This document shows, one piece after another, positions 1 to 42,141 of a DNA stretch of 42,141 bases; within the stretch, counting starts at the first letter, position 1, and each line of letters begins with the position of its first letter. Source of the stretch: an uncultured Bdellovibrionales bacterium (lineage in GTDB: Bacteria > Patescibacteriota > Minisyncoccia > Moranbacterales > UBA1568); assembly GCA_964550545.1 (NCBI GenBank), contig CAZJZN010000002.1, positions 1 through 42,141 of the forward strand. The letters run 5' to 3'. The notes beneath the pieces are model-generated. The model was given only the letters and a program-made list of their open reading frames with translations, ran no database searches and was not told where the DNA came from. Made by a program: the position numbers and the translations under genes.

Positions 1-83
1 CTTACCAAAAGCGGGTCTTCTTTCTCTGTCTGCGTTCCTTCTTCCGGGTCCATAACCGAGAAGGTATCGTGTCCGTAGCTCAT
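1..83 (-). CDS. Partial hypothetical CDS (N-terminus only; continues off the left edge)
   Basis: ATG at 83-81 (cat on + strand) opens a frame reading MSYGHDTFSVMDPEEGTQTEKEDPLLV that stays open to position 1. It is too short to recognise and is not in the ORF track. Confidence 0.25.
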   Translation of the reverse strand, partial: MSYGHDTFSVMDPEEGTQTEKEDPLLV

Positions 84-154
84 AGTATCTCTCGTCTGTT
101 TTCTGAATGATGAAGCGCTAAATCAAGAACTTCTCTAAAAAGTAACAAAGAAGT

Positions 155-679
155 GTGAAGCGGAACTCTCAAAAAGCATTTTCTTTTCTAGAGGTGATTA
201 TCTCCCTTTTTGTCTTGTCGGTCGGCTTTCTCGGGGTGATCAACTTGGCGGCAACGACACTTCGCTATTCTTTTCTCCAGCGCGACGCGACCATCGCCTC
301 TATGCTTGTGCAAGAAGGAGCGGAACTGGTCTACACCATTCGCGATACGAATGCCGCGAAAGGAGATCCGGTTTTTACGGGTATTTCCGAGGGATCCTAT
401 CGAGTGAGTCCTCTCGGATCAGGTATTTCCTTGGAGGGGAATTCGGACTCGGTGCTTCGAAGAGACAACAATGGATTTTACATCCATGGAAATGGCGGGA
501 CAGCAACGAAGTTTTCCCGGAGAATTTTTGTATCGGGTTCGGGGTCAACCAGGACTATAGCGGTTGCTGTGACATGGGGGAGTGGGACGCCTCCAGGCAA
601 TCCAAATGAGTCCAATTGCAGTCTTTCGACGACGCCTCGGTGCAGTTTTGCGAGAACCGAGCTTCAGGATACTAATTAG
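155..679 (+). CDS. Type IV pilin-like protein (PilV-like minor pilin/pseudopilin) with prepilin N-terminal cleavage/methylation motif
   Basis: GTG start. The N-terminus KAFSFLEVIISLFVLSVGFLGV matches the class III signal (short basic leader, F-x-x-L-E, hydrophobic helix). SVGFLG is typical of PilV-type proteins. Confidence 0.75.
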   Translation: MKRNSQKAFSFLEVIISLFVLSVGFLGVINLAATTLRYSFLQRDATIASMLVQEGAELVYTIRDTNAAKGDPVFTGISEGSYRVSPLGSGISLEGNSDSVLRRDNNGFYIHGNGGTATKFSRRIFVSGSGSTRTIAVAVTWGSGTPPGNPNESNCSLSTTPRCSFARTELQDTN

Positions 680-686
680 CTTCGCT

Positions 687-1289
687 ATGAATCGAACGCC
701 TCATTCCGTGTCCGCGTCCAATGGGTTTTCTCTCTTGGAAGTGGTGCTTGCGGTATTTATTTTCTCTGTTATTGCCGTCGGAATTACGACGTACTTTGCC
801 AATATTACGTTGGCGAATCAAAATACGAAACGCCTCCAGCAAAATCTTGAAGATACTCGTTTCGCAATGAATCGCATCGCGAAGGTTTTGCGTACGTCGG
901 TCGCTATTAATCCCAATGCCGCTACTGGTGCGGCGGGTACCTCCGTGCAGACGATTCGCATCTATGATTACTCTCAGTCGAGTTGTATCGAGTACGCGTT
1001 TTCTTCGGGTGGAATGAATGAGCGTACGGCAATGCTTCCTGTTGGAACGGTGAATGAGAAGGTGTGGTGTGCCACTGGAAATCCTTCATTCTCCGCATGG
1101 AACGCTCTCGTGAGCGCTTCCGGGAATGCGGTTTTTGAAGGGAGGTTTTTTGTGGTTTCTTCCGAAGATACGAGCCCAAATGAACGCGCGGGTCGTGTCG
1201 TGATGAACGCGAGAATTCGACGGGGCAACAATGAATCAACCATGCAGACGACGGTGTCGCTTCGGAATTACGAAGAAGTCTATCCTTGA
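687..1289 (+). CDS. Type IV pilin-like protein (PilW/PulJ-like) with prepilin N-terminal motif
   Basis: The ORF track opens at 582, but the ATG at 687 gives MNRTPHSVSASNG|FSLLEVVLAVFIFSVIAVGI, a canonical G-FxLxE prepilin peptidase site near the N-terminus. It starts 8 nt after the upstream pilin stop. Confidence 0.75.
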   Translation: MNRTPHSVSASNGFSLLEVVLAVFIFSVIAVGITTYFANITLANQNTKRLQQNLEDTRFAMNRIAKVLRTSVAINPNAATGAAGTSVQTIRIYDYSQSSCIEYAFSSGGMNERTAMLPVGTVNEKVWCATGNPSFSAWNALVSASGNAVFEGRFFVVSSEDTSPNERAGRVVMNARIRRGNNESTMQTTVSLRNYEEVYP

Positions 1290-1335
1290 TCGTGAACGCA
1301 TGACGCGGAAGATGCGCGCCGTATTGTTTTTCGAC

Positions 1336-1368
1336 AAAGCCGGATCGTCCGGCTTTTCTTGTTTTTTC
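1336..1368 (+). terminator. Rho-independent terminator after the pilin pair
   Basis: Perfect 9-bp stem aaagccgga/tccggcttt with loop tcg, followed by tcttgttttttc (T-rich). It lies 47 nt downstream of the stop at 1289. Confidence 0.6.
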
Positions 1369-1438
1369 GGAAAAACCTTGTAAGATGGGGGAAGTTGGAA
1401 TGATACCATTTTCAAGAAACCTCTTTCCCTGGTTTGCC

Positions 1439-1520
1439 GATCACAAAAAAGAATTTTTCTCATATACGATTACGTAAGATTTCGAAAAATTCTTTTTTGT
1501 GATCTCCTCGACAAGAGAGA
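1439..1520. repeat. Intergenic repeat copy A (upstream of proS); contains a perfect 20-bp inverted repeat
   Basis: gatcacaaaaaagaattttt (1439-1458) is the exact reverse complement of aaaaattcttttttgtgatc (1485-1504), with a 26-nt spacer. The first 45 nt match copy B at 2806 in 38/45 positions, and the shared tail gtgatctcct follows. Confidence 0.6.
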
Positions 1521-1547
1521 ACGTATTTTTTAGAAATGGTATGAAAC

Positions 1548-2789
1548 ATGAATCATATGAAACACTCGGAACTCTTTACGAAAACACGAAAAGAAGATCC
1601 GTCGGACGAAGTGAGTCGGAATGCTCGACTTCTCATTCGTGCGGGATTTGTTCACAAAGAAATGGCGGGAGTGTACTCGTTTCTGCCACTCGGCATGAGA
1701 GTGCTCCAAAAAATAGAAGCGATTGTGCGAGAAGAAATGAACGCGATCGGTGGTCGAGAAGTTCGCATGGCGACACTGCACTCAAGCGAACCATGGAAGC
1801 AAACGGGCGCGTGGGACAAAGTTGACGTGGTATTTAAAATACGTAGTCGCACCAAAAAAGAGTATACCGTCGGTCAAAGCGAAGAGGAAATAGTAACGCC
1901 GATCGCAAAAAAATATATTACCTCCTACAAAGATCTTCCCCTTGCGATTTATCAAATTGGGCAGAAATATCGGGATGAATTGCGTGCAAAGTCCGGCATC
2001 ATGCGCGGGCGCGAGTTTACCATGAAGGATATGTATTCGTTCCACGAAACGCAAGAGGACTTCGATCGCTTTTATGCGGTTGCAAAAGAGGCATACCTTC
2101 GAGTGTATACTCGGTGCGGTTTGATTGCAAAGGCTACTGAAGCGTCAGGAGGAAGCTTTACTGAAAAGCTCTCCTACGAGTTCATGGTACTCACCACTGC
2201 AGGTGAAGATGATATTTTGTACTGTACCAATTGTTCCTATTGCGCAAATATTGAAGTGAGCTCACAAAAAGAGGGCGAGGGCTGTACGCGATGTAAGAGT
2301 GGAAAGTTATTGAGCGCGAAGGCATCTGAAGTGGGAAATATTTTTGATCTCGGAAAAAAATATACGAAGGATTTTTCCTTGACATTCAAAGATAAAAGCG
2401 GCGAAGAGGTTTATCCGGTTATGGGATGTTTCGGTATTGGCATCACGCGTCTTATGGGAGTGATTGTTGAATGTTTCTCCGATGAGAAGGGAATCGTTTG
2501 GCCTGAGAGCGTGGCGCCGTTTCGGGTTCACTTGCTCTCGCTCGGAATGGACAAAGAGGCGAATGAATGGTACGAAAAATTGCAGAGCGCGGGAATCGAG
2601 ACGCTTTTTGATGATCGTGAGGTGAGCGCGGGGGAGAAATTTGGCGATAGCGATCTTCTTGGAATGCCGTGGCGCGTCGTTGTGTCGAAACGCTCGCTCG
2701 AAAAGGGCGGTGCGGAAGTGAAGCGACGGACGGAGAGCGAATCGAAAATGGTGTTATTTGAGGAGGCGTTGAGTATCCTAAAGCGATAA
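1548..2789 (+). CDS. proS: Prolyl-tRNA synthetase, short form lacking the INS editing domain
   Basis: Class II aaRS motifs are present (RAGFVHKEMAGVYSFLPLG, FTMKDMYSFH, GCFGIGITRLMG). The bacterial-type C-terminal anticodon-binding domain is present (VAPFRVHLL...FGDSDLLGMPWRVVVS). At 413 aa it is far shorter than the ~570 aa of INS-containing enzymes. The start could instead be M4 at 1557. Confidence 0.93.
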   Translation: MNHMKHSELFTKTRKEDPSDEVSRNARLLIRAGFVHKEMAGVYSFLPLGMRVLQKIEAIVREEMNAIGGREVRMATLHSSEPWKQTGAWDKVDVVFKIRSRTKKEYTVGQSEEEIVTPIAKKYITSYKDLPLAIYQIGQKYRDELRAKSGIMRGREFTMKDMYSFHETQEDFDRFYAVAKEAYLRVYTRCGLIAKATEASGGSFTEKLSYEFMVLTTAGEDDILYCTNCSYCANIEVSSQKEGEGCTRCKSGKLLSAKASEVGNIFDLGKKYTKDFSLTFKDKSGEEVYPVMGCFGIGITRLMGVIVECFSDEKGIVWPESVAPFRVHLLSLGMDKEANEWYEKLQSAGIETLFDDREVSAGEKFGDSDLLGMPWRVVVSKRSLEKGGAEVKRRTESESKMVLFEEALSILKR

Positions 2790-2805
2790 TGCCACCTGGT
2801 TCGTC

Positions 2806-2891
2806 GATCATAAAAAAGAATTTTCCTTATATACGACTCCGAAAGATTTTTCCCCGCCTTGGCGGGATGGTGATCTCCTTAAAAAGAGAGT
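2806..2891. repeat. Intergenic repeat copy B (downstream of proS), direct orientation relative to copy A
   Basis: gatcataaaaaagaattttccttatatacgactccgaaagatttt matches 1439-1483 in 38/45 positions. Its middle is replaced by a GC hairpin cccgccttggcggg. The shared tail gtgatctcct (2870-2879) and an a-agagag extension follow. Confidence 0.6.
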
Positions 2892-2928
2892 AGAGCTCAT
2901 TTCAAAATTATTTTTGAGATGAGCTCTA
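2891..2928. terminator. Candidate bidirectional terminator hairpin between convergent proS and the GT4 gene
   Basis: tagagctcatttcaaaa / ttttgagatgagctcta form a ~17-bp stem with one mismatch and a 4-nt loop. T-runs flank it on both strands (attttggg on +, ctctttttaa on -). Confidence 0.45.
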
Positions 2929-2983
2929 ATTTTGGGTGAGTGGAGTCTGATGAATTTCTGAGTTCGTCGGTTGCGAGAGAAAA

Positions 2984-4096
2984 TCATTCTCCGAGAATCC
3001 ACTCAAGTGTTTTCTTGGCGGAACGGTCCCATGAAAATTTCTCAAGCTGTTTTTTCCCTCGATCGATGAGGGATTTTTGCATTTCTTCATCCGTCCAGAG
3101 GGATCGTATCGACTCGGCGAGCGCGTCGACGCTATCGGCGTCAACGAAGAGAGTGGCGTCTCCGGCAACTTCGGGAAGGCTTGAGTTATTTGCGGTGATC
3201 ACGGGGATTTCGGCGGCAAACGCTTCCAGAATCGGCAGACCGAATCCCTCGTAGAGCGAGGGAAAAACAAATATTCGCGCCTCGCGATAGAGCGAGGCGC
3301 GCTCTTTGAAGGAAATGCGGTCGGTGATGATAATGCGATCTCGGAACGGATGTTCCTCTCGAGCGCGGAAAACGCTTTCGCTCATCCACGCGGCTTCGCC
3401 GGCAATGACCAGTTTCATATCCGGGGAGTGCGGAGCGCAGAATTCGAATGCTTGTAGAAGGCGGAGGAGATTTTTTCTCGGTTGAATGGCGCCGACATAG
3501 AGAAGATACCGCTTTGACTTTAGGTGGAACTTCTCGAGGATGGAAGCGCTTTCTGCTGGAGGAACCGAGTTGTCCGGAGCGTCAAATCCGTGGTGAATGA
3601 CGCGAATCTTTTCTTCCAAGGTGTCGGGATAGTATTTGAGGATATCTCGCTTGGTTGATTCGGAAACGGCAATGAGTCGACTCGCTCGTTGTACGGCAAA
3701 ATCGGTAAACCAATTGAGGCGACGGCGATCGCGCGCGGGGAAGTGTTCGGGAAAAAGCTTGAACGCAAGATCATGTATGGTGACGATTGACTGAGTGTCT
3801 TTCGGAAGGAAGAAGGGAAGTGTTTGTACGGGGACGAAGAGTCGGTCGGGTTTGAGTCGGAAGATCTCTGCCGAGAATCGGGTTTGTGTCCAAAAAAAAG
3901 GAAAGGGAATGGTGTGTGGGAAATAGTTGGGGAGGCGGGGCGGCGCGAGCGCCGGATTGAACGACTGACGATGAAAGAGGTGCCACATATGTTCCGGAGC
4001 GATCCGACCGAATCGTTCGAGAAGTCGGAGAAGGTACACGCGAGTTCCGTCGATACGGTCCGCGTCGAGGTCAGCCGATTGAATGGCAATGTTCAT
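2984..4096 (-). CDS. Glycosyltransferase family 4 (GT-B fold, retaining type)
   Basis: C-terminal E-x7-E region EGFGLPILEAFAAEIPVITANNSSLPEVAGDA is present. It has a typical GT4 architecture and length (370 aa). Confidence 0.85.
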   Translation of the reverse strand: MNIAIQSADLDADRIDGTRVYLLRLLERFGRIAPEHMWHLFHRQSFNPALAPPRLPNYFPHTIPFPFFWTQTRFSAEIFRLKPDRLFVPVQTLPFFLPKDTQSIVTIHDLAFKLFPEHFPARDRRRLNWFTDFAVQRASRLIAVSESTKRDILKYYPDTLEEKIRVIHHGFDAPDNSVPPAESASILEKFHLKSKRYLLYVGAIQPRKNLLRLLQAFEFCAPHSPDMKLVIAGEAAWMSESVFRAREEHPFRDRIIITDRISFKERASLYREARIFVFPSLYEGFGLPILEAFAAEIPVITANNSSLPEVAGDATLFVDADSVDALAESIRSLWTDEEMQKSLIDRGKKQLEKFSWDRSAKKTLEWILGE

Positions 4097-4118
4097 AGTT
4101 CATACGAAAAAACCGGTA

Positions 4119-4571
4119 TTATTTTTTTTGTTTCTCGCTAAATACTTCATCAAAGAGAGTGAAGGCGAGTATTCCCGCGCAAAGAACGAGACCGGGAATG
4201 ATAAACGGATGAAAACCGATGAGCGCGTTTCCAAAGAGGAACATTGCCCAGAGAAGAAAACCGAAAAAAAACAGGCGGGGCGCAAAAGGAGAACGTGATT
4301 TTTTCTGTTCGAACGCTTCAGTTGGGAGAGAGGCGGCAAGGGAGCGCTCCAAAGAGAGGGCAATGCCAATGCCGATGATAAAGAAAATGCTGCCGTACCG
4401 GAGAGAGATGGTGCCGGGAAGAATGCTTTCCAAAGAAAGTATTGCGGCAAGCGCGATGAGGGAGAGGGTAATCCCTTCATGGAAGAGGAGAAGCAGAACG
4501 AGGCGAAGCTCTTGCCGGTTATTTTGCTTAAGAAATGGCGAGATGAATTGAAACGGATTCAATATCTTCAT
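4119..4571 (-). CDS. Small polytopic membrane protein, function unknown
   Basis: 150 aa with about four hydrophobic segments (LRLVLLLLFHEGITLSLIALAAIL, IFFIIGIGIAL, LFFFGFLLWAMFLFG, IIPGLVLCAGILAF). It is tightly packed between neighbouring minus-strand genes. Confidence 0.55.
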   Translation of the reverse strand: MKILNPFQFISPFLKQNNRQELRLVLLLLFHEGITLSLIALAAILSLESILPGTISLRYGSIFFIIGIGIALSLERSLAASLPTEAFEQKKSRSPFAPRLFFFGFLLWAMFLFGNALIGFHPFIIPGLVLCAGILAFTLFDEVFSEKQKK

Positions 4572-4586
4572 AGTGTTTGAGAATGC

Positions 4587-5930
4587 TCAGGGTGTGGGAA
4601 GGTACCGAGAAAGCGCTCTGTTTTTGAGTTGTGAAAGGCGAAGAAAGAGGTTGTTTTGATTGACGGTGGTTTTAAAGGACGCGTCCATCCGGCGAATATT
4701 TGTTTCTTTCGGGAGGGATACGGCTATTTCGTACGTGTCTCCCGGAAGAGAGTCGAGCGATTCGATTGGAATGGAACAAGAGAGCGCGTAGGATGAAAAC
4801 GGGGAGATATCTTCGAGAAGCTGGCAAGACGCGGTGCTCGTGAGAGAGTTGGATGAAACCGGGATCGGATCTCGGTTTCCAAGCCAGAGCGTTCGAATTT
4901 TTTCGCTGTGTATTTCACGTTTCTTTCCTTCCAAGGCGAGATAATATGTATTTTCTTTCGTATCAAGGAAGACGGTTTCGTTCGGGTGAGGCGTCCCGAA
5001 ATCGACGGGCTTTCCTTTTTGTTCCAGGCTGATTTCTTCATCGCTCACCGAAACGACATCTTTCCACGAGTATCCGAGGGAGAGAAAAATATCAACGCCA
5101 AGTATGGCGCGGGGAATCTTTCCATCCATAAGAAAGGCGCCATTCCCCCATGCGAGTGTCGATCCGCTTGGGAATCCAATCCATTCATCGGAGAGTGCCC
5201 GTTCATTGACGAAGGAAATATCTTTTGGGAGCGCCCACGAATCGGGGAAGCGAGCGAGGAAGGCGGCGGGACTCACGAAAGGAATGAGTTTTCCGTTATT
5301 CCACCGGTAGTATGTCCCATCCGAACGAATGAATGCTCCCTCAGGAGGGACATTGCTCGCTGATGAAATGGTGCCTCCATTTCGCTGGAAACGAATGTCT
5401 TCCGGAGAGACAGGAAGGAATGTCGACGGGTCGTAGCCGATGTTTCGGACGGCATCTTCCGAGGGGAATTGTTTGAGTGTCCCATTTGGAGCGACGTGAT
5501 AGAAGCGTTCTCCTTCTCGAAGGAGGGAGCCGTCGGGAAAGGGGGCGGGATCCCCCTCGGGATAAAAGAATGCCTGCTGGGATCGTCGAACGGAGACAGC
5601 TCCGTTTGTCAGTGGTTCGGCGTCATCTTCTCCGGTGAGGAAAATATCGAGTGTTGAATACTCGCCAAAAGCGGAGGCGTTGACGACAAGGGTTTCTTGT
5701 TGCGCGATGCGTCCATTGTCGCGAGATTCTCCGTCGAGATTTCGGGGGCGTACGAGCGTATTATTTTGCGCTTTCGAATTGTGAAAATCGAAAAAGAATG
5801 ATTGTGGAGGAAAAAGAACGGAGAAAGAGAAGAATGCGCCTCCAATGAGAAAGATACTTATGAGAACGAATCGTCCCAAAAGGAAGAGTTGCTTCCATAG
5901 TTTCGGAAGCGAGTGATATGAAGTGGTCAT
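4587..5930 (-). CDS. Membrane-anchored extracytoplasmic protein with four degenerate ~50-aa internal repeats, function unknown
   Basis: N-terminal TM segment LFLLGRFVLISIFLIGGAFFSFSVLF. The start overlaps the upstream stop as ATGA (5927-5930). The repeats are described in findings. Confidence 0.65.
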   Translation of the reverse strand: MTTSYHSLPKLWKQLFLLGRFVLISIFLIGGAFFSFSVLFPPQSFFFDFHNSKAQNNTLVRPRNLDGESRDNGRIAQQETLVVNASAFGEYSTLDIFLTGEDDAEPLTNGAVSVRRSQQAFFYPEGDPAPFPDGSLLREGERFYHVAPNGTLKQFPSEDAVRNIGYDPSTFLPVSPEDIRFQRNGGTISSASNVPPEGAFIRSDGTYYRWNNGKLIPFVSPAAFLARFPDSWALPKDISFVNERALSDEWIGFPSGSTLAWGNGAFLMDGKIPRAILGVDIFLSLGYSWKDVVSVSDEEISLEQKGKPVDFGTPHPNETVFLDTKENTYYLALEGKKREIHSEKIRTLWLGNRDPIPVSSNSLTSTASCQLLEDISPFSSYALSCSIPIESLDSLPGDTYEIAVSLPKETNIRRMDASFKTTVNQNNLFLRLSQLKNRALSRYLPTP

Positions 5931-7774
5931 AGCGATTGGTATGGCGTGATACGGAAAACGGTTCCACTCACGGTTTCTTCTGTGCGGAGAGGGAGTCTCG
6001 ACGGATCAGTTTCCCGCGAGGAAGTGGAAATACGAAGTGTATACGGAAACGACTCCTCAAGAGAGAACTTTTCCTGGAAGGCATCTTGGTAGCGTGCTTC
6101 GTCACCGGAACGGACGATGAGGTATATGTGATCAAATCGATCCGTGTTGAGGTAGAGGAGGTCGTCCGGATTGAAAAAATAAACGGAAGATTTTTTGAAA
6201 AGCGTTCGCAGGGGATCGGCAATCAAAGAGAAGGGATCTCCGGAAGCGAGTCGATCAACGAGAATAAGGTCGCGGTCCGAGAATCGACGTGCCAGTGTTT
6301 CAACGTCCGAGAGGAGGTGAGGATTGTCCGCGGAAGTAAGCATCGGAACCGTCGCCGGAAGCGCGGGAAGAATGAGGAGTCCGAAGAAAAAAAGAGAGAA
6401 AAGTTTCGGTTTGAAAAGGGAAGTGGCGGGATATTTTTTGGAAAATGATTCTTGGAGGTGCGCGATGCCAAAAGAAGAAAGGATGATCAGTGTTGGCCAT
6501 ACGGAAAAGACAAACCGACGGAGCTCCCACGGGTGATCATTTGAAATATGCGAGCTGACAATGTAGACAAAAGTGGGAAGCGCTAAAAAGAAAGGGATGA
6601 GTTGATAGAAACGTTTCTCTCGAAGGAGGAAGAAAGCGGCGAGTATCGCGACGGCAAGAACGGAAATCATCCCGTATGTCCAAAAGAGGGTAAGATTTCG
6701 AGAGAGGTCGGAAAAGATTGAAATGGATTCAATTGCCCCGGTCTTTTCGGAAGAAAAGAAGGAGAGCGCTCCGGGGATCGTTTTCCCGATGGTAATATAA
6801 AAAGGAAGGCTGATGAAGAGACTTCCTCCAAGCAGGAGAAGGAGAAATACAAGAGAAGGTATGAAGGTTGAAAGAAATCGTTGTCGGAGAAATGTTCGAG
6901 AGGCGGGAAAGCAGAAAGGCAGAAGGAGTGCTCCCGCTATAATGGCAATACCTTCTATGCGCGTGAGAAATAAAAAAGCGCTTCCGAATATCGAAATCCA
7001 CCACGAGCGTCTCCCGGGCGTTTGAATGAACATGGTGAGGTGGAATGCCGTCAAAAGGAAGAGCGCGAGCGCGAGGTTTTCACTCAGTGTGATGCCGGAA
7101 ATCCATACCAAGGGGAAGGAAAGCGTAGTGACGGCGAGCCCTCCCGCGGCAAAAGGGAAGGAGAGGAATCTCCGAAGGAGTAAGAAGAGCGTTATGAGTG
7201 AAAGAAAGAACGTGACTGCGTTTGCAAGAGAAAGACCGGTGATGCCAACAAGACTGAAGAATGATGCCAGCCACGCGATATACCCGATTGGGAACTGAGT
7301 TATGAGCGCGCCGTCCGTTCCATAGAAAAATCCGGGGAAATTCAGAGCCTTTCCGATCCCATAGAGCTCAAAATGGTAGAGTTCAAAAAAGGCATCGGAA
7401 ACGGGCGAATGCGTTTTGAGCGACCCGGAGTCCGATAGATGGATGGCGGCATTGGCGTAGGATCCCTGATCTCGACCCGAAAAGACACTGGGAAAAGAAT
7501 TATACAATAACACCAACGTGGCGAGGAGCGCGAAGCCCCCTATTGTTACCAACTCCTTTGAGGGGCGGAGTTTCCAGAGGGCGGCAATCGCTCCGATGCC
7601 GGTAATGATCGCGAGGAGGAAGATATTCTGTTTGGAAAATATCCCGAAAATAGCAAAAAGAACGCTTCCAAAAAGAAACGCGAGCCAAGCAATTGAGAGG
7701 CGCGTATATATATCCGTGTCGTGTTTCGGAAGGGGCGATTCCGTTTTGGAAAGGGGGGCGCCGGGTTCGTTCAT
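5927..7774 (-). CDS. GT-C-like polytopic membrane protein (ArnT/PMT-like putative glycosyltransferase)
   Basis: 615 aa with more than 10 hydrophobic segments over ~470 aa, then a ~140-aa soluble C-terminus. An acidic motif (FSGRDQGSY) sits after the first TM cluster. The family assignment rests on architecture only. Confidence 0.6.
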   Translation of the reverse strand: MNEPGAPLSKTESPLPKHDTDIYTRLSIAWLAFLFGSVLFAIFGIFSKQNIFLLAIITGIGAIAALWKLRPSKELVTIGGFALLATLVLLYNSFPSVFSGRDQGSYANAAIHLSDSGSLKTHSPVSDAFFELYHFELYGIGKALNFPGFFYGTDGALITQFPIGYIAWLASFFSLVGITGLSLANAVTFFLSLITLFLLLRRFLSFPFAAGGLAVTTLSFPLVWISGITLSENLALALFLLTAFHLTMFIQTPGRRSWWISIFGSAFLFLTRIEGIAIIAGALLLPFCFPASRTFLRQRFLSTFIPSLVFLLLLLGGSLFISLPFYITIGKTIPGALSFFSSEKTGAIESISIFSDLSRNLTLFWTYGMISVLAVAILAAFFLLREKRFYQLIPFFLALPTFVYIVSSHISNDHPWELRRFVFSVWPTLIILSSFGIAHLQESFSKKYPATSLFKPKLFSLFFFGLLILPALPATVPMLTSADNPHLLSDVETLARRFSDRDLILVDRLASGDPFSLIADPLRTLFKKSSVYFFNPDDLLYLNTDRFDHIYLIVRSGDEARYQDAFQEKFSLEESFPYTLRISTSSRETDPSRLPLRTEETVSGTVFRITPYQSL

Positions 7775-7838
7775 AGTGTGTATTATAGCCGTTTCTCACT
7801 CTCTGGGCAAAAGCGAAGGATTTCTCTACAATAGAAGC

Positions 7839-7990
7839 TATAGCAACCGCAAAACAAAACAGTGGGTTGCTCAGATTGCAAAAATAAATTTTTTTCACAC
7901 GTTTCACGAATGCTGATCCGACGTTCAAAAAATTTATTTTTGCAATCTTCGCGTGTGTTGAATCTAAGATTTTGTTTTGCGGGTGCTATA
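7839..7990. repeat. 152-bp nested quasi-palindrome in a divergent intergenic region
   Basis: Outer arms 7839-7859 tatagcaaccgcaaaacaaaa versus 7970-7990 ttttgttttgcgggtgctata match in 20/21 positions. Inner arms 7874-7894 gattgcaaaaataaatttttt versus 7927-7947 match in 21/21. The right outer arm ends on the A of the ATG at 7990. Confidence 0.6.
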
Positions 7991-9213
7991 TGAATCGATT
8001 TCTGGTTATTGTTGGGAAGGCGTATTCCGCAATTCGCCGCGGCGGAATTGTTGGCGGTGGGCGCCGAATCGCTGTGGCGATCGGAGAATTTTTTCGTTTC
8101 GTCGGATCGGGCGACATACTCTTTATTGCGAGCGGAACGGGTGATAGCGCTCGATACCGATGTCGACATATCGCGGAAGCGCTTCGGTTTCGCGGGTTCA
8201 AAACGGCGGTGGCGACGCAGGATAACCTGTTTCTTTCGAAGTATGCCGACAAATTTTCCATAATTGTTTTTCATCGCGTATCGTGGACGCCGAAAATTGA
8301 AAAACTTTTAGACACGCTTTGTGAACGAAAAAAGGCGGTTCTCTTTGATACGGATGATTTGATATTCGACGCGGATCTCTTCAAAAAGACCGCCGCATAT
8401 GGAACAATGAACGCGTTGGAGCGGAAGCAGTATGATGCTGGCGTCGGAAAAGAATTTTTGCAGCATCCGGCAATCGCGGCTTTTTCGACGAGTACGGCGT
8501 TTCTTGCCGATCGACTTCGCCCGTTCGGAAAACCCGTTTTCGTTGTTCCGAATCGGCTCAGTGAAGAAGACGTGAAGAATGCGGAAAGAAGAAGAGAATG
8601 GAGAATGGAGAATGGAGAATGGAGAAAATACAGTGAAGGAAAAAATACACATTCAACATTTCACATTCCAACCCCTGTCGTCATCGGGTATTTCAGCGGA
8701 TCGACCGGACACGATCGGGACTTTGGGACGGTGGCGAATGTTCTTGCTGAACTGTTGGAAGCGCATTCGAACGTACGGCTTTTTATTGCCGGACCGCTGA
8801 TGTTTTCCGGGGCGCTTGAAAAAGTTCGGGATCGGATTATGCGAATTTCGTATGTGTCGCGTCCGAATCATTTCAAAAACCTCGCACGTATCGATATTAA
8901 TATCGCGCCACTCGAAATCGGTGATCCGTTTTGTGAAGCAAAGAGCGAACTCAAATTTTTCGAGGCGGGACTCGTTGGTGTGCCGACGGTCGCCACGGCG
9001 ACCCGGACATTCCGCGAAGCAATCCATGATGGCGTTGATGGATTTGTGGCGATGAATGAGAGTGAATGGCGAGAGAAACTTGAACGGCTTATTCTTGATA
9101 TCGATCTTCGGAAGCGTATGGGCGAGAGAGCGAGAGAAACGGCGCTTGAGAGGTATTCGACGAAAACGGCGCAGGATGACGAATACGTTAATTTTCTTAA
9201 GGAACGCGTATGA
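7990..9213 (+). CDS. GT-B fold glycosyltransferase (GT1/GT4-like C-terminal domain) with a low-complexity interdomain insertion
   Basis: The ORF track start at 7972 is TTG, and the ATG at 7990 (MNRFLVIVGKAY) is more plausible. The C-terminal domain carries CEAKSELKFFEAGLVGVPTVAT (E-x7-E-like). The insertion RREWRMENGEWRKY is encoded by a 7-nt tandem repeat. Confidence 0.8.
   Translation: MNRFLVIVGKAYSAIRRGGIVGGGRRIAVAIGEFFRFVGSGDILFIASGTGDSARYRCRHIAEALRFRGFKTAVATQDNLFLSKYADKFSIIVFHRVSWTPKIEKLLDTLCERKKAVLFDTDDLIFDADLFKKTAAYGTMNALERKQYDAGVGKEFLQHPAIAAFSTSTAFLADRLRPFGKPVFVVPNRLSEEDVKNAERRREWRMENGEWRKYSEGKNTHSTFHIPTPVVIGYFSGSTGHDRDFGTVANVLAELLEAHSNVRLFIAGPLMFSGALEKVRDRIMRISYVSRPNHFKNLARIDINIAPLEIGDPFCEAKSELKFFEAGLVGVPTVATATRTFREAIHDGVDGFVAMNESEWREKLERLILDIDLRKRMGERARETALERYSTKTAQDDEYVNFLKERV
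8594..8626 (+). repeat. Heptanucleotide tandem repeat (GAGAATG x4 plus a partial GAGAA) inside a CDS
   Basis: Read directly: gagaatg at 8594, 8601, 8608 and 8615, then gagaa at 8622. The unit length is not a multiple of 3. Confidence 0.9.
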
Positions 9214-10160
9214 ATATTTTGGTAACGGGCGGAGCGGGATTTATCGGATCGCATCTCACGAAAAAACTGGCGGAGCGCGGCGATCACGTGATTATTCTCG
9301 ACAACTTCAATGATTATTACGATCCGCAATTGAAGCGCGATCGGATCGGTATTTTTTTGAAGGGCGTTGATTTCAAACTCTTTGAAGGCGATATCCGCGA
9401 CGCGAAACTGGTGGAAGGTGTTTTTTCGGAGGAGAAAATAGACAAGGTGGTCCACTTGGCGGCGATGGCGGGTGTGCGGAATTCGCTTGATGACCCCGTT
9501 TCTTATGCCGATATCAATGTAAATGGTACGGTGATACTTCTCGAGGCGGCGCGGAAGCGTGGTGTGGAAAACTTTGTGTACGCATCTTCTTCGAGCGTCT
9601 ACGGCAAGAATGAGAAGCAACCGTTTTCCGAGAGCGATTCGGTGGATATGCCGATTTCTCCGTACGCGGCGAGCAAAAAAGCCGATGAACTTTTCGCTCA
9701 TGTTTGGAGCCATATCTACGGACTCCCGACGACGGGACTCCGATTCTTTACCGTCTATGGTCCATGGGGGCGCCCCGATATGGCGCTTGGAATCTTCACC
9801 AAGAACATTTTCGAAGGGAAGCCGATCGAAGTGAATAATTATGGCAAGATGAGTCGAAACTTCACGTATGTCGACGATATCGTTTCGGGAATACTTGTCG
9901 CGCTCGATGGAAACTTCCCGTATGAAGTGATGAATATCGGCGGTGATGCGGAAAACACGCTTCTCGAATTTATCGAAGAGATCGAAAAAAACTCCGGCAA
10001 AAAAGCGGAAAAGAAAATGATGCCGCTTCCGCCGGGCGATGTCGTTTCGACGGTCGCGGATATCTCAAAACTTCGCGCGCTTGGTTGGGCGCCCTCGACT
10101 CGCATCGATGTCGGTATCAAGAATTTCGTTGATTGGTACCGGGAGTATTATCGAGTGTAG
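9210..10160 (+). CDS. NAD-dependent epimerase/dehydratase, UDP-glucuronate 4-epimerase-like (extended SDR)
   Basis: GGAGFIGSH Rossmann motif, SSSSVYG, and YAASKKADE (YxxxK) are present. The NFNDYYDPQLK segment is typical of the UDP-GlcA 4-epimerase subgroup. ATGA overlap with the upstream GT. The 3' end overlaps the convergent gene by 44 nt. Confidence 0.8.
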   Translation: MNILVTGGAGFIGSHLTKKLAERGDHVIILDNFNDYYDPQLKRDRIGIFLKGVDFKLFEGDIRDAKLVEGVFSEEKIDKVVHLAAMAGVRNSLDDPVSYADINVNGTVILLEAARKRGVENFVYASSSSVYGKNEKQPFSESDSVDMPISPYAASKKADELFAHVWSHIYGLPTTGLRFFTVYGPWGRPDMALGIFTKNIFEGKPIEVNNYGKMSRNFTYVDDIVSGILVALDGNFPYEVMNIGGDAENTLLEFIEEIEKNSGKKAEKKMMPLPPGDVVSTVADISKLRALGWAPSTRIDVGIKNFVDWYREYYRV

Positions 10161-10845
10161 CGTCTTCTTTTGAGGAAAAAGAGAGCGTGAAAAAAAGAAA
10201 CGCGTACGAAAGCCCGACTGAAAGGGCGATGAGTGCTCCCAAGAATGCCCCCTTCAAAAACCACGGTTTGTATTGCGAGATCCGATGATTGAGTTCGACG
10301 ATATCAGCGAAGAGGCTTGCGTTTCGATAGACGGGTCGGAGAGCGAGTGATTCTCCCGGACGGAGCTCGCCATTTATGGAGAGGGAAAGTTTTTCGTTGG
10401 GGAGGGTATTGGGTATGGCGAAAACAGCGGCTTTCTTGGAGCCTTTTTCGGGCGTGAAGTTCGTCTTGAAGCAAAAGGCTTTCCCATCTGAGTCAGGGAG
10501 AGGGGAGAAGAAAAAGTCGGTCGAGTTCTCGGCATTCAACGTTCGTACGAACCGCCTCTCTTCTCGGAGTGTTGTTTTGCAGTGTTCATCAAGAATGGCG
10601 AACGAGAGGGTACCGCCTTCCTTGATGCTCGAACCGCCAAAGAGGACATTCACACCCGAAAGTCCATTGCGTCGCGCGACAAAGGTTTGCGTCGCGCCCG
10701 CCTCGTCGAGCTTTATCTTCTCGCCCTTCTCCATCGGGAAGTGCGTGTCCGGAAATCCAAATTGTCGTTGCAGGTTTGCAAAAACGAGCATGGTTAATAC
10801 GGCGATACTTGCCAGGAAAACAGTTTTGGATGAAGGTCTTTTCAT
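10117..10845 (-). CDS. Bitopic membrane protein (N- and C-terminal TM segments), function unknown
   Basis: The ORF track start at 10950 runs through a GC hairpin repeat (translated WIPAFAGM). The ATG at 10845 gives MKRPSSKTVFLASIAVLTMLVFANL, a signal-anchor-like N-terminus. A C-terminal TM segment GAFLGALIALSVGLSYAFLFF is also present. Confidence 0.55.
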   Translation of the reverse strand: MKRPSSKTVFLASIAVLTMLVFANLQRQFGFPDTHFPMEKGEKIKLDEAGATQTFVARRNGLSGVNVLFGGSSIKEGGTLSFAILDEHCKTTLREERRFVRTLNAENSTDFFFSPLPDSDGKAFCFKTNFTPEKGSKKAAVFAIPNTLPNEKLSLSINGELRPGESLALRPVYRNASLFADIVELNHRISQYKPWFLKGAFLGALIALSVGLSYAFLFFTLSFSSKEDATLDNTPGTNQRNS

Positions 10846-10867
10846 AGGAAGTATTGTCTCATTCGGC

Positions 10868-10887
10868 ATTCCCGCGAAGGCGGGAAT
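10868..10887. repeat. REP-like GC hairpin (attcccgc-gaag-gcgggaat)
   Basis: 8-bp perfect stem with a 4-nt loop in the spacer between two minus-strand genes. It translates as IPAKAGI / IPAFAGM in spurious ORFs on the two strands. Confidence 0.6.
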
Positions 10888-10966
10888 CCAGACTCCACCA
10901 GCTAAACATTTCATCTCTACAAACGAAACTCGTAGAGTGCTCTTTCTCAAGCACGTGGGACCTGGG

Positions 10967-10984
10967 CACCCGCCTTCGCGGGTG
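10967..10984. repeat. REP-like GC hairpin (cacccgc-cttc-gcgggtg)
   Basis: 7-bp perfect stem with a 4-nt loop, 12 nt downstream (on the minus strand) of the stop at 10996. It has the same CCCGC-N4-GCGGG core as 10868 and 2853. Confidence 0.55.
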
Positions 10985-10995
10985 TGACGGATATT

Positions 10996-12435
10996 TTACA
11001 AATAGAAGCGCGGAAGGATGACATCTATGGTGAGATAGAGTGAAAAGAAAAAGAGAAGGAGAACGCTGCCTAAGAGGATATTTTTGAAGTATTCTCGTTT
11101 TCCGAAAAGCATACCGAGTCCGACCATGACGAGGATGAAGTGGGTTGCGAGATTGGGGAGAAAGTAACGTCCCGGCGTGCCGAGTTCGATCGAACCGATC
11201 GCGTGGAACACATTCCAGTCCGCGAGGCGGATGCCGAGTTGGAGCGCGATGATCATGGCAATGAGGAAGAAAATGAATTTCTTCTCGGGTAAGAAATCGG
11301 GTTTGTTTCTTGTAAAGAGAAAGAGGATGAGTCCGATCACGGAGACTGCCTGAATCGGCCAGAGGATAGTGGTGAGATTGTTGACGATGAGGTCGTCATT
11401 CCACCCGAGCGATCCCCAGTACGTGCGCGAGGAGAGTGCGAAGCGTCCCGGCGTGAGGCTCTTGTCGAGATAGTCGCCAAATGAAAGGATCGTTTCGGTG
11501 GCGGATCCTTTGAATGGGAGAAATTCCGAGAGCGAGTATTTCGTTTCAAGCAGGGAATTGGCAATGAAGAACACGCCGGCGAACAGTGTCGCGGAGAGGA
11601 GAATTTTCTTAGGATTTTTGGCTTTCTTGAAGAGATGGAATCCGACAAGTCCCAGGAAGACAACGAAAAGGATGACCGCTGTTCCTTTGGTAAAAACGCC
11701 GATTGCGATTGCGGTTATCATTATGGAAATATTCTTCCAATTGAGTCCGTCACGAAGACTCAAGACGGCACCCCAGGTAAAAAGGAAGAAGAGTGGGATG
11801 AGGAGCGCGTCGTAATTGATATTGGCGGTGTACATCGAAAATTTCGGTTGGAAGGCGACGAGCGCCGCGAAGAGCGTTGCGATGAATGAAGAAAACCCGA
11901 TCGCTCTCGCGATACAAAAGGCGAGGAGGACGGCGATTGTCCCCAGGAATACCGAGAAGATTCGAATCGAATAGAATCGGACGAGAATGTTTTCTCCGGC
12001 AAGCGCTTTTTCGATGGGAGCGGCAAGGGTGTGATAGAGGCTTCCGTTCACGACATCCGGATATTCAAAGAGAGTGTATGGTCGCCATTTTCGTTCGAGG
12101 ATGTCGCGCTCATTTTTCCCTTCGGAGCTCTCCGAAAAGTCCGTCGTATTGTAGAGACCGCTCCGGATATCGTTGATACCAGATGCCGTACCGGCATTCT
12201 GAATTTCTTCGGAGAAATTATAATCGGAGAATACGTCTCGGTTCGCTTTGGCTTTTCTGTCACTCTTTTCCCAATTTTTGTCCGTCGGCTCATTGATGTA
12301 CTGTACGGAATTGTAGTGTCGCGCCTCGTCTTGCCCGGTAAACATTGGAAAGAGCGTCGCCACAAAAACGCCCTTCAAGAAGAAGGTGACAAGGAGGAGG
12401 GAAAGGAGGAAGGCTGGCTTCTGGAAGATTCTCAT
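10996..12435 (-). CDS. Polytopic membrane protein, DUF2142/GT-C-like putative glycosyltransferase
   Basis: 479 aa. The first loop after TM1 carries PMFTGQDEARHYNS (a DE..H acidic motif as in PMT/DUF2142-type GT-C proteins). It is followed by a ~100-aa loop and more than 9 hydrophobic segments. Confidence 0.6.
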   Translation of the reverse strand: MRIFQKPAFLLSLLLVTFFLKGVFVATLFPMFTGQDEARHYNSVQYINEPTDKNWEKSDRKAKANRDVFSDYNFSEEIQNAGTASGINDIRSGLYNTTDFSESSEGKNERDILERKWRPYTLFEYPDVVNGSLYHTLAAPIEKALAGENILVRFYSIRIFSVFLGTIAVLLAFCIARAIGFSSFIATLFAALVAFQPKFSMYTANINYDALLIPLFFLFTWGAVLSLRDGLNWKNISIMITAIAIGVFTKGTAVILFVVFLGLVGFHLFKKAKNPKKILLSATLFAGVFFIANSLLETKYSLSEFLPFKGSATETILSFGDYLDKSLTPGRFALSSRTYWGSLGWNDDLIVNNLTTILWPIQAVSVIGLILFLFTRNKPDFLPEKKFIFFLIAMIIALQLGIRLADWNVFHAIGSIELGTPGRYFLPNLATHFILVMVGLGMLFGKREYFKNILLGSVLLLFFFSLYLTIDVILPRFYL

Positions 12436-12704
12436 AGGGTGAAGTATACTGGAATTGAGCGTTTTTTGGTAGACTCTATATGATCGTCTCCGGAGAGGGC
12501 GGTTTTGGTGCGATTCCTTTATTCATACTTTTCTCTGAATAAAGGAAACGAGAATTCCCGGTTTCCGAGAAATTTTTTCGTTATGTCGAACTCTTCCTCT
12601 TCTTCCCCGACCACGCGAAGTGGATCCTGAAATTGCTGGAATATGTGAAGGGATTGGAAGGGGGGTGAAGGAAGCATATTGTTCCCATTCTTGTTTGAAA
12701 TAGT

Positions 12705-13556
12705 ATGTTTATGAAAAAAAACCTTTACGAAAATATTTATAACAAAGCCGGTTATTTTAGTTTCGGGAAAAACTGGAGTGATTTTTTGGATTCCGCCTTT
12801 GACGAAAATCGACTTAATATTGCAAAGCAATCACTTATTGATTTTCTTGGTGGAGAAGAGAGAATTTCCGGAAAAACTTTCATTGATATCGGTTGCGGAA
12901 GCGGACTCTTTTCTTTGGCCGCGCTTCTTTTGGGGGCCAAAGAAGTAGTAAGTGTGGATATTGATGAAAATTCAGTTGCTTGTGCGCGTCGCTTACGGGA
13001 GAAGTTTCAGCAACTAAAAAATTGGAAAGTGCTTACCGGTTCAGCTTTGGACAAGGATTTTATTCTTTCTCTTGGTCAATTTGATATTGTTTACTCTTGG
13101 GGAGTGCTCCATCATACCGGAAATATGTATCAAGCTCTGGATAATGTAAGCAATCTTATGAAACCGGATGGAATTTTTTATCTCGCTCTTTACAATCGAT
13201 GTCGGAGTTGGTGGATTGGCACCTCCACGTTTTGGCTAAAGGTAAAAAAACTTTACAATCATTCGGGTGTTACCGGGAAAAGACTCATTTTTTATTGTTA
13301 TGTTGTTTATTTTTTTCTTGATTCTTTCATTGCTCTAAAAAATCCGTTCAAGCGCATGAAAGCCTTTAAGCGGCGCGGAATGAACTGGGAACACAATGTT
13401 ATTGATTGGCTCGGCGGGTATCCGTATGAGTTTGCTGGTCCCGATGAGATTGTGAATCATTTTTCTCCTCAAGAGATATTTTGCATAAAGATGACAAATT
13501 CTTATGGTCTTGCATGTGTTGAGTACCTGCTGCAAAAAATAAGCACAGTGAAATGA
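12705..13556 (+). CDS. Class I SAM-dependent methyltransferase
   Basis: Motif I FIDIGCGSGLFSLAALLLGAKEVVSVDID and post-I/II DIVYSWGVLHH are present. Confidence 0.85.
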   Translation: MFMKKNLYENIYNKAGYFSFGKNWSDFLDSAFDENRLNIAKQSLIDFLGGEERISGKTFIDIGCGSGLFSLAALLLGAKEVVSVDIDENSVACARRLREKFQQLKNWKVLTGSALDKDFILSLGQFDIVYSWGVLHHTGNMYQALDNVSNLMKPDGIFYLALYNRCRSWWIGTSTFWLKVKKLYNHSGVTGKRLIFYCYVVYFFLDSFIALKNPFKRMKAFKRRGMNWEHNVIDWLGGYPYEFAGPDEIVNHFSPQEIFCIKMTNSYGLACVEYLLQKISTVK

Positions 13557-14926
13557 AAATCATAATTTCTCTTTCTGATGGAATGGTTGAGAGGAATCTG
13601 TTGAAAACGGATTTTTGGTCGTATTTGACTCAGGAAAAAGAACTGGAAATAATATTGATTTCTTCGAGTAATGAATATTTCAATTATCTTGCAAAGCGCT
13701 ACGCTTCACCAATGGTGAAAGTTGTTTATGAACAATATTCTATTGGTTTAATTGATGCGTTTCTTTCATACCTTACAAGAAATAGTATTCATAGTTGTAC
13801 AATAAAGGAAGAGCAATATAGTCAGAGAAAGGGAATTAATGGGCAGAAAAAAAGATCATTTCTTACATACTGTTCTTTTCGTCTCTGTTGGTATTTGGGG
13901 AAGTACTATTGGTGGAGAAAATTTTTGAGATTTTTGTATCGACATCTGAGTTCTTGTGGATATGCGGAAAGCGTATTGAGAAGGGAAAAGCCGGATTTGG
14001 TTTTTGTTCCATCCATCAATCCATCTGATTACAAGATGATTTGGCAGGCAAGACGGCAGAATGTGCGCTGCGTCCAAATGATAAAGAGTTGGGACAATTT
14101 GAGTAGTAAAACCTTTATGGCTGTCCTTCCAGATTACCTTGTTGTTCATAATAAAATAATAAGAGACGAAGCGGTATATTATGGCGATATGCCAAAAGAT
14201 AAAATTTTTATTTCCGGCATACCACAGTTTGATTATCTGGTTTCCAAGCGGGACGAAATCCTCATAAATCGAGAGGAATTTTACGCTGATCTCGGCATTG
14301 ATTCTTCTCAGAAGGTCATACTTTTCTCAGCTTCCGGAGATAGGATTAGTCCTCATGATGGCGATTATCTTCTTATGCTTGATGAGGCTATAGTGTGCGG
14401 AAGTCTTCCCCATGATACGCACATACATGTTCGGTTGCATCCAAAATATGATAGCAACTTAAAAGGTGTTGAAAAATTGAAACACGTCACAGTTGAGAGA
14501 CCTTTTTCTTATTTAACTAAAGATCACAGGGATTGGGTATTTGAGGAAAAGGATATGAAGCGTTGGTATAATTCCCTTTTTCACAGTGCTATGGTGGTAA
14601 ATGTTGCCTCTACGATGGCTATCGATGCGGCAGTGGTCGAAAGGCCAATAATATCTTTGGGCTTTGATGGATATGGTAAACTTCCCCTGTCTCAATCCGT
14701 CTCTAGATACTATGACCGAGATCATTACAGAAATGTAATAAAGACTGATGCAGTCTTACTGGTTAGGAGCGAACAGGAGTTTATAAATGCTGTTCGCTGT
14801 TATCTCAAAAATCCTCTCCATAAGGAAAATAAACGGAGGAAGCTGGTTGAACAGCAGTGTTACAAAATTGATGGAAATGCTTCAAGCCGATTAGCTGATT
14901 TTCTTCTTAACTTAGTAAAGGGTTAG
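13553..14926 (+). CDS. Uncharacterised protein, paralog A (putative GT-B-like surface-carbohydrate biosynthesis enzyme)
   Basis: 457 aa with an ATGA overlap with the upstream gene. It is colinear and homologous to 16320..17672 (shared SWDN, PDYLVVHN, RDEAV, GIPQFD, IDAAV, YYDRDHYR, QQCYKIDGNASSRLADFLL). I recognise no named family with confidence. Confidence 0.7.
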   Translation: MKIIISLSDGMVERNLLKTDFWSYLTQEKELEIILISSSNEYFNYLAKRYASPMVKVVYEQYSIGLIDAFLSYLTRNSIHSCTIKEEQYSQRKGINGQKKRSFLTYCSFRLCWYLGKYYWWRKFLRFLYRHLSSCGYAESVLRREKPDLVFVPSINPSDYKMIWQARRQNVRCVQMIKSWDNLSSKTFMAVLPDYLVVHNKIIRDEAVYYGDMPKDKIFISGIPQFDYLVSKRDEILINREEFYADLGIDSSQKVILFSASGDRISPHDGDYLLMLDEAIVCGSLPHDTHIHVRLHPKYDSNLKGVEKLKHVTVERPFSYLTKDHRDWVFEEKDMKRWYNSLFHSAMVVNVASTMAIDAAVVERPIISLGFDGYGKLPLSQSVSRYYDRDHYRNVIKTDAVLLVRSEQEFINAVRCYLKNPLHKENKRRKLVEQQCYKIDGNASSRLADFLLNLVKG

Positions 14927-14929
14927 AAG

Positions 14930-16315
14930 ATGATTCATGAATTTTACAAAAGGTTGGCGATGGGGGAGGTAGTAAATAGCCTCTTTATTGTTGCAACAAA
15001 GCCATTGACGCTTATAAATTCACTCGTTGTCATAGGGCTTTTGAGTCTTCATGACTTTGGTGTGTACAGGCTTGTTATGTCTTTTCAGGCGTTAATTTCG
15101 GGATTCTCAATAAATTTTCTTGATAATCTCGTATTAAACGAAATGAATGTGCATCATGGTGAAAAACGGGCATTTAAGGCGAAGCGCATATTTGCAGAAT
15201 ACGTTGTATTAAAGGTGATCATCGGGGCAATTCTTACTGTCGGAGTGTTTTTTTTGGCTGATTTCATCGGGAGGTACTATGACTCAATGGAAGGTATAGG
15301 ATCGTGGATACGTATTATTTCATTTCTCTTCTTGATAGAAAATATTCATTCACTCGCCGTCACTTTTCTGCAGTATCGTCTTAATTTTTTTCTTTCGTCA
15401 TTTTATCTTTTTGCTTACGAAGGAGTGAAACTTATATTTATTCTCGCACTCTATTTTTTCGGAAATTTTGGAATTTCCGAAGTTCTCATACTTACAGTTT
15501 TTTCTCACCTGATAGTTTTTCCATTTGTCCTTATCCCGAGTTTTCGCGGATATTTTGAGAAAAGCGCGGGTGATTCCAAATCAGTTTCATCGGGATTCGG
15601 CTCACCCTTTGTTGCTCTGATACGGCAATGCGGATTTTGGACGGTAGCAAGATACTATCTTTTGAATTTTTCCCAAAATATTCGACCGTGGGTAGTGAAA
15701 TGGTTACTTGGGACGGAAGCAGTTGCGATATTCAGTGTGGCTTTGAGCTTTCTTGGGAGCTTAAAGAGTTTCATTTCTTTTAATTCGCTAAAAGTATACC
15801 TTCCAAGAGAATCTGGAAAAAGAGATCGGATGCGCGAGATTGTGTCGCGTGGAGGGAGGTATCTTACCTATGTTTTTTTCGCTCTATTTGTTTTTGGGAT
15901 TATTGCCGTTCCAATTGTGACAACGATATTTTTTCCGAAATACTGGTCATCCATGCCTCTTTTCTTTATTATGGCGGCATCAATGGTTTTTTTCGGCGTG
16001 TATACAATTTCCGGACAAATACTTTACTCTCTTCGGAGACAGAAGGATCTTTTTTTCGTGGCCATTGCAAGCGCTGTTTCAATGAGTATTTTTTCAATTA
16101 TTTTGATACCAGTCTTTGGTTTATACGGGGTTGCGCTTGAGTTTTTCTTGACTCAATTTGTTGCGCTTGCCGCTTCGCAATTTTTCCTCTTTCGGTATAA
16201 TTCAGAACTCAAATTTCAATGGAAAACCATGTTCATGTTTGATGAATATGATCGGGATCTCCTTCAAAAAGGAATAAAGTTTTTTAGGATGAAGGTTTTG
16301 AGGATGTCCTCGTAG
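14930..16315 (+). CDS. Wzx-like polysaccharide/oligosaccharide flippase (MOP superfamily)
   Basis: 461 aa with ~12 hydrophobic segments along the whole length. It has a typical Wzx size and sits within a glycan gene cluster. The assignment rests on architecture and context. Confidence 0.7.
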   Translation: MIHEFYKRLAMGEVVNSLFIVATKPLTLINSLVVIGLLSLHDFGVYRLVMSFQALISGFSINFLDNLVLNEMNVHHGEKRAFKAKRIFAEYVVLKVIIGAILTVGVFFLADFIGRYYDSMEGIGSWIRIISFLFLIENIHSLAVTFLQYRLNFFLSSFYLFAYEGVKLIFILALYFFGNFGISEVLILTVFSHLIVFPFVLIPSFRGYFEKSAGDSKSVSSGFGSPFVALIRQCGFWTVARYYLLNFSQNIRPWVVKWLLGTEAVAIFSVALSFLGSLKSFISFNSLKVYLPRESGKRDRMREIVSRGGRYLTYVFFALFVFGIIAVPIVTTIFFPKYWSSMPLFFIMAASMVFFGVYTISGQILYSLRRQKDLFFVAIASAVSMSIFSIILIPVFGLYGVALEFFLTQFVALAASQFFLFRYNSELKFQWKTMFMFDEYDRDLLQKGIKFFRMKVLRMSS

Positions 16316-16319
16316 CTCT

Positions 16320-17672
16320 ATGAAGACGATACTTATACCAATATTTCAAGGAGCCGAATCAAGAAGTATTTTGCGTACCGAAATTTTTCAGAAACTAAGA
16401 GCTGTTTCTGGTATCCGGATAGTTCTCCTTGTTCCAAATGAAGAGAAAAAGAAGTATTTCGGTTCCGAATTTTTTGGAGATAATGTTGTTTATGAGGTTG
16501 TCAAAAACTTTCAAGGGAATTTTTTTGACAAGGCCTTTACCTTTTTGAGGAAGAATCTTGTAAGAACGAATACGCTTCGTTTGAAAAGAAAGCAGGATTT
16601 TCTTTTGGGAGGAAATGCGGTGAAATATTTTTTTGAATGTATCTTTAGTTTCATTTTTGGAAGAAAGATGTGTAGGAAGGCGGTTCGATGGATTGATCAG
16701 AATCTTATTCCTGAAAAAGGGGCACAAAAGATATTTGATACTTTGATTCCAGATATTGTTTTGACTGCTCATATTTTTGGTGATATGGAAGCATCAATCT
16801 TAAAAGAAGCAAAAAAGCGAAGGATTAAGACTATCGGACTTATCAATTCGTGGGATAAAATTACTTCTCGCGGTATGGTGAGAGTTATCCCGGACAAACT
16901 TATCGTTCACAATGATACAATCAAAGACGAGGCAGTTCGTTTTATTGATATGTCACCGGATTCGGTATTTGTGCTTGGAATTCCGCAGGATGATGCTTTT
17001 TTTTCTTTTTATCCCAAAGATAAAGAGAAATTTTTTGGCTCTCTTGGAATTTCCACAGAAAAGAGAATACTTCTTATCTGTCCGATGGGAAAAACATACA
17101 GCGACGTCGACGCCGATATTATAAATGTAGTGACGAATTTTAAGGCGCAAGGACGTATTCCCGATGATCTCGCTATTTTGGTAAGATTTCCTCCAAATGA
17201 TAATATCGATGTATCCTTATTGAGAAATAAGGATTTGCTTGTATGGGAACAACCGGGTGTTCGTTTTGAGTCAACTCGCGGAATTGATTGGGACATGACT
17301 GAAATTGATGTTCAAAGGTTGGCATATACACTGCACTGTAGCGCTATGGTTATTTGTCCGCCGTCATCAATTTCTGTGGACGCGGCTATTTTTGATACCC
17401 CAATAATCAATATTCGCTTTGAAAGGTACGATCGTGAAAAGTTAAACATTAACGCTTACTATGAAATGGATCACTATCGTGCCATTGCTAAGACCGGCGG
17501 CATACGATTTGTTCAAGATGAAAACGAGCTATTGTTATGGATAAACAGATATGCGAACGATAGGAAACTTGATAGAATTGGCAGGAAAGAAATAGTTCGT
17601 CAACAGTGTCAATTTTTGGATGGGAAGTCCAGTTTTCGTATAGCGAATTTTGTGCTAGACTCGCTGGGTTAG
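16320..17672 (+). CDS. Uncharacterised protein, paralog B (putative GT-B-like surface-carbohydrate biosynthesis enzyme)
   Basis: 450 aa, full-length homolog of 13553..14926 (SWDK, PDKLIVHN, KDEAV, GIPQDD, VDAAI, YYEMDHYR, RQQCQFLDGKSSFRIANFVL). Confidence 0.7.
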   Translation: MKTILIPIFQGAESRSILRTEIFQKLRAVSGIRIVLLVPNEEKKKYFGSEFFGDNVVYEVVKNFQGNFFDKAFTFLRKNLVRTNTLRLKRKQDFLLGGNAVKYFFECIFSFIFGRKMCRKAVRWIDQNLIPEKGAQKIFDTLIPDIVLTAHIFGDMEASILKEAKKRRIKTIGLINSWDKITSRGMVRVIPDKLIVHNDTIKDEAVRFIDMSPDSVFVLGIPQDDAFFSFYPKDKEKFFGSLGISTEKRILLICPMGKTYSDVDADIINVVTNFKAQGRIPDDLAILVRFPPNDNIDVSLLRNKDLLVWEQPGVRFESTRGIDWDMTEIDVQRLAYTLHCSAMVICPPSSISVDAAIFDTPIINIRFERYDREKLNINAYYEMDHYRAIAKTGGIRFVQDENELLLWINRYANDRKLDRIGRKEIVRQQCQFLDGKSSFRIANFVLDSLG

Positions 17673-17706
17673 AGCCATTTTTAGTCTTCGGAAGTTGATA
17701 GAATTC

Positions 17707-17734
17707 TTGCTGTTTGTGCATGGTTAACTATACT
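17707..17734 (+). promoter_or_regulatory. Candidate sigma70-type promoter (TTGCTG-16 nt-TATACT) upstream of the 17766 gene
   Basis: Hexamers read at 17707-17712 and 17729-17734 with a 16-nt spacer, in the only sizeable gap (93 nt) of the plus-strand block. This is pattern-match only. Confidence 0.2.
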
Positions 17735-17765
17735 ATGAGTTGTATCGCTTTAAGAGCAAACCGCT

Positions 17766-18608
17766 ATGAAAATTGGCATGACAATCAAGAGAGTCATTCT
17801 TTTAGACAAAGAGGGTGAAGAATTGGCGAGCTTTGAAAAAGGCGCTGAAAAAAAGCTCGCTTCTTCCGATATTTATCCTGCTGTGATAGAAAATTATTTT
17901 TGGGATACAGAAAAACAGACAGAAAGTGCGGAAAAATATAAAGATCAAATCAAACGCGTTTACTATCAGGATGAAGTGGATGAAAAGGTAAGGAATATGC
18001 TTCAGGATGATCTTCGGAGAATTGAATTGGTCAAAAGCTTCAATTATGGTGTTACTGTTTTAGAAGTTGGATGCAGTGACGGGACGGTGAGTATAAAAAT
18101 TGCTGAATTACCTCAAGTAAAAAAAGTGCTCGGAGTGGACATTAGAAAATCAGCTATCAAAGACGGAAAGGCACTTATCAAGGATCTTCTTAAGAGAGGT
18201 GAAATTGGAGAGGAAACCGCAAAAAAGGTACTGTTGCTACATTCGGCAACTGAAACATTGCCAGCAAAATACGGTCAATTTGATTCGGTGTGTGCTTATG
18301 AAATTTTTGAGCACCTAGCGCCTCAAGATATGTTGCCCGTCTTTCAAAACCTGTATAAATTTGTAAAAAAAGACGGAAACTTCTTTATTAGCGTCCCGAA
18401 TCGTTTTCCTCATAAGAAGTATGACGCGCTTGGTAGAAGCCGTTGGCGCTGGTTTGATCACAGAAACTTCTTCAGTAAGTTGAGCTTGGAGATATTTCTC
18501 AAAAATTTTTTTGAGAAAGTGAAATTTTATCCCCTGTACAAGGGAGAAGATGTGAGTGATAGCATTTATCTTATTTGTGAATGTAAAGGAAAAAAATATG
18601 AGATCTAA
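17766..18608 (+). CDS. Class I SAM-dependent methyltransferase
   Basis: Motif I VLEVGCSDGTVSIKIA and acidic loop VLGVDI are present. FDSVCAYEIFEHL is followed by DGNFFISVPN. Confidence 0.8.
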   Translation: MKIGMTIKRVILLDKEGEELASFEKGAEKKLASSDIYPAVIENYFWDTEKQTESAEKYKDQIKRVYYQDEVDEKVRNMLQDDLRRIELVKSFNYGVTVLEVGCSDGTVSIKIAELPQVKKVLGVDIRKSAIKDGKALIKDLLKRGEIGEETAKKVLLLHSATETLPAKYGQFDSVCAYEIFEHLAPQDMLPVFQNLYKFVKKDGNFFISVPNRFPHKKYDALGRSRWRWFDHRNFFSKLSLEIFLKNFFEKVKFYPLYKGEDVSDSIYLICECKGKKYEI

Positions 18609-19431
18609 AATTGTTGCAGAGGTAGCATCCTCTCATAACGGAAATATCGAGCTTGCCAAGGAAATGATTCGCGTTGCCGCTCGAACCGGAGTGGATATTG
18701 TTAAGTTTCAGTCATGGCAAAGCAAGAATGTTGATAAAGATGATCCCGATAAGAAGCGCTACCAATCTCTTGAACTTACTGATGAGGCTCACTTTATTTT
18801 AAAGGAAGAATGTGAACGGTTAGGAGTGGAATTTATGACGACCTGTTATGATGCTGGACGCATTCCGTTTCTCAAGGAATTGGGTCTGAAGAAAGTTAAA
18901 GTGGCAAGTACGGATTTGAAGCATTATAACTTTCTTCAAAAACTTCGTGATAATTTTGAATTCGTTGTTGCTTCTACCGGGATGTCAGAAAAGGATGAAA
19001 TTCTCAAGGCATTGGATATTTTGAGGCAAGGAGAGTACAGTATTATGCATTGCGTATCCATTTATCCCTGTCCTTTGGAAAAGGCGAATCTCCGAAAACT
19101 TCTGTGGTTGAAGTCGCTTTCTGACTCCGTTGGTTATTCCGATCATACCGAGGGTATCGAGGCGGCTGTTTTTGCGCTGGGAATGGGGGTGAATTATGTT
19201 GAAAAACATTTTACTTTGGATAAAAACATGGAACAAGTTCCTCATACTGTCGGAAAGGGGATGAAGCCGATCACAACTCATATGATTGCCAGCGAGCCGT
19301 TGGTGTTTAAGGAAATTTGCGAATGGCGAGATAAGCTCGTTACAGCCTTAGGGAGCGGAAGCCTGGAAATACTCCCAGAAGAAAAATTGACCAGGGAGAA
19401 ATATACTGGCAGACTCGGAAAGAACAATTGA
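18598..19431 (+). CDS. neuB: NeuB-family nonulosonic acid synthase homolog (TIM-barrel only; no C-terminal SAF domain)
   Basis: IVAEVASSHNGNIELAKEMIRVAARTGVDIVKFQ, VASTDL, STGMS, HCVSIYPCP, GYSDHTEG and EKHFTLDK match the NeuB/PseI/LegI core. The ATG at 18598 overlaps the upstream stop. The protein ends at 277 aa, where the SAF domain would normally begin. Confidence 0.82.
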   Translation: MRSKIVAEVASSHNGNIELAKEMIRVAARTGVDIVKFQSWQSKNVDKDDPDKKRYQSLELTDEAHFILKEECERLGVEFMTTCYDAGRIPFLKELGLKKVKVASTDLKHYNFLQKLRDNFEFVVASTGMSEKDEILKALDILRQGEYSIMHCVSIYPCPLEKANLRKLLWLKSLSDSVGYSDHTEGIEAAVFALGMGVNYVEKHFTLDKNMEQVPHTVGKGMKPITTHMIASEPLVFKEICEWRDKLVTALGSGSLEILPEEKLTREKYTGRLGKNN

Positions 19432-19432
19432 T

Positions 19433-20617
19433 ATGTCAGAGAAAAAAAAGCGAAAAATTTGTTTTGTTATTACCAGCTTTATACACTACAGTCGGAATTT
19501 TTTGATATTGGAAGAACTTAATAAGAGAAATGATGTTGATTTACATATCGTCTTGGGTGGGGTGGTATTGTCCAGTAAGTATGCTTCACATACTTTTAAT
19601 GTGAGAAGCATACTTGAGAGTGAGCGTTTCGAGAATATTCATGAAATTTATTTCAATCTTGAGGGAGATCATCATATCGTGAAAGCAAAGACAGTCGGTT
19701 TCGGTATTGTGGAGTTTTCCTCGCTTCTTTACGCTATTCATCCAGATTTGTTGGTTGTAAGAGGCGATCGTTTTGAAGTGCTCGCAGCTGTGATTGCTGC
19801 CGCATATATGAATATTCCCATTGCTCACATTGAAGGTGGAGATGTGAGCGGAACACTCGATGAATCGGTTCGGCACGCGATAACAAAACTCTCGCACATA
19901 CATTTCGCCACTAATGAACCGGCAAGAGAAAGACTTCTCAAAATGGGGGAAAAGAAAGAGTTAGTATTTAATTTCGGCAGTCCGGATATTGAGGTGGTAG
20001 CACGAGCTGAAACGTGGAAATTAAATATGGCGAGTATTGATTTTGAAAATTTTGGGAGCGGAGCTCAATTCGATCCGAAAGAGGAGTATTTGATGGTTAT
20101 GTATCATCCGGTGAACACGGAGTACGAGCTTCTTTCGGGACACACAAAAAGTTTGCTCGATGCGGTGTATAAACTGAATAAGCAAGTGCTTTGGTTTTGG
20201 CCGAATTTTGATGCTGGGTCAGAGTATATTTCGCATGAATTGAGAATCTTTAAAGAAAGGACATCCCAGCATAAGATTAAGTTTTTGCGATATCTTCCCC
20301 CTAAACAGTTTTTGTCTCTTCTTGCGAATACCCGGTGTTTGATTGGGAATTCTTCCGCCGGAATAAAAGAATGCTCTTACCTTGGAATTCCGGTAGTGAA
20401 TATCGGGACCCGGCAAAATAAACGTTTGCGAGCAGAAAATGTGATGGATTGCAATAATGATACTAAAGAAATTTTCAATATAATCGGGGAGCAGTTACGT
20501 GTAGGGAGATATCCGGTCTCTCATTTGTATGCCTCGAATGATACGAGTAGGGAAATTGCAACTGTTTTGGCGGAAGTGGATCTTTATACACAAAAAGCTT
20601 TCACGGATTATCCGTGA
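19433..20617 (+). CDS. neuC: UDP-N-acetylglucosamine 2-epimerase (hydrolysing), NeuC-like
   Basis: GDRFEVLAAVIAAAYMNIPIAHIEGGDVSGTLDESVRHAITKLSHIHF is the hallmark 2-epimerase core. It starts 1 nt after the neuB stop. Confidence 0.85.
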   Translation: MSEKKKRKICFVITSFIHYSRNFLILEELNKRNDVDLHIVLGGVVLSSKYASHTFNVRSILESERFENIHEIYFNLEGDHHIVKAKTVGFGIVEFSSLLYAIHPDLLVVRGDRFEVLAAVIAAAYMNIPIAHIEGGDVSGTLDESVRHAITKLSHIHFATNEPARERLLKMGEKKELVFNFGSPDIEVVARAETWKLNMASIDFENFGSGAQFDPKEEYLMVMYHPVNTEYELLSGHTKSLLDAVYKLNKQVLWFWPNFDAGSEYISHELRIFKERTSQHKIKFLRYLPPKQFLSLLANTRCLIGNSSAGIKECSYLGIPVVNIGTRQNKRLRAENVMDCNNDTKEIFNIIGEQLRVGRYPVSHLYASNDTSREIATVLAEVDLYTQKAFTDYP

Positions 20618-20678
20618 TAGTGGCATCGGTGAAACTTTTTCTGCGATTTTTGCGGAAGTTCGGGATTTTTTGGATTTT

Positions 20679-21395
20679 ATGGACAAAAAAATATTGGCGG
20701 TTATTACCGCTCGGGGAGGATCAAAGGGTGTGCCTGGGAAAAATATCAAACTTCTTGGCGGAAGACCATTGCTTGCTTATTCAATTGAAATAGCTCGTAA
20801 GAGTCGTTTAATCACCGATCTTATTCTTTCGACTGATGATGAAGCAATTGCGTCGATTGGCCGCGAGTGGGGTATCGATGTTCCATTTCTTCGTCCAGCG
20901 GAACTTGCTACCGACACAGCTGGACATGTTGATGTAATGCAACATGCCGTTCGTTTTATGGAGGAAAGAAACGGAATGCAATACTATGGCGTCGTTATCC
21001 TTCAGCCAACATCTCCTTTTCGGCTGGTGGAGGATATTGATGAGGCGCTCAAAAAATTCGTTAATTCCGGTGCGGATAGCGCAGTAAGCGTAGTGGAATT
21101 GGAGGGAGATCACCCGATAAAAATAAAAAAAATGGAAGGAGATCGGGTACTTCCATATTGTTTTCCGGAACCGGAAGGCGTGCGAAGACAAGACTTGTCC
21201 GTAGCTTACAAAAGAAGTGGCGCGGTGTATGTAGTGAGGAGAAGTGTGCTAATGGAACAAGGAAAAATTTTTGGGGAGTACGTGGTGGGACACATTATTC
21301 CGAAAGAGAGATCGATTGATATTGATACCGAATTTGATTGGTTGAAGGCGGAATATATGTTTAAGAAACTTCAAGAAAAAGAACTTTTTGTTTAG
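20679..21395 (+). CDS. neuA: CMP-N-acylneuraminate (nonulosonate) cytidylyltransferase, NeuA-like
   Basis: The ATG at 20679 gives MDKKILAVITARGGSKGVPGKNIKLLGGRPLLAYSIE, the canonical CMP-NulO/CMP-Kdo synthetase N-terminus. LQPTSPFR is also present. The ORF-track extension from 20529 overlaps neuC and is rejected. Confidence 0.87.
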   Translation: MDKKILAVITARGGSKGVPGKNIKLLGGRPLLAYSIEIARKSRLITDLILSTDDEAIASIGREWGIDVPFLRPAELATDTAGHVDVMQHAVRFMEERNGMQYYGVVILQPTSPFRLVEDIDEALKKFVNSGADSAVSVVELEGDHPIKIKKMEGDRVLPYCFPEPEGVRRQDLSVAYKRSGAVYVVRRSVLMEQGKIFGEYVVGHIIPKERSIDIDTEFDWLKAEYMFKKLQEKELFV

Positions 21396-21396
21396 A

Positions 21397-21405
21397 GGGG
21401 GGGGG
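21397..21405. repeat. G9 homopolymer immediately after the neuA stop
   Basis: Read directly: tag a ggggggggg a, at the convergence point of the plus and minus gene blocks. Confidence 0.9.
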
Positions 21406-21462
21406 AGTATTATCGTGCAAATTTTTTCGGAAGAATGCCTTGGGGGAGCACTTTGAAGCATT

Positions 21463-22569
21463 TCATTTGGACGAAGAGAAAAGTTTCTCGTATTTTATAA
21501 TACCCGTATTTTTGTCGAAATATTTCTTTGCCGTTGTGTGGGCATTTCGTGAAAGAACATGCCAATTTGTTTCATTCTGGCTTTGTAAAATTTCCGACAT
21601 ATGGGTGATGTCTTTTGCAATTGCGCCGCATTGATTTGTCTCGATGATTGCGTCGAAATTGAGAAAGGAGAGAACTGGAGTGCCATGCTTGAGAGATTCC
21701 AGAATCGTATTTGGAAATCCTTCGTTCTCTGATGTGACGATGAGAAACGATGATTGGAGATAGAGCGACTTCAAATCGTGCGCAGAGGCTCCGGGAATGA
21801 ATGTGATGTTTGATATTTTTTGCACCCTTTCTCTTGTCTTTTCAAAAATTATACTGTTTGTTTTTGGCATCACCATGGTAAAATGCCATTCCGGAAACAG
21901 GAGCGCTAGGTCGATAAGTAAGTGCGGTCGCTTGAAAGGTTCGGAACGCCCAACCCAAATGGCGTTTTTTTGGAAGTGTCTTGCTTGGCGGGGTGGAATT
22001 TCTTGAAAATTTCTGATAGTGATAACATCCCCTCGATAGTGGGGAAATGTATTGAAAAAGAGAGAGCGATCTTCTTCGTTCTGCAGGATGAATGTGTCAA
22101 TAAGGTTGATTAAGCGAAAGAAAATTTTTCCATACAGCGTTCGATTGAGCGAACCGTCAATATTCCGTATATGCGAACTTTTAACAATGATTCTTGAGCG
22201 TGTAATTTTTCCCAAAAGAAGAATCTCTACCGTTTGCCAACTGACACCTTTTGTAAATAAAACCGCAGGGGAAATGTGGAGAAGAATTGTTGCCAATCTG
22301 AAAAAGTTTTGTGCAGAGGTTATAATATTGCCACTATTTTTCTTCTGACCTCTGTGGAGAGTAATTTCGCGCACGATTTCTGTTTTTTTCTGTTGACCGA
22401 AGTCTCCCACAATAAAGTGAACGTCGAACAATTTTTTGTCTAAAGATGTTGCGATGGAGTAAGTGTCAATCTCCGCACCTCCATACGCTGGATTTTCATC
22501 GGGAAAAAACAAGGGATATGCTCCCAAAAGAATAAATGTGATGCGTTGTTTTTTTTTGGCATTATTCAT
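21463..22569 (-). CDS. Glycosyltransferase family 4-like
   Basis: C-terminal ENEGFPNTILESLKHGTPVLS (E-x7-E) and N-terminal AYGGAEIDTY are present. 368 aa. Confidence 0.8.
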   Translation of the reverse strand: MNNAKKKQRITFILLGAYPLFFPDENPAYGGAEIDTYSIATSLDKKLFDVHFIVGDFGQQKKTEIVREITLHRGQKKNSGNIITSAQNFFRLATILLHISPAVLFTKGVSWQTVEILLLGKITRSRIIVKSSHIRNIDGSLNRTLYGKIFFRLINLIDTFILQNEEDRSLFFNTFPHYRGDVITIRNFQEIPPRQARHFQKNAIWVGRSEPFKRPHLLIDLALLFPEWHFTMVMPKTNSIIFEKTRERVQKISNITFIPGASAHDLKSLYLQSSFLIVTSENEGFPNTILESLKHGTPVLSFLNFDAIIETNQCGAIAKDITHMSEILQSQNETNWHVLSRNAHTTAKKYFDKNTGIIKYEKLFSSSK

Positions 22570-23230
22570 ATTCGGCTACTGCCCAAATCTCTCCAAATTG
22601 AATGGAGTATTTTTTTATGTGTAATCCCGCAAGATCGAGTTCTTTTTTGAAGGAAGCGAATGTATATTCGGTATAGTGTGTATTATCAAGTCGCCACACT
22701 GCGCCGATACTCTCTTTGTACAGGGTAAGCCAATCCCTGTCTATCATGGGAACCCTGATGAGAAATTTTTTTGAGAGCGGTCTTATTCTGTGGAGAAATT
22801 CAACTCGGTTCTCGATATGTTCCAGAACGTTGCTCAGTATGATGGCATTAAAGGTTGTTTTAAATGTGTATTTGGTCGCATCTCCACATATGAATTGAAC
22901 ATTCTTGTGGGAACAATCTTTTCGAGCCTTCTGTATGCTTCTGTTTAATATATCGATCCCAATAATTTCTCGAGCCTTTTTTGAAAGGTCTCGGGTTACA
23001 ATTCCGTTTCCGCAACCAACATCAAGCACGGTATCATTCGCCGTTATGTTTTCCAAGAAGAAATCGTGATATTTCATGATTTCATGTTTTGGACTTATCC
23101 CATGGTTGATTCGAGTGGCAAGCTGACCGATGAGGAAATACATAAAACTGTGAATGTTGCAGAGAGTTTTAATGATGAGTTTCATCATAAGATTTGAAGA
23201 TTTTAATATATTCATCAACTGATGCATCAA
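22562..23230 (-). CDS. Class I SAM-dependent methyltransferase
   Basis: Motif I VLDVGCGNGIVTRDL, then IGIDI and FNAIILSNVLEHI. The first codon at 23230 is TTG. ATG candidates at 23227, 23188 and 23185 are equally possible, so the start is ambiguous. Confidence 0.78.
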   Translation of the reverse strand: MMHQLMNILKSSNLMMKLIIKTLCNIHSFMYFLIGQLATRINHGISPKHEIMKYHDFFLENITANDTVLDVGCGNGIVTRDLSKKAREIIGIDILNRSIQKARKDCSHKNVQFICGDATKYTFKTTFNAIILSNVLEHIENRVEFLHRIRPLSKKFLIRVPMIDRDWLTLYKESIGAVWRLDNTHYTEYTFASFKKELDLAGLHIKKYSIQFGEIWAVAEYE

Positions 23231-24188
23231 GATGGAATCTTTTTTCGGCTACAAGTCGAGAGGATTCTTTATATTGCTTCAAATTTGGGATGATATTTTC
23301 TATGGAGCGTGAAAAATCATTAAAAGATTCACTTGTAAATGGATAAGAGTCCCTAAAGGGATTATGCTGTTTTGCCTTTACGACATATCCGTTATAACCT
23401 GAAGTAATCAATTCGTTAATGCTTCCGCGTTCGAAAGCGATAACGGGAAGCCCTGCCGCCATGGCTTCGATGACACTGTTGGGACAGGCGGATTGGTCGG
23501 AGAAGAGGAAAATATCGTACTCGATGATTTTTTGGAGGAGATTCTCGTTTGAAAGTTTCCCATGGAAATGAATGTTTGGAATATTTTCAGGATTTGAGAA
23601 TATGGATTTCAGATTATTCGTATAGGTTCCGTAAATATCGAAAGAATAATCTCTTGGCTCGAGGAGCTTTACGGACTCGATAAGTGGCTTGATTTGATCT
23701 TTGCGGCGGAATTGACCAAAAGTGAGAAGTTTTATAGGAGCGCTTTCTTGTTGCCCTTTTTCGTTTGGTCTGATCTTTTCCGTATCAACGCCGTTGTAAA
23801 TGACAGTCCAGTTCTTTTTTTTCTTACGACAAATTGTTTCCCATGCTGATTTGCTGTAGTGGCTTTGATATACGACGAAATCTGCGAAATAATTGTGGAT
23901 GATTTTTATCTTGAGGTTATACAGCCAGTACAGTTTTCCAACGGAGGATGATGAAGTATAGATGCCGTCGAGGCGTTGAATGATTCTTTTTTTCAAAATC
24001 TTTGCTATGAAGAGCGATTGAAAATATTGCGAAAGTGGACAATCACCGACAATGAAAAGTATGTCAAAATCGAAGGAAAAATCCCGTGAGACGGACAATC
24101 CTTTTTTTTCAACGGCAGTGGAAAATTTTTTCACAAAAGTCGCTGTGCCGCCGATATCTTTTATTTTGAAAGGGATGAAAATTTTCAT
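23169..24188 (-). CDS. Glycosyltransferase family 4-like
   Basis: GT-B architecture with the C-terminal motif DQSACPNSVIEAMAAGLPVIAFERGS. ATGA overlap with the upstream GT2. Confidence 0.8.
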   Translation of the reverse strand: MKIFIPFKIKDIGGTATFVKKFSTAVEKKGLSVSRDFSFDFDILFIVGDCPLSQYFQSLFIAKILKKRIIQRLDGIYTSSSSVGKLYWLYNLKIKIIHNYFADFVVYQSHYSKSAWETICRKKKKNWTVIYNGVDTEKIRPNEKGQQESAPIKLLTFGQFRRKDQIKPLIESVKLLEPRDYSFDIYGTYTNNLKSIFSNPENIPNIHFHGKLSNENLLQKIIEYDIFLFSDQSACPNSVIEAMAAGLPVIAFERGSINELITSGYNGYVVKAKQHNPFRDSYPFTSESFNDFSRSIENIIPNLKQYKESSRLVAEKRFHLDASVDEYIKIFKSYDETHH

Positions 24189-24970
24189 AGAAACTTTCGT
24201 TTCAAATCTTTGATAAAACCGGGCGTGAGAATGACCGCGAGCGGTTCGAGGAGGAATCGGTATTCAAGCGGTGAACGGTGCAATTTTTTGATATAGCGAA
24301 TCTGTGTTTTTATGCACTGGTGCATTTGTTCGTTTTGGTGGTCGAACGAGAGACCGCTGTTCGCGTTTCTGTGGCACAGAAATTCTTGCAGATTATGATA
24401 GCGAGTTTTGGGTGATACGCGAAGCCAGAGTTCATAGTCTTGTCCGTAGTGCAACCGTTCATCATAATTTCCTGCATCTCGGATGAGGGGCGTCCGAAAC
24501 ATGACAGAGCTGTGCGCGAATGGATTTCTTCGTATAAGGGATCGTTTGATACTCTCATCGGACTCGGGGCATCGTACCGGATATCCGATGTCGTTTTTTT
24601 CGTTTCGATAATTACATCCCACAATGCCATGATCGGGATGTGCTTCTAAGAAGGCGATTTGCTTCTCAAGCTTTGAAGGTTCCCACCAATCATCACCGTC
24701 AATACGCGCGGTGTATGGTTCGGTAATGTTCGAGAGACCTTTGTTGAGCGATTTCGTAAGTCCGAGATTGTGCGTATTTTTTACAAGAAAAAACTTCTCT
24801 GAACCGAATGTCAATTGCCATTTCTTGAGTTTTGCAAATGTCCTGTCGGTTGAGTGATCATCAATCGCGATGATTCTGAAATCTTGAAATGTCTGCGCAA
24901 GGATACTCTCGAAGGCTTTGTCGAGGGTCGTTTCGGAATTATGGAGGGAGATGAGAATCGCGCATTTCAT
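24185..24970 (-). CDS. Glycosyltransferase family 2
   Basis: ILISLHNSETTLDKAFESILAQTFQDFRIIAIDDHSTDRT and the DxD region ARIDGDDWWEP form the canonical GT-A N-terminal domain. Confidence 0.88.
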   Translation of the reverse strand: MKCAILISLHNSETTLDKAFESILAQTFQDFRIIAIDDHSTDRTFAKLKKWQLTFGSEKFFLVKNTHNLGLTKSLNKGLSNITEPYTARIDGDDWWEPSKLEKQIAFLEAHPDHGIVGCNYRNEKNDIGYPVRCPESDESIKRSLIRRNPFAHSSVMFRTPLIRDAGNYDERLHYGQDYELWLRVSPKTRYHNLQEFLCHRNANSGLSFDHQNEQMHQCIKTQIRYIKKLHRSPLEYRFLLEPLAVILTPGFIKDLKRKFL

Positions 24971-26100
24971 AGCGAATGGAGAAAGTGGGAAAGTCTATCA
25001 ATCGAAAGCCGGATGGAATAGTGTTCTTGAATGAAGTTTCGTGCCGCATTTCCATAGAATCTTCGTTTCTCGGGATTCGAAATGAGGATTTGGACCGACG
25101 TTGTGATTTCTTTGGTATTTTTCGTAGGTACAAGCATGCCTGTTTTTCCGTTTTCCACGAGCTCGCGATTTTCCGAAATATCGGTTGTGATGACGGGGAG
25201 CCCTGCGGCCATGGCCTCCATGACAGCATTGCTCATGCCTTCAAAGAGCGTCGGGAGAACAAAGCAATCAGAAATTTTGAGAAGCTGTGGGACATCCGTG
25301 CGGCGACCGAGGAAGTGTATGTTTTCTTTGGACTGGTAGCTTTCAATCTGTTGTTCAAGGTTTTTTCGTTCGGTGCCGTCGCCGACCAAGAGGAGTTTCA
25401 AATTCAATGTATTAATGGCTGGTATAGTTTCATTGTTGGGAGAATAGAGGGATTCAAAGGCTTCGAGGAGGTAGCGATGGCCCTTGTTGGAGTGGAGGTT
25501 CCCAACACAGATGATGACGAAATCGTCGGGATTAAGACCGAAAGTTTCGCGGAGCTTTGAATTTGGCTGAATGCTATTGAAAAACTCCACATCAACACCG
25601 GTTGATATTGTGGTGATTTTTTCTTTTGGTACCTCGATTTTGTTTACATAGAAATTTTCTACTGCTGGGGAGTTGGCAAGGTACTGTCGAGCGTATTTTT
25701 TGGTGATTTTCTCAAATATTCTGGCAGGCCAATATTTTGAATGATTGTAGGTTGTTCCGAGAAACGGGATGATTGGCGCGGACACCTTCTTTTGAAGGAG
25801 GAGTCGCCCGATCGCATCCGCATGGAAGAGATAGGTGATGATAACATTGGGAGCAAACTGACGAACTTCCATAAATAGCCTTTCGTATCCTGCGATATCA
25901 AAAAAACCCTTCCAGTGCACAGTGGTCACGGAAATATTCTTTTCTGAGAACTTAGGGGCAAGTTCCCCAAGTTCGCGAAGGGTTATAATATGATTCTCGA
26001 ACTCGTCCGCGAGGAGCGGAAGAAGTCGGAGAAGCGCGTTTTCCCACCCGCCGTTTCCGAGCGATTGGATGATATGGAGGACTTTTTTTTTATTTCGCAT
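24967..26100 (-). CDS. Glycosyltransferase family 4
   Basis: The ATG at 26100 gives MRNKKKVLHIIQSLGNGGWENALLRLL, a typical GT4 start. The E-x7-E motif is LFEGMSNAVMEAMAAGLPVITTD. The 47-aa extension in the ORF track overlaps the upstream gene and is rejected. Confidence 0.85.
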   Translation of the reverse strand: MRNKKKVLHIIQSLGNGGWENALLRLLPLLADEFENHIITLRELGELAPKFSEKNISVTTVHWKGFFDIAGYERLFMEVRQFAPNVIITYLFHADAIGRLLLQKKVSAPIIPFLGTTYNHSKYWPARIFEKITKKYARQYLANSPAVENFYVNKIEVPKEKITTISTGVDVEFFNSIQPNSKLRETFGLNPDDFVIICVGNLHSNKGHRYLLEAFESLYSPNNETIPAINTLNLKLLLVGDGTERKNLEQQIESYQSKENIHFLGRRTDVPQLLKISDCFVLPTLFEGMSNAVMEAMAAGLPVITTDISENRELVENGKTGMLVPTKNTKEITTSVQILISNPEKRRFYGNAARNFIQEHYSIRLSIDRLSHFLHSL

Positions 26101-27187
26101 ATATTCCGATACAGGTGATGCCAGCTTCCGGATGTTCGTGAGCGCGGATAGTATTGAGGCGGGCGCTCCGGAACCATTGCTCGACCTCCTCTCGGTAGTA
26201 GTAGTTGCTTTTCGGGGTCGCGAGGACGTCGAAGGCGTCATTCAATTTCATATTGAAGGGGAAATTTTCGTAGTACGAGAAAGGGAATTTCGACGCGAGT
26301 CCGTCGAGGCCGATCTTTCGAAGGAGTTTTGCCTTGAGGTTGATGAGGTGCACGATGCCTCCGGGTATATAACAGAGCTTGAAGAGGATCGGCTTCGGGA
26401 GATGGCGAAGCATCGCGCGGAGCGGTTCATAGAGGTAGAGCGCGCGGGCGTTCTTGCGGCGATTGTAGACCCAGATGAGCATTTCCCCACCCTCCTTGAG
26501 AGTTTTGGGGAGGCGCGAGAATCCTTCTTGGGGTTTGGGGAGGTGGTGGAGGACGCCGATCGAGTAGGAGAGATCGAAGGTTTTCTCGAATGGCATATGA
26601 TAGATATCCGCCTGGACGATTGCCGCATTCGGGATGTCCTTGGTCATTTCGTAGGCGACTTCGACGGTTTCGCCCAAGTCGCTTCCGAAAGCGACTTCCG
26701 CGCCGGAGAGCGCCGCCCACTTGGTGAAGCGTCCGGATCCGCATCCGATATCAAGAGTTTTCTTTCCTTTGATATTTTTTTCCGTCACAAATGGACCCGA
26801 GAAATGGAAGAAATTTTGCTTTTCGTAGTCGTTTTCCTTGTAGATATATTTCCACTCATACGCGAAGCTCTCCGCCGTTTTCTTCTGGTGTTTCCAAAAC
26901 CGATTGAGATCGGGGATGGCATCGATGGCGGATTGCCATTCTTTTGCGACAGACGCCGGAAGCGCCGCGCGGTGTTTTTTGAAAAACTCCTGATGCGTTT
27001 GGAGGAGATTCACCTTGAGTTTCCCCGTGAGGAGTCGCGGAATGCCGTTTATGATCGGATACCAATGCTTGTCACTCGCGAGAACACCGGAAATGATATG
27101 ATCGCCGGATGTTTCGAATGTTTCCGAAAGTGATATCGAAGCAAGCGTCTCCGGATCCCGAAGGAAAGGAATGTGAACAGTTCTCAT
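26090..27187 (-). CDS. SAM-dependent methyltransferase with an N-terminal Trm112-like domain
   Basis: The N-terminus GVLASDKHWYPIINGIPRLL resembles the Trm112/YbaR beta-zinc-ribbon-like segment without cysteines. Motif I is TLDIGCGSGRFTKWAALSGAEVAFGSD, and IGVLHHLP follows. Confidence 0.8.
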   Translation of the reverse strand: MRTVHIPFLRDPETLASISLSETFETSGDHIISGVLASDKHWYPIINGIPRLLTGKLKVNLLQTHQEFFKKHRAALPASVAKEWQSAIDAIPDLNRFWKHQKKTAESFAYEWKYIYKENDYEKQNFFHFSGPFVTEKNIKGKKTLDIGCGSGRFTKWAALSGAEVAFGSDLGETVEVAYEMTKDIPNAAIVQADIYHMPFEKTFDLSYSIGVLHHLPKPQEGFSRLPKTLKEGGEMLIWVYNRRKNARALYLYEPLRAMLRHLPKPILFKLCYIPGGIVHLINLKAKLLRKIGLDGLASKFPFSYYENFPFNMKLNDAFDVLATPKSNYYYREEVEQWFRSARLNTIRAHEHPEAGITCIGIYAK

Positions 27188-27221
27188 AGGAGATATCTAA
27201 CTACTTTGGCTTAGTATAGCG

Positions 27222-29111
27222 TTAATCAAAATATTCTTCAAACCAGAGTTCGAGGGTGAGGAGTGCCCAGATGTGGGGGGAGAAATTGATGCGTGTCGAG
27301 GTGTGCGTGTCGAGGATTTTTTTGATAGCGGATTCTTTGAAGAGGTTTCGTTGTATGAGCTGTCCGCCGAGGAGTTTTTGCTTCGCGTAGTCTTTGAGCT
27401 CACCGCGAAACCAGGCGTCGATCGGGACGCCGAAGCCCATTTTTGGGCGAAACATCACTTCGTCGGGGATGATGCCGCGGAGCGCTTCTTTGAGGATATA
27501 CTTCTTGTTATTGAATCCCTTGAGCTTGAGATTGAACGGAATTTTCGCGGTAAGCTCGAGGAGTTCGTGATCGAGGAAAGGCGAGCGACCTTCGAGGGCG
27601 ACGGTCATGGTGGCGATGTCAACTTTTGTGAGGAGCGCTTCAGGAAGATAGGTGACGAAGTCTGCGTAGACAGCTTGTTCGGTTCGATTCTTCGATCCCG
27701 ATTCGAGGAATCGACTCGCGATGATGTCGTACGTATCGTCCTTCCAGATTTGTTGTTTGAATTCCTCGGTGTAGAGTGAAGACTTTTGCTCATTGGTGAA
27801 ATAGGCGGTGTAGGAAAGATAGCGCTTACGATAGTCGACCGAGAGGCTTTTGGAAAACCGATGAAGGCGCTCGAAGAATGTGTTTCGGATGTTTCGGGCG
27901 AGAAATTTCGTGAGCGGCTTTCCGGCAATTCGGTTCAAGAAATCAAAGTGGTCAAGAAAATTCGAAACCTGGAACGCGGCATAGCGCGTGTAACCGGCGA
28001 AGTTTTCGTCGCCACCGTCGCCATTCAGCGCTACCGTGACATGCTCGCGCGTGAGCTGGGAAACAAGATAGGTCGGAAGAGCGCTCGAGTCGGCATAAGG
28101 CTCTTCGTATTGTTTCACGAGCATTGGGAGGATCTCTATCGCGTGCGGCTTGACGATGAATTCGGTGTGATCGGTTTTGAATTTCTTTGCGATCATTCGG
28201 GCATAGGGGAGCTCATTGTATTTTTCTTCTTGAAACCCGATGGAGAAAGTCTTGATCGGTTTCTCGGAGTGGCGCGCCATCATGGCGACGATAGCGCTTG
28301 AATCGATGCCGCCCGAAAGGAAGGCGCCGATTGGAACGTCGGCAATCATCCGGAGGCGAGTGGCTTCATCAAGTGTCTCAAGGATCTGTTTCTTCCATTC
28401 GCTTTCCGGGAGATCGAGCTTTTTTGAATAATCCAATTTCCAATAGCGTTCCTTTTTGAGTTCTTTTGTTCTCAAATTGAGCGAAAGGAAATGTGCCGGT
28501 TCGAGTTTTTTAATGCCTTTGAATCCGGTCATGGGCGCGGGGACATACTGGAGGGTGAGATAGTGGTGGATCGCCTCGTAGTCCGGTTCGCGTGTGTATT
28601 CCGGCTGCGTAAGGATGGCCTTGAGTTCCGAAGCGAACAAAAAAGTATTTCCGTCAAAAAAATATTTGAATGGCTTTTTGCCGACTCGATCGCGTGCCGC
28701 AAAGAGGGTTTTTTCATGTTCGTCATAAATCGCGAACGCAAACATGCCGCGAAGGTGCTCAAGACATTTCTCGCGATACTTGTCGAAAAGCGCGAGGATG
28801 ATTTCGGTGTCGGAATGAGATGTGAAGGCGTAGCCTCCTCTCAGGAGCTCCGCGCGCTTTTCTTGGAAGTTGTATATTTCACCATTAAAAACGATTTCGT
28901 AGCGATCAAGATACCGCATTGGCTGGCGTCCGAGGGGCGAGAGATCGATGATGGCGAGACGACGATGTCCTAAGCCAACTTTTTTGTCGGGAGAGAGATA
29001 TGCGCCGCCGTCATCGGGACCGCGATGCTTGATGGCGTCGGTCATCCGTTCAATTTCGGGAATCGAAACTATTTTTGACCCAAGAGAAATTTTTCCGGCG
29101 ATACCGCACAT
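27222..29111 (-). CDS. asnB: Asparagine synthase (glutamine-hydrolysing)-type amidotransferase
   Basis: MCGIAG Ntn-glutaminase start with catalytic Cys2. The PP-loop FLSGGIDSSAIVAMM (SGGxDS) is present. 629 aa. Confidence 0.92.
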   Translation of the reverse strand: MCGIAGKISLGSKIVSIPEIERMTDAIKHRGPDDGGAYLSPDKKVGLGHRRLAIIDLSPLGRQPMRYLDRYEIVFNGEIYNFQEKRAELLRGGYAFTSHSDTEIILALFDKYREKCLEHLRGMFAFAIYDEHEKTLFAARDRVGKKPFKYFFDGNTFLFASELKAILTQPEYTREPDYEAIHHYLTLQYVPAPMTGFKGIKKLEPAHFLSLNLRTKELKKERYWKLDYSKKLDLPESEWKKQILETLDEATRLRMIADVPIGAFLSGGIDSSAIVAMMARHSEKPIKTFSIGFQEEKYNELPYARMIAKKFKTDHTEFIVKPHAIEILPMLVKQYEEPYADSSALPTYLVSQLTREHVTVALNGDGGDENFAGYTRYAAFQVSNFLDHFDFLNRIAGKPLTKFLARNIRNTFFERLHRFSKSLSVDYRKRYLSYTAYFTNEQKSSLYTEEFKQQIWKDDTYDIIASRFLESGSKNRTEQAVYADFVTYLPEALLTKVDIATMTVALEGRSPFLDHELLELTAKIPFNLKLKGFNNKKYILKEALRGIIPDEVMFRPKMGFGVPIDAWFRGELKDYAKQKLLGGQLIQRNLFKESAIKKILDTHTSTRINFSPHIWALLTLELWFEEYFD

Positions 29112-29153
29112 AGGGAGTGAAAATGAGGAACTTAGGAATGAAAAGGGAAGCTT

Positions 29154-30323
29154 TTATTTTTTTGAATTCTTTTTCAGTGTTTTTTCAAATACATGGAGAT
29201 ATTTTTCGGCGGAGGTGTCCCAATTGAATTTGTTTTGGATAATAAGGAGGGCATTTCTGCCGAATTGTGCGCGAATATCGGGATGCTCAATGAGAAATCC
29301 CAATTTTTCTCGAAGGACATTGATGTCTCCGGCAGGAACAAGAAAGCCATCACCATTCCCGGAAATGATTTCCGGCGTGCCGCCGACATTAGTTGCGATG
29401 ATAGCCTTTTCGCATAGCGCCGCCTCGATGATGGATGTGGGCAGTCCTTCGGTATAGCTCGGATTCACGATAATGTCGCATGCCTTCATGAGAGCGATCG
29501 CTTCCGGATGTTTCTTGTGTCCGAAAAAGAGTACCTCTTCTTCGAGGCTGTATTTTTTTGTATCTCGTTCGAGTTTTTTCCGTTCCGGACCATCTCCAAT
29601 ACAGGCAACCACGAACTTTTTTCTTGGAATGTGCGAAAGTGCGGCGAGGAGATTGGCAACACCCTTCCCATCGATGAGGCGACCGACAAATCCGATTCCG
29701 AGGCGACCGTGCTTCTTGTTGAGAAAGTCTTTGTCCGGCGCGATAGTACAAATGTCATCTCCTTCAATACCTCGGTAAATAATAGCACAATCTTTCCCGG
29801 AGAGTTTCTTTACAAATGTTGCGGATGCGGCGGAATTGGCGATGAGCGTATCCGAATATCGGAGAACGAGCCGGCCAAGGGTGTGATCGTACCACTTTCC
29901 CAAAAGAGTTTTGACAGGACTATTGAAAATCGCATAGTCGGAGCCGTGTTCTATGTGAATCAACGGGATATGCTTGATTTTTGAAAGAAGAAGCGCGAGA
30001 AGCGAAGTGCTGAAAAATCGCGTGCGGGAAATCAGAATCTCCGGCTTTGACGAGAGTGCCTCTTTGAGAAGATTCCAGAATTTTGGCATCCAGAATTTTG
30101 GCACGGGATAATTATGAATCGGCTCCCACGCGGGAAAGCGGATGATGCGGACATTTTCATGGACGATCTCTTCTTCCGGCGCGCTTGAAGGGAGTCGTGG
30201 CGTGAAAATGGAAATATTGACGCCTCGTTTTGTGAGATGCTTATTGAATTCATCCGCGTGCGACTCGAGTCCGCCGATATGGGGAGTGTAGAATGGCGAA
30301 AAGACTAAAAGCTTAAGTTTCAT
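29154..30323 (-). CDS. Glycosyltransferase family 4
   Basis: The ORF track start at 30335 is GTG. The ATG at 30323 gives MKLKLLVFSPFYTPHIGGLESH and forms an ATGA overlap with the upstream stop. The E-x7-E region is YTEGLPTSIIEAALCEKAIIATNVGG. Confidence 0.85.
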   Translation of the reverse strand: MKLKLLVFSPFYTPHIGGLESHADEFNKHLTKRGVNISIFTPRLPSSAPEEEIVHENVRIIRFPAWEPIHNYPVPKFWMPKFWNLLKEALSSKPEILISRTRFFSTSLLALLLSKIKHIPLIHIEHGSDYAIFNSPVKTLLGKWYDHTLGRLVLRYSDTLIANSAASATFVKKLSGKDCAIIYRGIEGDDICTIAPDKDFLNKKHGRLGIGFVGRLIDGKGVANLLAALSHIPRKKFVVACIGDGPERKKLERDTKKYSLEEEVLFFGHKKHPEAIALMKACDIIVNPSYTEGLPTSIIEAALCEKAIIATNVGGTPEIISGNGDGFLVPAGDINVLREKLGFLIEHPDIRAQFGRNALLIIQNKFNWDTSAEKYLHVFEKTLKKNSKK

Positions 30324-32416
30324 AATATTTTCCACAGGTAAATCTTATGTTCTTCGTCGGAATAGAGTTTCTTGAATCGAATCGGGTCTTTGTCAAAAAT
30401 GAGGTCCTTTTCTTTTCCAATGGTTTTCTTTACGTAGGGTCGGTCGAGATAGGGATTTCGAGGGTCGGGCGCGGCATAGTATACGTAGAAGTTTTTTTTC
30501 GATGAAGGAGAGTTCAGGTCATCGAGAGTGGAGCGGGATGTCGAAAGAGAGGAATCAATTTTTTTTAGGAGGAGTTTGATTTCATTTGCCTCTTGTTTGG
30601 GATTCTTCGAAAGAAATTCTTTGAGAAGTCGCTCGATATTTTCAGATTCTTTTTTGTAGGTTTCGGCGAAATACTCTTTGGAGCGAATATTTTTTTCAAG
30701 TTCTTGTTCAAAAGTGGAAGTGCTGTAATAGAAGTTTGGATTTGAGATAGAAATAATTTCTGAGCCGGAATGAAAACGAAGGAGACGTGAGTGGCCAGTT
30801 ACGAAGATGAGCCGATTTTCAGGGAGATTGGAATTGATCCACGAGGCGGATGCAAGCTGATGTTCCGTGATCATATATTTTTTGAGTGCATTAATGTAGA
30901 GGGCGGCGCCTATATTGAGTGAAATTCCAAAGAGAAGCATCCACAGAAAAAGTTTCCGGTTTCCAAGTGGCGTTTTGAGAATGATGGGGACAATTGCGGT
31001 CCCGAAAATGCCAGCGAAAACCCAGGCGCGATCCGGTAGGAGGGCAATACTGAAAAGTCTCGGAAGTATTTCGGCGAGAAGGAAAAAAATGAGAAATGAG
31101 AATGTTACCGGAAGGATATACTTTGAGAAAAAGGAGGACTTCCATGGCAGTTTTTTTCGTTCGAGAGCGATAGCGAGGAAAAGAAGGAGGAGTGCCGGTC
31201 CGATATAGAAGAGATAGTATTTTCCAACGCCAGCGAGATCTCCCCATCCCATTTCATTGCCGTCGACGTTCACATATTGTTCCGGGAAGAGGAAGTTTGT
31301 TTGAAAATGGAGAAGTGATGGAATTTGACTCTTGATTTTTGAACCGATAAATTCGGCGGGACCGAAAATATGTGGAGCCAGAATAAGGAGAATGAGCATG
31401 CTTGAGAGAATATTTTTTCGTGCAAGTACAAAAATTTCTCGGCGAAAGGCGTATCCGGTTACCAGTATCCATAATGCGAGGGGAGGTGCGAGTACTTCGT
31501 GATACCAAAACCCAAAAAAAAGGATAGCGCCACCGAGAAATGAGAAAAACATATCATTTTTCATCCATGCGTAGAGGAGAAATGAAACAAAGAAAAAGCA
31601 CGCGATACTTGCAAATGCCTGTGGGATGGGAAGAGTGAGGTAGCTAATGCCGATACCGTTTATGAATGGAAAAAGAAAAAGAATCGTCTTGTGAAGCGGA
31701 TGGGAGAAGAGAGAAGTGAGAAGCGAAATTGGGAACACGATTGCGAGAAATGAAAAGGGAAGGATGTATTTGAAGAAAGCGTAGAAGTCAATATGAGCTC
31801 CGATGGTGAAAATGTACGAGAGAGATGCAAAGAGCGGGCGATATCCGTCGAGGGGGACAATATTTCCTCCGGAAAAAAGGCGTTGAAATTCAGCATACCA
31901 GTAATAGGGATCAAGGTCAGGGAGGGGGTAAAAAGCGCTGACGATACCAAGGGCGACGAAGCTGTAGAAAAAAAACGGAAGAAGAAAATCTCGAGATGTT
32001 GCGAGCGATCGAATGTATTTGAGATGTATTGAAAAATCCGGAAAATGCTCTTTCTTGTTTTGAACAAATGAGACCCAGAAAAAAACGCCGGTAACGGCGA
32101 TAAAAATGAGGACGGCGTTTGCGAGCGGAAAAAGTGAAGAAACAGATCCGAAAAAAGTAAACTCGATCGTGAGGATGAGCGGGATGACGAAGATGGAAGC
32201 GGCGGATGAAATGGCGAGTGTTTCAATCGGAGAAAATGCTCTCTTAAAAAAATAGTGGAGGAACGCCGAGATATTCATTCCCGGAAAAATGAAGAGTGTC
32301 AGGATTTCAACAATTGAGCGAAAGACTCTTCCTAGGATACTTGTTTCAAGTGGGAGTACGCTCACAAGAATGGCCAGGAGGAAACAGAGTAGGTTCGTTC
32401 GTATGAGCCAGCGCAT
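30320..32416 (-). CDS. Large polytopic membrane protein, GT-C-like putative extracytoplasmic glycosyltransferase
   Basis: 698 aa with ~14 hydrophobic segments and a ~190-aa soluble C-terminal domain. The acidic loop motif YPLPDLDPYYWYAEF resembles the first-loop D-x-D/DPY motifs of GT-C enzymes. It sits directly downstream of a GtrB-like GT2 plus a small membrane protein. Confidence 0.6.
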   Translation of the reverse strand: MRWLIRTNLLCFLLAILVSVLPLETSILGRVFRSIVEILTLFIFPGMNISAFLHYFFKRAFSPIETLAISSAASIFVIPLILTIEFTFFGSVSSLFPLANAVLIFIAVTGVFFWVSFVQNKKEHFPDFSIHLKYIRSLATSRDFLLPFFFYSFVALGIVSAFYPLPDLDPYYWYAEFQRLFSGGNIVPLDGYRPLFASLSYIFTIGAHIDFYAFFKYILPFSFLAIVFPISLLTSLFSHPLHKTILFLFPFINGIGISYLTLPIPQAFASIACFFFVSFLLYAWMKNDMFFSFLGGAILFFGFWYHEVLAPPLALWILVTGYAFRREIFVLARKNILSSMLILLILAPHIFGPAEFIGSKIKSQIPSLLHFQTNFLFPEQYVNVDGNEMGWGDLAGVGKYYLFYIGPALLLLFLAIALERKKLPWKSSFFSKYILPVTFSFLIFFLLAEILPRLFSIALLPDRAWVFAGIFGTAIVPIILKTPLGNRKLFLWMLLFGISLNIGAALYINALKKYMITEHQLASASWINSNLPENRLIFVTGHSRLLRFHSGSEIISISNPNFYYSTSTFEQELEKNIRSKEYFAETYKKESENIERLLKEFLSKNPKQEANEIKLLLKKIDSSLSTSRSTLDDLNSPSSKKNFYVYYAAPDPRNPYLDRPYVKKTIGKEKDLIFDKDPIRFKKLYSDEEHKIYLWKIL

Positions 32417-32420
32417 AGTG

Positions 32421-32780
32421 CTATTCCTTTTTTGTTTCGATGGATGGTAGGTGCTCTAGTGTTTCCTTTCGCGTAAGCGAGGTGACCTGCGCTTCCACCC
32501 GTTCGATCGCGGAGAGAAGTTTGAAGATCATCAGGAAGACGAGAATGAAGCCGACCATAATGACAGCATTGATATTTCCTTCGATGCCGATGAGTGTGGC
32601 GAGATCATTGCTCAGTGTCGGGAAGAGGGCGATTGCCGCCATACCGCCCCAGACGATAAGTCGGATGGAAAATTTGAAAAAGGTCTGCCCGCCTTCTTGT
32701 CGGAAGTATTGCGCGCCACCCTGCCAGATCATAAATCCGGCAAGTCCCACAATGATGATTTGATAGAAATGGAGAGACAT
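32421..32780 (-). CDS. Small membrane protein, DUF2304-like
   Basis: The ATG at 32780 gives MSLHFYQIIIVGLAGFMIWQG. It has four hydrophobic segments in ~119 aa. The size and the pairing with a DPM1-like GT2 fit DUF2304. The ORF-track N-terminal extension is non-hydrophobic and is rejected. Confidence 0.65.
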   Translation of the reverse strand: MSLHFYQIIIVGLAGFMIWQGGAQYFRQEGGQTFFKFSIRLIVWGGMAAIALFPTLSNDLATLIGIEGNINAVIMVGFILVFLMIFKLLSAIERVEAQVTSLTRKETLEHLPSIETKKE

Positions 32781-32895
32781 AGGAGTGCGGTTAACAGTCA
32801 ATAGAGAATAAAAACGTTCATTGGTTGAGTAGTTGAGTTGGTTCGGTACTTTTTGAACAGTGTGAACTGAAAAGTATCGCATTCCATTCAACAGT

Positions 32896-33627
32896 CTACT
32901 TCAGCATATGAAAAATCATCCGATAGACGGTTTTTATGCCGGTTACAAGGCTTTGCTTTTGCGTCTTTCCCATCGAATAATCCGTGTAGCGGACTTCGAT
33001 GGGAACCTCGGAGTATTTGAGGCGATGTTTTTTAATTTCGCGGATGACTTCGCTGTCATATTCGTAGCGGTCAGTGGTGGTATCAATCATTTTCGCGGCG
33101 CGACATGAATAAGCGCGGAAGCCGGATTGGCTGTCGCTGACCCAGAGTCCGTAGAGGTACCAAACGATTGCATTCCCGATCATATTGTGCGCTATTTTGT
33201 ACCAAGGCATTCCCTCCGGGTTTTTGAGTCGTGTTCCGAGAACGACATCAGTTTTCTTTTGCTGGATGGGCGCGAGGAGTTTTTCGATATCCTCCGGATT
33301 ATGTTGGCCATCACCGTCCATGGTGACAATAATTTTTGCGCCGAGGAGTTTCGCGGCTTCAATTCCGGTCTTGGTGGCGGCACCCTTACCGCGATTCAAT
33401 CGGTGTCGGAGTGTCGTTGCGCCGGCGTTTTGCGATGCTTCAAATGTAGTATCTCGGCTGCCGTCATCAACAACGAGTATGTTTGAGAAGCCGGCGTTTC
33501 GGATGTCTCTGACGACGTTTCCAATGGCGGTTGCCTCATTGTAGGCGGGGATAACGATCCAGACGGAATCGTTTTGGTTGGGAGTGTGAGACGGAAGCGG
33601 CATTTTTTCGGTTTCGGTGTTTTCCAT
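32896..33627 (-). CDS. GT2 polyprenyl-phosphate sugar synthase (GtrB/DPM1/ArnC-like)
   Basis: WIVIPAYNEATAIGNVVRDI, ILVVDDGSRDTT and VTMDGDGQHNPEDI (DxD) are present. It is a compact 243-aa GT-A without TM tails. Confidence 0.85.
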   Translation of the reverse strand: MENTETEKMPLPSHTPNQNDSVWIVIPAYNEATAIGNVVRDIRNAGFSNILVVDDGSRDTTFEASQNAGATTLRHRLNRGKGAATKTGIEAAKLLGAKIIVTMDGDGQHNPEDIEKLLAPIQQKKTDVVLGTRLKNPEGMPWYKIAHNMIGNAIVWYLYGLWVSDSQSGFRAYSCRAAKMIDTTTDRYEYDSEVIREIKKHRLKYSEVPIEVRYTDYSMGKTQKQSLVTGIKTVYRMIFHMLK

Positions 33628-33652
33628 AGCTTCACGAAGACAGCGTTAGTTT

Positions 33653-36600
33653 TCATTCAAGCGATATTTCGTATCGGTGCGACCGTTCGTCGTCAGGGAG
33701 CGGAAATGAAGAAGAGGCGACCGTGGACTCAAGAGGGACTCCGTCGAATGTGATGCTTTTTATGGCATTCGCGTGCGGGATTGTTGCGGCATGAAAGGTG
33801 AATGTGAGCGTTGCGGATTTCCAAGGAAGCGTGATCGAGCATATGCCCCATTCCGAGGGAAGAGATGGACGGAACGCGATCGAGTTATTCTCGAAACGAA
33901 CACCGAACAAGGTCTCGATGATACTTCGATACATAAGACCGGCGGAAGCAGTATACCATGTCCAGCCGCCCTTGCCGCGGTGTTCGGCGGAATAGATATC
34001 CGCCGCAACCACATAGGGTTCCACTTCATAGAGGAGTGCTTTGCGTTCGGACTCGGAACGTCGGATAGGATTTGCCGCGAGGAGAAGCTTGGAAACCATA
34101 TCGCTGCGTCCAAGCCGCGCAAATGCCTCCATCGCCCAAAAAGCGGCGTGATTGTATTGCGATCCGTTTTCGCGGATGCCGGGCGGATAATCTTTGATGT
34201 AACCCGGATTTTTCTTTCCGAGGTCGTTGAAGGGCGGATCGAGGAGTTTCAAAATGCGCATTTCGGGATCGTAGAGGAATCGCTCGAGATTTTCCATGGC
34301 TTCGCGCGCTTTTTCCGGATCTCCCGCGCGCGAAAGAACCGACCATGCTTGAGCGATAGCATCGATGCGGCACTCGTGATTCTGTTCGGATCCCAATGGC
34401 GTACCGTCGTCGTAGAAGGCGCGAAGAAACCAGTGTCCGTCCCACCCGGGGCCATTCAGGTTTTTTCGGAGTTCCTGCGCTCGTTCTCGATAGGTTTCCG
34501 AAAGCGCGGCGTCTCCTCTCTCGGAGAGAATGCCGGAAAATCGTTGTAGGAGAGAGAAAAGAAAAAATCCAAGCCAGACGCTCTCGCCTTTCTCCTCGTG
34601 ACCGATGCGATTCATACCGTCATTCCAATCCCCGTCGCGCATGAGTGGAAGCCCATGCGCGCCAAAGAGAGTTGCGTACCGAATGGCGCGAAGACAGTGC
34701 TCGAGAAGTGTCTCCGATACTCGAGACGGCGCGCTCTTCTTGACATCGAAGCGTGTCGGATCGTCAGGGAGCGGCGGAAGAAAGGGGAGGACTTCGTTAA
34801 GGATATCGTCCGAACCGGAGAGGCGGATATATTCCGATACAGCAAAGGGGAGCCAGAGCGGATGATCCGATCCTTTATTTTGGACGCCGAATTCAGAATC
34901 GGGCGACCACCACGCGCGAACATTGCCGTCTTCATACTGTTCTTGCGCCGCGGCAAGAATGTGCGTGCGAGCAATGTTTGGATCGCGGTACCAGAGCGCG
35001 ATCGCGTCCTGGAGTTGGTCGCGGAATCCGTAGGCGCCACCCGGTTGATAGAAACCGATTCGTCCCCACATTCTTGAGACGATCGTTTGGTAGGGAAGCC
35101 AGGTATTGAAAAGGATGTCGAGCGAAGTGTCGGGTGTTTGAATGACGGGGACATTCCCGGTACTCCAAAAGGCGCGAACGCTTCCCAGATGAACAGGATT
35201 GCGGTTGCGCCACGATTCACGAGCAATCGAGAAGAGATGCTGAACGTCATCCGGAGTATCTCCGGCGATGAGTGAGAAAAAAACGGTTTTTTTCTCGAAG
35301 GGAGCGAGGGAAATGTGCAAAGAGACTATTACGCAGGCATCGTGTGGCGAAGTCGGGGATGTTTCCGGTACGGTGTCTTTGAAGGAAAGGTGTCCGGAAA
35401 ATATTCCGACGGGACCGAATGCGCGGGTTTTATTGAAAGCGGTATGTGTTATCGGTTCGCTCGCAAGAATCGCTCCGTGAATCGATACGGTTTCCGGGGT
35501 TGGTGAAGGAGAAAAATACTCCGGACCGAGGAGGATGGCCTGATCCTTACCGAGTATTTCCGGAAGAGAAATGCGATGGGGAACATCAAGGTCGTGATGA
35601 TGCGGCGCGTCGACAAAGAGCGTAAGCGCGTATTGAGCGGGCTCCCCCGATGCGTTCTCGAGTTCGATGGCGGAGTGTTTTATCGGATGTTTGGGGTCGA
35701 CGGAAACCGTGAGTATGTGTCGCAGGGAGTCTCGATGTCCTTCGTACCGAGTAAAGCCTCGTCCGTGGGTGACGGAATATTCGTTTGAGGCGGGAATAGG
35801 CGCTGGCGTCGCCGACCATGTTTCGCCGGTGTCTATTTTTGTGAGAAGAATCGCTTCCGAAGGGGGATCGGTGACGGCATTATTGCTCCAGGGAGAGAGG
35901 CGACCGTGCTTACTGTTTCTGAACCACGTGGTGCCGAGCGAGTTTTCCGTGGTCATTGCGCCAAAGTTCGGATTCGCCAAAATATTCGCCCAGGGCTGGG
36001 GCGGAAGTTGATCCGGGCGAATGCGCATACGGTAATCGTGCGTTTCCGGATCGAATCCGCCAAAGCCATTCCAAAAGAGGAGTCGCTCGCTTTCAAAGAG
36101 AGGCGTTTTTGCTTCTGCCGGTTCCTCCGAATGGGAGCGGAGCGGTTCAATGTTGTTCGGGAAGAGATTCTCATTATTTTCCGTGATGCGCTTTTGGCTT
36201 GAACGGTCTTTCTCATATTCCGAAACAAAAAATTCGCGGACGGTTTCGATGGTGGGAAACCTTGCAAAGAATGTTTCCGGTTGGTGGGGGGCGAAGTGTG
36301 CCGAATTCACGAAGAAATATTCGACGCTCTCGTGTGGCGAGAGCGTTGTTCCGGCGCGGAGATTGGCGAGCGGATCGAGTATATAGCCCTCGGTATTCCG
36401 AAGCGGTTGGTGGAGAGCGATCGGTTTTCCGAACGGGCGTCCACGTCCGATGAATGCCTCGCGATCGGTTTCGAATCCCAAGAATTCCGCCGGTTTCTCG
36501 AGAAAGATTCGGTGCGAAAAAATCGGGAACCGATCGGGATCATCGAAGAATCGGCGATGATAGAGGAGGGCGCGATGCTCTTCGGAAAATTCCGCCCCGA

Positions 36601-37045
36601 TGAACATATTGCTGAAGGTCTGATGAAACGAATCGCGGAGTCGATCGAAGAGGAGGATGATGTCGAGCGAACTCGTCACTTCGATGCGTCGTGCGGAAAT
36701 ACTTTTGTTTGCGAGTGTCATCCTTCGAATTTCGAAATCGCCGGTTTCCGGGACGAGAATATCGAGTGTCGTTTCGATTGAGTGATCGACGCGAACAATG
36801 CGCGCCGTTCGCGCGCCGATGTTCATATGAAACGATTCCGGTTTCACAAAGGTTGGCGCCGGTGTTGCCGACCAGTATGCTCCGGATTCCACATCACGAA
36901 CAAAGAAAAAGATGCCATCGTCAGGGGACGGCCGGTGGCTCGTGAGGTGACACCCGCGCGCGATGAGTCTTCCGTTGCCAATCGCGTTCAGATGCGACTC
37001 GAAGCTCTTATTGCCGAGAATGTATTCATGGTGAGAGGCAAGCAT
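33653..37045 (-). CDS. GH94 glycoside phosphorylase module homologous to the C-terminal part of cyclic beta-1,2-glucan synthase (Cgs/NdvB/ChvB)
   Basis: GFYQPGGAYGFRDQLQDAIAL (catalytic-Asp region), IRENGSQYNHAAFWAMEAF and GGWTWYTASAGLMYRSIIETLFG match cellobiose/chitobiose-phosphorylase family signatures. The N-terminus EYILGNKSFESHLNAIGNG resembles the start of the GH94 region in the single-chain synthases. Confidence 0.87.
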   Translation of the reverse strand: MLASHHEYILGNKSFESHLNAIGNGRLIARGCHLTSHRPSPDDGIFFFVRDVESGAYWSATPAPTFVKPESFHMNIGARTARIVRVDHSIETTLDILVPETGDFEIRRMTLANKSISARRIEVTSSLDIILLFDRLRDSFHQTFSNMFIGAEFSEEHRALLYHRRFFDDPDRFPIFSHRIFLEKPAEFLGFETDREAFIGRGRPFGKPIALHQPLRNTEGYILDPLANLRAGTTLSPHESVEYFFVNSAHFAPHQPETFFARFPTIETVREFFVSEYEKDRSSQKRITENNENLFPNNIEPLRSHSEEPAEAKTPLFESERLLFWNGFGGFDPETHDYRMRIRPDQLPPQPWANILANPNFGAMTTENSLGTTWFRNSKHGRLSPWSNNAVTDPPSEAILLTKIDTGETWSATPAPIPASNEYSVTHGRGFTRYEGHRDSLRHILTVSVDPKHPIKHSAIELENASGEPAQYALTLFVDAPHHHDLDVPHRISLPEILGKDQAILLGPEYFSPSPTPETVSIHGAILASEPITHTAFNKTRAFGPVGIFSGHLSFKDTVPETSPTSPHDACVIVSLHISLAPFEKKTVFFSLIAGDTPDDVQHLFSIARESWRNRNPVHLGSVRAFWSTGNVPVIQTPDTSLDILFNTWLPYQTIVSRMWGRIGFYQPGGAYGFRDQLQDAIALWYRDPNIARTHILAAAQEQYEDGNVRAWWSPDSEFGVQNKGSDHPLWLPFAVSEYIRLSGSDDILNEVLPFLPPLPDDPTRFDVKKSAPSRVSETLLEHCLRAIRYATLFGAHGLPLMRDGDWNDGMNRIGHEEKGESVWLGFFLFSLLQRFSGILSERGDAALSETYRERAQELRKNLNGPGWDGHWFLRAFYDDGTPLGSEQNHECRIDAIAQAWSVLSRAGDPEKAREAMENLERFLYDPEMRILKLLDPPFNDLGKKNPGYIKDYPPGIRENGSQYNHAAFWAMEAFARLGRSDMVSKLLLAANPIRRSESERKALLYEVEPYVVAADIYSAEHRGKGGWTWYTASAGLMYRSIIETLFGVRFENNSIAFRPSLPSEWGICSITLPWKSATLTFTFHAATIPHANAIKSITFDGVPLESTVASSSFPLPDDERSHRYEISLE

Positions 37046-37125
37046 AGGCGGAGTGCGAATGAGCTGATCTTTGTTTCTATTATTATATCGTACGCCATGG
37101 ACATACCCTATGGCGATGGAGACGT

Positions 37126-40100
37126 CTACGGTGTTCTCGGGTGGATGATGCCGCTTTTGAGGAAGGTGGGAATCGGGCGAGGGAAGGGCTCTTTGTCAAT
37201 CGGGGGGACGCTTTCATCGAGAACGAAGAGTGAGTTTTGGACGAGCGGATGCGATTCGAAGAGGCGGGAGAGGAAATGATCGAAGAGGGAATTTCCGATG
37301 GCGGCGAGAATCATTCCCTGGTGATGACTCATACACATACGAACGGGCGATCCGTGACGGGATCGAAAGAAGTCGATGGATTCGATGAATCCGAATGGTG
37401 TCCGTCCGCCTCGGCGCGTGTACAGATCGAGCGCCTGAAGCGATTCTTTGGGAAAGAACGGGAGGGAGAGTGCGATCGCATATGCCGAAACAACCGGACG
37501 ATCGTCTGCGGATGGCGAGAGGGAGAGTGCGGGGAGTCCGAAGGGTTTGTAGCGATAGCTTCCGCCTCGATCGAGTTCGGCGTAACCGGATTCGGAGAGT
37601 CCCCAGATCGGAAGTCCCTGTTTTTTTGCAAAGCGGATATTCATACGGATTGCCGTTCGGATACTCCGCCCGACAAGCGAGTCCGTATGCTCTTCGAGGA
37701 AAAGGGCCGGCATCAGGTACTCAAAGAGCGTTCCCGTCCACGAGATAAGCGAAGGTCCTTTGGGGAGCGGGAGGACGGTTCGATTCAGCTTGTTCCATCC
37801 GCGAAAGGAGAGTGTTCCTTCGGCAAGTGCGAGAAAGCTCGTGATGCGCGCTTCCGAGGCAAGCGTTTGATAGAAGCGGTTTTCAATGCGTTTCGACGGG
37901 ACGTGAAAGCCGATCGAAATGAGTCCGCGCTTTCCGGATTTTAGAAAATCAAATCGCATTTCGGCAATGAGCGTATCGAGGCGTCGCGCGAGTTCGATTG
38001 AGAGGAGGGAAGAGTTTTTCGGAGCGGTCGCTTCGGAGTGGATGTCTTCGATTCGGGCGCGAACAATATCGAGAAGAATTTTTGTTTCGTCCGGAAGGGG
38101 ATGCGGAGTGGAAAATCCGGAGAGGTGTCGCCGAATGATTCCGCAGAGGTGAATGACGGATTCATAGTTTGAAGTATCCGGAATCGAGTCGACTCGCTCG
38201 AGAAGTGTTCCCCAAAAGTCCGAAAACGACTGAAAGGCGAGTGTTGCGGGAATGCGTTCCGCGATGAGGTGTACCATATCGCGAAGTCCGCGGAGCGTCT
38301 GCATTGGATCGGGAGCGCTCTCTTTTTTGAGGAGCCATTGCCGAATGGTAATGAGAGAAGCAAGAAGGTTTCCGCTGTCGACGCTCGAGATGAAGGGAGG
38401 TGGCGCGGGAAGTGCGGTCTCTACGTTGTACCAGTTGTAGAAATGTCCGCGGAATCGTTCGAGGCGTTCGAGTGTGGAAATGGTGTCATTCAATTTTTTG
38501 AGAGCGCGTTCTCGGGAGAGAAATCCGAAGCGGTGTGCCACGATGGTGGAGAGAAGTGAGAAACCGATATTGGTGATCGACGTATAGTGCGCGACGGCGG
38601 CATCGGGGGCGAATCGCACGGAATCCGGCGGAAGGAAATGGGTTTCGGGACGAATCACCGCTTCAAAAAAACTCCAGGTTTCGAGGGTGTCTCGACGAAG
38701 TCTCTCCTCGTCTTTTCGGGAGAAGACGCGATGCCGGGTATAGGGACGATTGAGGATGAAAACGATAAGGGGGAGAGCCGTCCAGAGAGCGAGGAGCACC
38801 AAGAAGAACGGGTGAACCGAGTATCCGAAATGGATACTCGCGAAAAGAATAGAAAGCGTGAGCAGTGGAAAGAGAAGGGGTGTCTTTCCCGCCGATTGTT
38901 CGGAATGAGCGGACGGAATCCATTCGAGCATGTGTTTTCCGCTCCACAGGCGACGGAAGGTCGCCGTAGCAATCGCGTGCATCGTATCGAGGGCGGAGAA
39001 GGGGAGCGTGGCGCACTCGAAGAGAGTTTGTCTGGAAAGGCGTGCTGTTCGAAGCAGTGTTTTTCGGAGCCGGTATCCCACGTGTTTCCATCGACCTGAA
39101 ATGAACTGCGCGATCCATCGCGTCCAGTCGATGATGAAATCAATGAAGAAGAGTTCCGAGAGGAACAGTCCCCAGACAAAAAGGAAGAGTGCTCCATTGT
39201 CTGTCGCCCACGAGAGAATTGTGAGGAGGAAGACGGCCGGGCGAAAGAGACTTTGGAGGAGGTTGTCGGCAATTTTGAATCGATGGATGAATTGGAGGGT
39301 GTTGGGTGTTTTTTCCCCGGATTCTTCTCGAACGCTTCGGAAGAGCCAGTCGACAATTTGCCAATCGCCCCGCGTCCATCGGTGACTTCTTGAAAGGAGC
39401 GCGCGGAGCGATTTTGGAAATTCGTCAAAGAGATCGATGTCGGCGGCGTATGCGGTTCTTCCGAACGATCCTTCGAGAAGGTCGTGGCTCAAGATTTGAT
39501 CGGGAGGAAGGGTTCCGTCGAGTGCCGCAAGAAATCCGTCGATATGAAAGGAGCCTTTTCCGGCGTAGCTTCCTTCTGAAAAGAGATCCTGATAGATTTC
39601 CGGAAAGACATTGGTGTAAGCGCTGAATCGTTTCTCATCGAAAAAAATGCGCGGGAGACGGAATCGGTGACGATTCTTGAACCACTGTTTGACATGCGGT
39701 TGGACAAAAGTGAAGCCGGAGACGAGCTGTTTCTCGCGGAGGATGGGACACTGAAGCGGATGAGCGTGAATGCCGATAATGTCTTTGATGAAATCTCTCG
39801 GGATAAAGGCGTCTTCATCGATCGTGACGACAAAGTTTGCTTCGGACGGAACGGTTCGTGAAACGATGAATGATGACGAGGTGGGACGGCCTCGAAGCAT
39901 ACGGGCGAAGTCGAGAAGTTTTCCGCGTTTCCGTTCCCATCCCATCCAGCGCTCTTGTCGCGGCGACCACACTCTTGATCGGAGTACGAACCAGAAGCGA
40001 TCGTCTGTGCCGTACCGAGTATTGAGCTCTCGAAATGCGGCGCGGGTCGCTTCGAGGAGGAGGGTGTCTCCGGGGAGGGTCTCTTCCTTGGCATCGGGAA

Positions 40101-41634
40101 AGTCAAGGAGAAGGCAGAAAGAAAGCGTGCCGGCGCGATTGCTGAGAAAAGCGGTTTCCAATTTTCCCGTGAGTGAGCGAAGGGTCTTTTCATCTTTGAG
40201 GAGCGATGGGATAACGAAGACGGTGTGTGCGGAATCGGGAATGCCGCTTCGAAAGTTGAGTCGTGGAAGGAGTGTCGGGGAAACGGCGCCGGAAAAAAAC
40301 GTGTCCGCGATGTGTTTGAATGATTTGTATAGGATGGGAATGAGAAAGAGTACGAGCCATTTGAAGTGGAGAAAGAATATCATAAACGCGATCGATGTTC
40401 CCCCCGACCCGACGCATATCGATTTGAAATAGAGGTTTTGAAGTGTTGGGAGGCGCAATCGATCGTGGTACCAGTGCCACCAAGGAAGGTGATCGTTTCC
40501 CGAGACGCTCTGTATGAGGAGGGGTAACCCATCGCCCAAGAGGAAGAATCCGATATGGTTTCGGGGAGATTCATTATTTGATTCGGCAAGCTCAAGCGCT
40601 GTCTCTAGGAGTGTTTCTTCCGGGATGCGGAGGATATGGGCGACGGCGGACGCTTTCTTTCGGTATGATTCTTGGGAAAATGACGTCATACGCGCGTAAA
40701 CGTTCGCCGGATCGCGAACGAGAAGTCGGTGCAGAGTGCTCGTTTTTTTGAGGAGCGTGTTCCACTCGAATTCTCCGAGGAGTGGGAGAGAGCGAAGGCG
40801 AATACGGACGCGAGTGGAGATATTCCGCGTGTCTTCGGAAACGGGTCGGGCGGAGACAATTCGTTCTTTTCCTTTTTCAGCGGGGCGAAACCGGGAAAGC
40901 GGGTCGAATTCTCGGGAGAGGTTTTCTTCGAGCGATTCGGCAAACGCGCGGGCGAATATGTCGCCTCGGCGGTTTCGGAGGTGTTCGCGCCGAGCATCGA
41001 GGCGAGGATGATCGGGACCGAATGTGGCGAGTGATCGTCGCGCTTCCGCTCGAGCCTCCTCCCTATCAATGAGTTCTTGGGCGGTAGCGGAAAGCTTGTC
41101 GAGCGCGAAGAGGCGGAGGAGGGGCGAGAGCATTTCGGTTTCAGCGAGTGAAAGTCGAATTCCCGTTGAGTTCTGCCAGTCGTTTATGGTACTCGCCAGA
41201 GTTTCTTCCGAAAATCGAAACGCGGTTCGCTCAACGTATGATTCAAGGAGCAATCCCGCTTCGAGGAGGTGGAGGGGAGCTACTTCATCTCGGGAGATTC
41301 GAGCAATCGAAGTTTCGAGTGATCGAAATTCCGCGGCGACGGCGGGGTGTTTTTTGAGGAGCCATCGAGTTGGAAGGAGAAGGGTTTCCGGCTCGGCGGA
41401 TCGAGCGCCGAGCGCGAGGAGCCAGGAAGGATGTCGCGCGTACGGACGGTAGAATCGTGAAAATCTCGTGTGAATTTCCCGAACTTTTCGGGAAAGTATG
41501 ACCCAAAGGAGCCGTTGTCCGCGTCGAAGTGGCAGTCCGGAAATTCTTTTCGCGGCTTCCTTGAGCCATTTTTCGGACAAGTCCGCCTGAATGTCTCTTG
41601 ATGCGAGAGAGAGGGGGAATGGGAGTCGATACAT
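37126..41634 (-). CDS. Cyclic beta-1,2-glucan synthase N-terminal part: GT84 glycosyltransferase, TM segments and a glycoamylase-like middle (cyclisation) domain
   Basis: VVTIDEDAFIP (DxD), SHDLLEGSFGRTAYAADIDLFDEFP and SRSHRWTRGDWQI are GT84 hallmarks. FRGHFYNWYNVETALPAPPPFISSVDSGNL is the conserved middle-domain motif. Multiple TM helices lie between them. Confidence 0.87.
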   Translation of the reverse strand: MYRLPFPLSLASRDIQADLSEKWLKEAAKRISGLPLRRGQRLLWVILSRKVREIHTRFSRFYRPYARHPSWLLALGARSAEPETLLLPTRWLLKKHPAVAAEFRSLETSIARISRDEVAPLHLLEAGLLLESYVERTAFRFSEETLASTINDWQNSTGIRLSLAETEMLSPLLRLFALDKLSATAQELIDREEARAEARRSLATFGPDHPRLDARREHLRNRRGDIFARAFAESLEENLSREFDPLSRFRPAEKGKERIVSARPVSEDTRNISTRVRIRLRSLPLLGEFEWNTLLKKTSTLHRLLVRDPANVYARMTSFSQESYRKKASAVAHILRIPEETLLETALELAESNNESPRNHIGFFLLGDGLPLLIQSVSGNDHLPWWHWYHDRLRLPTLQNLYFKSICVGSGGTSIAFMIFFLHFKWLVLFLIPILYKSFKHIADTFFSGAVSPTLLPRLNFRSGIPDSAHTVFVIPSLLKDEKTLRSLTGKLETAFLSNRAGTLSFCLLLDFPDAKEETLPGDTLLLEATRAAFRELNTRYGTDDRFWFVLRSRVWSPRQERWMGWERKRGKLLDFARMLRGRPTSSSFIVSRTVPSEANFVVTIDEDAFIPRDFIKDIIGIHAHPLQCPILREKQLVSGFTFVQPHVKQWFKNRHRFRLPRIFFDEKRFSAYTNVFPEIYQDLFSEGSYAGKGSFHIDGFLAALDGTLPPDQILSHDLLEGSFGRTAYAADIDLFDEFPKSLRALLSRSHRWTRGDWQIVDWLFRSVREESGEKTPNTLQFIHRFKIADNLLQSLFRPAVFLLTILSWATDNGALFLFVWGLFLSELFFIDFIIDWTRWIAQFISGRWKHVGYRLRKTLLRTARLSRQTLFECATLPFSALDTMHAIATATFRRLWSGKHMLEWIPSAHSEQSAGKTPLLFPLLTLSILFASIHFGYSVHPFFLVLLALWTALPLIVFILNRPYTRHRVFSRKDEERLRRDTLETWSFFEAVIRPETHFLPPDSVRFAPDAAVAHYTSITNIGFSLLSTIVAHRFGFLSRERALKKLNDTISTLERLERFRGHFYNWYNVETALPAPPPFISSVDSGNLLASLITIRQWLLKKESAPDPMQTLRGLRDMVHLIAERIPATLAFQSFSDFWGTLLERVDSIPDTSNYESVIHLCGIIRRHLSGFSTPHPLPDETKILLDIVRARIEDIHSEATAPKNSSLLSIELARRLDTLIAEMRFDFLKSGKRGLISIGFHVPSKRIENRFYQTLASEARITSFLALAEGTLSFRGWNKLNRTVLPLPKGPSLISWTGTLFEYLMPALFLEEHTDSLVGRSIRTAIRMNIRFAKKQGLPIWGLSESGYAELDRGGSYRYKPFGLPALSLSPSADDRPVVSAYAIALSLPFFPKESLQALDLYTRRGGRTPFGFIESIDFFRSRHGSPVRMCMSHHQGMILAAIGNSLFDHFLSRLFESHPLVQNSLFVLDESVPPIDKEPFPRPIPTFLKSGIIHPRTP

Positions 41635-41814
41635 AGGGTCGAGAGCTATGAAAGGAAGGGGAACTGAAGGCGCGAAGAGAATATTTTCTTTTACTATAGC
41701 AGATATTTCCTGTATTGAGCAGAAAATTCGGCTCGAGGCACCGTTCTCTTTTCGGAAGAGGAGATGTGCGATACACTGAAATAACTTGAAAGAGACACCC
41801 TTGATTCTATTTTT

Positions 41815-42141
41815 ATGGAAACCCCCGCTTCATCGTTGAAACCACATATCAAGGTGTGTGCTCATACGGACTGCTCTTCGCGCGGATCGGATCGTGTGTA
41901 CGAGGCGCTTCGGCGGATATGTTCCGAGGAAATGGATATTCGAAAAACGCCGGATTGTTTTCGGTTTTGTCGAGAAGGGATCAATGTATCAGTCAATGGA
42001 CAAGTGCTTCATCAAGTACGGGAGGGAGATGCCGTTTCGCGTGTTCGGAGAGAGGTTCAACATCCTTCCAAGAAGATGGATGGAGTTGGTTCGCGAAGTC
42101 TCGATGACCTCGATGATGTGCTTGACGGTCTTGTCCCGTAG
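41815..42141 (+). CDS. Thioredoxin-like [2Fe-2S] ferredoxin-like protein
   Basis: Cys pattern C15-x4-C20 ... C48-x3-C52 (KVCAHTDCSSRG ... PDCFRFCREG) with NuoE/Fd4-like spacing. The stop TAG falls exactly at the window end. Confidence 0.55.
   Translation: METPASSLKPHIKVCAHTDCSSRGSDRVYEALRRICSEEMDIRKTPDCFRFCREGINVSVNGQVLHQVREGDAVSRVRREVQHPSKKMDGVGSRSLDDLDDVLDGLVP

Follow-up and report, generated by a model that had tools for sequence, protein, structure and literature searches.

A frameshifting heptanucleotide array in the hinge of a Moranbacterales glycosyltransferase gene differs by one unit between natural strains and is a probable by-product of a tendency to form repeats throughout the genome

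That surface-glycan genes of host-adapted pathogens vary between ON and OFF by strand slippage is textbook knowledge. Repeats and split enzymes related to those discussed below are also familiar from other settings: the cyanobacterial STRR elements form a dispersed heptanucleotide repeat family, the alpha-1,3-fucosyltransferases of Helicobacter pylori carry heptad (7-aa, 21-nt) repeats C-terminal to the catalytic domain that form a dimerising stem, and GT-B glycosyltransferases of the Alg13/Alg14 type consist of two polypeptides that associate. The closest known case to the locus described here is the heptanucleotide repeat of neuO in Escherichia coli K1. This O-acetyltransferase gene, carried by the CUS-3 prophage, contains a coding-region VNTR with the unit 5'-AAGACTC-3' at its 5' end, where 3 to 53 units have been recorded, about 66% of genomes are OFF, and switching has been measured within cultures (PMC13001214). 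In Haemophilus influenzae, heptanucleotide SSRs lie in the hmw1A and hmw2A promoters, and an (AATTTTG)14 tract with a frameshift lies 3.5 kb inside hmw1A (PMC2651432). In marine Beggiatoaceae and cyanobacteria, TAACTGA heptanucleotide repeats lie mainly between genes, in many cases a short way upstream of a start codon, and a polymerase-slippage origin has been proposed for heptanucleotide repeat families (PMC4679880); a 2007 survey of long SSRs, so far as it is summarised in the same paper, described dispersed heptanucleotide repeats.

Here, we analysed a 42,141-nt stretch of DNA from a Moranbacterales genome (the window), in which a first-pass annotation had drawn attention to a heptanucleotide repeat within a glycosyltransferase gene and had read it as a possible slipped-strand phase switch. 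The features on which the argument turns are the following.

7990..9213, + strand: gene for a predicted GT4-family GT-B glycosyltransferase of 407 aa (Pfam, orthologs, structure model), with an alternative TTG start at 7972
8563..8676, + strand: hypervariable inter-domain linker, residues about 192-229 (ortholog alignment; pLDDT below 50 at residues 210-225)
8594..8626, + strand: perfect heptanucleotide array, (GAGAATG)x4 + GAGAA, encoding REWRMENGEWRK
8634..8636, + strand: TGA stop ending the product after a one-unit gain (or two-unit loss), from simulated alleles of 2, 5 and 8 units
8648..8670, + strand: degenerate CACATTC x3.3 array, roughly the inverse complement (GAATGTG) of the main unit (TRF, 75% matches, score 32)
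8798..8800, + strand: TGA stop ending the N-terminal product after a one-unit loss (or two-unit gain), from simulated alleles of 0, 3 and 6 units
9210..10160, + strand: NAD-dependent sugar epimerase/dehydratase gene (Pfam Epimerase, E = 4e-60), overlapping the glycosyltransferase stop (ATGA)

Direct reading of positions 8594-8626 gives four GAGAATG units followed by GAGAA, or (GAGAATG)x4.7. Tandem Repeats Finder reported the same stretch at period 7, 4.7 copies, 100% matches and a score of 66, and the 21-mer (GAGAATG)x3 had no match in 100 dinucleotide-preserving shuffles of the window, confirming a tandem heptanucleotide repeat inside the coding sequence. The tract corresponds to residues 202-213 of 407 and thus lies mid-gene, not at the 5' end. 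Simulated alleles kept the full-length frame only at 1, 4 or 7 units, and all other numbers led to products of 210-274 aa, as expected if the gain or loss of one unit shifts the frame and shortens the protein. The simulated 3-unit allele encoded a 267-aa product, in agreement with translation of the natural allele L020, and alleles of 2, 5 and 8 units ended in ...MEKIQ*, giving 217 aa in the case of 5 units.

The encoded protein is, judged by profile matches and a predicted structure, a GT4-family enzyme of the GT-B fold. Pfam families Glyco_trans_1_4, Glycos_transf_1 and Glyco_trans_1_2 each scored above cut-off on the C-terminal half of the product, PDB profile matches to BshA and TarM covered the C domain only, and the AlphaFold model (mean pLDDT 79, pTM 0.74) contains two alternating beta/alpha domains. 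The description of the tract as a simple-sequence repeat that shifts the frame of a surface-glycan glycosyltransferase is borne out. Of the 41 genomes searched in the order, 40 carry an intact ortholog, dN/dS was 0.2-0.6, and the adjacent epimerase/dehydratase gene is also found in sister strains. In the AlphaFold model, residues 202-213 begin in the terminal part of the last N-domain helix (192-207) and reach into the beginning of a low-pLDDT segment; residues 210-225 are the sole segment with pLDDT below 50, and the first C-domain strand (230-235) comes next. The earlier placement of the repeat, in the linker that joins the two Rossmann halves, is thus correct.

This linker is variable in both length and sequence (columns 201-245 of alignment A1; 37-66 aa among orthologs), and in the same alignment it is flanked by the motifs VPNRLSxED and IGYFSGSxGHDxDF, which show little or no variation. 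Neither its peptide nor its DNA can be aligned with a sister species at 90% protein identity. Sister species carry a 7-aa (21-nt) ELGxRNK-like repeat at the linker, with in-frame length variants of 14 aa (413 vs 399 aa), and other species hold different heptamers at the same spot (TCCATCT x3.7 in G005, a degenerate GTCAACG in G007). A hairpin or palindromic element built from the GAATG arm of the main array and the CATTC arm of the degenerate array was also considered and is unsupported: the predicted structure comprises three 5-bp GAAUG:CAUUC helices at -18.4 kcal/mol (z = -1.28), 16 of 200 shuffles fold equally well, and a repeat-arm search at the two arrays reported no arm pair.

Repeat number proved to be polymorphic among related strains. 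The allele L020/L024 carries 3.7 units and L021/L025 carries 4.7, in glycosyltransferase genes that are otherwise identical. Across the final ~14.2 kb of their shared contig, L024 and L025 show 0 substitutions and differ by two indels alone, the missing heptamer unit being the first of them; an out-of-frame allele, most likely produced by slippage, thus exists in nature, the minus-one-unit, frame-broken allele occurring in an otherwise identical strain background. The other indel is a 2-nt deletion that splits a CapD-like gene in the same glycan locus. Among six species-level sequences, all from assembled contigs, five hold 4 units and span 2-3% divergence, and one holds 3; the shifted 3-unit contig was recovered in two samples and the in-frame contig in three. 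L024 may contain an assembly error, though collapse of the repeat in assembly is unlikely because the k-mer given in the contig title (k141) greatly exceeds the 33-nt repeat in length. A variable-gap pattern spanning the repeat matched only the already known JGI contig among metagenome contigs, adding no further alleles, and had no match among genome contigs.

The 3-unit allele retains an intact 202-aa C-domain ORF (P0121) that begins at an in-frame ATG, and the N-terminal product reads 58 codons out of frame across the start of that ORF. Contig L027, from another species, has a nonsense codon exactly at the linker start, with a downstream ORF beginning at a native Met 12 codons further on; its coverage is only about 7.6x. 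Both mid-contig gene disruptions that were found (L024 and L027) lie in the linker, which makes up about 6% of the gene. A truncated cluster member, P0129 (271 aa), was rejected as a broken allele on account of a scaffold gap of Ns.

The tract is one of many GAATGRR-type 7-nt arrays that form a lineage-restricted family spread across the genome. Counting perfect arrays with 2.4 or more copies, the source genome has 50 of period 7, 1 of period 8, 6 of period 9 and 52 of period 6, and 146 of 594 TRF rows have period 7. The pattern (GAATGRR)x3 matched 35 times on 14 contigs of the source genome (G000), 25 times in G006 and 13 times in G007, with 0 matches in 38 other relatives and 0 for a reversed control. 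Host genes include those for IleRS, ValRS, LeuRS, GluRS, DnaG, an EF-Tu-family GTPase (GTP_EFTU domain), TatD, FemAB and Wzy_C, and many of the housekeeping-gene arrays (IleRS, ValRS, LeuRS, GluRS, DnaG) read in frame. By crude ORF calls, 32 of the 50 arrays lie in ORFs and 18 in the non-coding 12% of the genome, where they are enriched; the tracts of the source genome are not concentrated in surface or host-interaction genes over housekeeping genes. SD-like cores occur at 11% upstream of genes versus 12% inside genes in this genome and so speak neither for nor against translational restart within the glycosyltransferase gene. Neither MutS nor MutL was found in G000. However, loss of mismatch repair was rejected as the specific cause, since 40 of 41 relatives likewise lack MutS, most of them without the GAATGRR family, and its loss cannot explain the lineage restriction.

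Comparison of the locus with the systems outlined above shows both likenesses and differences. Like neuO, it has a 7-nt unit within the coding region of an enzyme that modifies a surface glycan, yields the full-length product at every third repeat number only, and changes by one-unit steps (slipped-strand in neuO) into out-of-frame alleles that are present in natural genomes. Unlike neuO, the tract lies mid-gene at a domain hinge instead of at the 5' end, is limited to counts of 4 (five sequences) and 3 (one sequence) rather than covering a broad range with many OFF genotypes, and is one member of a genome-wide family. As in H. influenzae, strains differ in SSR unit number and hence in the frame of surface-structure genes, and the mid-ORF heptanucleotide tract of hmw1A, with its observed frameshift, is a direct analogue of the glycosyltransferase tract; the Haemophilus tracts, however, comprise 13-38 units and are concentrated in surface/host-interaction genes, whereas the arrays here have about 4-5 units and lie mostly in housekeeping genes. 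The TAACTGA and STRR families share with the present one a single 7-nt unit family at many loci, short tandem arrays, lineage restriction and over-representation of period 7. In contrast to those mainly intergenic families, most arrays here appear, by crude ORF calls, to be translated in frame in conserved proteins, and one has been shown to vary by one unit and break a gene. Finally, the 7-aa/21-nt glycosyltransferase repeat of the sister species resembles that of the H. pylori fucosyltransferases in having in-frame copy-number variants (1 vs 3 copies), but the repeat here is an inter-domain hinge; moreover, the unit in the window's species is 7 nt, so single-unit steps fall out of frame, unlike steps in the H. 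pylori heptads.

We favor, with a probability of roughly 60%, the explanation that the tract is a young microsatellite of the genome-wide family which sits in an unconstrained hinge, slips in 7-nt steps and thereby moves the gene between an intact and a broken or split form, as a by-product and not as a built switch. According to this model, a young perfect heptanucleotide microsatellite would have arisen where structure imposes no constraint, in the hinge of a conserved GT4 glycosyltransferase of the envelope, and would change length in 7-nt steps, most likely via replication slippage. Unit counts other than 1, 4 or 7 would part the N-terminal domain from the C-terminal sugar-nucleotide-binding domain, with the N part running into a nearby out-of-frame stop, and the shifted allele would presumably lose enzyme activity or retain less of it. 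The array itself may stem from a genome-wide repeat-generating tendency that acts wherever in-frame insertions are tolerated, with no selection for a switch at this site. Since unit numbers other than 1, 4 and 7 break the frame, the gene exists in whole and in broken or split forms in natural populations, and the tract is probably a real hypermutable one. Arrays of the GAATGRR family stand in many housekeeping genes, however, so that the mere presence of a repeat in the glycosyltransferase is no evidence of selection for switching, and this repeat looks like a by-product of the genome-wide habit rather than a purpose-built device. The phase-switch reading of the first-pass annotation thus holds in part: the tract shifts the frame and its unit number is polymorphic, but arrays also occur in housekeeping genes, five of six sequences are fixed at 4 units, in contrast to the broadly scattered unit numbers of classical contingency loci, and an evolved ON/OFF contingency switch is unproven.

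A possible but rather unlikely alternative is that the tract is a selected, reversible ON/OFF phase switch for one sugar on the surface glycan, allowing, for example, escape from phage or a change in attachment to the host bacterium. A frameshifting SSR in a glycosyltransferase within a large glycan locus, where the adjoining cassette differs between strains of 98% identity, is what such a switch might look like, and neuO provides a precedent, with a heptanucleotide tract in the coding region that switches an enzyme acting on a glycan (PMC13001214). In two samples the consensus is the OFF allele, in a background identical to that of the ON strain, and the OFF contig L024 bears a second loss-type indel in the same glycan locus; the 2-nt CapD-like deletion together with zero substitutions hints at selection for glycan loss, which would favor an adaptive switch. 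The recurrence of different frameshift-prone heptamer arrays in the same glycosyltransferase linker across species could likewise reflect selection for switchability rather than tolerance. Nevertheless, there are only 4 units, fixed in five of six sequences, compared with 3-53 repeats and 66% OFF for neuO (PMC13001214), and the array is mid-gene, whereas the tracts of tuned phase-variable genes lie N-terminally (PMC3315296). Essential genes, for which switching cannot be the point, also contain GAATGRR-family arrays of equal length. Furthermore, the perfect TCCATCT x3.7 array of the G005-species glycosyltransferase does not vary in length across the 15 cluster members listed, of 16 in all, the same-unit array of the Wzy_C gene shows no length variation in six sequences, and the glycosyltransferase gene is intact in 40 of 41 species.

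Two further explanations concern the protein itself. The repeat might encode a selected linker peptide or a length "ruler", with the DNA periodicity incidental and the 3-unit form a rare deleterious mutation or an assembly error, an idea we regard as improbable. The 7-aa repeat and in-frame 14-aa variants of the sister species would suit a ruler, as would exactly 4 units in five sequences across 2-3% divergence. However, REWRMENGEWRK is not conserved beyond the species, so the conserved, synonymously varied peptide that the first-pass annotation had named as speaking against a slippery tract is not what the orthologs display; there is no synonymous variation within the array, the region is predicted to be disordered, and the 3-unit contig, found in two samples, is unlikely to reflect collapse of a repeat far shorter than k141. 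The selected-peptide idea was rejected because the linker is unalignable, as peptide and as DNA, in sister species at 90% protein identity. Alternatively, a frame shift at the linker might produce a two-piece GT-B enzyme, the C half starting at a repeat-borne ATG and the halves associating in the manner of Alg13/Alg14, such that one-unit slippage would reversibly turn a single-chain GT-B into separate N- and C-domain polypeptides; this is very improbable. An ATG is present in every repeat unit, the intact C-domain ORF of the 3-unit allele begins at an in-frame ATG, the L027 nonsense allele at the linker start with its native downstream Met is independent, both disruptions fall within the same small part of the gene, and the CapD-like gene on L024 is likewise cut at a domain boundary. 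As in Alg13/Alg14, the L024 shifted and L027 nonsense alleles encode the N- and C-terminal Rossmann-like domains separately, a likeness that applies to ORFs only. Conversely, all 40 species representatives have the single-chain form, with a fixed split form in none, and the N-terminal product overruns the C-ORF start by 58 out-of-frame codons, which leaves no stop-restart coupling. In addition, L027 has the low coverage noted above, and gene callers always find some start near a break. Were a domain-splitting switch to operate, it would bring about an altered rather than null glycosylation state, and the L027 hinge nonsense allele would be the same solution reached by point mutation.

In sum, and returning to a by-product of the repeat habit as the preferred reading, this is, as far as we found, the first documented natural case in which a one-unit change in a Moranbacteria heptamer array affects a gene, and the change supports slippage as the route by which the genome-wide 7-base arrays evolve. 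A search of a literature library found no paper tying slipped-strand ON/OFF variation of surface glycans to the Candidate Phyla Radiation. The locus also carries a caution, in that a frameshift-prone repeat in a surface gene is, in heptamer-rich genomes, no proof by itself of an evolved switch. Heptamer arrays are able to give rise to standing variation between whole and broken forms of an envelope glycosyltransferase in an episymbiotic, ultra-small bacterium, whose surface glycans probably matter for contact with phage and host.

Window 8594-8626 reads as four GAGAATG units followed by GAGAA. TRF reports this tract at period 7 with 4.7 copies, 100% matches and a score of 66, the top score in the window, in agreement with the four tandem copies plus partial fifth that the first-pass annotation had described inside the coding sequence 7990..9213. 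The 21-mer (GAGAATG)x3 was absent from all 100 dinucleotide-preserving shuffles. The tract, translated within the glycosyltransferase (GT) as REWRMENGEWRK, and a related tract downstream lie as follows:

7990..9213, + strand: GT open reading frame, 407 aa (413 aa from a TTG start at 7972)
8648-8670: degenerate CACATTC x3.3 tract, downstream of the GAGAATG tract and roughly its inverse complement

Gain or loss of one unit had been proposed to shift the frame, and simulated alleles bear this out. Full-length protein is made with 1, 4 or 7 units (400, 407 and 414 aa). With 0, 3 or 6 units translation ends at TGA 8798-8800 (267 aa for 3 units), and with 2, 5 or 8 units at TGA 8634-8636 (217 aa for 5 units). 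Folded together as RNA, the GAGAATG and CACATTC tracts pair in three GAAUG:CAUUC blocks (-18.4 kcal/mol). We do not claim a hairpin there, as an equally good fold came from 16 of 200 shuffles (z = -1.28); an inverted-repeat search likewise reported no arm pair at the two tracts.

The repeat-bearing enzyme is conserved and under purifying selection, given that 40 of the 41 genomes sampled within the order have an intact ortholog free of internal stops and that dN/dS is 0.2-0.6 against sister strains and species. Pfam Glyco_trans_1_4, Glycos_transf_1 and Glyco_trans_1_2 all score above cut-off on its C-terminal half, matches to NCBIfam GT4 equivalogs are sub-threshold only, and the ortholog profile matches the solved structures of BshA and TarM in the C-terminal domain only. 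Named homologs belong to Candidatus Moranbacteria/Moraniibacteriota. Modelled by AlphaFold from 24 orthologs (mean pLDDT 79, pTM 0.74), the protein has two alternating beta/alpha domains; pLDDT drops below 50 only at residues 210-225, which separate a helix (192-207) from the first strand of the C-terminal domain (230-235). Repeat-encoded residues 202-213 span the end of that helix and the start of the low-confidence stretch, so that the tract indeed falls in the linker between the two domains, as first annotated. The single hypervariable stretch of the alignment (columns 201-245) coincides with this hinge; it is flanked by the invariant or nearly invariant VPNRLSxED and IGYFSGSxGHDxDF, and the VPN-to-GYFSG span measures 37-66 residues in 14 orthologs.

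Natural alleles differ in repeat number in the strain comparison that had been proposed. The 90%-identity protein cluster holds six members, which are all the species-level sequences compared. Five are full length, all with the same repeat peptide, and exactly 4.7 units were found in each of four DNAs read (the window, L016, L021/L025 and L022). The sixth, P0121, has 202 aa and starts MENGEWRK at an ATG within the repeat, mid-contig on a 16.4-kb contig; its DNA (L020/L024) lacks exactly one GAGAATG unit and shows no further indel in the GT. Two samples have this out-of-frame allele as their consensus, and the strain that carries it is otherwise the same as an in-frame one. Over 15.1 kb, L024 (3.7 units) and L025 (4.7 units) differ by 12 substitutions, all within the first 954 nt, and across the remaining ~14.2 kb by no substitutions and two indels, the GAGAATG unit and a TG deletion (TGTG to TG, L024:9606 versus L025:10494). 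One unit changed at a single site against 0 substitutions at ~14,000 sites, which would mean either that indels at the tract arise several orders of magnitude faster than substitutions do per site, or that the change was selected. The TG deletion splits a 470-aa CapD/Polysacc_synt_2-like gene into ORFs of 170 and 301 aa, cut at a domain boundary.

Relatives carry other heptamers in the hinge, and the peptide is not conserved; the amino-acid conservation that the first-pass annotation had named as grounds for rejecting a slippery tract was therefore not seen. In a sister species (~90% protein identity), the perfect tract is replaced by a 21-nt/7-aa ELGxRNK repeat whose unit consists of three degenerate GAATnnn heptamers, and strains L017/L018 differ from L019 by an in-frame 42-nt indel (2 x 21 nt, 14 aa; 413 versus 399 aa), both forms falling in one 90% cluster. 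Among other species of the genus, the hinge carries perfect TCCATCT x3.7 in G005 (contig L004), degenerate GTCAACG x~4.5 in G007 (contig L002) and degenerate AAGAATA-like units in G006; in the G005 species, length is 413 aa in all 15 listed of 16 cluster members. The hinge is repeatedly occupied by 7-nt arrays, with a unit that differs from one lineage to the next. A further broken allele occurs in another species of the genus (L027:2469-3599, ENA ERZ3756521; P0017 cluster, 57% identity), where a GGA-to-TGA nonsense change lies exactly at the hinge start, on a contig of ~7.6x coverage, and a downstream ORF starts at a native Met in the hinge 12 codons later. Two mid-contig disruptions were thus found (L024 and L027), both in the hinge, in a tally that leaves out P0138, P0193 and P0198. 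Short member P0129 was rejected as a broken allele, being interrupted by a scaffold gap of Ns.

The GT sits within a large envelope-glycan region, near another GT4 and GT-C/PMT_2-like membrane proteins, and its stop codon is overlapped by an NAD-dependent sugar epimerase gene. A low-GC (0.37-0.42) cassette follows at ~12.7 to 26 kb (~12400-26300 versus L025:9100-16025), encoding two TagF-like glycerophosphotransferases, a Wzx-type flippase, NeuB, a NeuC-like UDP-GlcNAc 2-epimerase, a cytidylyltransferase, GT2 and GT4 enzymes and methyltransferases. L025 is ~98% identical to the window up to ~12.4 kb and carries a different cassette past that point (RmlD-like, CapD-like, carbamoyltransferase and TylF-like genes); the GT therefore belongs to the conserved sequence flanking a glycan cassette that varies between strains. 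Also relative to L025, a 145-nt insertion occupies 10850-10995, at the junction of two minus-strand genes. It is bounded by a 14-nt inverted repeat, CCCGCGAAGGCGGG ... CCCGCCTTCGCGGG, looks like a miniature mobile hairpin element and lengthens ORF 10117-10950 to 277 aa, versus 245 aa in sister strains.

Arrays of this period are a property of the whole genome. The 0.89-Mb, 82-contig assembly, surveyed with crude longest-ORF gene calls, contains 10 perfect period-7 arrays that reach 3 copies, versus 4, 4, 0 and 2 for periods 5, 6, 8 and 9; with the threshold lowered to 2.4 copies, there are 50 of period 7, 1 of period 8 and 6 of period 9. Period 7 is ~10-50 times commoner than neighbouring non-triplet periods, and accounts for 146 of 594 TRF rows. 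An AGAATGR unit family is common to 6 of the 10 long period-7 arrays. (GAATGRR)x3 occurs 35 times in this assembly, 25 in G006 and 13 in G007, and was not found in 38 other relatives (reversed control, 0). Genes hosting perfect arrays are mostly housekeeping and include IleRS (four arrays), ValRS, LeuRS, GluRS, DnaG primase, an EF-Tu-family GTPase (GTP_EFTU domain), TatD, FemAB, an amidase (Amidase_2), WecG/TagA, Wzy_C and, by eye only, RpoC and DnaK. In an Asp/Glu racemase, the array supplies the C-terminus. In-frame perfect arrays of ~32-35 nt lie in contigs C1, C3, C4, C7, C8, C9, C10, C14, C19, C32 and C57, for example:

C10:19075-19107, in-frame perfect heptamers
C10:20555-20586, in-frame perfect heptamers
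C8:19664-19697, in-frame perfect heptamers
C1:50606-50640, in-frame perfect heptamers

The five long coding arrays all measure 32-35 nt (4.6-5.0 copies), which matches the frame-conservation prediction of one pre-existing plus three added units. One of the six AGAATGR arrays, GGAGAAT x5 with a unit identical to that of the GT tract, lies in the O-antigen-ligase-like Wzy_C gene; compared with the sister species, it looks like a brief replacement or insertion built from the repeat, and its length is constant among six species-level sequences. MutS (PF00488) and MutL (PF01119) were not found in the assembly; MutS is present in 1 of 41 genomes of the order, and canonical mismatch repair seems absent throughout the order. 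This loss was rejected as the cause of the lineage restriction, since MutS is equally missing from 40 of 41 relatives. Separately, a (TCTTCAT/CATTCTT)n array, 8 or more units long, closes C38 (7820-7878) and opens C73 (1-55; see also C39:7699-7719), and is the probable cause of the assembly break there. On C73 the array directly adjoins the ATG of a 324-aa open frame whose product starts MYDLIIIGAGPAG and by eye resembles a thioredoxin-reductase-type flavoprotein; the array is a candidate length-variable 5' region.

Heptanucleotide switching has precedents. In E. coli K1, neuO is phase-varied by an AAGACTC tract in its 5' coding region, ON at repeat numbers divisible by three, with 3-53 units among genomes (66% OFF) and 21, 20 and 22 units at 93%, 2% and 5% in culture (PMC13001214). 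H. influenzae has heptanucleotide repeats at the hmw promoters and, 3.5 kb inside hmw1A, an (AATTTTG)14 tract with a frameshift (PMC2651432). Genome-wide heptamer repeats occur in Beggiatoaceae and cyanobacteria (PMC4679880), and a 2007 survey, as reported there, ranked heptanucleotides as the commonest class of long simple-sequence repeats and proposed polymerase-footprint slippage. Lin and Kussell report that, in species that tune such repeats for phase variation, the repeats are concentrated near N-termini and depleted in mid-protein positions (PMC3315296). Among the papers searched, none brings heptanucleotide repeats or phase variation together with the Candidate Phyla Radiation.

The window tract is perfect, non-random and able to shift the frame of the conserved envelope GT in whose hinge it lies, and an allele shorter by one unit exists in nature; the tract therefore has both the structure and the polymorphism of a slipped-strand switch. 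That much of the ON/OFF switching first suggested stands. A dedicated switch is less likely, as the same array class is equally at home in essential genes. An adaptive contingency locus would fit the second loss-type indel in the same glycan locus of the shifted strain and the adjoining strain-variable cassette, but we regard it as doubtful: the tract belongs to a genome-wide class, is short (4 units) and mid-gene, and is fixed at 4 units in five of six sequences, and arrays of the same length elsewhere, one of them in a second glycan gene, do not vary. That the repeat is a selected peptide, or the shifted allele an artefact, is a minor and improbable alternative; the peptide is unconserved among relatives, and the allele recurs in two samples. 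Very unlikely as well is a frameshifted GT acting as a functional two-piece enzyme, for all that the broken alleles leave downstream frames beginning in the hinge.

Because period-7 arrays are found genome-wide, including in housekeeping genes, the first-pass reading has been altered accordingly. We favor, at a probability of about 0.6, a hypermutable by-product tract that would de facto toggle this envelope glycosyltransferase gene.

Follow-up and report, generated by a model that had tools for sequence, protein, structure and literature searches.

A strain-variable, horizontally exchanged surface-glycan cassette with a nonulosonic acid module in a conserved locus of a CPR bacterium

In Enterobacteria and streptococci the O-antigen (rfb) and capsule (cps/K) loci are composed of low-GC, serotype-specific cassettes between conserved frame genes. 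Every cassette brings its own set of nucleotide-sugar genes and glycosyltransferases and a Wzx flippase, and is exchanged as a whole through homologous recombination in the flanks; the adjacent frame genes are more diverged. In the Pse/Leg locus of Tannerella forsythia (Tanf_01245, TFUB4_00887, BFO_1060) the nonulosonic acid (NulO) content is strain-specific, the CMP-NulO pathway comes with a linked TagB/TagF-like GT-B transferase, and the glycan is methyl-modified and exported to surface glycoproteins; knockout of the TagB-domain Pse/Leg transferases leads to loss of the terminal sugar (PMC5420450). The SAF-less "environmental" NulO synthases (group I; 6ncs, 290 aa) consist of the TIM barrel alone, are about 277-290 aa long with their catalytic motifs conserved, and belong to environmental organisms; the report describing them mentions neither a methyltransferase linkage nor candidate phyla (PMC8208679). 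In the DPANN ectosymbiont Ca. Nanohalococcus occultus SVXNc expressed sialic-acid/NulO genes lie in a predicted HGT island, and surface disguise or host mimicry has been proposed for them (PMC10266531).

In this work a stretch of 42,141 nt (the window) was analysed. It comes from an ultra-small CPR bacterium, named 'Candidatus Moraniibacteriota' at NCBI, in which pilin-like genes lie at 155-1289. The segment from 12.45 to 24.2 kb is one allele of a surface-glycan cassette that varies among strains. We are confident of the reading as a whole, i.e., an exchanged, strain-variable cassette with a NulO module in a conserved CPR locus, which is a textbook phenomenon in an unusual host and no new kind of system. 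Profile searches returned the gene content given in a preliminary description of this DNA: three methyltransferases, two PF04464-like proteins, a Polysacc_synt flippase, NeuB, NeuC, a CTP_transf_3 cytidylyltransferase and two GT4 proteins (Table 1). The locus shares the above features of rfb and cps loci, homologous recombination being the probable mechanism, but its host belongs to the CPR/Patescibacteria, with no evidence of LPS, its frame includes a GT-C protein (PMT_2) and a polyprenyl-P sugar synthase, and it has at least two more variable sites (29.1-32.45 kb and the AsnB-MT4 spacer). Also unlike those loci, profile searches of the window found no initiating phosphoglycosyltransferase and no recognisable Wzy polymerase, and Wzz was not recognised.

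Table 1. Features of the locus, with positions in the window.
Feature	Position	Strand	Evidence and remarks
PMT_2-family GT-C membrane glycosyltransferase, conserved left frame gene	10996..12435	-	Pfam PF13231/PF02366; 10 TM-like segments
Left junction, divergent intergenic region (270 nt)	12436..12704	.	Conspecific (cassette B) homology stops at 12413
MT1, class I SAM methyltransferase, 281 aa	12711..13556	+	Pfam; GC3 0.35
TagF/TagB-like GT-B transferase 1, proposed CMP-NulO transferase	13553..14926	+	PF04464 38.6 bits
Wzx-type flippase (Polysacc_synt)	14930..16315	+	PF01943 29.5 bits, cutoff 28.2; ~12 TM-like segments
TagF/TagB-like GT-B transferase 2	16320..17672	+	PF04464 31.2 bits; full-length paralog of transferase 1, 27% identity
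MT2 methyltransferase, overlaps NeuB start	17766..18608	+	Pfam
NeuB-family nonulosonic acid synthase, short (277 aa), SAF-less	18598..19431	+	PF03102 178 bits
NeuC-type hydrolysing UDP-HexNAc 2-epimerase	19433..20617	+	TIGR03568 337.5 bits, above cutoff 235.9
CMP-NulO synthetase, NeuA/PseF-like cytidylyltransferase, 238 aa	20679..21395	+	PF02348
GT4b, GT4 glycosyltransferase, tail of long leftward operon	21463..22569	-	Pfam; GC3 0.42
MT3 methyltransferase	22562..23230	-	Pfam; 207-aa call in L068
GT4c, GT4 glycosyltransferase, last island gene	23169..24188	-	Pfam
GT2 and GT4d, right frame genes, intermediate GC	24185..26100	-	Pfam
MT4 methyltransferase, frame gene	26090..27187	-	Profile match; homology to conspecific cassette-B strain restarts, 86-98%
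AsnB-MT4 intergenic spacer, insertion hotspot in relatives	27188..27221	.	Inserted genes in relatives
AsnB-type glutamine amidotransferase, conserved frame gene	27222..29111	-	Profile matches; 98.4% identical to conspecific
Second variable segment, GT4e and unk698 (698 aa, polytopic)	29115..32454	-	43-44% GC; ~12 or more TM segments
DUF2304 small membrane protein and GT2b polyprenyl-phosphate sugar synthase (PpgS/AglJ-like)	32421..33627	-	Profile matches

The NulO module is made up of MT2, NeuB, NeuC and NeuA. Like the group I synthases, NeuB is a TIM barrel only; it scores 194 bits against TIGR03569 (cutoff 400), covering only model positions 3-233 of 329, its best PDB match is 6ncs, and its catalytic motifs are invariant in the homologue alignment. 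Unlike the described group I, it belongs to a subclade of CPR, DPANN and Omnitrophota (at least 50% identity) whose members abut a methyltransferase: where NeuB is at least 50% identical, 24 of 25 loci have such a gene no more than 100 nt away, as against none of 24 more distant loci, and the MT2-NeuB pair recurs in two loci of Nanoarchaeota (L040 and L041). MT2, whose nearest PDB relatives are Hen1-type O-methyltransferase domains (42 bits), is the conserved first gene of the CPR-type NulO core. In the preliminary description a sialic-type sugar in a reduced, pilus-dependent organism was held to be noteworthy; the host is indeed a CPR bacterium with pilin-like genes, but the module is less exceptional than supposed because MT-NeuB-NeuC-NeuA cores are frequent in CPR and DPANN genomes, as they are in those of Omnitrophota. 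SVXNc is comparable in being an ultra-small cell with NulO synthesis genes inside a predicted HGT island, but it is archaeal and halophilic, and without shown population-level cassette replacement or exchange boundaries (PMC10266531).

In the pathway that we propose, NeuC would convert UDP-HexNAc to a 2-acetamido-mannose-type hexose, the short SAF-less NeuB would condense this product with PEP, NeuA would activate the NulO with CTP, and MT2 would probably methylate the sugar or an intermediate. The three families said earlier to suffice for CMP-Neu5Ac are present; the model scores of NeuB, NeuC and NeuA, however, do not single out Neu5Ac. The product would be of the Neu/Leg class and not Pse, and the most parsimonious guess from the gene set is a Neu5Ac-like, possibly methylated sugar. 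A legionaminic-type sugar, with NeuC acting as LegG on UDP/GDP-diNAcBac, NeuB as LegI and NeuA as LegF, is a possibility to which we give less than even weight. Against PDB structures NeuC scores about equally with GNE (194 bits) and LegG (5xvs/5zlr; 180 bits), several close NeuB homologs are named 'N,N'-diacetyllegionaminate synthase' by JGI, and the best NCBIfam model for NeuA is PseF (TIGR03584; 175.6 bits, below the cutoff of 205.7), its PDB matches being NeuA 6ifd/9ftb/1eyr. This route would need a 4,6-dehydratase of PseB/LegB type, a DegT aminotransferase and an N-acetyltransferase, none of which was found by profile searches of the 42-kb window, in line with the absence of dehydratase and aminotransferase already noted in the preliminary description; the window being 42 kb of genome, precursor genes could lie elsewhere, yet across 25 CPR/DPANN loci no Leg/Pse precursor genes recur within 9 kb of the module. 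The Neu route, by comparison, would need only UDP-GlcNAc, PEP and CTP in a reduced genome. The only SDR of the window (9210-10160), which is GalE/RmlB-like and lies in the conserved flank, was rejected as LegB (136 bits, cutoff 475) or PseB (39 bits, cutoff 408).

The two TagF-like paralogs probably act as NulO transferases from a CMP donor, since the family co-occurs with the module, NeuA is the sole cytidylyltransferase in the cassette, the AF2 model of the first protein has a GT-B fold (pLDDT 93.7) and there is the Tannerella precedent. TagF-like proteins accompany the module in 15 of 25 close and seven of 24 distant loci, in many CPR loci the NulO core is preceded by homologs of the second paralog (35-38% identity), and an MT1-like gene is paired with a TagF-like gene in two other CPR loci (L066 and L017). 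Unlike BFO_1060, the window proteins (450-457 aa) are two paralogs and score 31-40 bits on the BFO_1060 model (cutoff 200), and unlike that of Tannerella the pathway has NeuC and is without Pse/Leg precursor genes. It would be rather unlikely, but not far-fetched, for the pair to be CDP-glycerol/CDP-ribitol phosphotransferases making a teichoic-acid-like polymer, with the NulO added by a GT4 or an unrecognised transferase. CPR bacteria are monoderm-like, so teichoic-type polymers are plausible; both PF04464 scores exceed the gathering threshold of 22.1 bits, and the profile also matches TarL (E=2.8e-5) and a TagF-like capsule polymerase. The first protein, which has zero TM segments, has weak NCBIfam matches to BFO_1060_trans (40 bits, cutoff 200) and TIGR04396, and Foldseek returned generic GT-B matches only. 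No CDP-alditol gene of the TagD, TarI or TarJ type was found in the cassette or the window, however, and the family is tied to the NulO core even in Planctomycetota, Omnitrophota, Acidobacteriota and Gammaproteobacteria; TagB-like NulO transferases are moreover on record in Tannerella. With NulO transfer as the most likely role of the pair, the Wzx-type flippase would export the lipid-linked unit, the two further methyltransferases and two GT4 proteins would build and decorate the remaining repeat, and the acceptor would be a cell-surface glycopolymer or glycoprotein.

The AT-rich block first noted by inspection stands as a discrete island when GC, GC3 and dinucleotides are computed. The island (12437-24188; 11.7 kb) has 39.3% GC as against 50.0% in the remaining window; 1-kb sliding GC is 0.36-0.43 at ~12.5-24.5 kb and 0.45-0.56 elsewhere, and GC3 is 0.34-0.42 in the 11 island genes versus 0.48-0.65 outside. 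The dinucleotide relative-abundance distance (delta* x1000) is 131 between island and flanks, compared with 27 between left and right flank and 36 between island halves, and all 3-kb segments in the island match the island signature better while those outside match the flank signature better. It should be noted that a GC below that of the flanks is likewise seen in the other cassettes found at this site and in the NulO cassettes of other CPR genomes; low GC may therefore partly be a property of the locus instead of reflecting donor base composition.

The suggestion that the cassette is strain-variable within conserved flanks was borne out by synteny. A 142-kb contig, called conspecific here by ~20 kb of flank identity and not by whole-genome ANI, is 97.8% identical over 3189-10844, 98.7% over 32455-42141 and 98.4% over AsnB, and has no DNA homology to 12414-~26500, where a different gene set is found at the same junction (cassette B; SDR, CapD-like dehydratase, carbamoyltransferase, TylF methyltransferase and its own flippase). 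The PMT_2 orthologs, 94% (nt; conspecific), 91% and 77% identical, each lie beside a different cassette; at least three more cassette types adjoin them (L016, L070 and L073), with a further type in L079. In other species the whole cassette is colinear (L017) or the same frame is present (L066), AsnB lying beside the NulO module in both. The GT2-GT4d order is kept across species with the sequences diverging independently, and the pair adjoins the cassette in L070 and L017. The conserved frame is PMT_2 (GT-C), cassette, GT2-GT4d-MT4-AsnB.

Horizontal acquisition, previously suggested from composition, is seen directly in a lineage represented by a 49.7-kb contig (L068/L069). This lineage carries the island at ~98.4% identity (range 96-99.7%; GT4b 97.1% nt), while identity is 92.2% in the left flank, 91.6% in PMT_2 and 62-96% on the right side overall (GT4d 62-75%, MT4 82-84%, GT4e/unk698 73-88%), GT4d being only 68% identical at the amino acid level. 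The steps in identity, at ~12.45 and ~24.2 kb, coincide with the compositional edges, and third codon positions differ by 3.2% within the island and by 21.1% outside it (~6-fold; p = 6e-150). The island has been recently exchanged between lineages. A native block whose composition results from function (membrane or low-expression genes under relaxed selection) could draw on the locus-level tendency to low GC and on the positive GC skew, which is strong and the same in island and flanks; we consider it very improbable, as GC3 falls by ~0.25 in soluble enzymes and membrane proteins alike, delta* is 131 against 27, the island is missing from a 98%-identical strain, and neither composition nor selection can yield the ~6-fold drop in divergence. 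That the island is a chimera of assembly or binning, with a low-GC organism's DNA joined to a 50%-GC contig, is hardly credible, even though the genome is metagenome-assembled and contigs from short reads frequently stop close to the left junction (L002-L006, all of them short, end at 12.5-12.9 kb), as this PMT_2-MT1 junction is spanned at 98.4-100% identity in nine loci (eight distinct contigs) from eight sample accessions, the single 49.7-kb contig holds both junctions, and the gene neighbourhood recurs in other species (L017 and L066).

The left edge had been placed at the divergent intergenic region, where the compositional edge is indeed sharp (PMT_2, directly adjoining, has a GC3 of 0.63), and the step in identity to the cassette-sharing lineage falls between 12.2 and 12.5 kb. 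The right edge, described as gradual across 24.2-26 kb, is graded in composition (GC3 0.50 in GT2, 0.52 in GT4d and 0.65 in MT4), but the exchange boundary at ~24.2 kb is sharp: positions 23765-24164 are 98.2% identical to the L068 lineage and the next segments 93.2, 88.5 and 74.8%, beyond which lie the older, separately diverging GT2, GT4d and MT4. No tRNA was found at the exchange site, no integrase by profile searches of the window and no significant repeats flanking the island, so exchange was probably by homologous recombination inside the conserved frame. The cassette would thereby be swapped among strains and related lineages as in O-antigen and capsule loci. In the frame genes divergence rises toward the cassette, PMT_2 being 88-94% identical versus 98-100% farther left.

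Variation at the locus extends beyond the cassette. The AsnB-MT4 spacer holds genes for a 254-aa protein, SMODS and an S24 peptidase in the 142-kb strain, and DKNYY, 167-aa and CHAP genes in the 49.7-kb lineage. The GT4e-unk698 segment has no homology in the conspecific strain, which instead carries a GT4 (383 aa), a methyltransferase (287 aa) and a 558-aa protein. A second, shallower GC dip (43-44%) is present at 30-32.5 kb, and was absent from the earlier reading. DUF2304 and GT2b, 98.7% identical to the conspecific strain, are conserved and are likely partners of the GT-C protein PMT_2.

A 1-kb sliding profile gave GC contents of 0.36-0.43 at approximately 12.5-24.5 kb compared to 0.45-0.56 elsewhere in the window, and the stretch 12437-24188 as a whole has 39.3% GC against 50.0% for the remainder, the flanks within the window being the only reference used for genome composition. 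Third codon positions follow the same pattern, with GC3 values of 0.34-0.42 across the eleven island genes versus 0.48-0.65 outside; the PMT_2 gene directly to the left has a GC3 of 0.63, and on the right the values rise stepwise from GT2 (0.50) through the glycosyltransferase gene GT4d (0.52) to the methyltransferase gene MT4 (0.65). Measured as dinucleotide relative-abundance distance (delta* x1000), island and flanks lie 131 apart, compared to 27 for the left and right flank and 36 for the two halves of the island, and the dinucleotide signature of every 3-kb window changes side at the island borders. All three measures thus confirm the AT-rich island proposed in the preliminary description, which had missed a shallower GC dip at 30-32.5 kb. 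GC below that of the flanks is also found in the nonulosonic acid (NulO) cassettes of four loci from other genomes (L017, L018, L021, and L025), and likewise in the alternative cassettes of the window's own species. The GC skew, (G-C)/(G+C), of the plus strand is positive throughout the window (+0.03 to +0.30) whatever the orientation of the genes, the coding strands of minus-strand genes being rich in C (skew -0.04 to -0.30), and this unusually strong strand asymmetry persists within the island.

The cassette of the window is also present on a 49,696-bp contig (L068/L069) of a more diverged lineage. Over the island (12.5-24.2 kb) the two are 96-99.7% identical, with a mean of 98.4% over 12.5-16.0 kb, compared to means of 92.2% for the left flank and 91.6% for PMT_2 and an overall flank range of 62-96%. 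On the right side identity falls from 93 to 88.5% in the GT2 region and is 62-75% in GT4d, 82-84% in MT4, and 73-88% in GT4e and unk698. Divergence at third codon positions is 3.2% (122/3763) for the island genes versus 21.1% (1038/4917) for the frame genes (Fisher p=6e-150), a difference for which purifying selection is no explanation. Since the steps in identity fall at the compositional edges, 12.45-24.2 kb is a discrete unit which was exchanged after the lineages had split; the horizontal acquisition suspected earlier from base composition thus takes the form of the exchange of a whole cassette.

A chimeric assembly is excluded: nine loci (eight distinct contigs) from eight sample accessions span the left junction, and one contig, that of 49.7 kb, carries both. 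Site-specific insertion, as expected for an integrative genomic island, was likewise ruled out: there is no tRNA, Rfam element, integrase, transposase, or Pfam mobility domain and there are no flanking direct repeats, short repeats being found only at chance level. This lack of tRNAs, mobility genes, and meaningful repeats favours homologous recombination, which would have taken place within the frame genes. In terms of GC no donor lineage fits, the colinear cassette of L017 having 42-46% GC and the low-GC Parcubacteria carrying the core only.

Variability at the site was evident from comparison with a conspecific strain from another sample, represented by a 142,095-bp contig. Identity to the window is 97.8% over 3189-10844, 94.3% in PMT_2, 98.4% in the AsnB gene, and 98.7% over 32455-42141, yet this contig shows zero DNA homology to window positions 12414 to approximately 26500. 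Next to PMT_2 it carries instead a different gene set composed of two SDR/dehydratase genes (one CapD-like), a carbamoyltransferase, a TylF methyltransferase, its own flippase, and others, which bears out the suggestion of a variable cassette between conserved flanks. The right breakpoint in this strain is bounded only to 24.2-26.58 kb (a 5.5-kb gap at 19154-24709 of the 142-kb record); no GT4d ortholog of at least 50% identity came up on the contig and its MT4 falls outside the 90% cluster. Orthologs of PMT_2 adjoin yet other cassettes in L016 (91% nucleotide identity), L070 (77% amino acid identity), and L073 (70% amino acid identity), and in L070 GT2-GT4d are retained on the far side, indicating that the frame of PMT_2, cassette, and GT2-GT4d is conserved across species. 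Toward the cassette, the window and the conspecific strain become more divergent, with 88-94% identity in PMT_2 and 86-90% in MT4 versus 98-100% farther out, a gradient typical of recombination-driven antigen loci.

Smaller variable regions were also detected outside the island. In place of GT4e and unk698, a segment which coincides with the 43-44% GC dip, the conspecific strain carries a GT4 of 383 aa, a methyltransferase of 287 aa, and a 558-aa protein. The spacer between AsnB and MT4 is an insertion hotspot in relatives, and both known inserts are low in GC: a module of SMODS (a CBASS-like nucleotidyltransferase), S24 peptidase, and a 254-aa protein in the conspecific strain (L013 20232-22528), and a DKNYY, 167-aa, and CHAP-domain module in the 49.7-kb lineage (L068 5292-8619). 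Within the otherwise conserved left frame there is a small hypervariable patch, only about 40% of which is alignable to the conspecific strain, with neighbours on both sides that are 88-97% identical.

Features of the window and their coordinates
Feature	Coordinates	Strand or direction	Content
Left frame			two pilin-like genes with N_methyl motifs, ProRS, GT4, four ORFs without family (two membrane proteins), GT1-like gene, GalE/RmlB-like SDR
Proline-tRNA ligase (ProRS)	1548-2789		413 aa
Hypervariable patch	10689-10988		3' end of family-less gene beside PMT_2 (265/277 aa) and spacer
PMT_2-family GT-C	10996-12435	minus	left frame
Short ORF	12519-12677	minus	52 aa, in the divergent intergenic region
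Island, rightward operon	12711-21395	rightward	MT1, TagF-like 1, Wzx-type flippase, TagF-like 2, MT2, NeuB, NeuC, NeuA
Island, part two	21463-24188	leftward	GT4b, MT3, GT4c; tail of long leftward operon
Right side			GT2, GT4d, MT4, AsnB-type amidotransferase, GT4e, polytopic 698-aa protein (unk698), DUF2304, PpgS/AglJ-like polyprenyl-phosphate sugar synthase, GH94 protein, 1502-aa glucoamylase-domain protein
AsnB-MT4 spacer	27188-27221		insertion hotspot in relatives
Second variable segment	29115-32454		GT4e and unk698 (without family match)
GH94/PF10091 pair	33653-41634		1130-aa GH94 protein, 1502-aa membrane protein

Gene families were assigned by Pfam and NCBIfam. The cassette holds the nucleotide-sugar genes NeuB, NeuC, and NeuA, two GT4 glycosyltransferases, two TagF-like proteins, and a Wzx flippase, the latter barely over the Polysacc_synt cutoff (29.5 vs 28.2 bits). 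In architecture and dynamics it corresponds point by point to O-antigen and capsule loci, the exception being Wzy, Wzz, and an initiating transferase, none of which was recognised here: searches for Wzy, a chain-length regulator, and an initiating phosphoglycosyltransferase (PF04932, PF02706, PF02397, and PF00953) gave zero matches in the window. An assignment of the polytopic proteins unk615 and unk698 as Wzy or ligase found no support, these having no Pfam or NCBIfam match and being dissimilar to the Wzy_C protein which recurs in other CPR loci.

The NeuB protein is 277 aa long and matches PF03102 with 178 bits and the synthase model TIGR03569 with 194.3 bits (cutoff 399.65) over model positions 3-233 of 329 only; it therefore lacks the C-terminal antifreeze-like (SAF) domain, and by its profile matches it is assigned to the NeuB family as a SAF-less member and not as a TIGR03569 equivalog. 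Its best solved relative (6ncs) has 290 aa, and its best 120 database homologs are all of 218-307 aa (most 271-299) with PF03102 as sole domain. Across 21 homologs E8, H13-N14-G15, K36-F-Q38, K101/S104, S181-D-H183, and E202-K-H204 are invariant, and they align to the NeuB structures in the PDB, motifs with catalytic and metal-binding roles as mapped from N. meningitidis residues (PMC8208679). An "environmental" group of NulO synthases without the SAF domain has already been described (PMC8208679). NeuC begins 1 nt past the NeuB stop and exceeds the cutoff of the hydrolysing-epimerase equivalog TIGR03568 (337.5 vs 235.9 bits), compared to only 59 bits with the non-hydrolysing WecB model. The cytidylyltransferase matches NeuA structures, its best NCBIfam model being PseF at 175.6 bits, under the cutoff of 205.7.

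Which nonulosonic acid would be produced was addressed by weighing the pseudaminic, legionaminic, and neuraminic acid routes. The pseudaminic acid pathway is excluded by the presence of the NeuC-type 2-epimerase together with the lack of PseB dehydratase, PseC aminotransferase, PseH, and PseG in the window; the PseI model also scores below its cutoff (132 vs 340 bits), as does PseF. Scores do not separate the neuraminic from the legionaminic type, since NeuC is similarly close to the structures of human GNE (194 bits) and LegG (180 bits) and may act on UDP-GlcNAc or on a diNAcBac nucleotide. Genes for legionaminic acid precursors were found neither in the window, nor in two Pfam-annotated CPR loci, nor among the genes that recur beside the module in 25 loci, and a Neu5Ac-type product made from UDP-GlcNAc, PEP, and CTP would therefore be the most parsimonious reading of the gene content. 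The preliminary description had correctly reported that no Pse/Leg-type dehydratase or aminotransferase is present, DegT and PseB/LegB/PglF-type dehydratases being absent from the window by Pfam and NCBIfam. For its reading of neuC, neuB, and neuA as a route to CMP-Neu5Ac, the three families and the NeuC equivalog are present, with NeuB below its cutoff.

The distribution of the module was addressed by scanning species-representative genomes with the NeuB alignment, which identified 49 loci. The closest NeuB among GTDB species representatives is 78% identical. Proteins of at least 68% identity are almost all from CPR bacteria (Parcubacteria, Paceibacterota, Moraniibacteriota UBA12116, Komeilibacteria, and Taylorbacteria, with some doubtful TPA labels), those of Nanoarchaeota and some Omnitrophota have 50-55%, and those of Verrucomicrobiota, Planctomycetota, and others 36-47%. 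Exact-sequence look-up of NeuB, NeuC, and NeuA returned MAG entries under the NCBI name Candidatus Moraniibacteriota bacterium, so that the organism belongs to the CPR (Patescibacteria), in keeping with the suspicion of a reduced organism. In 24 of the 25 loci whose NeuB is at least 50% identical, MT2 is found no more than 100 nt from NeuB, compared to none of the 24 more distant loci, and MT2-NeuB-NeuC-NeuA is therefore a clade-specific operon. Among solved structures MT2 is nearest to ribose 2'-O-methyltransferase domains of the Hen1 type (42 bits), which would be compatible with sugar O-methylation. The entire cassette is colinear in L017 at 44-78% amino acid identity, and the order in L066 is PMT_2, followed at some distance by flippase-MT2-NeuB-NeuC-NeuA-TagF-like-MT1-like-GT4 and then AsnB. 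In some CPR genomes (loci L023, L026, L028, L029, and L035) a further NeuB/NeuA pair, only distantly related (26-36% identical to the window proteins), lies less than 10 kb from the MT2-NeuB module, which suggests that one locus encodes two NulO pathways. Six loci have a D-2-hydroxyacid dehydrogenase immediately upstream of MT2, and six a Wzy_C and TPR ligase-like protein nearby.

The two TagF-like proteins are soluble paralogs with 27% identity over their full length. Both exceed the gathering threshold of the glycerophosphotransferase family PF04464 (38.6 and 31.2 vs 22.1 bits), in the C-terminal half of the model only, and could accordingly be genuine glycerol- or ribitol-phosphate transferases; the match of their profile to TarL is weak, and the window lacks any TagD/TarIJ-type gene that would supply CDP-glycerol or CDP-ribitol, its sole cytidylyltransferase being NeuA-like. 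In Tannerella, TagB-domain enzymes are genetically required for the terminal addition of Pse/Leg (PMC5420450). Of the 25 close loci, 15 have TagF-like genes alongside the NulO core, as do 7 of the 24 distant ones. Given this co-occurrence, the lack of a CDP-alditol pathway in the cassette, and the Tannerella precedent, we propose TagF-like 1 and 2 as candidate CMP-NulO transferases, an assignment to which we give an even chance. The likeness to the BFO_1060-family NulO transferases is one of functional analogy only, scores on NF046086 being 40.4 and 31.1 bits against a cutoff of 200 and the TIGR04396 match very weak. The AF2 model of TagF-like 1 is a GT-B fold (pLDDT 93.7) for which Foldseek returned only generic GT-B structures, with UDP-GlcNAc 2-epimerases at TM 0.57-0.70, and is uninformative on the donor.

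CPR bacteria are believed to live on the surface of host cells, and very little is known of the chemistry of their own surface. Our data show one Moraniibacteriota population keeping several alternative surface-glycan cassettes at a single site, with a sialic-acid-like allele that recently moved between lineages differing by about 8% or more in their flanks; in population-genetic terms, this pattern is the signature of a surface antigen under diversifying selection, whether from predation, phage, or recognition by the host. Earlier literature makes brief mention of sialic-acid genes in Peregrinibacteria (PMC4736985) and reports them from a cultured nanohaloarchaeon, where they lie in a predicted HGT island (PMC10266531). 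On the SAF-less NeuB with a methyltransferase in the same operon, a recurrent module of CPR, DPANN, and Omnitrophota, the searchable literature is silent, and no paper was found that pairs "nonulosonic" with Patescibacteria. The clade-specific MT2-NeuB operon and its TagF-like partners could be the new parts of what is otherwise a known kind of locus, and the four-gene module and the two candidate transferases are clonable targets for learning what these cells display. A far more speculative reading, which we consider rather unlikely as a whole, is that MT2-NeuB-NeuC-NeuA, with its SAF-less NeuB, and the TagF-like proteins form a distinct NulO system nearly confined to ultra-small host-dependent lineages (CPR, Nanoarchaeota/DPANN, and Omnitrophota); it would make a chemically undescribed methylated sialic-acid-like sugar, attached by CMP-NulO transferases of a new family, and would be mobile between lineages as a cassette, serving as a variable surface tag for host attachment or phage evasion.

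Three further features of the window were recorded. The short ORF between PMT_2 and the island is called in several assemblies, with only a 31-aa ORF in the 49.7-kb lineage, and is probably not a gene. The match of the proline-tRNA ligase to the bacterial model of 568 positions is split into two stretches, the inserted editing domain apparently being missing. The GH94 protein, with two supersandwich stretches and a catalytic domain, adjoins the membrane protein, whose PF10091 domain is glucoamylase-like; the pair resembles beta-1,2-glucan or cellodextrin-type machinery and is 98.7% conserved between strains.

Follow-up and report, generated by a model that had tools for sequence, protein, structure and literature searches.

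Gene content of the locus

The window analysed here is a stretch of 42,141 nucleotides. It contains two related open reading frames, designated paralogs A and B, in the gene order A, wzx-like gene, B, methyltransferase, neuB, neuC and neuA-like gene, flanked by glycosyltransferase genes of opposite orientation:

10996..12435, minus strand: GT-C type (PMT_2-like) integral membrane glycosyltransferase, divergent and upstream (PF13231, E 2e-8; also PF02366)
12705..13556, plus strand: SAM-dependent methyltransferase, first gene of the putative operon (Pfam Methyltransf_31/12/11, E 1e-15 to 1e-17)
13553..14926, plus strand: paralog A ('RxHP' subtype; 457 aa), with TagF-like sequence and a GT-B fold; candidate transferase dependent on a CMP-activated nonulosonic acid (NulO)
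14930..16315, plus strand: Wzx-type polysaccharide flippase, multi-pass membrane protein (PF01943 Polysacc_synt)
16320..17672, plus strand: paralog B ('RxPP' subtype; 450 aa), another candidate transferase with TagF-like sequence and a GT-B fold
17766..18608, plus strand: second SAM-dependent methyltransferase (Pfam Methyltransf_23/25/12), position kept in the related locus L001
18598..19431, plus strand: NeuB-family nonulosonate synthase without SAF domain (PF03102, E 2e-52)
19433..20617, plus strand: NeuC, hydrolysing UDP-GlcNAc 2-epimerase (TIGR03568, 337.5 bits vs cut-off 235.9; PF02350, E 3e-64)
20679..21395, plus strand: CMP-nonulosonate synthetase, NeuA/PseF-like (PF02348, E 4e-19)
21463..26241, minus strand: convergent block of GT1-like, methyltransferase, GT1-like, GT2 and GT4 genes (Pfam matches)

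The stop of the first methyltransferase overlaps the start of A by 4 nt, and gaps of only 3 nt (A to wzx) and 4 nt (wzx to B) follow; this tight packing suggests one operon. The flippase passes its Pfam cut-off narrowly (29.5 vs 28.2 bits). For NeuB and the NeuA-like protein the likely starts are the ATG codons at 18598 and 20679, where mechanical ORF calling begins at 18556 and 20529; the orthologs in L001 measure 277 and 239 aa. Their TIGRFAM matches (TIGR03569, the best for NeuB, 194 bits; TIGR03584 for the NeuA-like protein, 175.6 bits) lie below cut-off. L001 also carries orthologs of the first methyltransferase at the matching position and of the GT-C gene at the equivalent place, as well as the convergent block. 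The conventional glycosyltransferases and the methyltransferase of this block probably build the acceptor glycan, and the GT-C enzyme may be the user of the flipped glycan.

A first-pass annotation of this DNA had placed A and B at exactly these coordinates, on either side of the Wzx-like gene and upstream of neuB-neuC-neuA, which Pfam and TIGRFAM matches bear out; a methyltransferase lies between B and neuB. It had also held that no classical sialyltransferase is encoded here, and the Pfam scan agrees: A and B match none of the GT38, GT42, GT52, GT80 and KpsC/S families at E <= 0.1, nor do the approximately 30 other window ORFs scanned at E <= 0.001-0.01. CDP-polyol genes of the TagD/TarI/TarJ type are likewise absent from the window.

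Paralogy of A and B

BLASTP aligns A and B end to end in both proteins (27% identity, 52% positives, 454 columns, E = 8e-59), a paralogy that far exceeds chance. Every shared block listed in the first-pass annotation is recovered. The aligned pairs (A/B) comprise IKSWDNL/INSWDKI, PDYLVVHN/PDKLIVHN, RDEAV/KDEAV, GIPQFD/GIPQDD, IDAAV/VDAAI, YYDRDHYR/YYEMDHYR, QQCYKIDGNASSRLADF/RQQCQFLDGKSSFRIANF and VRLHPKY/VRFPPND. More than 189 homologs of B were found at 37-54% identity.

Invariant residues in paralog A are W180, D181, G222, D227, R294, P297, H391, R428, D440 and G441. B retains all family invariants and differs from A at the histidine of the 'HP' dipeptide. The first-pass annotation had offered, as a hypothesis, a catalytic subunit A paired with a diverged subunit B, which the family does not support: among 191 members the position is occupied by Pro in 76, His in 61 and Gln in 46, and the VRF(P/Q)PND motif of B-type members shows conservation of its own. 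Hence, B is a conserved subtype and not a decayed copy.

Placement within the TagF superfamily

The first-pass annotation could not assign the proteins to TagF by motif. The assignment can be made, as both pass the TagF-like family PF04464 (A 38.6 bits, B 31.2 bits, gathering score 22.1), the aligned part comprising only two thirds of the domain, at its C-terminal end (residues 194-452 in A). Comparison of the family profile with TarL/TarF by hhalign yields 99.1% probability (E 4.4e-18). A confident profile match to a non-transferase family, named earlier as grounds for refutation, was not found. Homologs already bear the name 'CDP-glycerol glycerophosphotransferase family protein' at NCBI.

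With the TagF/TagB/TarL/TarF group (PF04464; structures 3L7I-M and 8VA1) the A/B family shares a GT-B fold, the occurrence of paralog pairs, a monotopic membrane association via basic amphipathic helices (here predicted) and colinear C-terminal motifs, namely GxP(R/Q)xD, (K/R)xHP, S-S/T...E/D, FD and DGxSxR. In the hhalign alignment GIPQxD pairs with GVPRTD, RLHP with KMHP, STM..D with SDYSS..E, FDG with FDLE, and DGxSxR with DGxSSxR of TarL/TarF.

TagF-type enzymes depend on two essential histidines, H300 and H433 in TarL (PMC10901376). The 191 family members have no conserved histidine in the N-domain that could represent the first; instead, Ser-Trp-Asp is invariant there (W in 190/191, D in 191/191). 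The second corresponds to the variable His/Pro/Gln position. Unlike the TagF group, the family lacks the Trp-His base and the PT(F/W)R motif (PTFR), has no N-terminal polymerase domain, and adjoins CMP-NulO synthesis genes in place of tagD/tarIJ. Because the histidines are not conserved, PTFR is missing and CDP-polyol genes are not found nearby, we regard A and B, as judged from sequence, as members of a large, uncharacterised and divergent branch of the TagF-like superfamily, and not as canonical TagF enzymes.

Predicted structure

AlphaFold (AF2) models were obtained with high scores for A (pLDDT 95.8, pTM 0.92) and B (pLDDT 93.0, pTM 0.91), and the order of secondary-structure elements in B is the same as in A. 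Foldseek, also among the checks suggested earlier, assigns a GT-B fold to both. The best matches are UDP-GlcNAc 2-epimerases and GT4 enzymes; for both models the top 50 consist mostly of UDP-GlcNAc 2-epimerases, NeuC among them (E ~1e-13 to 1e-10, TM 0.5-0.7), and neither sialyltransferases nor TagF occur among them.

No transmembrane helix is predicted in the candidate transferase. An insertion at residues ~60-146 carries a net charge of +10 and includes an amphipathic helix with a hydrophobic moment of 0.63. In the models, the Trp-Asp pair may be the counterpart of the TagF Trp-His, an equivalence drawn from strand order in a region where the hhalign alignment is not confident.

Association with nonulosonic acid genes

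Of 82 related loci, 50 contain a NeuA-like and 45 a NeuB-like gene, and NeuA/B/C-like genes account for 11% of all ORFs therein. Where the locus extends over at least 18 kb, one or the other is found in 29/34 cases and both in 22/34; about 15% of long loci are without a NulO gene within 10 kb. A Wzx-like neighbour is present in 24 related loci. The co-occurrence sought by the first-pass annotation is strong and extends across phyla, since distant homologs, mostly outside the Patescibacteria, have a NeuA- or NeuB-like gene in 6 of 8 contexts (the other two, L091 and L092, have none nearby). Homologs lie directly beside neuB/neuC/neuA on a Rhizobium sp. WL3 plasmid, in Polaromonas sp. YR568, Herbaspirillum sp. 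and a Rickettsiales MAG, and on metagenome contigs L090 and L093, with the order Wzz-NeuB-NeuC-NeuA-homolog-Wzy in L090. The Rhizobium and Rickettsiales loci additionally encode KpsC/S-like ORFs, which are possible NulO/Kdo transferases there.

Queries with TarI/TarJ against approximately 80 neighbourhoods returned no clear homolog, and no CDP-polyol cytidylyltransferase family was present among the scanned neighbour families. An NTP_transferase gene with a weak TarI match in 6 loci is a partial exception. Canonical tarL genes, fetched as comparison, adjoin tarI and tarJ.

Relation to known NulO and sialic acid systems

In Tannerella forsythia, knockout evidence shows the TagB-like proteins Tanf_01245 / TFUB4_00887, regarded as transferases of Pse/Leg derivatives, to be needed for the addition of Pse/Leg to the O-glycan (PMC5420450). 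The idea of a NulO transferase of this type, which the first-pass annotation put forward as a candidate novel one, thus has a genetically supported precedent. The Tannerella proteins (NF046086, BFO_1060 family) are distantly related TagB-like enzymes: similarity to their HMM, significant but weak, includes SWD and GIPQxD, and like A and B they are GT-B proteins beside NulO genes with a proposed CMP-NulO donor and lipid-linked glycan acceptor. The scores of A (40 bits, E 2e-10) and B (31 bits, E 1e-7) are far below the cut-off of 200 bits, which makes the A/B family a separate one. The Tannerella enzymes are described with DXD, D/E-D/E-G and HP motifs; in the A/B family HP is variable and the literal D/E-D/E-G sialyltransferase motif is not present.

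Similar neighbourhood reasoning led to the proposal of SpsB, a TagB-domain protein of the sps legionaminic-acid operon of Bacillus subtilis, as a NulO transferase. However, Leg stays on the spore surface after its deletion (PMC7439481), which makes SpsB a cautionary precedent for inference from neighbourhood.

GT-B sialyltransferases (CAZy GT80 PmST1, GT52 NST/Lst, GT38 polysialyltransferases) resemble the family in their fold, in the CMP-sugar donor proposed here, in an invariant N-domain Asp as possible catalytic base, and in the Arg-x-His-Pro found in A and about one third of members. They differ in that the family matches none of their Pfam models, nor does any of them appear in the Foldseek top 50. 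In known sialyltransferases the HP histidine plays an important part, yet it is missing from most family members, B included, and appears dispensable there.

Proposed role and alternative explanations

A TagF branch without the catalytic histidines, having sialic-acid-type gene neighbours in many bacteria, is a good candidate for NulO attachment, and the GT-B fold, the linkage across phyla and the lack of a classical sialyltransferase in the window make A and B reasonable NulO-transferase candidates. On balance, we lean towards A and B being membrane-associated, CMP-NulO-dependent transferases. In this model they would be peripheral-membrane GT-B enzymes on the cytoplasmic face, anchored by the helical insertion at residues ~60-146, which is amphipathic, basic and aromatic in character, and would move a nonulosonic acid from the CMP-activated product of the adjacent NeuC-NeuB-NeuA (most likely of Neu5Ac type, possibly methylated) to a lipid-linked oligosaccharide. 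The acceptor would be made by the neighbouring GT1/GT2/GT4 enzymes, and the product flipped by the flippase of the intervening wzx-like gene. The C-terminal Rossmann domain would keep the cytidine-nucleotide-binding elements common to TarL (R-x-[H/P/Q]-P, S-T/S, acidic 358, DG..R tail), and the invariant Asp of Ser-Trp-Asp may replace the Trp-His base of TagF with a base of the kind used by GT-B sialyltransferases. If so, A and B would attach sialic-acid-type sugars to the cell surface.

NulO genes may, however, simply be common in such glycan islands, with the family responsible for some other residue of the NulO-bearing glycan. A and B would then be GT-B glycosyltransferases for, as examples, the acceptor sugar, or else a hexose or phospho-sugar within that repeat unit, while another unrecognised enzyme moves the NulO. 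The islands are indeed rich in sugar-modifying genes and hold several nucleotide-sugar pathways, and many loci contain 2-4 paralogs of differing subtypes, which are therefore not all performing one step. Proximity to NeuA/NeuB (within 5 kb) is also looser for Pro-type (11/22) and Gln-type (4/11) members than for the His-type (18/25), and L091 and L092 have no NulO genes nearby. We nevertheless consider this explanation rather unlikely: compact loci outside the Patescibacteria (L090, L093, Herbaspirillum) have a single member right after neuA and few other glycosyltransferases, the C-terminal elements align with CDP-binding motifs of TarL, as fits a cytidine nucleotide donor, and the window offers no other sialyltransferase candidate.

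Less probable still is that A and B are genuine TagF-type polyol-phosphate transferases, acting as primase and polymerase to build a teichoic-acid-like element into a surface polymer that contains NulO, and drawing glycerol- or ribitol-phosphate from a CDP-polyol whose synthesis is encoded elsewhere in the genome. The PF04464 and TarL/TarF matches, the database labels, the paralog pairs typical of TagB/TagF systems and the membrane-binding insertion would all fit. Against it, neither of the two histidines that TagB, TagF and TarL invariably carry and cannot do without is conserved, the PT(F/W)R motif is missing, the domain is covered only in part, and the roughly 80 neighbourhoods with one weak exception lack genes of the TagD/TarI/TarJ type, whereas canonical tarL has tarI and tarJ as partners. 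An epimerase or hydrolase acting on a nucleotide sugar of the NulO pathway, like UDP-GlcNAc 2-epimerase, NeuC or PseG, appears very improbable. UDP-GlcNAc 2-epimerases (WecB/MnaA/NeuC, PF02350) are the closest solved structures (TM 0.55-0.7) and dominate the Foldseek matches, but as minimal, compact GT-B folds they draw any compact GT-B query. The Epimerase_2 match of B (E 0.007) reaches 15.7 bits against a cut-off of 30.6 and has no equivalent in A, and the sequence evidence for homology with TagF-like transferases is far stronger. The family also departs from these epimerases in its catalytic constellation and TagF-type C-terminal motifs, a bona fide NeuC is already encoded in the locus, and the membrane-binding insertion, which epimerases do not share, together with Wzx adjacency fits a lipid-linked acceptor.

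For the NulO-transfer step itself, A, with its His-Pro subtype, is the stronger candidate. The Pro-Pro paralog B would be conserved and functional, and probably attaches a second residue or forms another type of linkage.

Organization of the locus

The paralogous ORFs A (457 amino acids) and B (450 amino acids) are found at the coordinates and on the strand assigned to them by the first-pass annotation. Their full-length paralogy is borne out by a single end-to-end BLASTP alignment (27% identity, 52% positives, E 8e-59), in which all of the shared sequence blocks pointed out earlier are present. The gene order is also as described, with A and B bracketing a Polysacc_synt/Wzx-type gene upstream of neuB-neuC-neuA:

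12705..13556, plus strand, SAM methyltransferase, 5' of A
13553..14926, plus strand, A
14930..16315, Polysacc_synt/Wzx-type membrane protein, between A and B
16320..17672, plus strand, B
17766..18608, plus strand, second methyltransferase, 3' of B, followed by NeuB, NeuC and the CMP-nonulosonate synthetase

The genes around A and B are packed into a compact operon, with 1-4 nt of overlap or spacing, and the NeuC of this operon scores above the cut-off of TIGR03568. The claim that the locus lacks a recognisable sialyltransferase holds, as none of the scanned ORFs in the window matched GT38, GT42, GT52 or GT80, nor KpsC/S or Maf. Together with a convergent block of GT1/GT2/GT4 genes, the operon (methyltransferase-A-Wzx-B-methyltransferase-neuBCA) makes up a low-GC island of about 12.6-25 kb (window positions 12600-25000), with a GC content of 0.36-0.42 versus about 0.5 in the flanks. 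The coincidence of this island with the glycan module suggests that the entire module was acquired horizontally. The arrangement of the whole window is reproduced gene for gene in the related locus L001 (GCA_013565695.1). The closest relatives are MAGs that carry the labels Patescibacteria or Parcubacteria and, in one case, Bdellovibrionales.

The mechanical ORF calls for NeuB (18556-19431) and NeuA (20529-21395) are over-extended; translation probably starts at 18598 (MRSKIV...) and 20679 (MDKKIL...), respectively, in agreement with the lengths of the L001 orthologs (277 and 239 amino acids). Neither the NeuB of the window nor its L001 ortholog contains a SAF domain, which is present in the proteobacterial NeuB neighbours. 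Four SAM methyltransferases are encoded in one glycan island (12705-13556, 17766-18608 and, on the minus strand, 22562-23230 and 26090-27187). Among the neighbours of the TagF-like genes, methyltransferases are also the most frequent family (61 of 83 loci), and this abundance hints at methylated sugars.

Assignment to the TagF-like superfamily

According to the first-pass annotation, A and B could not be assigned to TagF by motif. Profile methods do place them there. Both exceed the gathering threshold of PF04464 (Glyphos_transf; A 38.6 bits, B 31.2 bits, threshold 22.1), with an alignment that spans only profile positions 136-366 of 367, i.e. the C-terminal two thirds. PF04464 is the CDP-glycerol:poly(glycerophosphate) glycerophosphotransferase family. 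A profile built from 59 members of the branch that holds A and B (hereafter the family) was compared by hhalign with six canonical TagF-like sequences, namely TarL, TarF and relatives from Gram-positive bacteria, Bacteroidota and Streptomyces plasmids, and aligned with a probability of 99.1% (E 4.4e-18). The profile-profile search proposed at first pass thus leads to a transferase family. In PDB sequences, the family-profile HMM reached TarL (8VA1) at E 2.7e-4 and no other meaningful match, whereas single-sequence phmmer searches with A and B returned nothing meaningful. Colinear motif pairs of the family and the canonical sequences are GIPQxD and GVPRTD, RLHP and KMHP, FDG and FDLE, DGxSxR and DGxSSxR, and S-T-M..D and S-S-L..E.

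Other families find little or no counterpart in these sequences. Membership of A or B in PseG, MurG or KpsC/S has zero HMM support (including no Pfam match to PF05159, Capsule_synth, for KpsC/KpsS), and the sialyltransferase families PF07388, PF07922, PF11477 and PF06002 gave no match at E <= 0.1. UDP-GlcNAc 2-epimerase (PF02350) is matched by B with 15.7 bits, below the gathering threshold of 30.6, and not by A; the likeness to this family is structural only. By their profiles, A and B are best described as a divergent branch of the TagF superfamily, and less of an orphan than the first-pass annotation held.

Predicted fold and membrane association

AlphaFold2 models of A (pLDDT 95.8, pTM 0.92) and B (pLDDT 93.0, pTM 0.91) display the same order of elements and two Rossmann domains, i.e. 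the GT-B fold that a glycan transferase role had presupposed. In Foldseek searches of the PDB, both models matched UDP-GlcNAc 2-epimerases, NeuC, MshA and GT4 enzymes (E about 1e-13, TM 0.55-0.7), and no sialyltransferase was among the top 50 matches of either. These are generic GT-B matches, which confirm the fold and do not discriminate between a TagF and a sialyltransferase function.

No transmembrane helix is predicted in A or B. The N-domain carries a helical insertion (residues ~60-146) with a net charge of +10, rich in aromatic residues and including a strongly amphipathic helix. Monotopic membrane anchors of this kind have been described for TagF and TarL (PMC10901376).

Catalytic residues

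Functionally, the hallmark of the TagF-like family is a pair of invariant histidines, and mutation of either abolishes activity in TarL (PMC10901376); the catalytic histidines of TarL/TagF are also cited elsewhere (PMC5974469). In TarL, H300 acts as catalytic base and is stacked on W299, and H433 in the motif MHP contacts the alpha-phosphate (PMC10901376). In an alignment of 191 family members, no conserved histidine is found in the N-domain. Instead, the N-domain contains a near-invariant Ser-Trp-Asp (W in 190 of 191, D in all 191). The counterparts of the two catalytic histidines in TagF are H444 and H584. At the position aligned with TarL H433, proline is found in 76 members, histidine in 61 and glutamine in 46 (His in A, Pro in B); the preceding arginine is kept in 186 members and the following proline in 187. 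Further near-invariant residues (A numbering) are G222, D227, H391 (190/191), R428, D440, G441 and R446. The motif PT(F/W)R, which probably has a role in phosphate binding, follows the first C-domain strand in all six canonical sequences (APTFR or APTWR) and is missing from A and B, where the aligned place reads SASGD and CPMGK, respectively.

Whether run globally, locally or on sub-regions, hhalign gives a confident alignment only from PDYLVVHN onward (upstream probability <= 1%). The Trp-Asp of the family follows the strand just before the first confidently aligned strand, as does the Trp-His of TarL. Since sequence methods fail in the upstream region, it is from this strand order that we infer a replacement of the TagF histidine base by an aspartate base. 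The C-domain elements for binding of the cytidine nucleotide are retained and the chemistry-defining residues are changed, as would be expected if the donor were a cytidine nucleotide with a different transferred group.

In GT-B sialyltransferases, the histidine of the HP motif contacts the CMP phosphate, and the catalytic aspartate resides in a D/E-D/E-G motif of the N-domain. A and B share the fold with these enzymes, and their invariant N-domain aspartate could be a base of the same kind, but they are not members by sequence. The HP motif reads R-L-H-P in A and R-F-P-P in B; across the family, the proline is invariant and preceded by H, P or Q, and the histidine is dispensable. A literal D/E-D/E-G is not present, and the invariant S-W-D(N/K) is located after a strand of the N-domain.

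Genomic linkage to nonulosonate genes

The family is large: in a HMMER scan of all 1.84 billion representative sequences, 2,603 proteins were matched at E <= 1e-30 and 11,913 at E <= 1e-3. Nearly all homologs with a named source come from Patescibacteria (Parcubacteria/Paceibacteria lineages), and their annotation reads either hypothetical or "CDP-glycerol glycerophosphotransferase family protein". In a set of 82 related loci, a NeuA-like gene was found within 10 kb on either side of the homolog in 50, a NeuB-like gene in 45 and a NeuC-like gene in 26; together such genes account for 11% of all ORFs in the related loci. By our estimate, only a few percent of random 20-kb windows of a genome of about 1 Mb would contain such a gene. 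Where at least 18 kb of sequence is available, NeuA or NeuB is present in 29 of 34 loci and both in 22. The co-occurrence with neuA/neuB proposed at first pass is thus observed, and it extends outside Patescibacteria. The recurrent neighbours all belong to glycan or nonulosonate pathways: methyltransferases, GT4/GT1, GT2, 4,6-dehydratase/epimerases, SDRs, GFO/IDH/MocA oxidoreductases, DegT aminotransferases, HAD phosphatases, Wzx, Wzy/O-antigen ligase and deacetylases.

Canonical tarL loci carry tarI and tarJ alongside. In the window, no genes for CDP-glycerol or CDP-ribitol synthesis (tagD, tarI/tarJ) were found, and BLAST searches of 1235 neighbourhood ORFs with TarI/TarJ returned nothing beyond a weak match, to an NTP_transferase that is present in 6 loci. 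Genes of the TarI/TarJ type are thus all but missing from the neighbourhoods.

Of eight inspected contexts, either of distant homologs (17-26% identity) or of their proteobacterial relatives, six have the homolog immediately adjacent to neuB/neuC/neuA:

Rhizobium sp. WL3 plasmid
Polaromonas sp. YR568
Herbaspirillum sp.
Rickettsiales MAG
two metagenome contigs, one with the order Wzz-NeuB-NeuC-NeuA-homolog-Wzy

In tblastn searches of plasmids with A, the sole match was in Rhizobium.

Some of these loci are elaborate. In one Parcubacteria genome (Gr01-1014_3, loci L003 and L059), three family paralogs lie amid genes for ACP, AMP-ligase, phosphopantetheinyl transferase, formyltransferase, radical SAM, transaldolase-like, SIS and NTP-transferase proteins, together with NeuC/NeuA, which looks like an elaborate pathway for an acylated or otherwise modified nonulosonate or heptose. 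The Rickettsiales locus (L096) and the Rhizobium plasmid locus (L083) also carry KpsC/KpsS-like (Capsule_synth) ORFs. Two sulfotransferases directly follow the homolog in L096, where a second neuA is present, and four more uncharacterised ORFs of 450-510 amino acids lie 5' of neuB in L083.

Comparison with Tannerella and Bacillus systems

In NCBIfam, A and B match NF046086, the BFO_1060 family, with 40.4 bits (E 2e-10) and 31.1 bits (E 1.3e-7), below its cut-off of 200 bits, and also TIGR04396 ("surface carbohydrate biosynthesis protein"). The distant homologs (P0066-P0071) display the same pattern (NF046086, 29-36 bits). In Tannerella forsythia FDC 92A2, BFO_1060 is the homolog of two TagB-like GT-B proteins, Tanf_01245 and TFUB4_00887; when these are deleted, the S-layer O-glycan loses its terminal pseudaminic or legionaminic acid derivative (PMC5420450). 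Nonulosonate transfer by a TagB/TagF-like scaffold is therefore already known, with genetic support; what is new here is a divergent, uncharacterised branch. Both families have a CMP-nonulosonate biosynthesis cluster alongside. The present family is a separate and much larger relative. The TagB-like SpsB of B. subtilis adjoins legionaminic acid genes, yet is dispensable for legionaminic acid on spores (PMC7439481). Within the library of papers that was searched, nothing relevant was found on Patescibacteria/CPR with nonulosonic or sialic acid, on TIGR04396, or on this family.

Paralog subtypes

The 83 loci contain 152 family members, often 2-4 paralogs per locus, which may be typed by the residue before the invariant proline. 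Loci with a single copy mostly have a His-type gene (26 loci). His, Pro and Gln types are combined in loci with several copies, where Pro- and Gln-type genes are often adjacent. The first-pass annotation had considered A and B as one catalytic (HP) and one diverged (FPP) subunit. This pairing was rejected: conservation in the 191 members does not bear it out, as the H433-aligned position varies among P, H and Q, and B retains every family-invariant residue and belongs to a well-populated subtype with a conserved signature of its own, VRF(P/Q)PND. Within 5 kb of NeuA/B are 18 of 25 His-type, 11 of 22 Pro-type and 4 of 11 Gln-type genes. The His type is thus the most tightly linked, for which reason A is the stronger candidate for a nonulosonate transferase.

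The top representative matches are proteins of about 900 amino acids with two family domains in tandem, which implies that paralogs cooperate in some way. The tandem fusions P0194-P0198, and the succession of a Pro-type by a Gln-type paralog in many loci (L017, L034, L040, L048, L055, L062), point to an obligate cooperation between subtypes.

Proposed function

Transferases for the bacterial nonulosonates, such as sialic, legionaminic and pseudaminic acids, are a recognised gap, since the biosynthesis genes are easy to find and the attaching enzymes mostly unknown. We consider it somewhat probable that at least A is a CMP-nonulosonate-dependent transferase. From the observed homology, fold, conservation pattern and gene linkage we infer a mechanism in which NeuC, NeuB and NeuA would provide a CMP-activated nonulosonate. 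The donor would be of the Neu5Ac type, given the NeuC-NeuB-NeuA trio and the lack of a DegT aminotransferase or identifiable Pse/Leg-type dehydratase in the window. The flanking methyltransferases may methylate the nonulosonate, and the GT1/GT2/GT4 enzymes would assemble a lipid-linked oligosaccharide. A and B, which may form a complex, would be anchored to the membrane through their amphipathic insertion and attach the nonulosonate, and possibly a second residue, with D181 of A as the base. Wzx would then flip the product, and an adjacent GT-C (PMT_2-like) enzyme or a ligase would pass it to the final acceptor.

Several alternatives have to be weighed. That A and B add a different sugar of the same glycan is unlikely, though the two of the eight distant-homolog contexts in which no nonulosonate genes were found nearby would agree with it. 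A true polyol-phosphate transfer from a CDP-polyol donor, as in TagF, appears quite improbable; the PF04464 match and the profile homology would agree with it, whereas the histidine pair, PT(F/W)R and the gene linkage do not. A non-transferase GT-B enzyme is very improbable: although the Foldseek matches include epimerases, the profile comparison leads to TarL/TarF.

Beyond the nonulosonate transferase role proposed for A, a wider hypothesis is offered tentatively and is, as a whole, rather doubtful. The family may represent a large glycosyltransferase family that has escaped recognition (in clusters at 50% identity, at least 2,600 at E <= 1e-30 and about 11,900 at E <= 1e-3), arose from TagF-like phosphotransferases by a Trp-His to Trp-Asp change of the base, now uses CMP-nonulosonate and is systematically mis-annotated as CDP-glycerol glycerophosphotransferase. 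It could then be the main sialylation route of the ultra-small Patescibacteria and several Proteobacteria, with subtype pairs and ~900-amino-acid fusions as multi-step or polymerising nonulosonate transferases. If the family does attach nonulosonates, a new glycosyltransferase family would be established, and thousands of genes now annotated as "CDP-glycerol glycerophosphotransferase" would be corrected. The Patescibacteria, whose members live attached to other cells, would be shown to bear sialic-acid-type surface sugars, and there would be an evolutionary case of a phosphotransferase scaffold turned to the transfer of glycosyl groups. As homologs lie beside neuBCA in cultured Rhizobium, Polaromonas and Herbaspirillum, the hypothesis is directly testable.

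Other genes of the window

Several sizeable ORFs of the glycan region (150-698 amino acids), located on the minus strand at 4119-7774, 10117-10950 and 30320-32416, have no Pfam match at E <= 0.001. Positions 33653-41634 (minus strand) encode a 1130-amino-acid GH94 protein of the cellobiose/chitobiose phosphorylase or cyclic-glucan-synthase type and a 1502-amino-acid protein with a glucoamylase-like domain at its C-terminus. Two small ORFs at 155-1289 (plus strand) contain a prokaryotic N-terminal methylation motif (type IV pilin-like), and are adjoined by a class II aminoacyl-tRNA synthetase gene (1548-2789).

Follow-up and report, generated by a model that had tools for sequence, protein, structure and literature searches.

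How can the synthase of cyclic beta-1,2-glucans (Cgs) be arranged as two genes? This enzyme is usually a single chain of ~2,800 residues, and its product is ring-shaped beta-1,2-glucans. In the stretch of 42,141 nt analysed here (the window), from the Moranbacteria, a group of ultra-small CPR bacteria, the Cgs homolog is encoded by ORF-A (37126..41634, minus strand; 1502 aa from an ATG, TAG stop at 37126-37128) and ORF-B (33653..37045, minus strand; 1130 aa from an ATG), with an intergenic spacer of 80 nt (37046..37125, minus strand, 46% GC) between them. ORF calling and translation reproduced exactly the coordinates and strand given in a preliminary description of this DNA, and domain searches and Cgs alignments agree with its view of a two-gene homolog in which the cut separates the cyclase from the GH94 module. 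Judged from the sequences, this arrangement is genuine. The split enzyme offers a natural system for probing the role of the detached chain-trimming half.

Domains of the two proteins

ORF-A comprises an N-terminal domain, GT84, about six TM helices and a GH189 cyclase, followed by a conserved tail of 25 aa. A phmmer search matched it to Agrobacterium Cgs (8rf0/8rf9) with E=4e-150, residues 280-1477 aligning with 289-1520. The GT84 region placed by the alignment (about residues 450-790; 39265..40287, minus strand) carries DxD (IDEDA) at 605, HDLLEG at 717 and HRWTRGDWQ at 751, and Y673 is the equivalent of the priming Tyr, At Y694. Among 18 clade sequences D606, D608, Y673, H717-G722 and R752-Q759 are invariant. 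A Kyte-Doolittle scan (19-residue window) revealed hydrophobic segments at 38743..40437 (minus strand), forming pairs of helices at about 400-435, about 795-835 and 920-964 that match the 6-TM layout of Cgs. The GH189 cyclase (transglycosylase) domain, delimited by alignments and by a Pfam match to PF10091 (glycoamylase-like, residues 1254-1463), takes up about residues 975-1477 (37204..38712, minus strand) and resembles the TiCGS cyclase domain 8wy1 with E about 1e-44. Alignments with 8rf0 and TiCGS equate its catalytic E1261 with At E1300 / Ti E1356, and E1348 with At E1386 / Ti E1442; YNWY is found at 1066, SSVDSGN at 1083 and SHHQG at 1436-1440. The earlier doubt that the product is cyclic has no backing in the sequence: neither the two catalytic glutamates of the cyclase nor its supporting histidine motif varies across the clade.

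ORF-B is soluble and belongs to the Cgs-GP type of GH94 phosphorylase; two supersandwich domains accompany its (alpha/alpha)6 catalytic domain. In Pfam it matched PF06165 twice and PF17167 (GH94) once, no TM segment was detected in it by the Kyte-Doolittle scan with a 19-residue window, and the comparison with the same Agrobacterium chain gave E=6e-168. GFRDQLQD lies at 673 and ENGSQYNH at 959. The catalytic acid D809 (codon 34619..34621, minus strand), the second D of GDWNDG, aligns with D2528 of Agrobacterium Cgs, and D806-G810 are invariant in 23 sequences, orthologs without an adjoining ORF-A included. Every motif quoted in the preliminary description could be located in one ORF or the other, and all mappable catalytic residues of both halves are intact at the sequence level, as it had stated.

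Two features set ORF-B apart from the end of a single-chain Cgs. It does not begin exactly at the start of GH94, as had been supposed; the cut falls about 25 residues inside GP, whose start is residue 1536 as delimited in the cryo-EM paper. Nor is it simply the half of Cgs at the C-terminal end, since the Rossmann-fold-like (RFL) subdomain has been lost. Residues 9-246 of ORF-B align with Cgs 1562-1804 and residues 314-1083 with 2036-2804; between them a short linker (residues 247-313; 36107..36307, minus strand) replaces 231 residues of Agrobacterium Cgs, which include the RFL subdomain (1847-2012). In the AF2 model of ORF-B (pLDDT 75.9, pTM 0.74; best fold match Cgs 8rfe, TMq 0.78) this linker has two or three helices and a disordered stretch, with low pLDDT at 296-313. 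Homologs that are fused, or that stand alone at ~1300 aa, all have about 150 extra residues here, and of the 117 relatives scored for RFL, single-chain or stand-alone, only two Gemmatimonadota genes lack the ~150-aa insert. In Agrobacterium Cgs the subdomain touches the N-terminal domain (PMC10901819).

In other respects the pair is similar to the Agrobacterium enzyme, with the same order of modules (NTD, GT84, 6 TM helices, GH189, GH94), about 30-40% identity across both halves, and conserved priming Tyr, GT motifs, cyclase glutamates and phosphorylase catalytic Asp. In contrast to that polypeptide of about 2800 aa, it is divided between two genes in a monoderm-type CPR host which has no periplasm, with no Cgt-like exporter adjacent; no ABC exporter of the Cgt/NdvA type was found in the window.

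Conservation of the split and its origin

Could the break come from a frameshift error in assembly or sequencing, mark a decaying pseudogene, or be a recoding site at which programmed frameshift or readthrough gives one chain? The spacer has the length described earlier, and because 80 mod 3 = 2 the two frames differ, but it is only modestly AT-rich (46% GC, where the genes on either side have about 53-55%), the AT-rich part being a 24-nt core. It holds one more TAG in the ORF-A frame and TAA TAA TAG in the third frame. These stops had been taken to make a single frameshift unlikely; the argument is weak, because the ORF-B frame meets no stop anywhere in the spacer or in the adjoining 70 nt of ORF-A, so that on paper the genes could be joined by one 1-nt indel (a -1 shift) close to where ORF-A ends. 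No slippery heptamer was found before the ORF-A stop, no terminator-like hairpin was seen in the 80-nt spacer, and the junction is identical in a separate metagenome contig (L088). A sequencing error is excluded by the comparison of relatives, for which the sequence of the window alone would be insufficient.

This survey of homologs, proposed in the preliminary description, recovered the same two-gene form. In the 90% cluster of ORF-A at least 13 variants are listed, each on its own contig (source labels NCBI, Logan or ENA) and all of 1502 aa; the ORF-B variants in the cluster listing have 1129, 1130 or 1143 aa. The ORF-A orthologs (n=18, 54-97% identity) have mostly 1494-1560 aa, with the exceptions of P0012 (1713 aa) and P0017 (1424 aa at 73% query coverage), and the ORF-B orthologs (n=17, 43-95% identity) all have 1123-1151 aa; two genes are retained down to 43-54% identity. 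ORF-A is followed by ORF-B in L001 (spacer 98 nt, relative frame 2), L085 (28 nt, frame 1), L168 (135 nt, frame 0), the P0041 contig (70 nt, frame 1) and L167 (1119 nt with an inserted gene, frame 0). Spacers without an inserted gene thus range over 28-135 nt with 0-2 further in-frame stops, all three relative frames occur among orthologs, and in two lineages (L002/L086 and L167) a whole extra gene parts the halves. In all 8 loci with ORF-A, the window included, ORF-B lies downstream. The NJ topologies of the two genes are congruent, and their paired distances from the window are matched (ORF-A/ORF-B 0.41/0.37, 0.44/0.50, 0.62/0.64, 0.64/0.64 and 0.80/0.94) over 43-97% identity, with the catalytic residues invariant. 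By these comparisons frameshift artefact and pseudogene are excluded, as had been expected from the beginning, and the whole explanation, recoding included, was rejected as extremely improbable. In 80 species genomes of other phyla most loci of sufficient length for a judgement (57/80) have one ORF of about 2800-3100 codons.

If the common form is a single chain, then we can ask: Where did the two genes part? We compared the junctions in 6 loci of the clade with those in 9 fused loci. The C-terminal tail of ORF-A, PPIDKEPFPRPIPTFLKSGIIHPRTP (residues 1478-1502; 37129..37203, minus strand), ends with 12 residues (Y-x7-PRT-P) matched in the alignment by the 12-residue segment that leads up to '[IL]LSNG' in single-chain Cgs; its Y-x7-PRT keeps the register of the fused motif 'Y..P....PRT[QH][IL]LSNG', and ORF-B starts with 'EYILxNG'. 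As the tail aligns just before this motif and ORF-B begins at it, the break is, on these alignments, a fission scar and the tail a remnant of the CY-GP linker. The clade shows P1483-P1487 and H1498-P1502 of this tail invariant, and we regard it as a candidate docking peptide. Shortened Cgs, engineered or natural, such as the B. abortus truncation, the core-only L082, L049 and L036 and the GP1-only L013 and L026, likewise have a core without attached catalytic GH94; unlike ORF-A, they have no partner GH94 gene adjoining, and the natural ones, like core-only Cgs of other phyla, stop directly behind the cyclase and have no Y-x7-PRT-P tail. The direction of the event, fission as against an ancestral unfused state, is suggested by the tail relic and parsimony; in NJ trees with long branches ORF-A stands beside other GP-less cores and ORF-B beside free catabolic phosphorylases.

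ORF-B with and without the synthase core

In 5 of 13 related loci (L087, L166, L171, L172, L173) ORF-B has no adjacent ORF-A and heads the same downstream glycosyltransferase operon. In the window three genes follow it (30320..33627, minus strand), coding for a PpgS-like polyprenyl-phosphate sugar GT2 (32896-33627) and a DUF2304 protein (32421-32891), both assigned by family match, and a membrane protein of 698 aa that matched no Pfam family (30320-32416); then come GT4, AsnB-like and methyltransferase genes. The GT2 gene follows ORF-B in 12/12 loci with gene calls and DUF2304 in 10/12, being absent in L167, while L172 ends before it. Since these two, and not ORF-A, are its most tightly conserved neighbours, and ORF-B occurs without ORF-A, its main role may lie elsewhere.

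A promoter-like extended -10 element, TACGATATAAT (37082..37092, minus strand), is situated 33 nt upstream of the ORF-B ATG and is the only exact copy in the 42-kb window. Its consensus TACGNTATAMT precedes ORF-B orthologs with or without ORF-A, in 8/13 loci (the window, L002/L086, L166, L087, L171, L172, L173), and may function as a promoter; a two-hexamer scan found no full sigma-70 site at the element. The ORF-B ATG has the context 'CCT ATG', as in other genes of the genome. The loss of the insert, this element and the five loci without ORF-A suggest that ORF-B is probably a free-standing phosphorylase rather than an obligate subunit.

Does it then have any functional relation to ORF-A? It might instead be a free 1,2-beta-oligoglucan phosphorylase (SOGP-like) or an altered-substrate phosphorylase serving the downstream operon for cell-envelope glycan or the scavenging of glucans from outside, with ORF-A no more than a neighbour, in line with its place at the head of the GT2 / DUF2304 / membrane protein / GT4 operon with or without ORF-A. 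Like SOGP (GH94; Lachnoclostridium phytofermentans 5H3Z, Listeria innocua Lin1839), it is soluble and free-standing, measures about 1100 aa and has the insert-free GP1-GP2-GP3 architecture known from LpSOGP (PMC10901819), and its model matches LpSOGP 5h3z over the full length (TMq 0.67). The same architecture is present in Gemmatimonadota homologs of catabolic loci (with TonB receptor, GH144-like glucanase, ABC importer and GH1), next to which the NJ tree joins ORF-B. In sequence, however, Cgs GP (E=6e-168) is much nearer to it than is LpSOGP (E=2e-11), for which the structural alignment gives about 14% identity. SOGP genes belong to catabolic operons with transporters and glucosidases, whereas ORF-B lies between a synthase core and glycosyltransferases, with no importer, endo-glucanase or beta-glucosidase near it in any Moranbacteria locus. 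ORF-A, moreover, always has ORF-B downstream, and its tail and the head of ORF-B are halves of one contiguous single-chain motif, which points to one origin for both genes. We consider a fully unrelated function improbable. The stand-alone Cgs-GP-like GH94 of soil bacteria (about 1300 aa; Ensifer adhaerens 'cellobiose phosphorylase' P0108 and about 30 metagenome-scan loci, e.g. L092-L128) belong to the same subfamily and are 36-39% identical to ORF-B; unlike it, they still carry the Rossmann-like insert, and no synthase core lies upstream of them.

Possible joint action of ORF-A and ORF-B

We lean towards a reading in which ORF-A is a membrane-bound synthase core and ORF-B a detached, slimmed GH94 which trims chains in trans. 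By homology, ORF-A would prime itself on Tyr673, its GT84 would elongate beta-1,2-glucan from UDP-glucose, and its GH189 would free the product via transglycosylation (cyclisation). ORF-B, slimmed through loss of the Rossmann-like insert, would arise as an independent soluble protein, with a start codon and probably also a promoter of its own. We infer that it degrades beta-1,2-glucan chains by phosphorolysis at the non-reducing end, yielding glucose-1-phosphate, and thereby may set or trim chain length in trans, possibly docking on the Y-x7-PRT-P tail which ORF-A kept from the old linker. As it occurs without neighbouring ORF-A, it most likely also works alone, on linear beta-1,2-glucans.

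The tail could also hold ORF-B permanently on ORF-A in an obligate non-covalent holoenzyme, rebuilding the architecture and scaffolding of the single chain. The constant order of the genes (8/8 loci), their congruent trees and matched rates, and the invariant tail homologous to the segment leading into GP1 are consistent with such a complex, as is the need of Agrobacterium Cgs for its C-terminal scaffold even with the catalytic Asp mutated (PMC10901819). We nevertheless find it rather doubtful, because ORF-B keeps all its catalytic residues in the five loci without adjacent ORF-A, inserted genes part the two in two lineages, ORF-B has a promoter-like element of its own, the subdomain that provides the GP-NTD contact in the single chain is absent, and B. 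abortus Cgs stays active when it lacks the phosphorylase domain (PMC11071196). The element, the inserted genes and the 5/13 loci without ORF-A likewise tell against the natural two-subunit version assumed in the preliminary description.

Trimming by a detached ORF-B can be viewed beside the known truncations. In E. coli, B. abortus Cgs with a truncated phosphorylase domain gave cyclic glucans, their DP being higher (PMC11071196), so a core by itself can form cyclic glucan. Agrobacterium Cgs truncations, by contrast, were inactive, removal of the C-terminal domain abolishing function, and for the Rossmann-like subdomain a role in orienting the chain before cyclisation was proposed (PMC10901819). 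Given this requirement and this proposed role in Agrobacterium, a core without attached GP together with a GP without RFL might, by analogy, behave differently, giving for example linear chains or other ring sizes.

The two genes and the reality of the split

Both ORFs lie on the minus strand of the window at exactly the coordinates of the preliminary description, in different frames; a stop codon closes the first, and the second has a start of its own after a spacer of 80 nt. ORF-A (37126..41634; 1502 aa) is the synthase core. Its sole Pfam match is PF10091 (residues 1254-1463), and phmmer aligned residues 289-1520 of the Agrobacterium synthase of cyclic beta-1,2-glucan (At Cgs; 8rf0/8rf9) to ORF-A 280-1477 with E=4e-150. 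ORF-B (33653..37045; 1130 aa) is the detached GH94 phosphorylase, in which Pfam identified two GH94 supersandwich domains (PF06165, E=1e-82) together with the catalytic domain of that family (PF17167, E=2e-93) and to which At Cgs aligns over 1562-1804 and 2036-2804 (E=6e-168), in its C-terminal phosphorylase (GP) region. NCBIfam gave no model match for either ORF, and the GT84 domain of ORF-A was matched by neither Pfam nor NCBIfam models. One ORF-A ortholog has been annotated by the JGI pipeline as 'cyclic beta-1,2-glucan synthetase'.

Cgs is the textbook example of a single polypeptide performing initiation, elongation, length control and cyclisation, and in the characterised enzymes GH94 is fused C-terminally to the core; here it is a separate polypeptide throughout the clade. 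By exact look-up ORF-A belongs to a 90% cluster of 21 sequences (NCBI, Logan and ENA labels). Its distinct full-length variants number at least 13, come from a contig each and all have 1502 aa; the ORF-B variants have 1129, 1130 or 1143 aa. The homolog search gave 18 ORF-A orthologs with 54-97% identity, mostly of 1494-1560 aa (the outliers are P0012 with 1713 aa and P0017 with 1424 aa at 73% coverage). For ORF-B it gave 17 orthologs with 43-95% identity, all of 1123-1151 aa. The closest named genomes are those of Candidatus Moraniibacteriota, a CPR lineage. ORF-B follows ORF-A after 98 nt in locus L001, 28 nt in L085, 135 nt in L168 and 70 nt in the contig of homolog P0041, and the relative frames of the two genes vary among these loci. 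In L002/L086 the gap between them is about 1 kb long and holds an ORF in reverse orientation, and in L167 a 323-aa gene separates them. In 80 species genomes from other phyla, most of the loci whose length allows a judgement (57 of 80) consist of one ORF, about 2800-3100 codons long. The survey returned two-gene orthologs across the clade with their catalytic residues intact, not single-chain relatives of a copy damaged by lesions.

A single sequencing frameshift had been considered unlikely, and the strain variants, the orthologs and the conserved catalytic residues bear this out. The argument then offered, that the spacer contains further stops, fails: these stops sit in the frame of ORF-A and in the third frame, not in that of ORF-B, which is open across the entire spacer and 70 nt into ORF-A, so that on paper one indel could fuse the two genes. 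The spacer had also been called AT-rich; what holds is a lower GC content (46%) than in the genes (about 53-55%). The open frame of ORF-B prompted us to consider a programmed -1 frameshift or readthrough, but no slippery site was found, the spacers and frames of the orthologs differ, and two lineages carry genes inserted at this place. Given also that the strain variants stand on their own contigs and that the catalytic residues are conserved, the comparative sequence data exclude assembly error, pseudogene and recoding as explanations of the split.

The junction is identical in L088, a separate metagenome contig with 97% identity. At ~1251-1275 this contig has a frameshift within ORF-B, where the tblastn match changes frame, with an overlap of its two parts at query residues 344-351. 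The contig has low coverage, and the frameshift probably reflects an assembly error or strain chimera.

Catalytic residues, breakpoint and missing insert

In the alignment to 8rf0, whose chain numbering is that of the cryo-EM paper (PMC10901819; verified at Y694 and D2528), ORF-A has retained the GT84 residues, namely the DxD motif (D606/D608), Y673, HDLLEG at 717 and HRWTRGDWQ at 751. Y673 corresponds to Y694, the priming tyrosine of At Cgs. Both catalytic glutamates of the GH189 cyclase and the SHHQG histidines are also kept: E1261 corresponds to E1300 of At Cgs and E1356 of the TiCGS cyclase domain (8wy1, which matches ORF-A with E about 1e-44), and E1348 to E1386 and E1442, respectively. 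All of these motifs and residues are without variation in 18 clade sequences. A hydropathy scan of ORF-A detected three hydrophobic blocks (~400-435, 795-835 and 920-964), each of two-helix length and compatible with a 2+2+2 arrangement, where characterised Cgs has six transmembrane helices on either side of its GT domain; the same scan detected no hydrophobic segment in ORF-B. The latter has the supersandwich and the (alpha/alpha)6 catalytic domain with its catalytic acid, D809 (At D2528), located within GDWNDG and invariant in 23 sequences. Every motif quoted in the preliminary description was located in the translations. ORF-A is predicted to make cyclic beta-1,2-glucan from UDP-glucose.

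Beyond the cyclase ORF-A ends in 25 residues that show strong conservation within the clade (...KEPFPRP..YL.....HPRTP-stop), H1498-P1502 being invariant. In single-chain enzymes of several phyla the first GH94 strand is preceded by the motif Y-x3-P-x4-PRT-[QH]-[IL]LSNG-x-Y. The tail of ORF-A, Y-x7-PRT-P, is in register with this motif, and ORF-B opens with M-x(2-8)-EY-ILxNG. Core-only Cgs of other phyla (L082, L049 and L036) end straight after the cyclase and lack the tail. Since tail and head together match the fused motif and the tail is absent from core-only enzymes, the alignments indicate that ORF-A and ORF-B are two halves of one formerly contiguous sequence, and that the breakpoint is probably a fission scar. 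The cut had been placed right at the expected start of GH94; it is indeed near this boundary, but about 25 residues inside the GP region as defined by cryo-EM. The NJ trees bearing on fission versus ancestral split, and on the sister group, have long branches and short internal nodes. That an invariant tail has been kept at the very C-terminus suggests a continuing function, for which docking onto ORF-B would be the obvious candidate.

The second difference from characterised Cgs concerns the Rossmann-fold-like (RFL) subdomain between GP1 and GP2, which ORF-B lacks. Between the first and second supersandwich ORF-B has 67 residues versus 231 in At Cgs. In the single-chain Agrobacterium enzyme this subdomain (1847-2012) touches the N-terminal domain, and its proposed role is to position the chain so that it can be cyclised (PMC10901819). 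Comparison of 126 homologous GH94 regions showed that all 115 forms that are fused or stand alone with ~1300 aa keep the insert of ~150 residues, which is missing only from the Moranbacteria clade and two Gemmatimonadota genes. At the insert site the AF2 model of ORF-B (pLDDT 75.9, pTM 0.74) has no more than two or three helices and a disordered segment. Cgs structures match the model best (TMq 0.78); a match to LpSOGP, a free 1,2-beta-oligoglucan phosphorylase (SOGP), covers the full length (TMq 0.67), and cellobiose and chitobiose phosphorylases match as well.

Coupling, expression and gene neighbourhood of ORF-B

The within-clade NJ topology is the same for ORF-A and ORF-B proteins, with matched distances, and ORF-B lies downstream of ORF-A in all eight ORF-A loci. 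Five further loci (L166, L087, L171, L172 and L173) have ORF-B, with unchanged catalytic residues, as the first gene of the same operon, and no ORF-A or remnant of it in the 1-9 kb available upstream. One of them, L166, is the closed 1.11-Mb Moranbacteria genome CP064974.1, for which two protein searches gave no ORF-A cluster on the contig; this negative is weak, because the ORF-A genes of L085 and L167 escaped the profile search as well, although both were in the query alignment.

These loci bear on the possibility that ORF-A and ORF-B form an obligate two-subunit holoenzyme. Such a complex would agree with the conserved tail of ORF-A and with the fact that ORF-A was never seen without ORF-B, but it fits poorly with the occurrence of ORF-B without adjacent ORF-A, with the genes inserted between them and with the loss of the RFL insert.

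A -10-like element with fixed TACG upstream, TACGNTATAMT, stands 6-55 nt before the ORF-B start in 8 of 13 loci. Its one exact copy in the 42-kb window is at 37082-37092, within the spacer between the two genes; it is also present in L002 (~13430), L166 (~8945), L087, L171, L172 and L173. A consensus scan of the spacer detected no full sigma-70 promoter and no intrinsic terminator or terminator-like hairpin, leaving the conserved element alone. The ATG of ORF-B has the context 'CCT ATG', without Shine-Dalgarno, typical of genes in this genome. The element, the start context and the loci without adjacent ORF-A together indicate that ORF-B is an independently initiated gene, probably also transcribed independently from a putative promoter. 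Among ten checked starts of minus-strand genes in the window (e.g. 41634, 37045, 29111 and 27187), 'CCT' directly precedes the start codon in five, and Shine-Dalgarno sequences precede none.

Directly after ORF-B the window encodes, on the minus strand at 30320-33627, a PpgS-like polyprenyl-phosphate sugar GT2, a DUF2304 protein and a 698-aa membrane protein without Pfam match. We take this set to resemble the PpgS/Rv3632 polyprenyl-P-sugar module of mycobacteria, with a possible GT-C transferase in addition. In all 12 loci that have gene calls, with or without ORF-A, GT2 follows ORF-B; DUF2304 does so in 10 of them (L167 has none, and L172 ends first). Genes often found farther downstream are those for a ~700-aa membrane protein, GT4, an AsnB-like protein and a methyltransferase.

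At ~12700-24200 the window has a lower GC content (0.37-0.42 versus about 0.50). This block encodes NeuB, UDP-GlcNAc 2-epimerase and a cytidylyltransferase of the nonulosonic-acid pathway, two TagB/F-like glycerophosphotransferases, a Wzx-like flippase and methyltransferases, and is probably a horizontally acquired surface-glycan island. GC skew is positive across the whole window, whatever the gene strand.

Predicted roles and other Cgs architectures

Which activities would the separated halves have? The role of Cgs's C-terminal half is unsettled, as it appears to be an essential scaffold in Agrobacterium and is dispensable in Brucella save for size control. B. abortus Cgs truncated in the phosphorylase domain still made cyclic glucans in E. 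coli, with higher DP (PMC11071196). With this precedent, the best-supported reading of the predicted activities is that ORF-A would be a self-sufficient core for initiation, elongation and cyclisation, and ORF-B a soluble beta-1,2-glucan phosphorylase trimming chains from the non-reducing end in trans, possibly docking transiently on the ORF-A tail. Acting alone, ORF-B would also be able to use linear beta-1,2-glucans, because cyclic ones offer an exo-phosphorylase no free end. Removal of the C-terminal domain abolished function of the Agrobacterium enzyme (PMC10901819); this requirement and the missing RFL subdomain mean that product size, and even cyclisation efficiency, may differ here by analogy. 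The pair would work in a Cgs-like way, but departs from the characterised family in two architectural features, the single polypeptide and the RFL subdomain.

ORF-B shares its free-standing GP1-GP2-GP3 architecture with SOGP (EC 2.4.1.333), but it lacks the beta-1,2-glucan utilisation operon (transporter, beta-glucosidase, endo-glucanase), its context being biosynthetic in 13 of 13 loci. Its sequence affinity is with Cgs-GP, the match to LpSOGP being weak (E=2e-11). The free, insert-less GH94 proteins of Gemmatimonadota loci L169 (1482-13733) and L170 (1-9565), with 34-35% identity to full-length ORF-B, are encoded in what look like loci for beta-1,2-glucan utilisation, whose other products are a TonB-dependent receptor, a GH144-like glucanase, an ABC sugar importer and GH1. 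These catabolic homologs, like the linkage of ORF-B to its operon, would suit a function unrelated to ORF-A, against which stand the probable fission scar and the lack of catabolic neighbours in the clade.

Trimming in trans by ORF-B can be extended to a broader and rather speculative scenario, which we regard as unlikely in its entirety: Moranbacteria episymbionts would make cyclic beta-1,2-glucans by a two-component synthase, whose insert-less GH94 docks on Y-x7-PRT-P, sets ring size and, in relatives without an adjacent core, moonlights as a free phosphorylase for the envelope-glycan operon.

Neither a natural split of Cgs nor a Cgs from CPR bacteria is described in the literature searched. 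Cyclic beta-1,2-glucans are host-interaction factors in Brucella, Agrobacterium and rhizobia, and the present genes extend their synthases to ultra-small CPR bacteria. To our knowledge CPR bacteria have no periplasm, which raises the question of what cyclic glucans do there. In the Moranbacteria lineage evolution appears to have cut Cgs at this point, removed the RFL insert and kept both genes under selection, leaving ready-made separate components. The split is therefore of moderate interest as a natural tool for studying length control in trans, scaffolding, the linker tail as a docking element and the purpose of the insert.

Across the survey the architecture of Cgs varies far more than published work would suggest, with core-only, GP1-only, split and free-GP forms. 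The core-only homologs have about 1490-1560 aa (L082, 8001-12536; L049, 7560-12038; L036, 184-4869, Candidatus Saccharibacteria) and branch next to the Moranbacteria ORF-A clade in the NJ tree, with its long branches and short internal nodes; that of L082 adjoins a GH3 beta-glucosidase, an ABC exporter and a LacI regulator. GP1-only homologs of about 1960-2000 aa occur in Chitinophaga eiseniae (L013, 7170-13163) and Pedobacter sp. (L026, 7857-13733), without a catalytic GH94 domain and with no GH94 gene within 6-7 kb downstream. About 30 stand-alone GH94 of Cgs-GP type and ~1300 aa, among L092-L163 from soil metagenomes (e.g. L097, 5887-9819), form a free GP-like clade that keeps the RFL insert and has no synthase core upstream. 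In L084 (8001-17064) a 1481-aa ORF (the GT/TM part, without Pfam match) overlaps by 50 nt a 1555-aa ORF with cyclase and GH94, which may be another type of natural split, located before the cyclase, or a frameshift of long-read origin.
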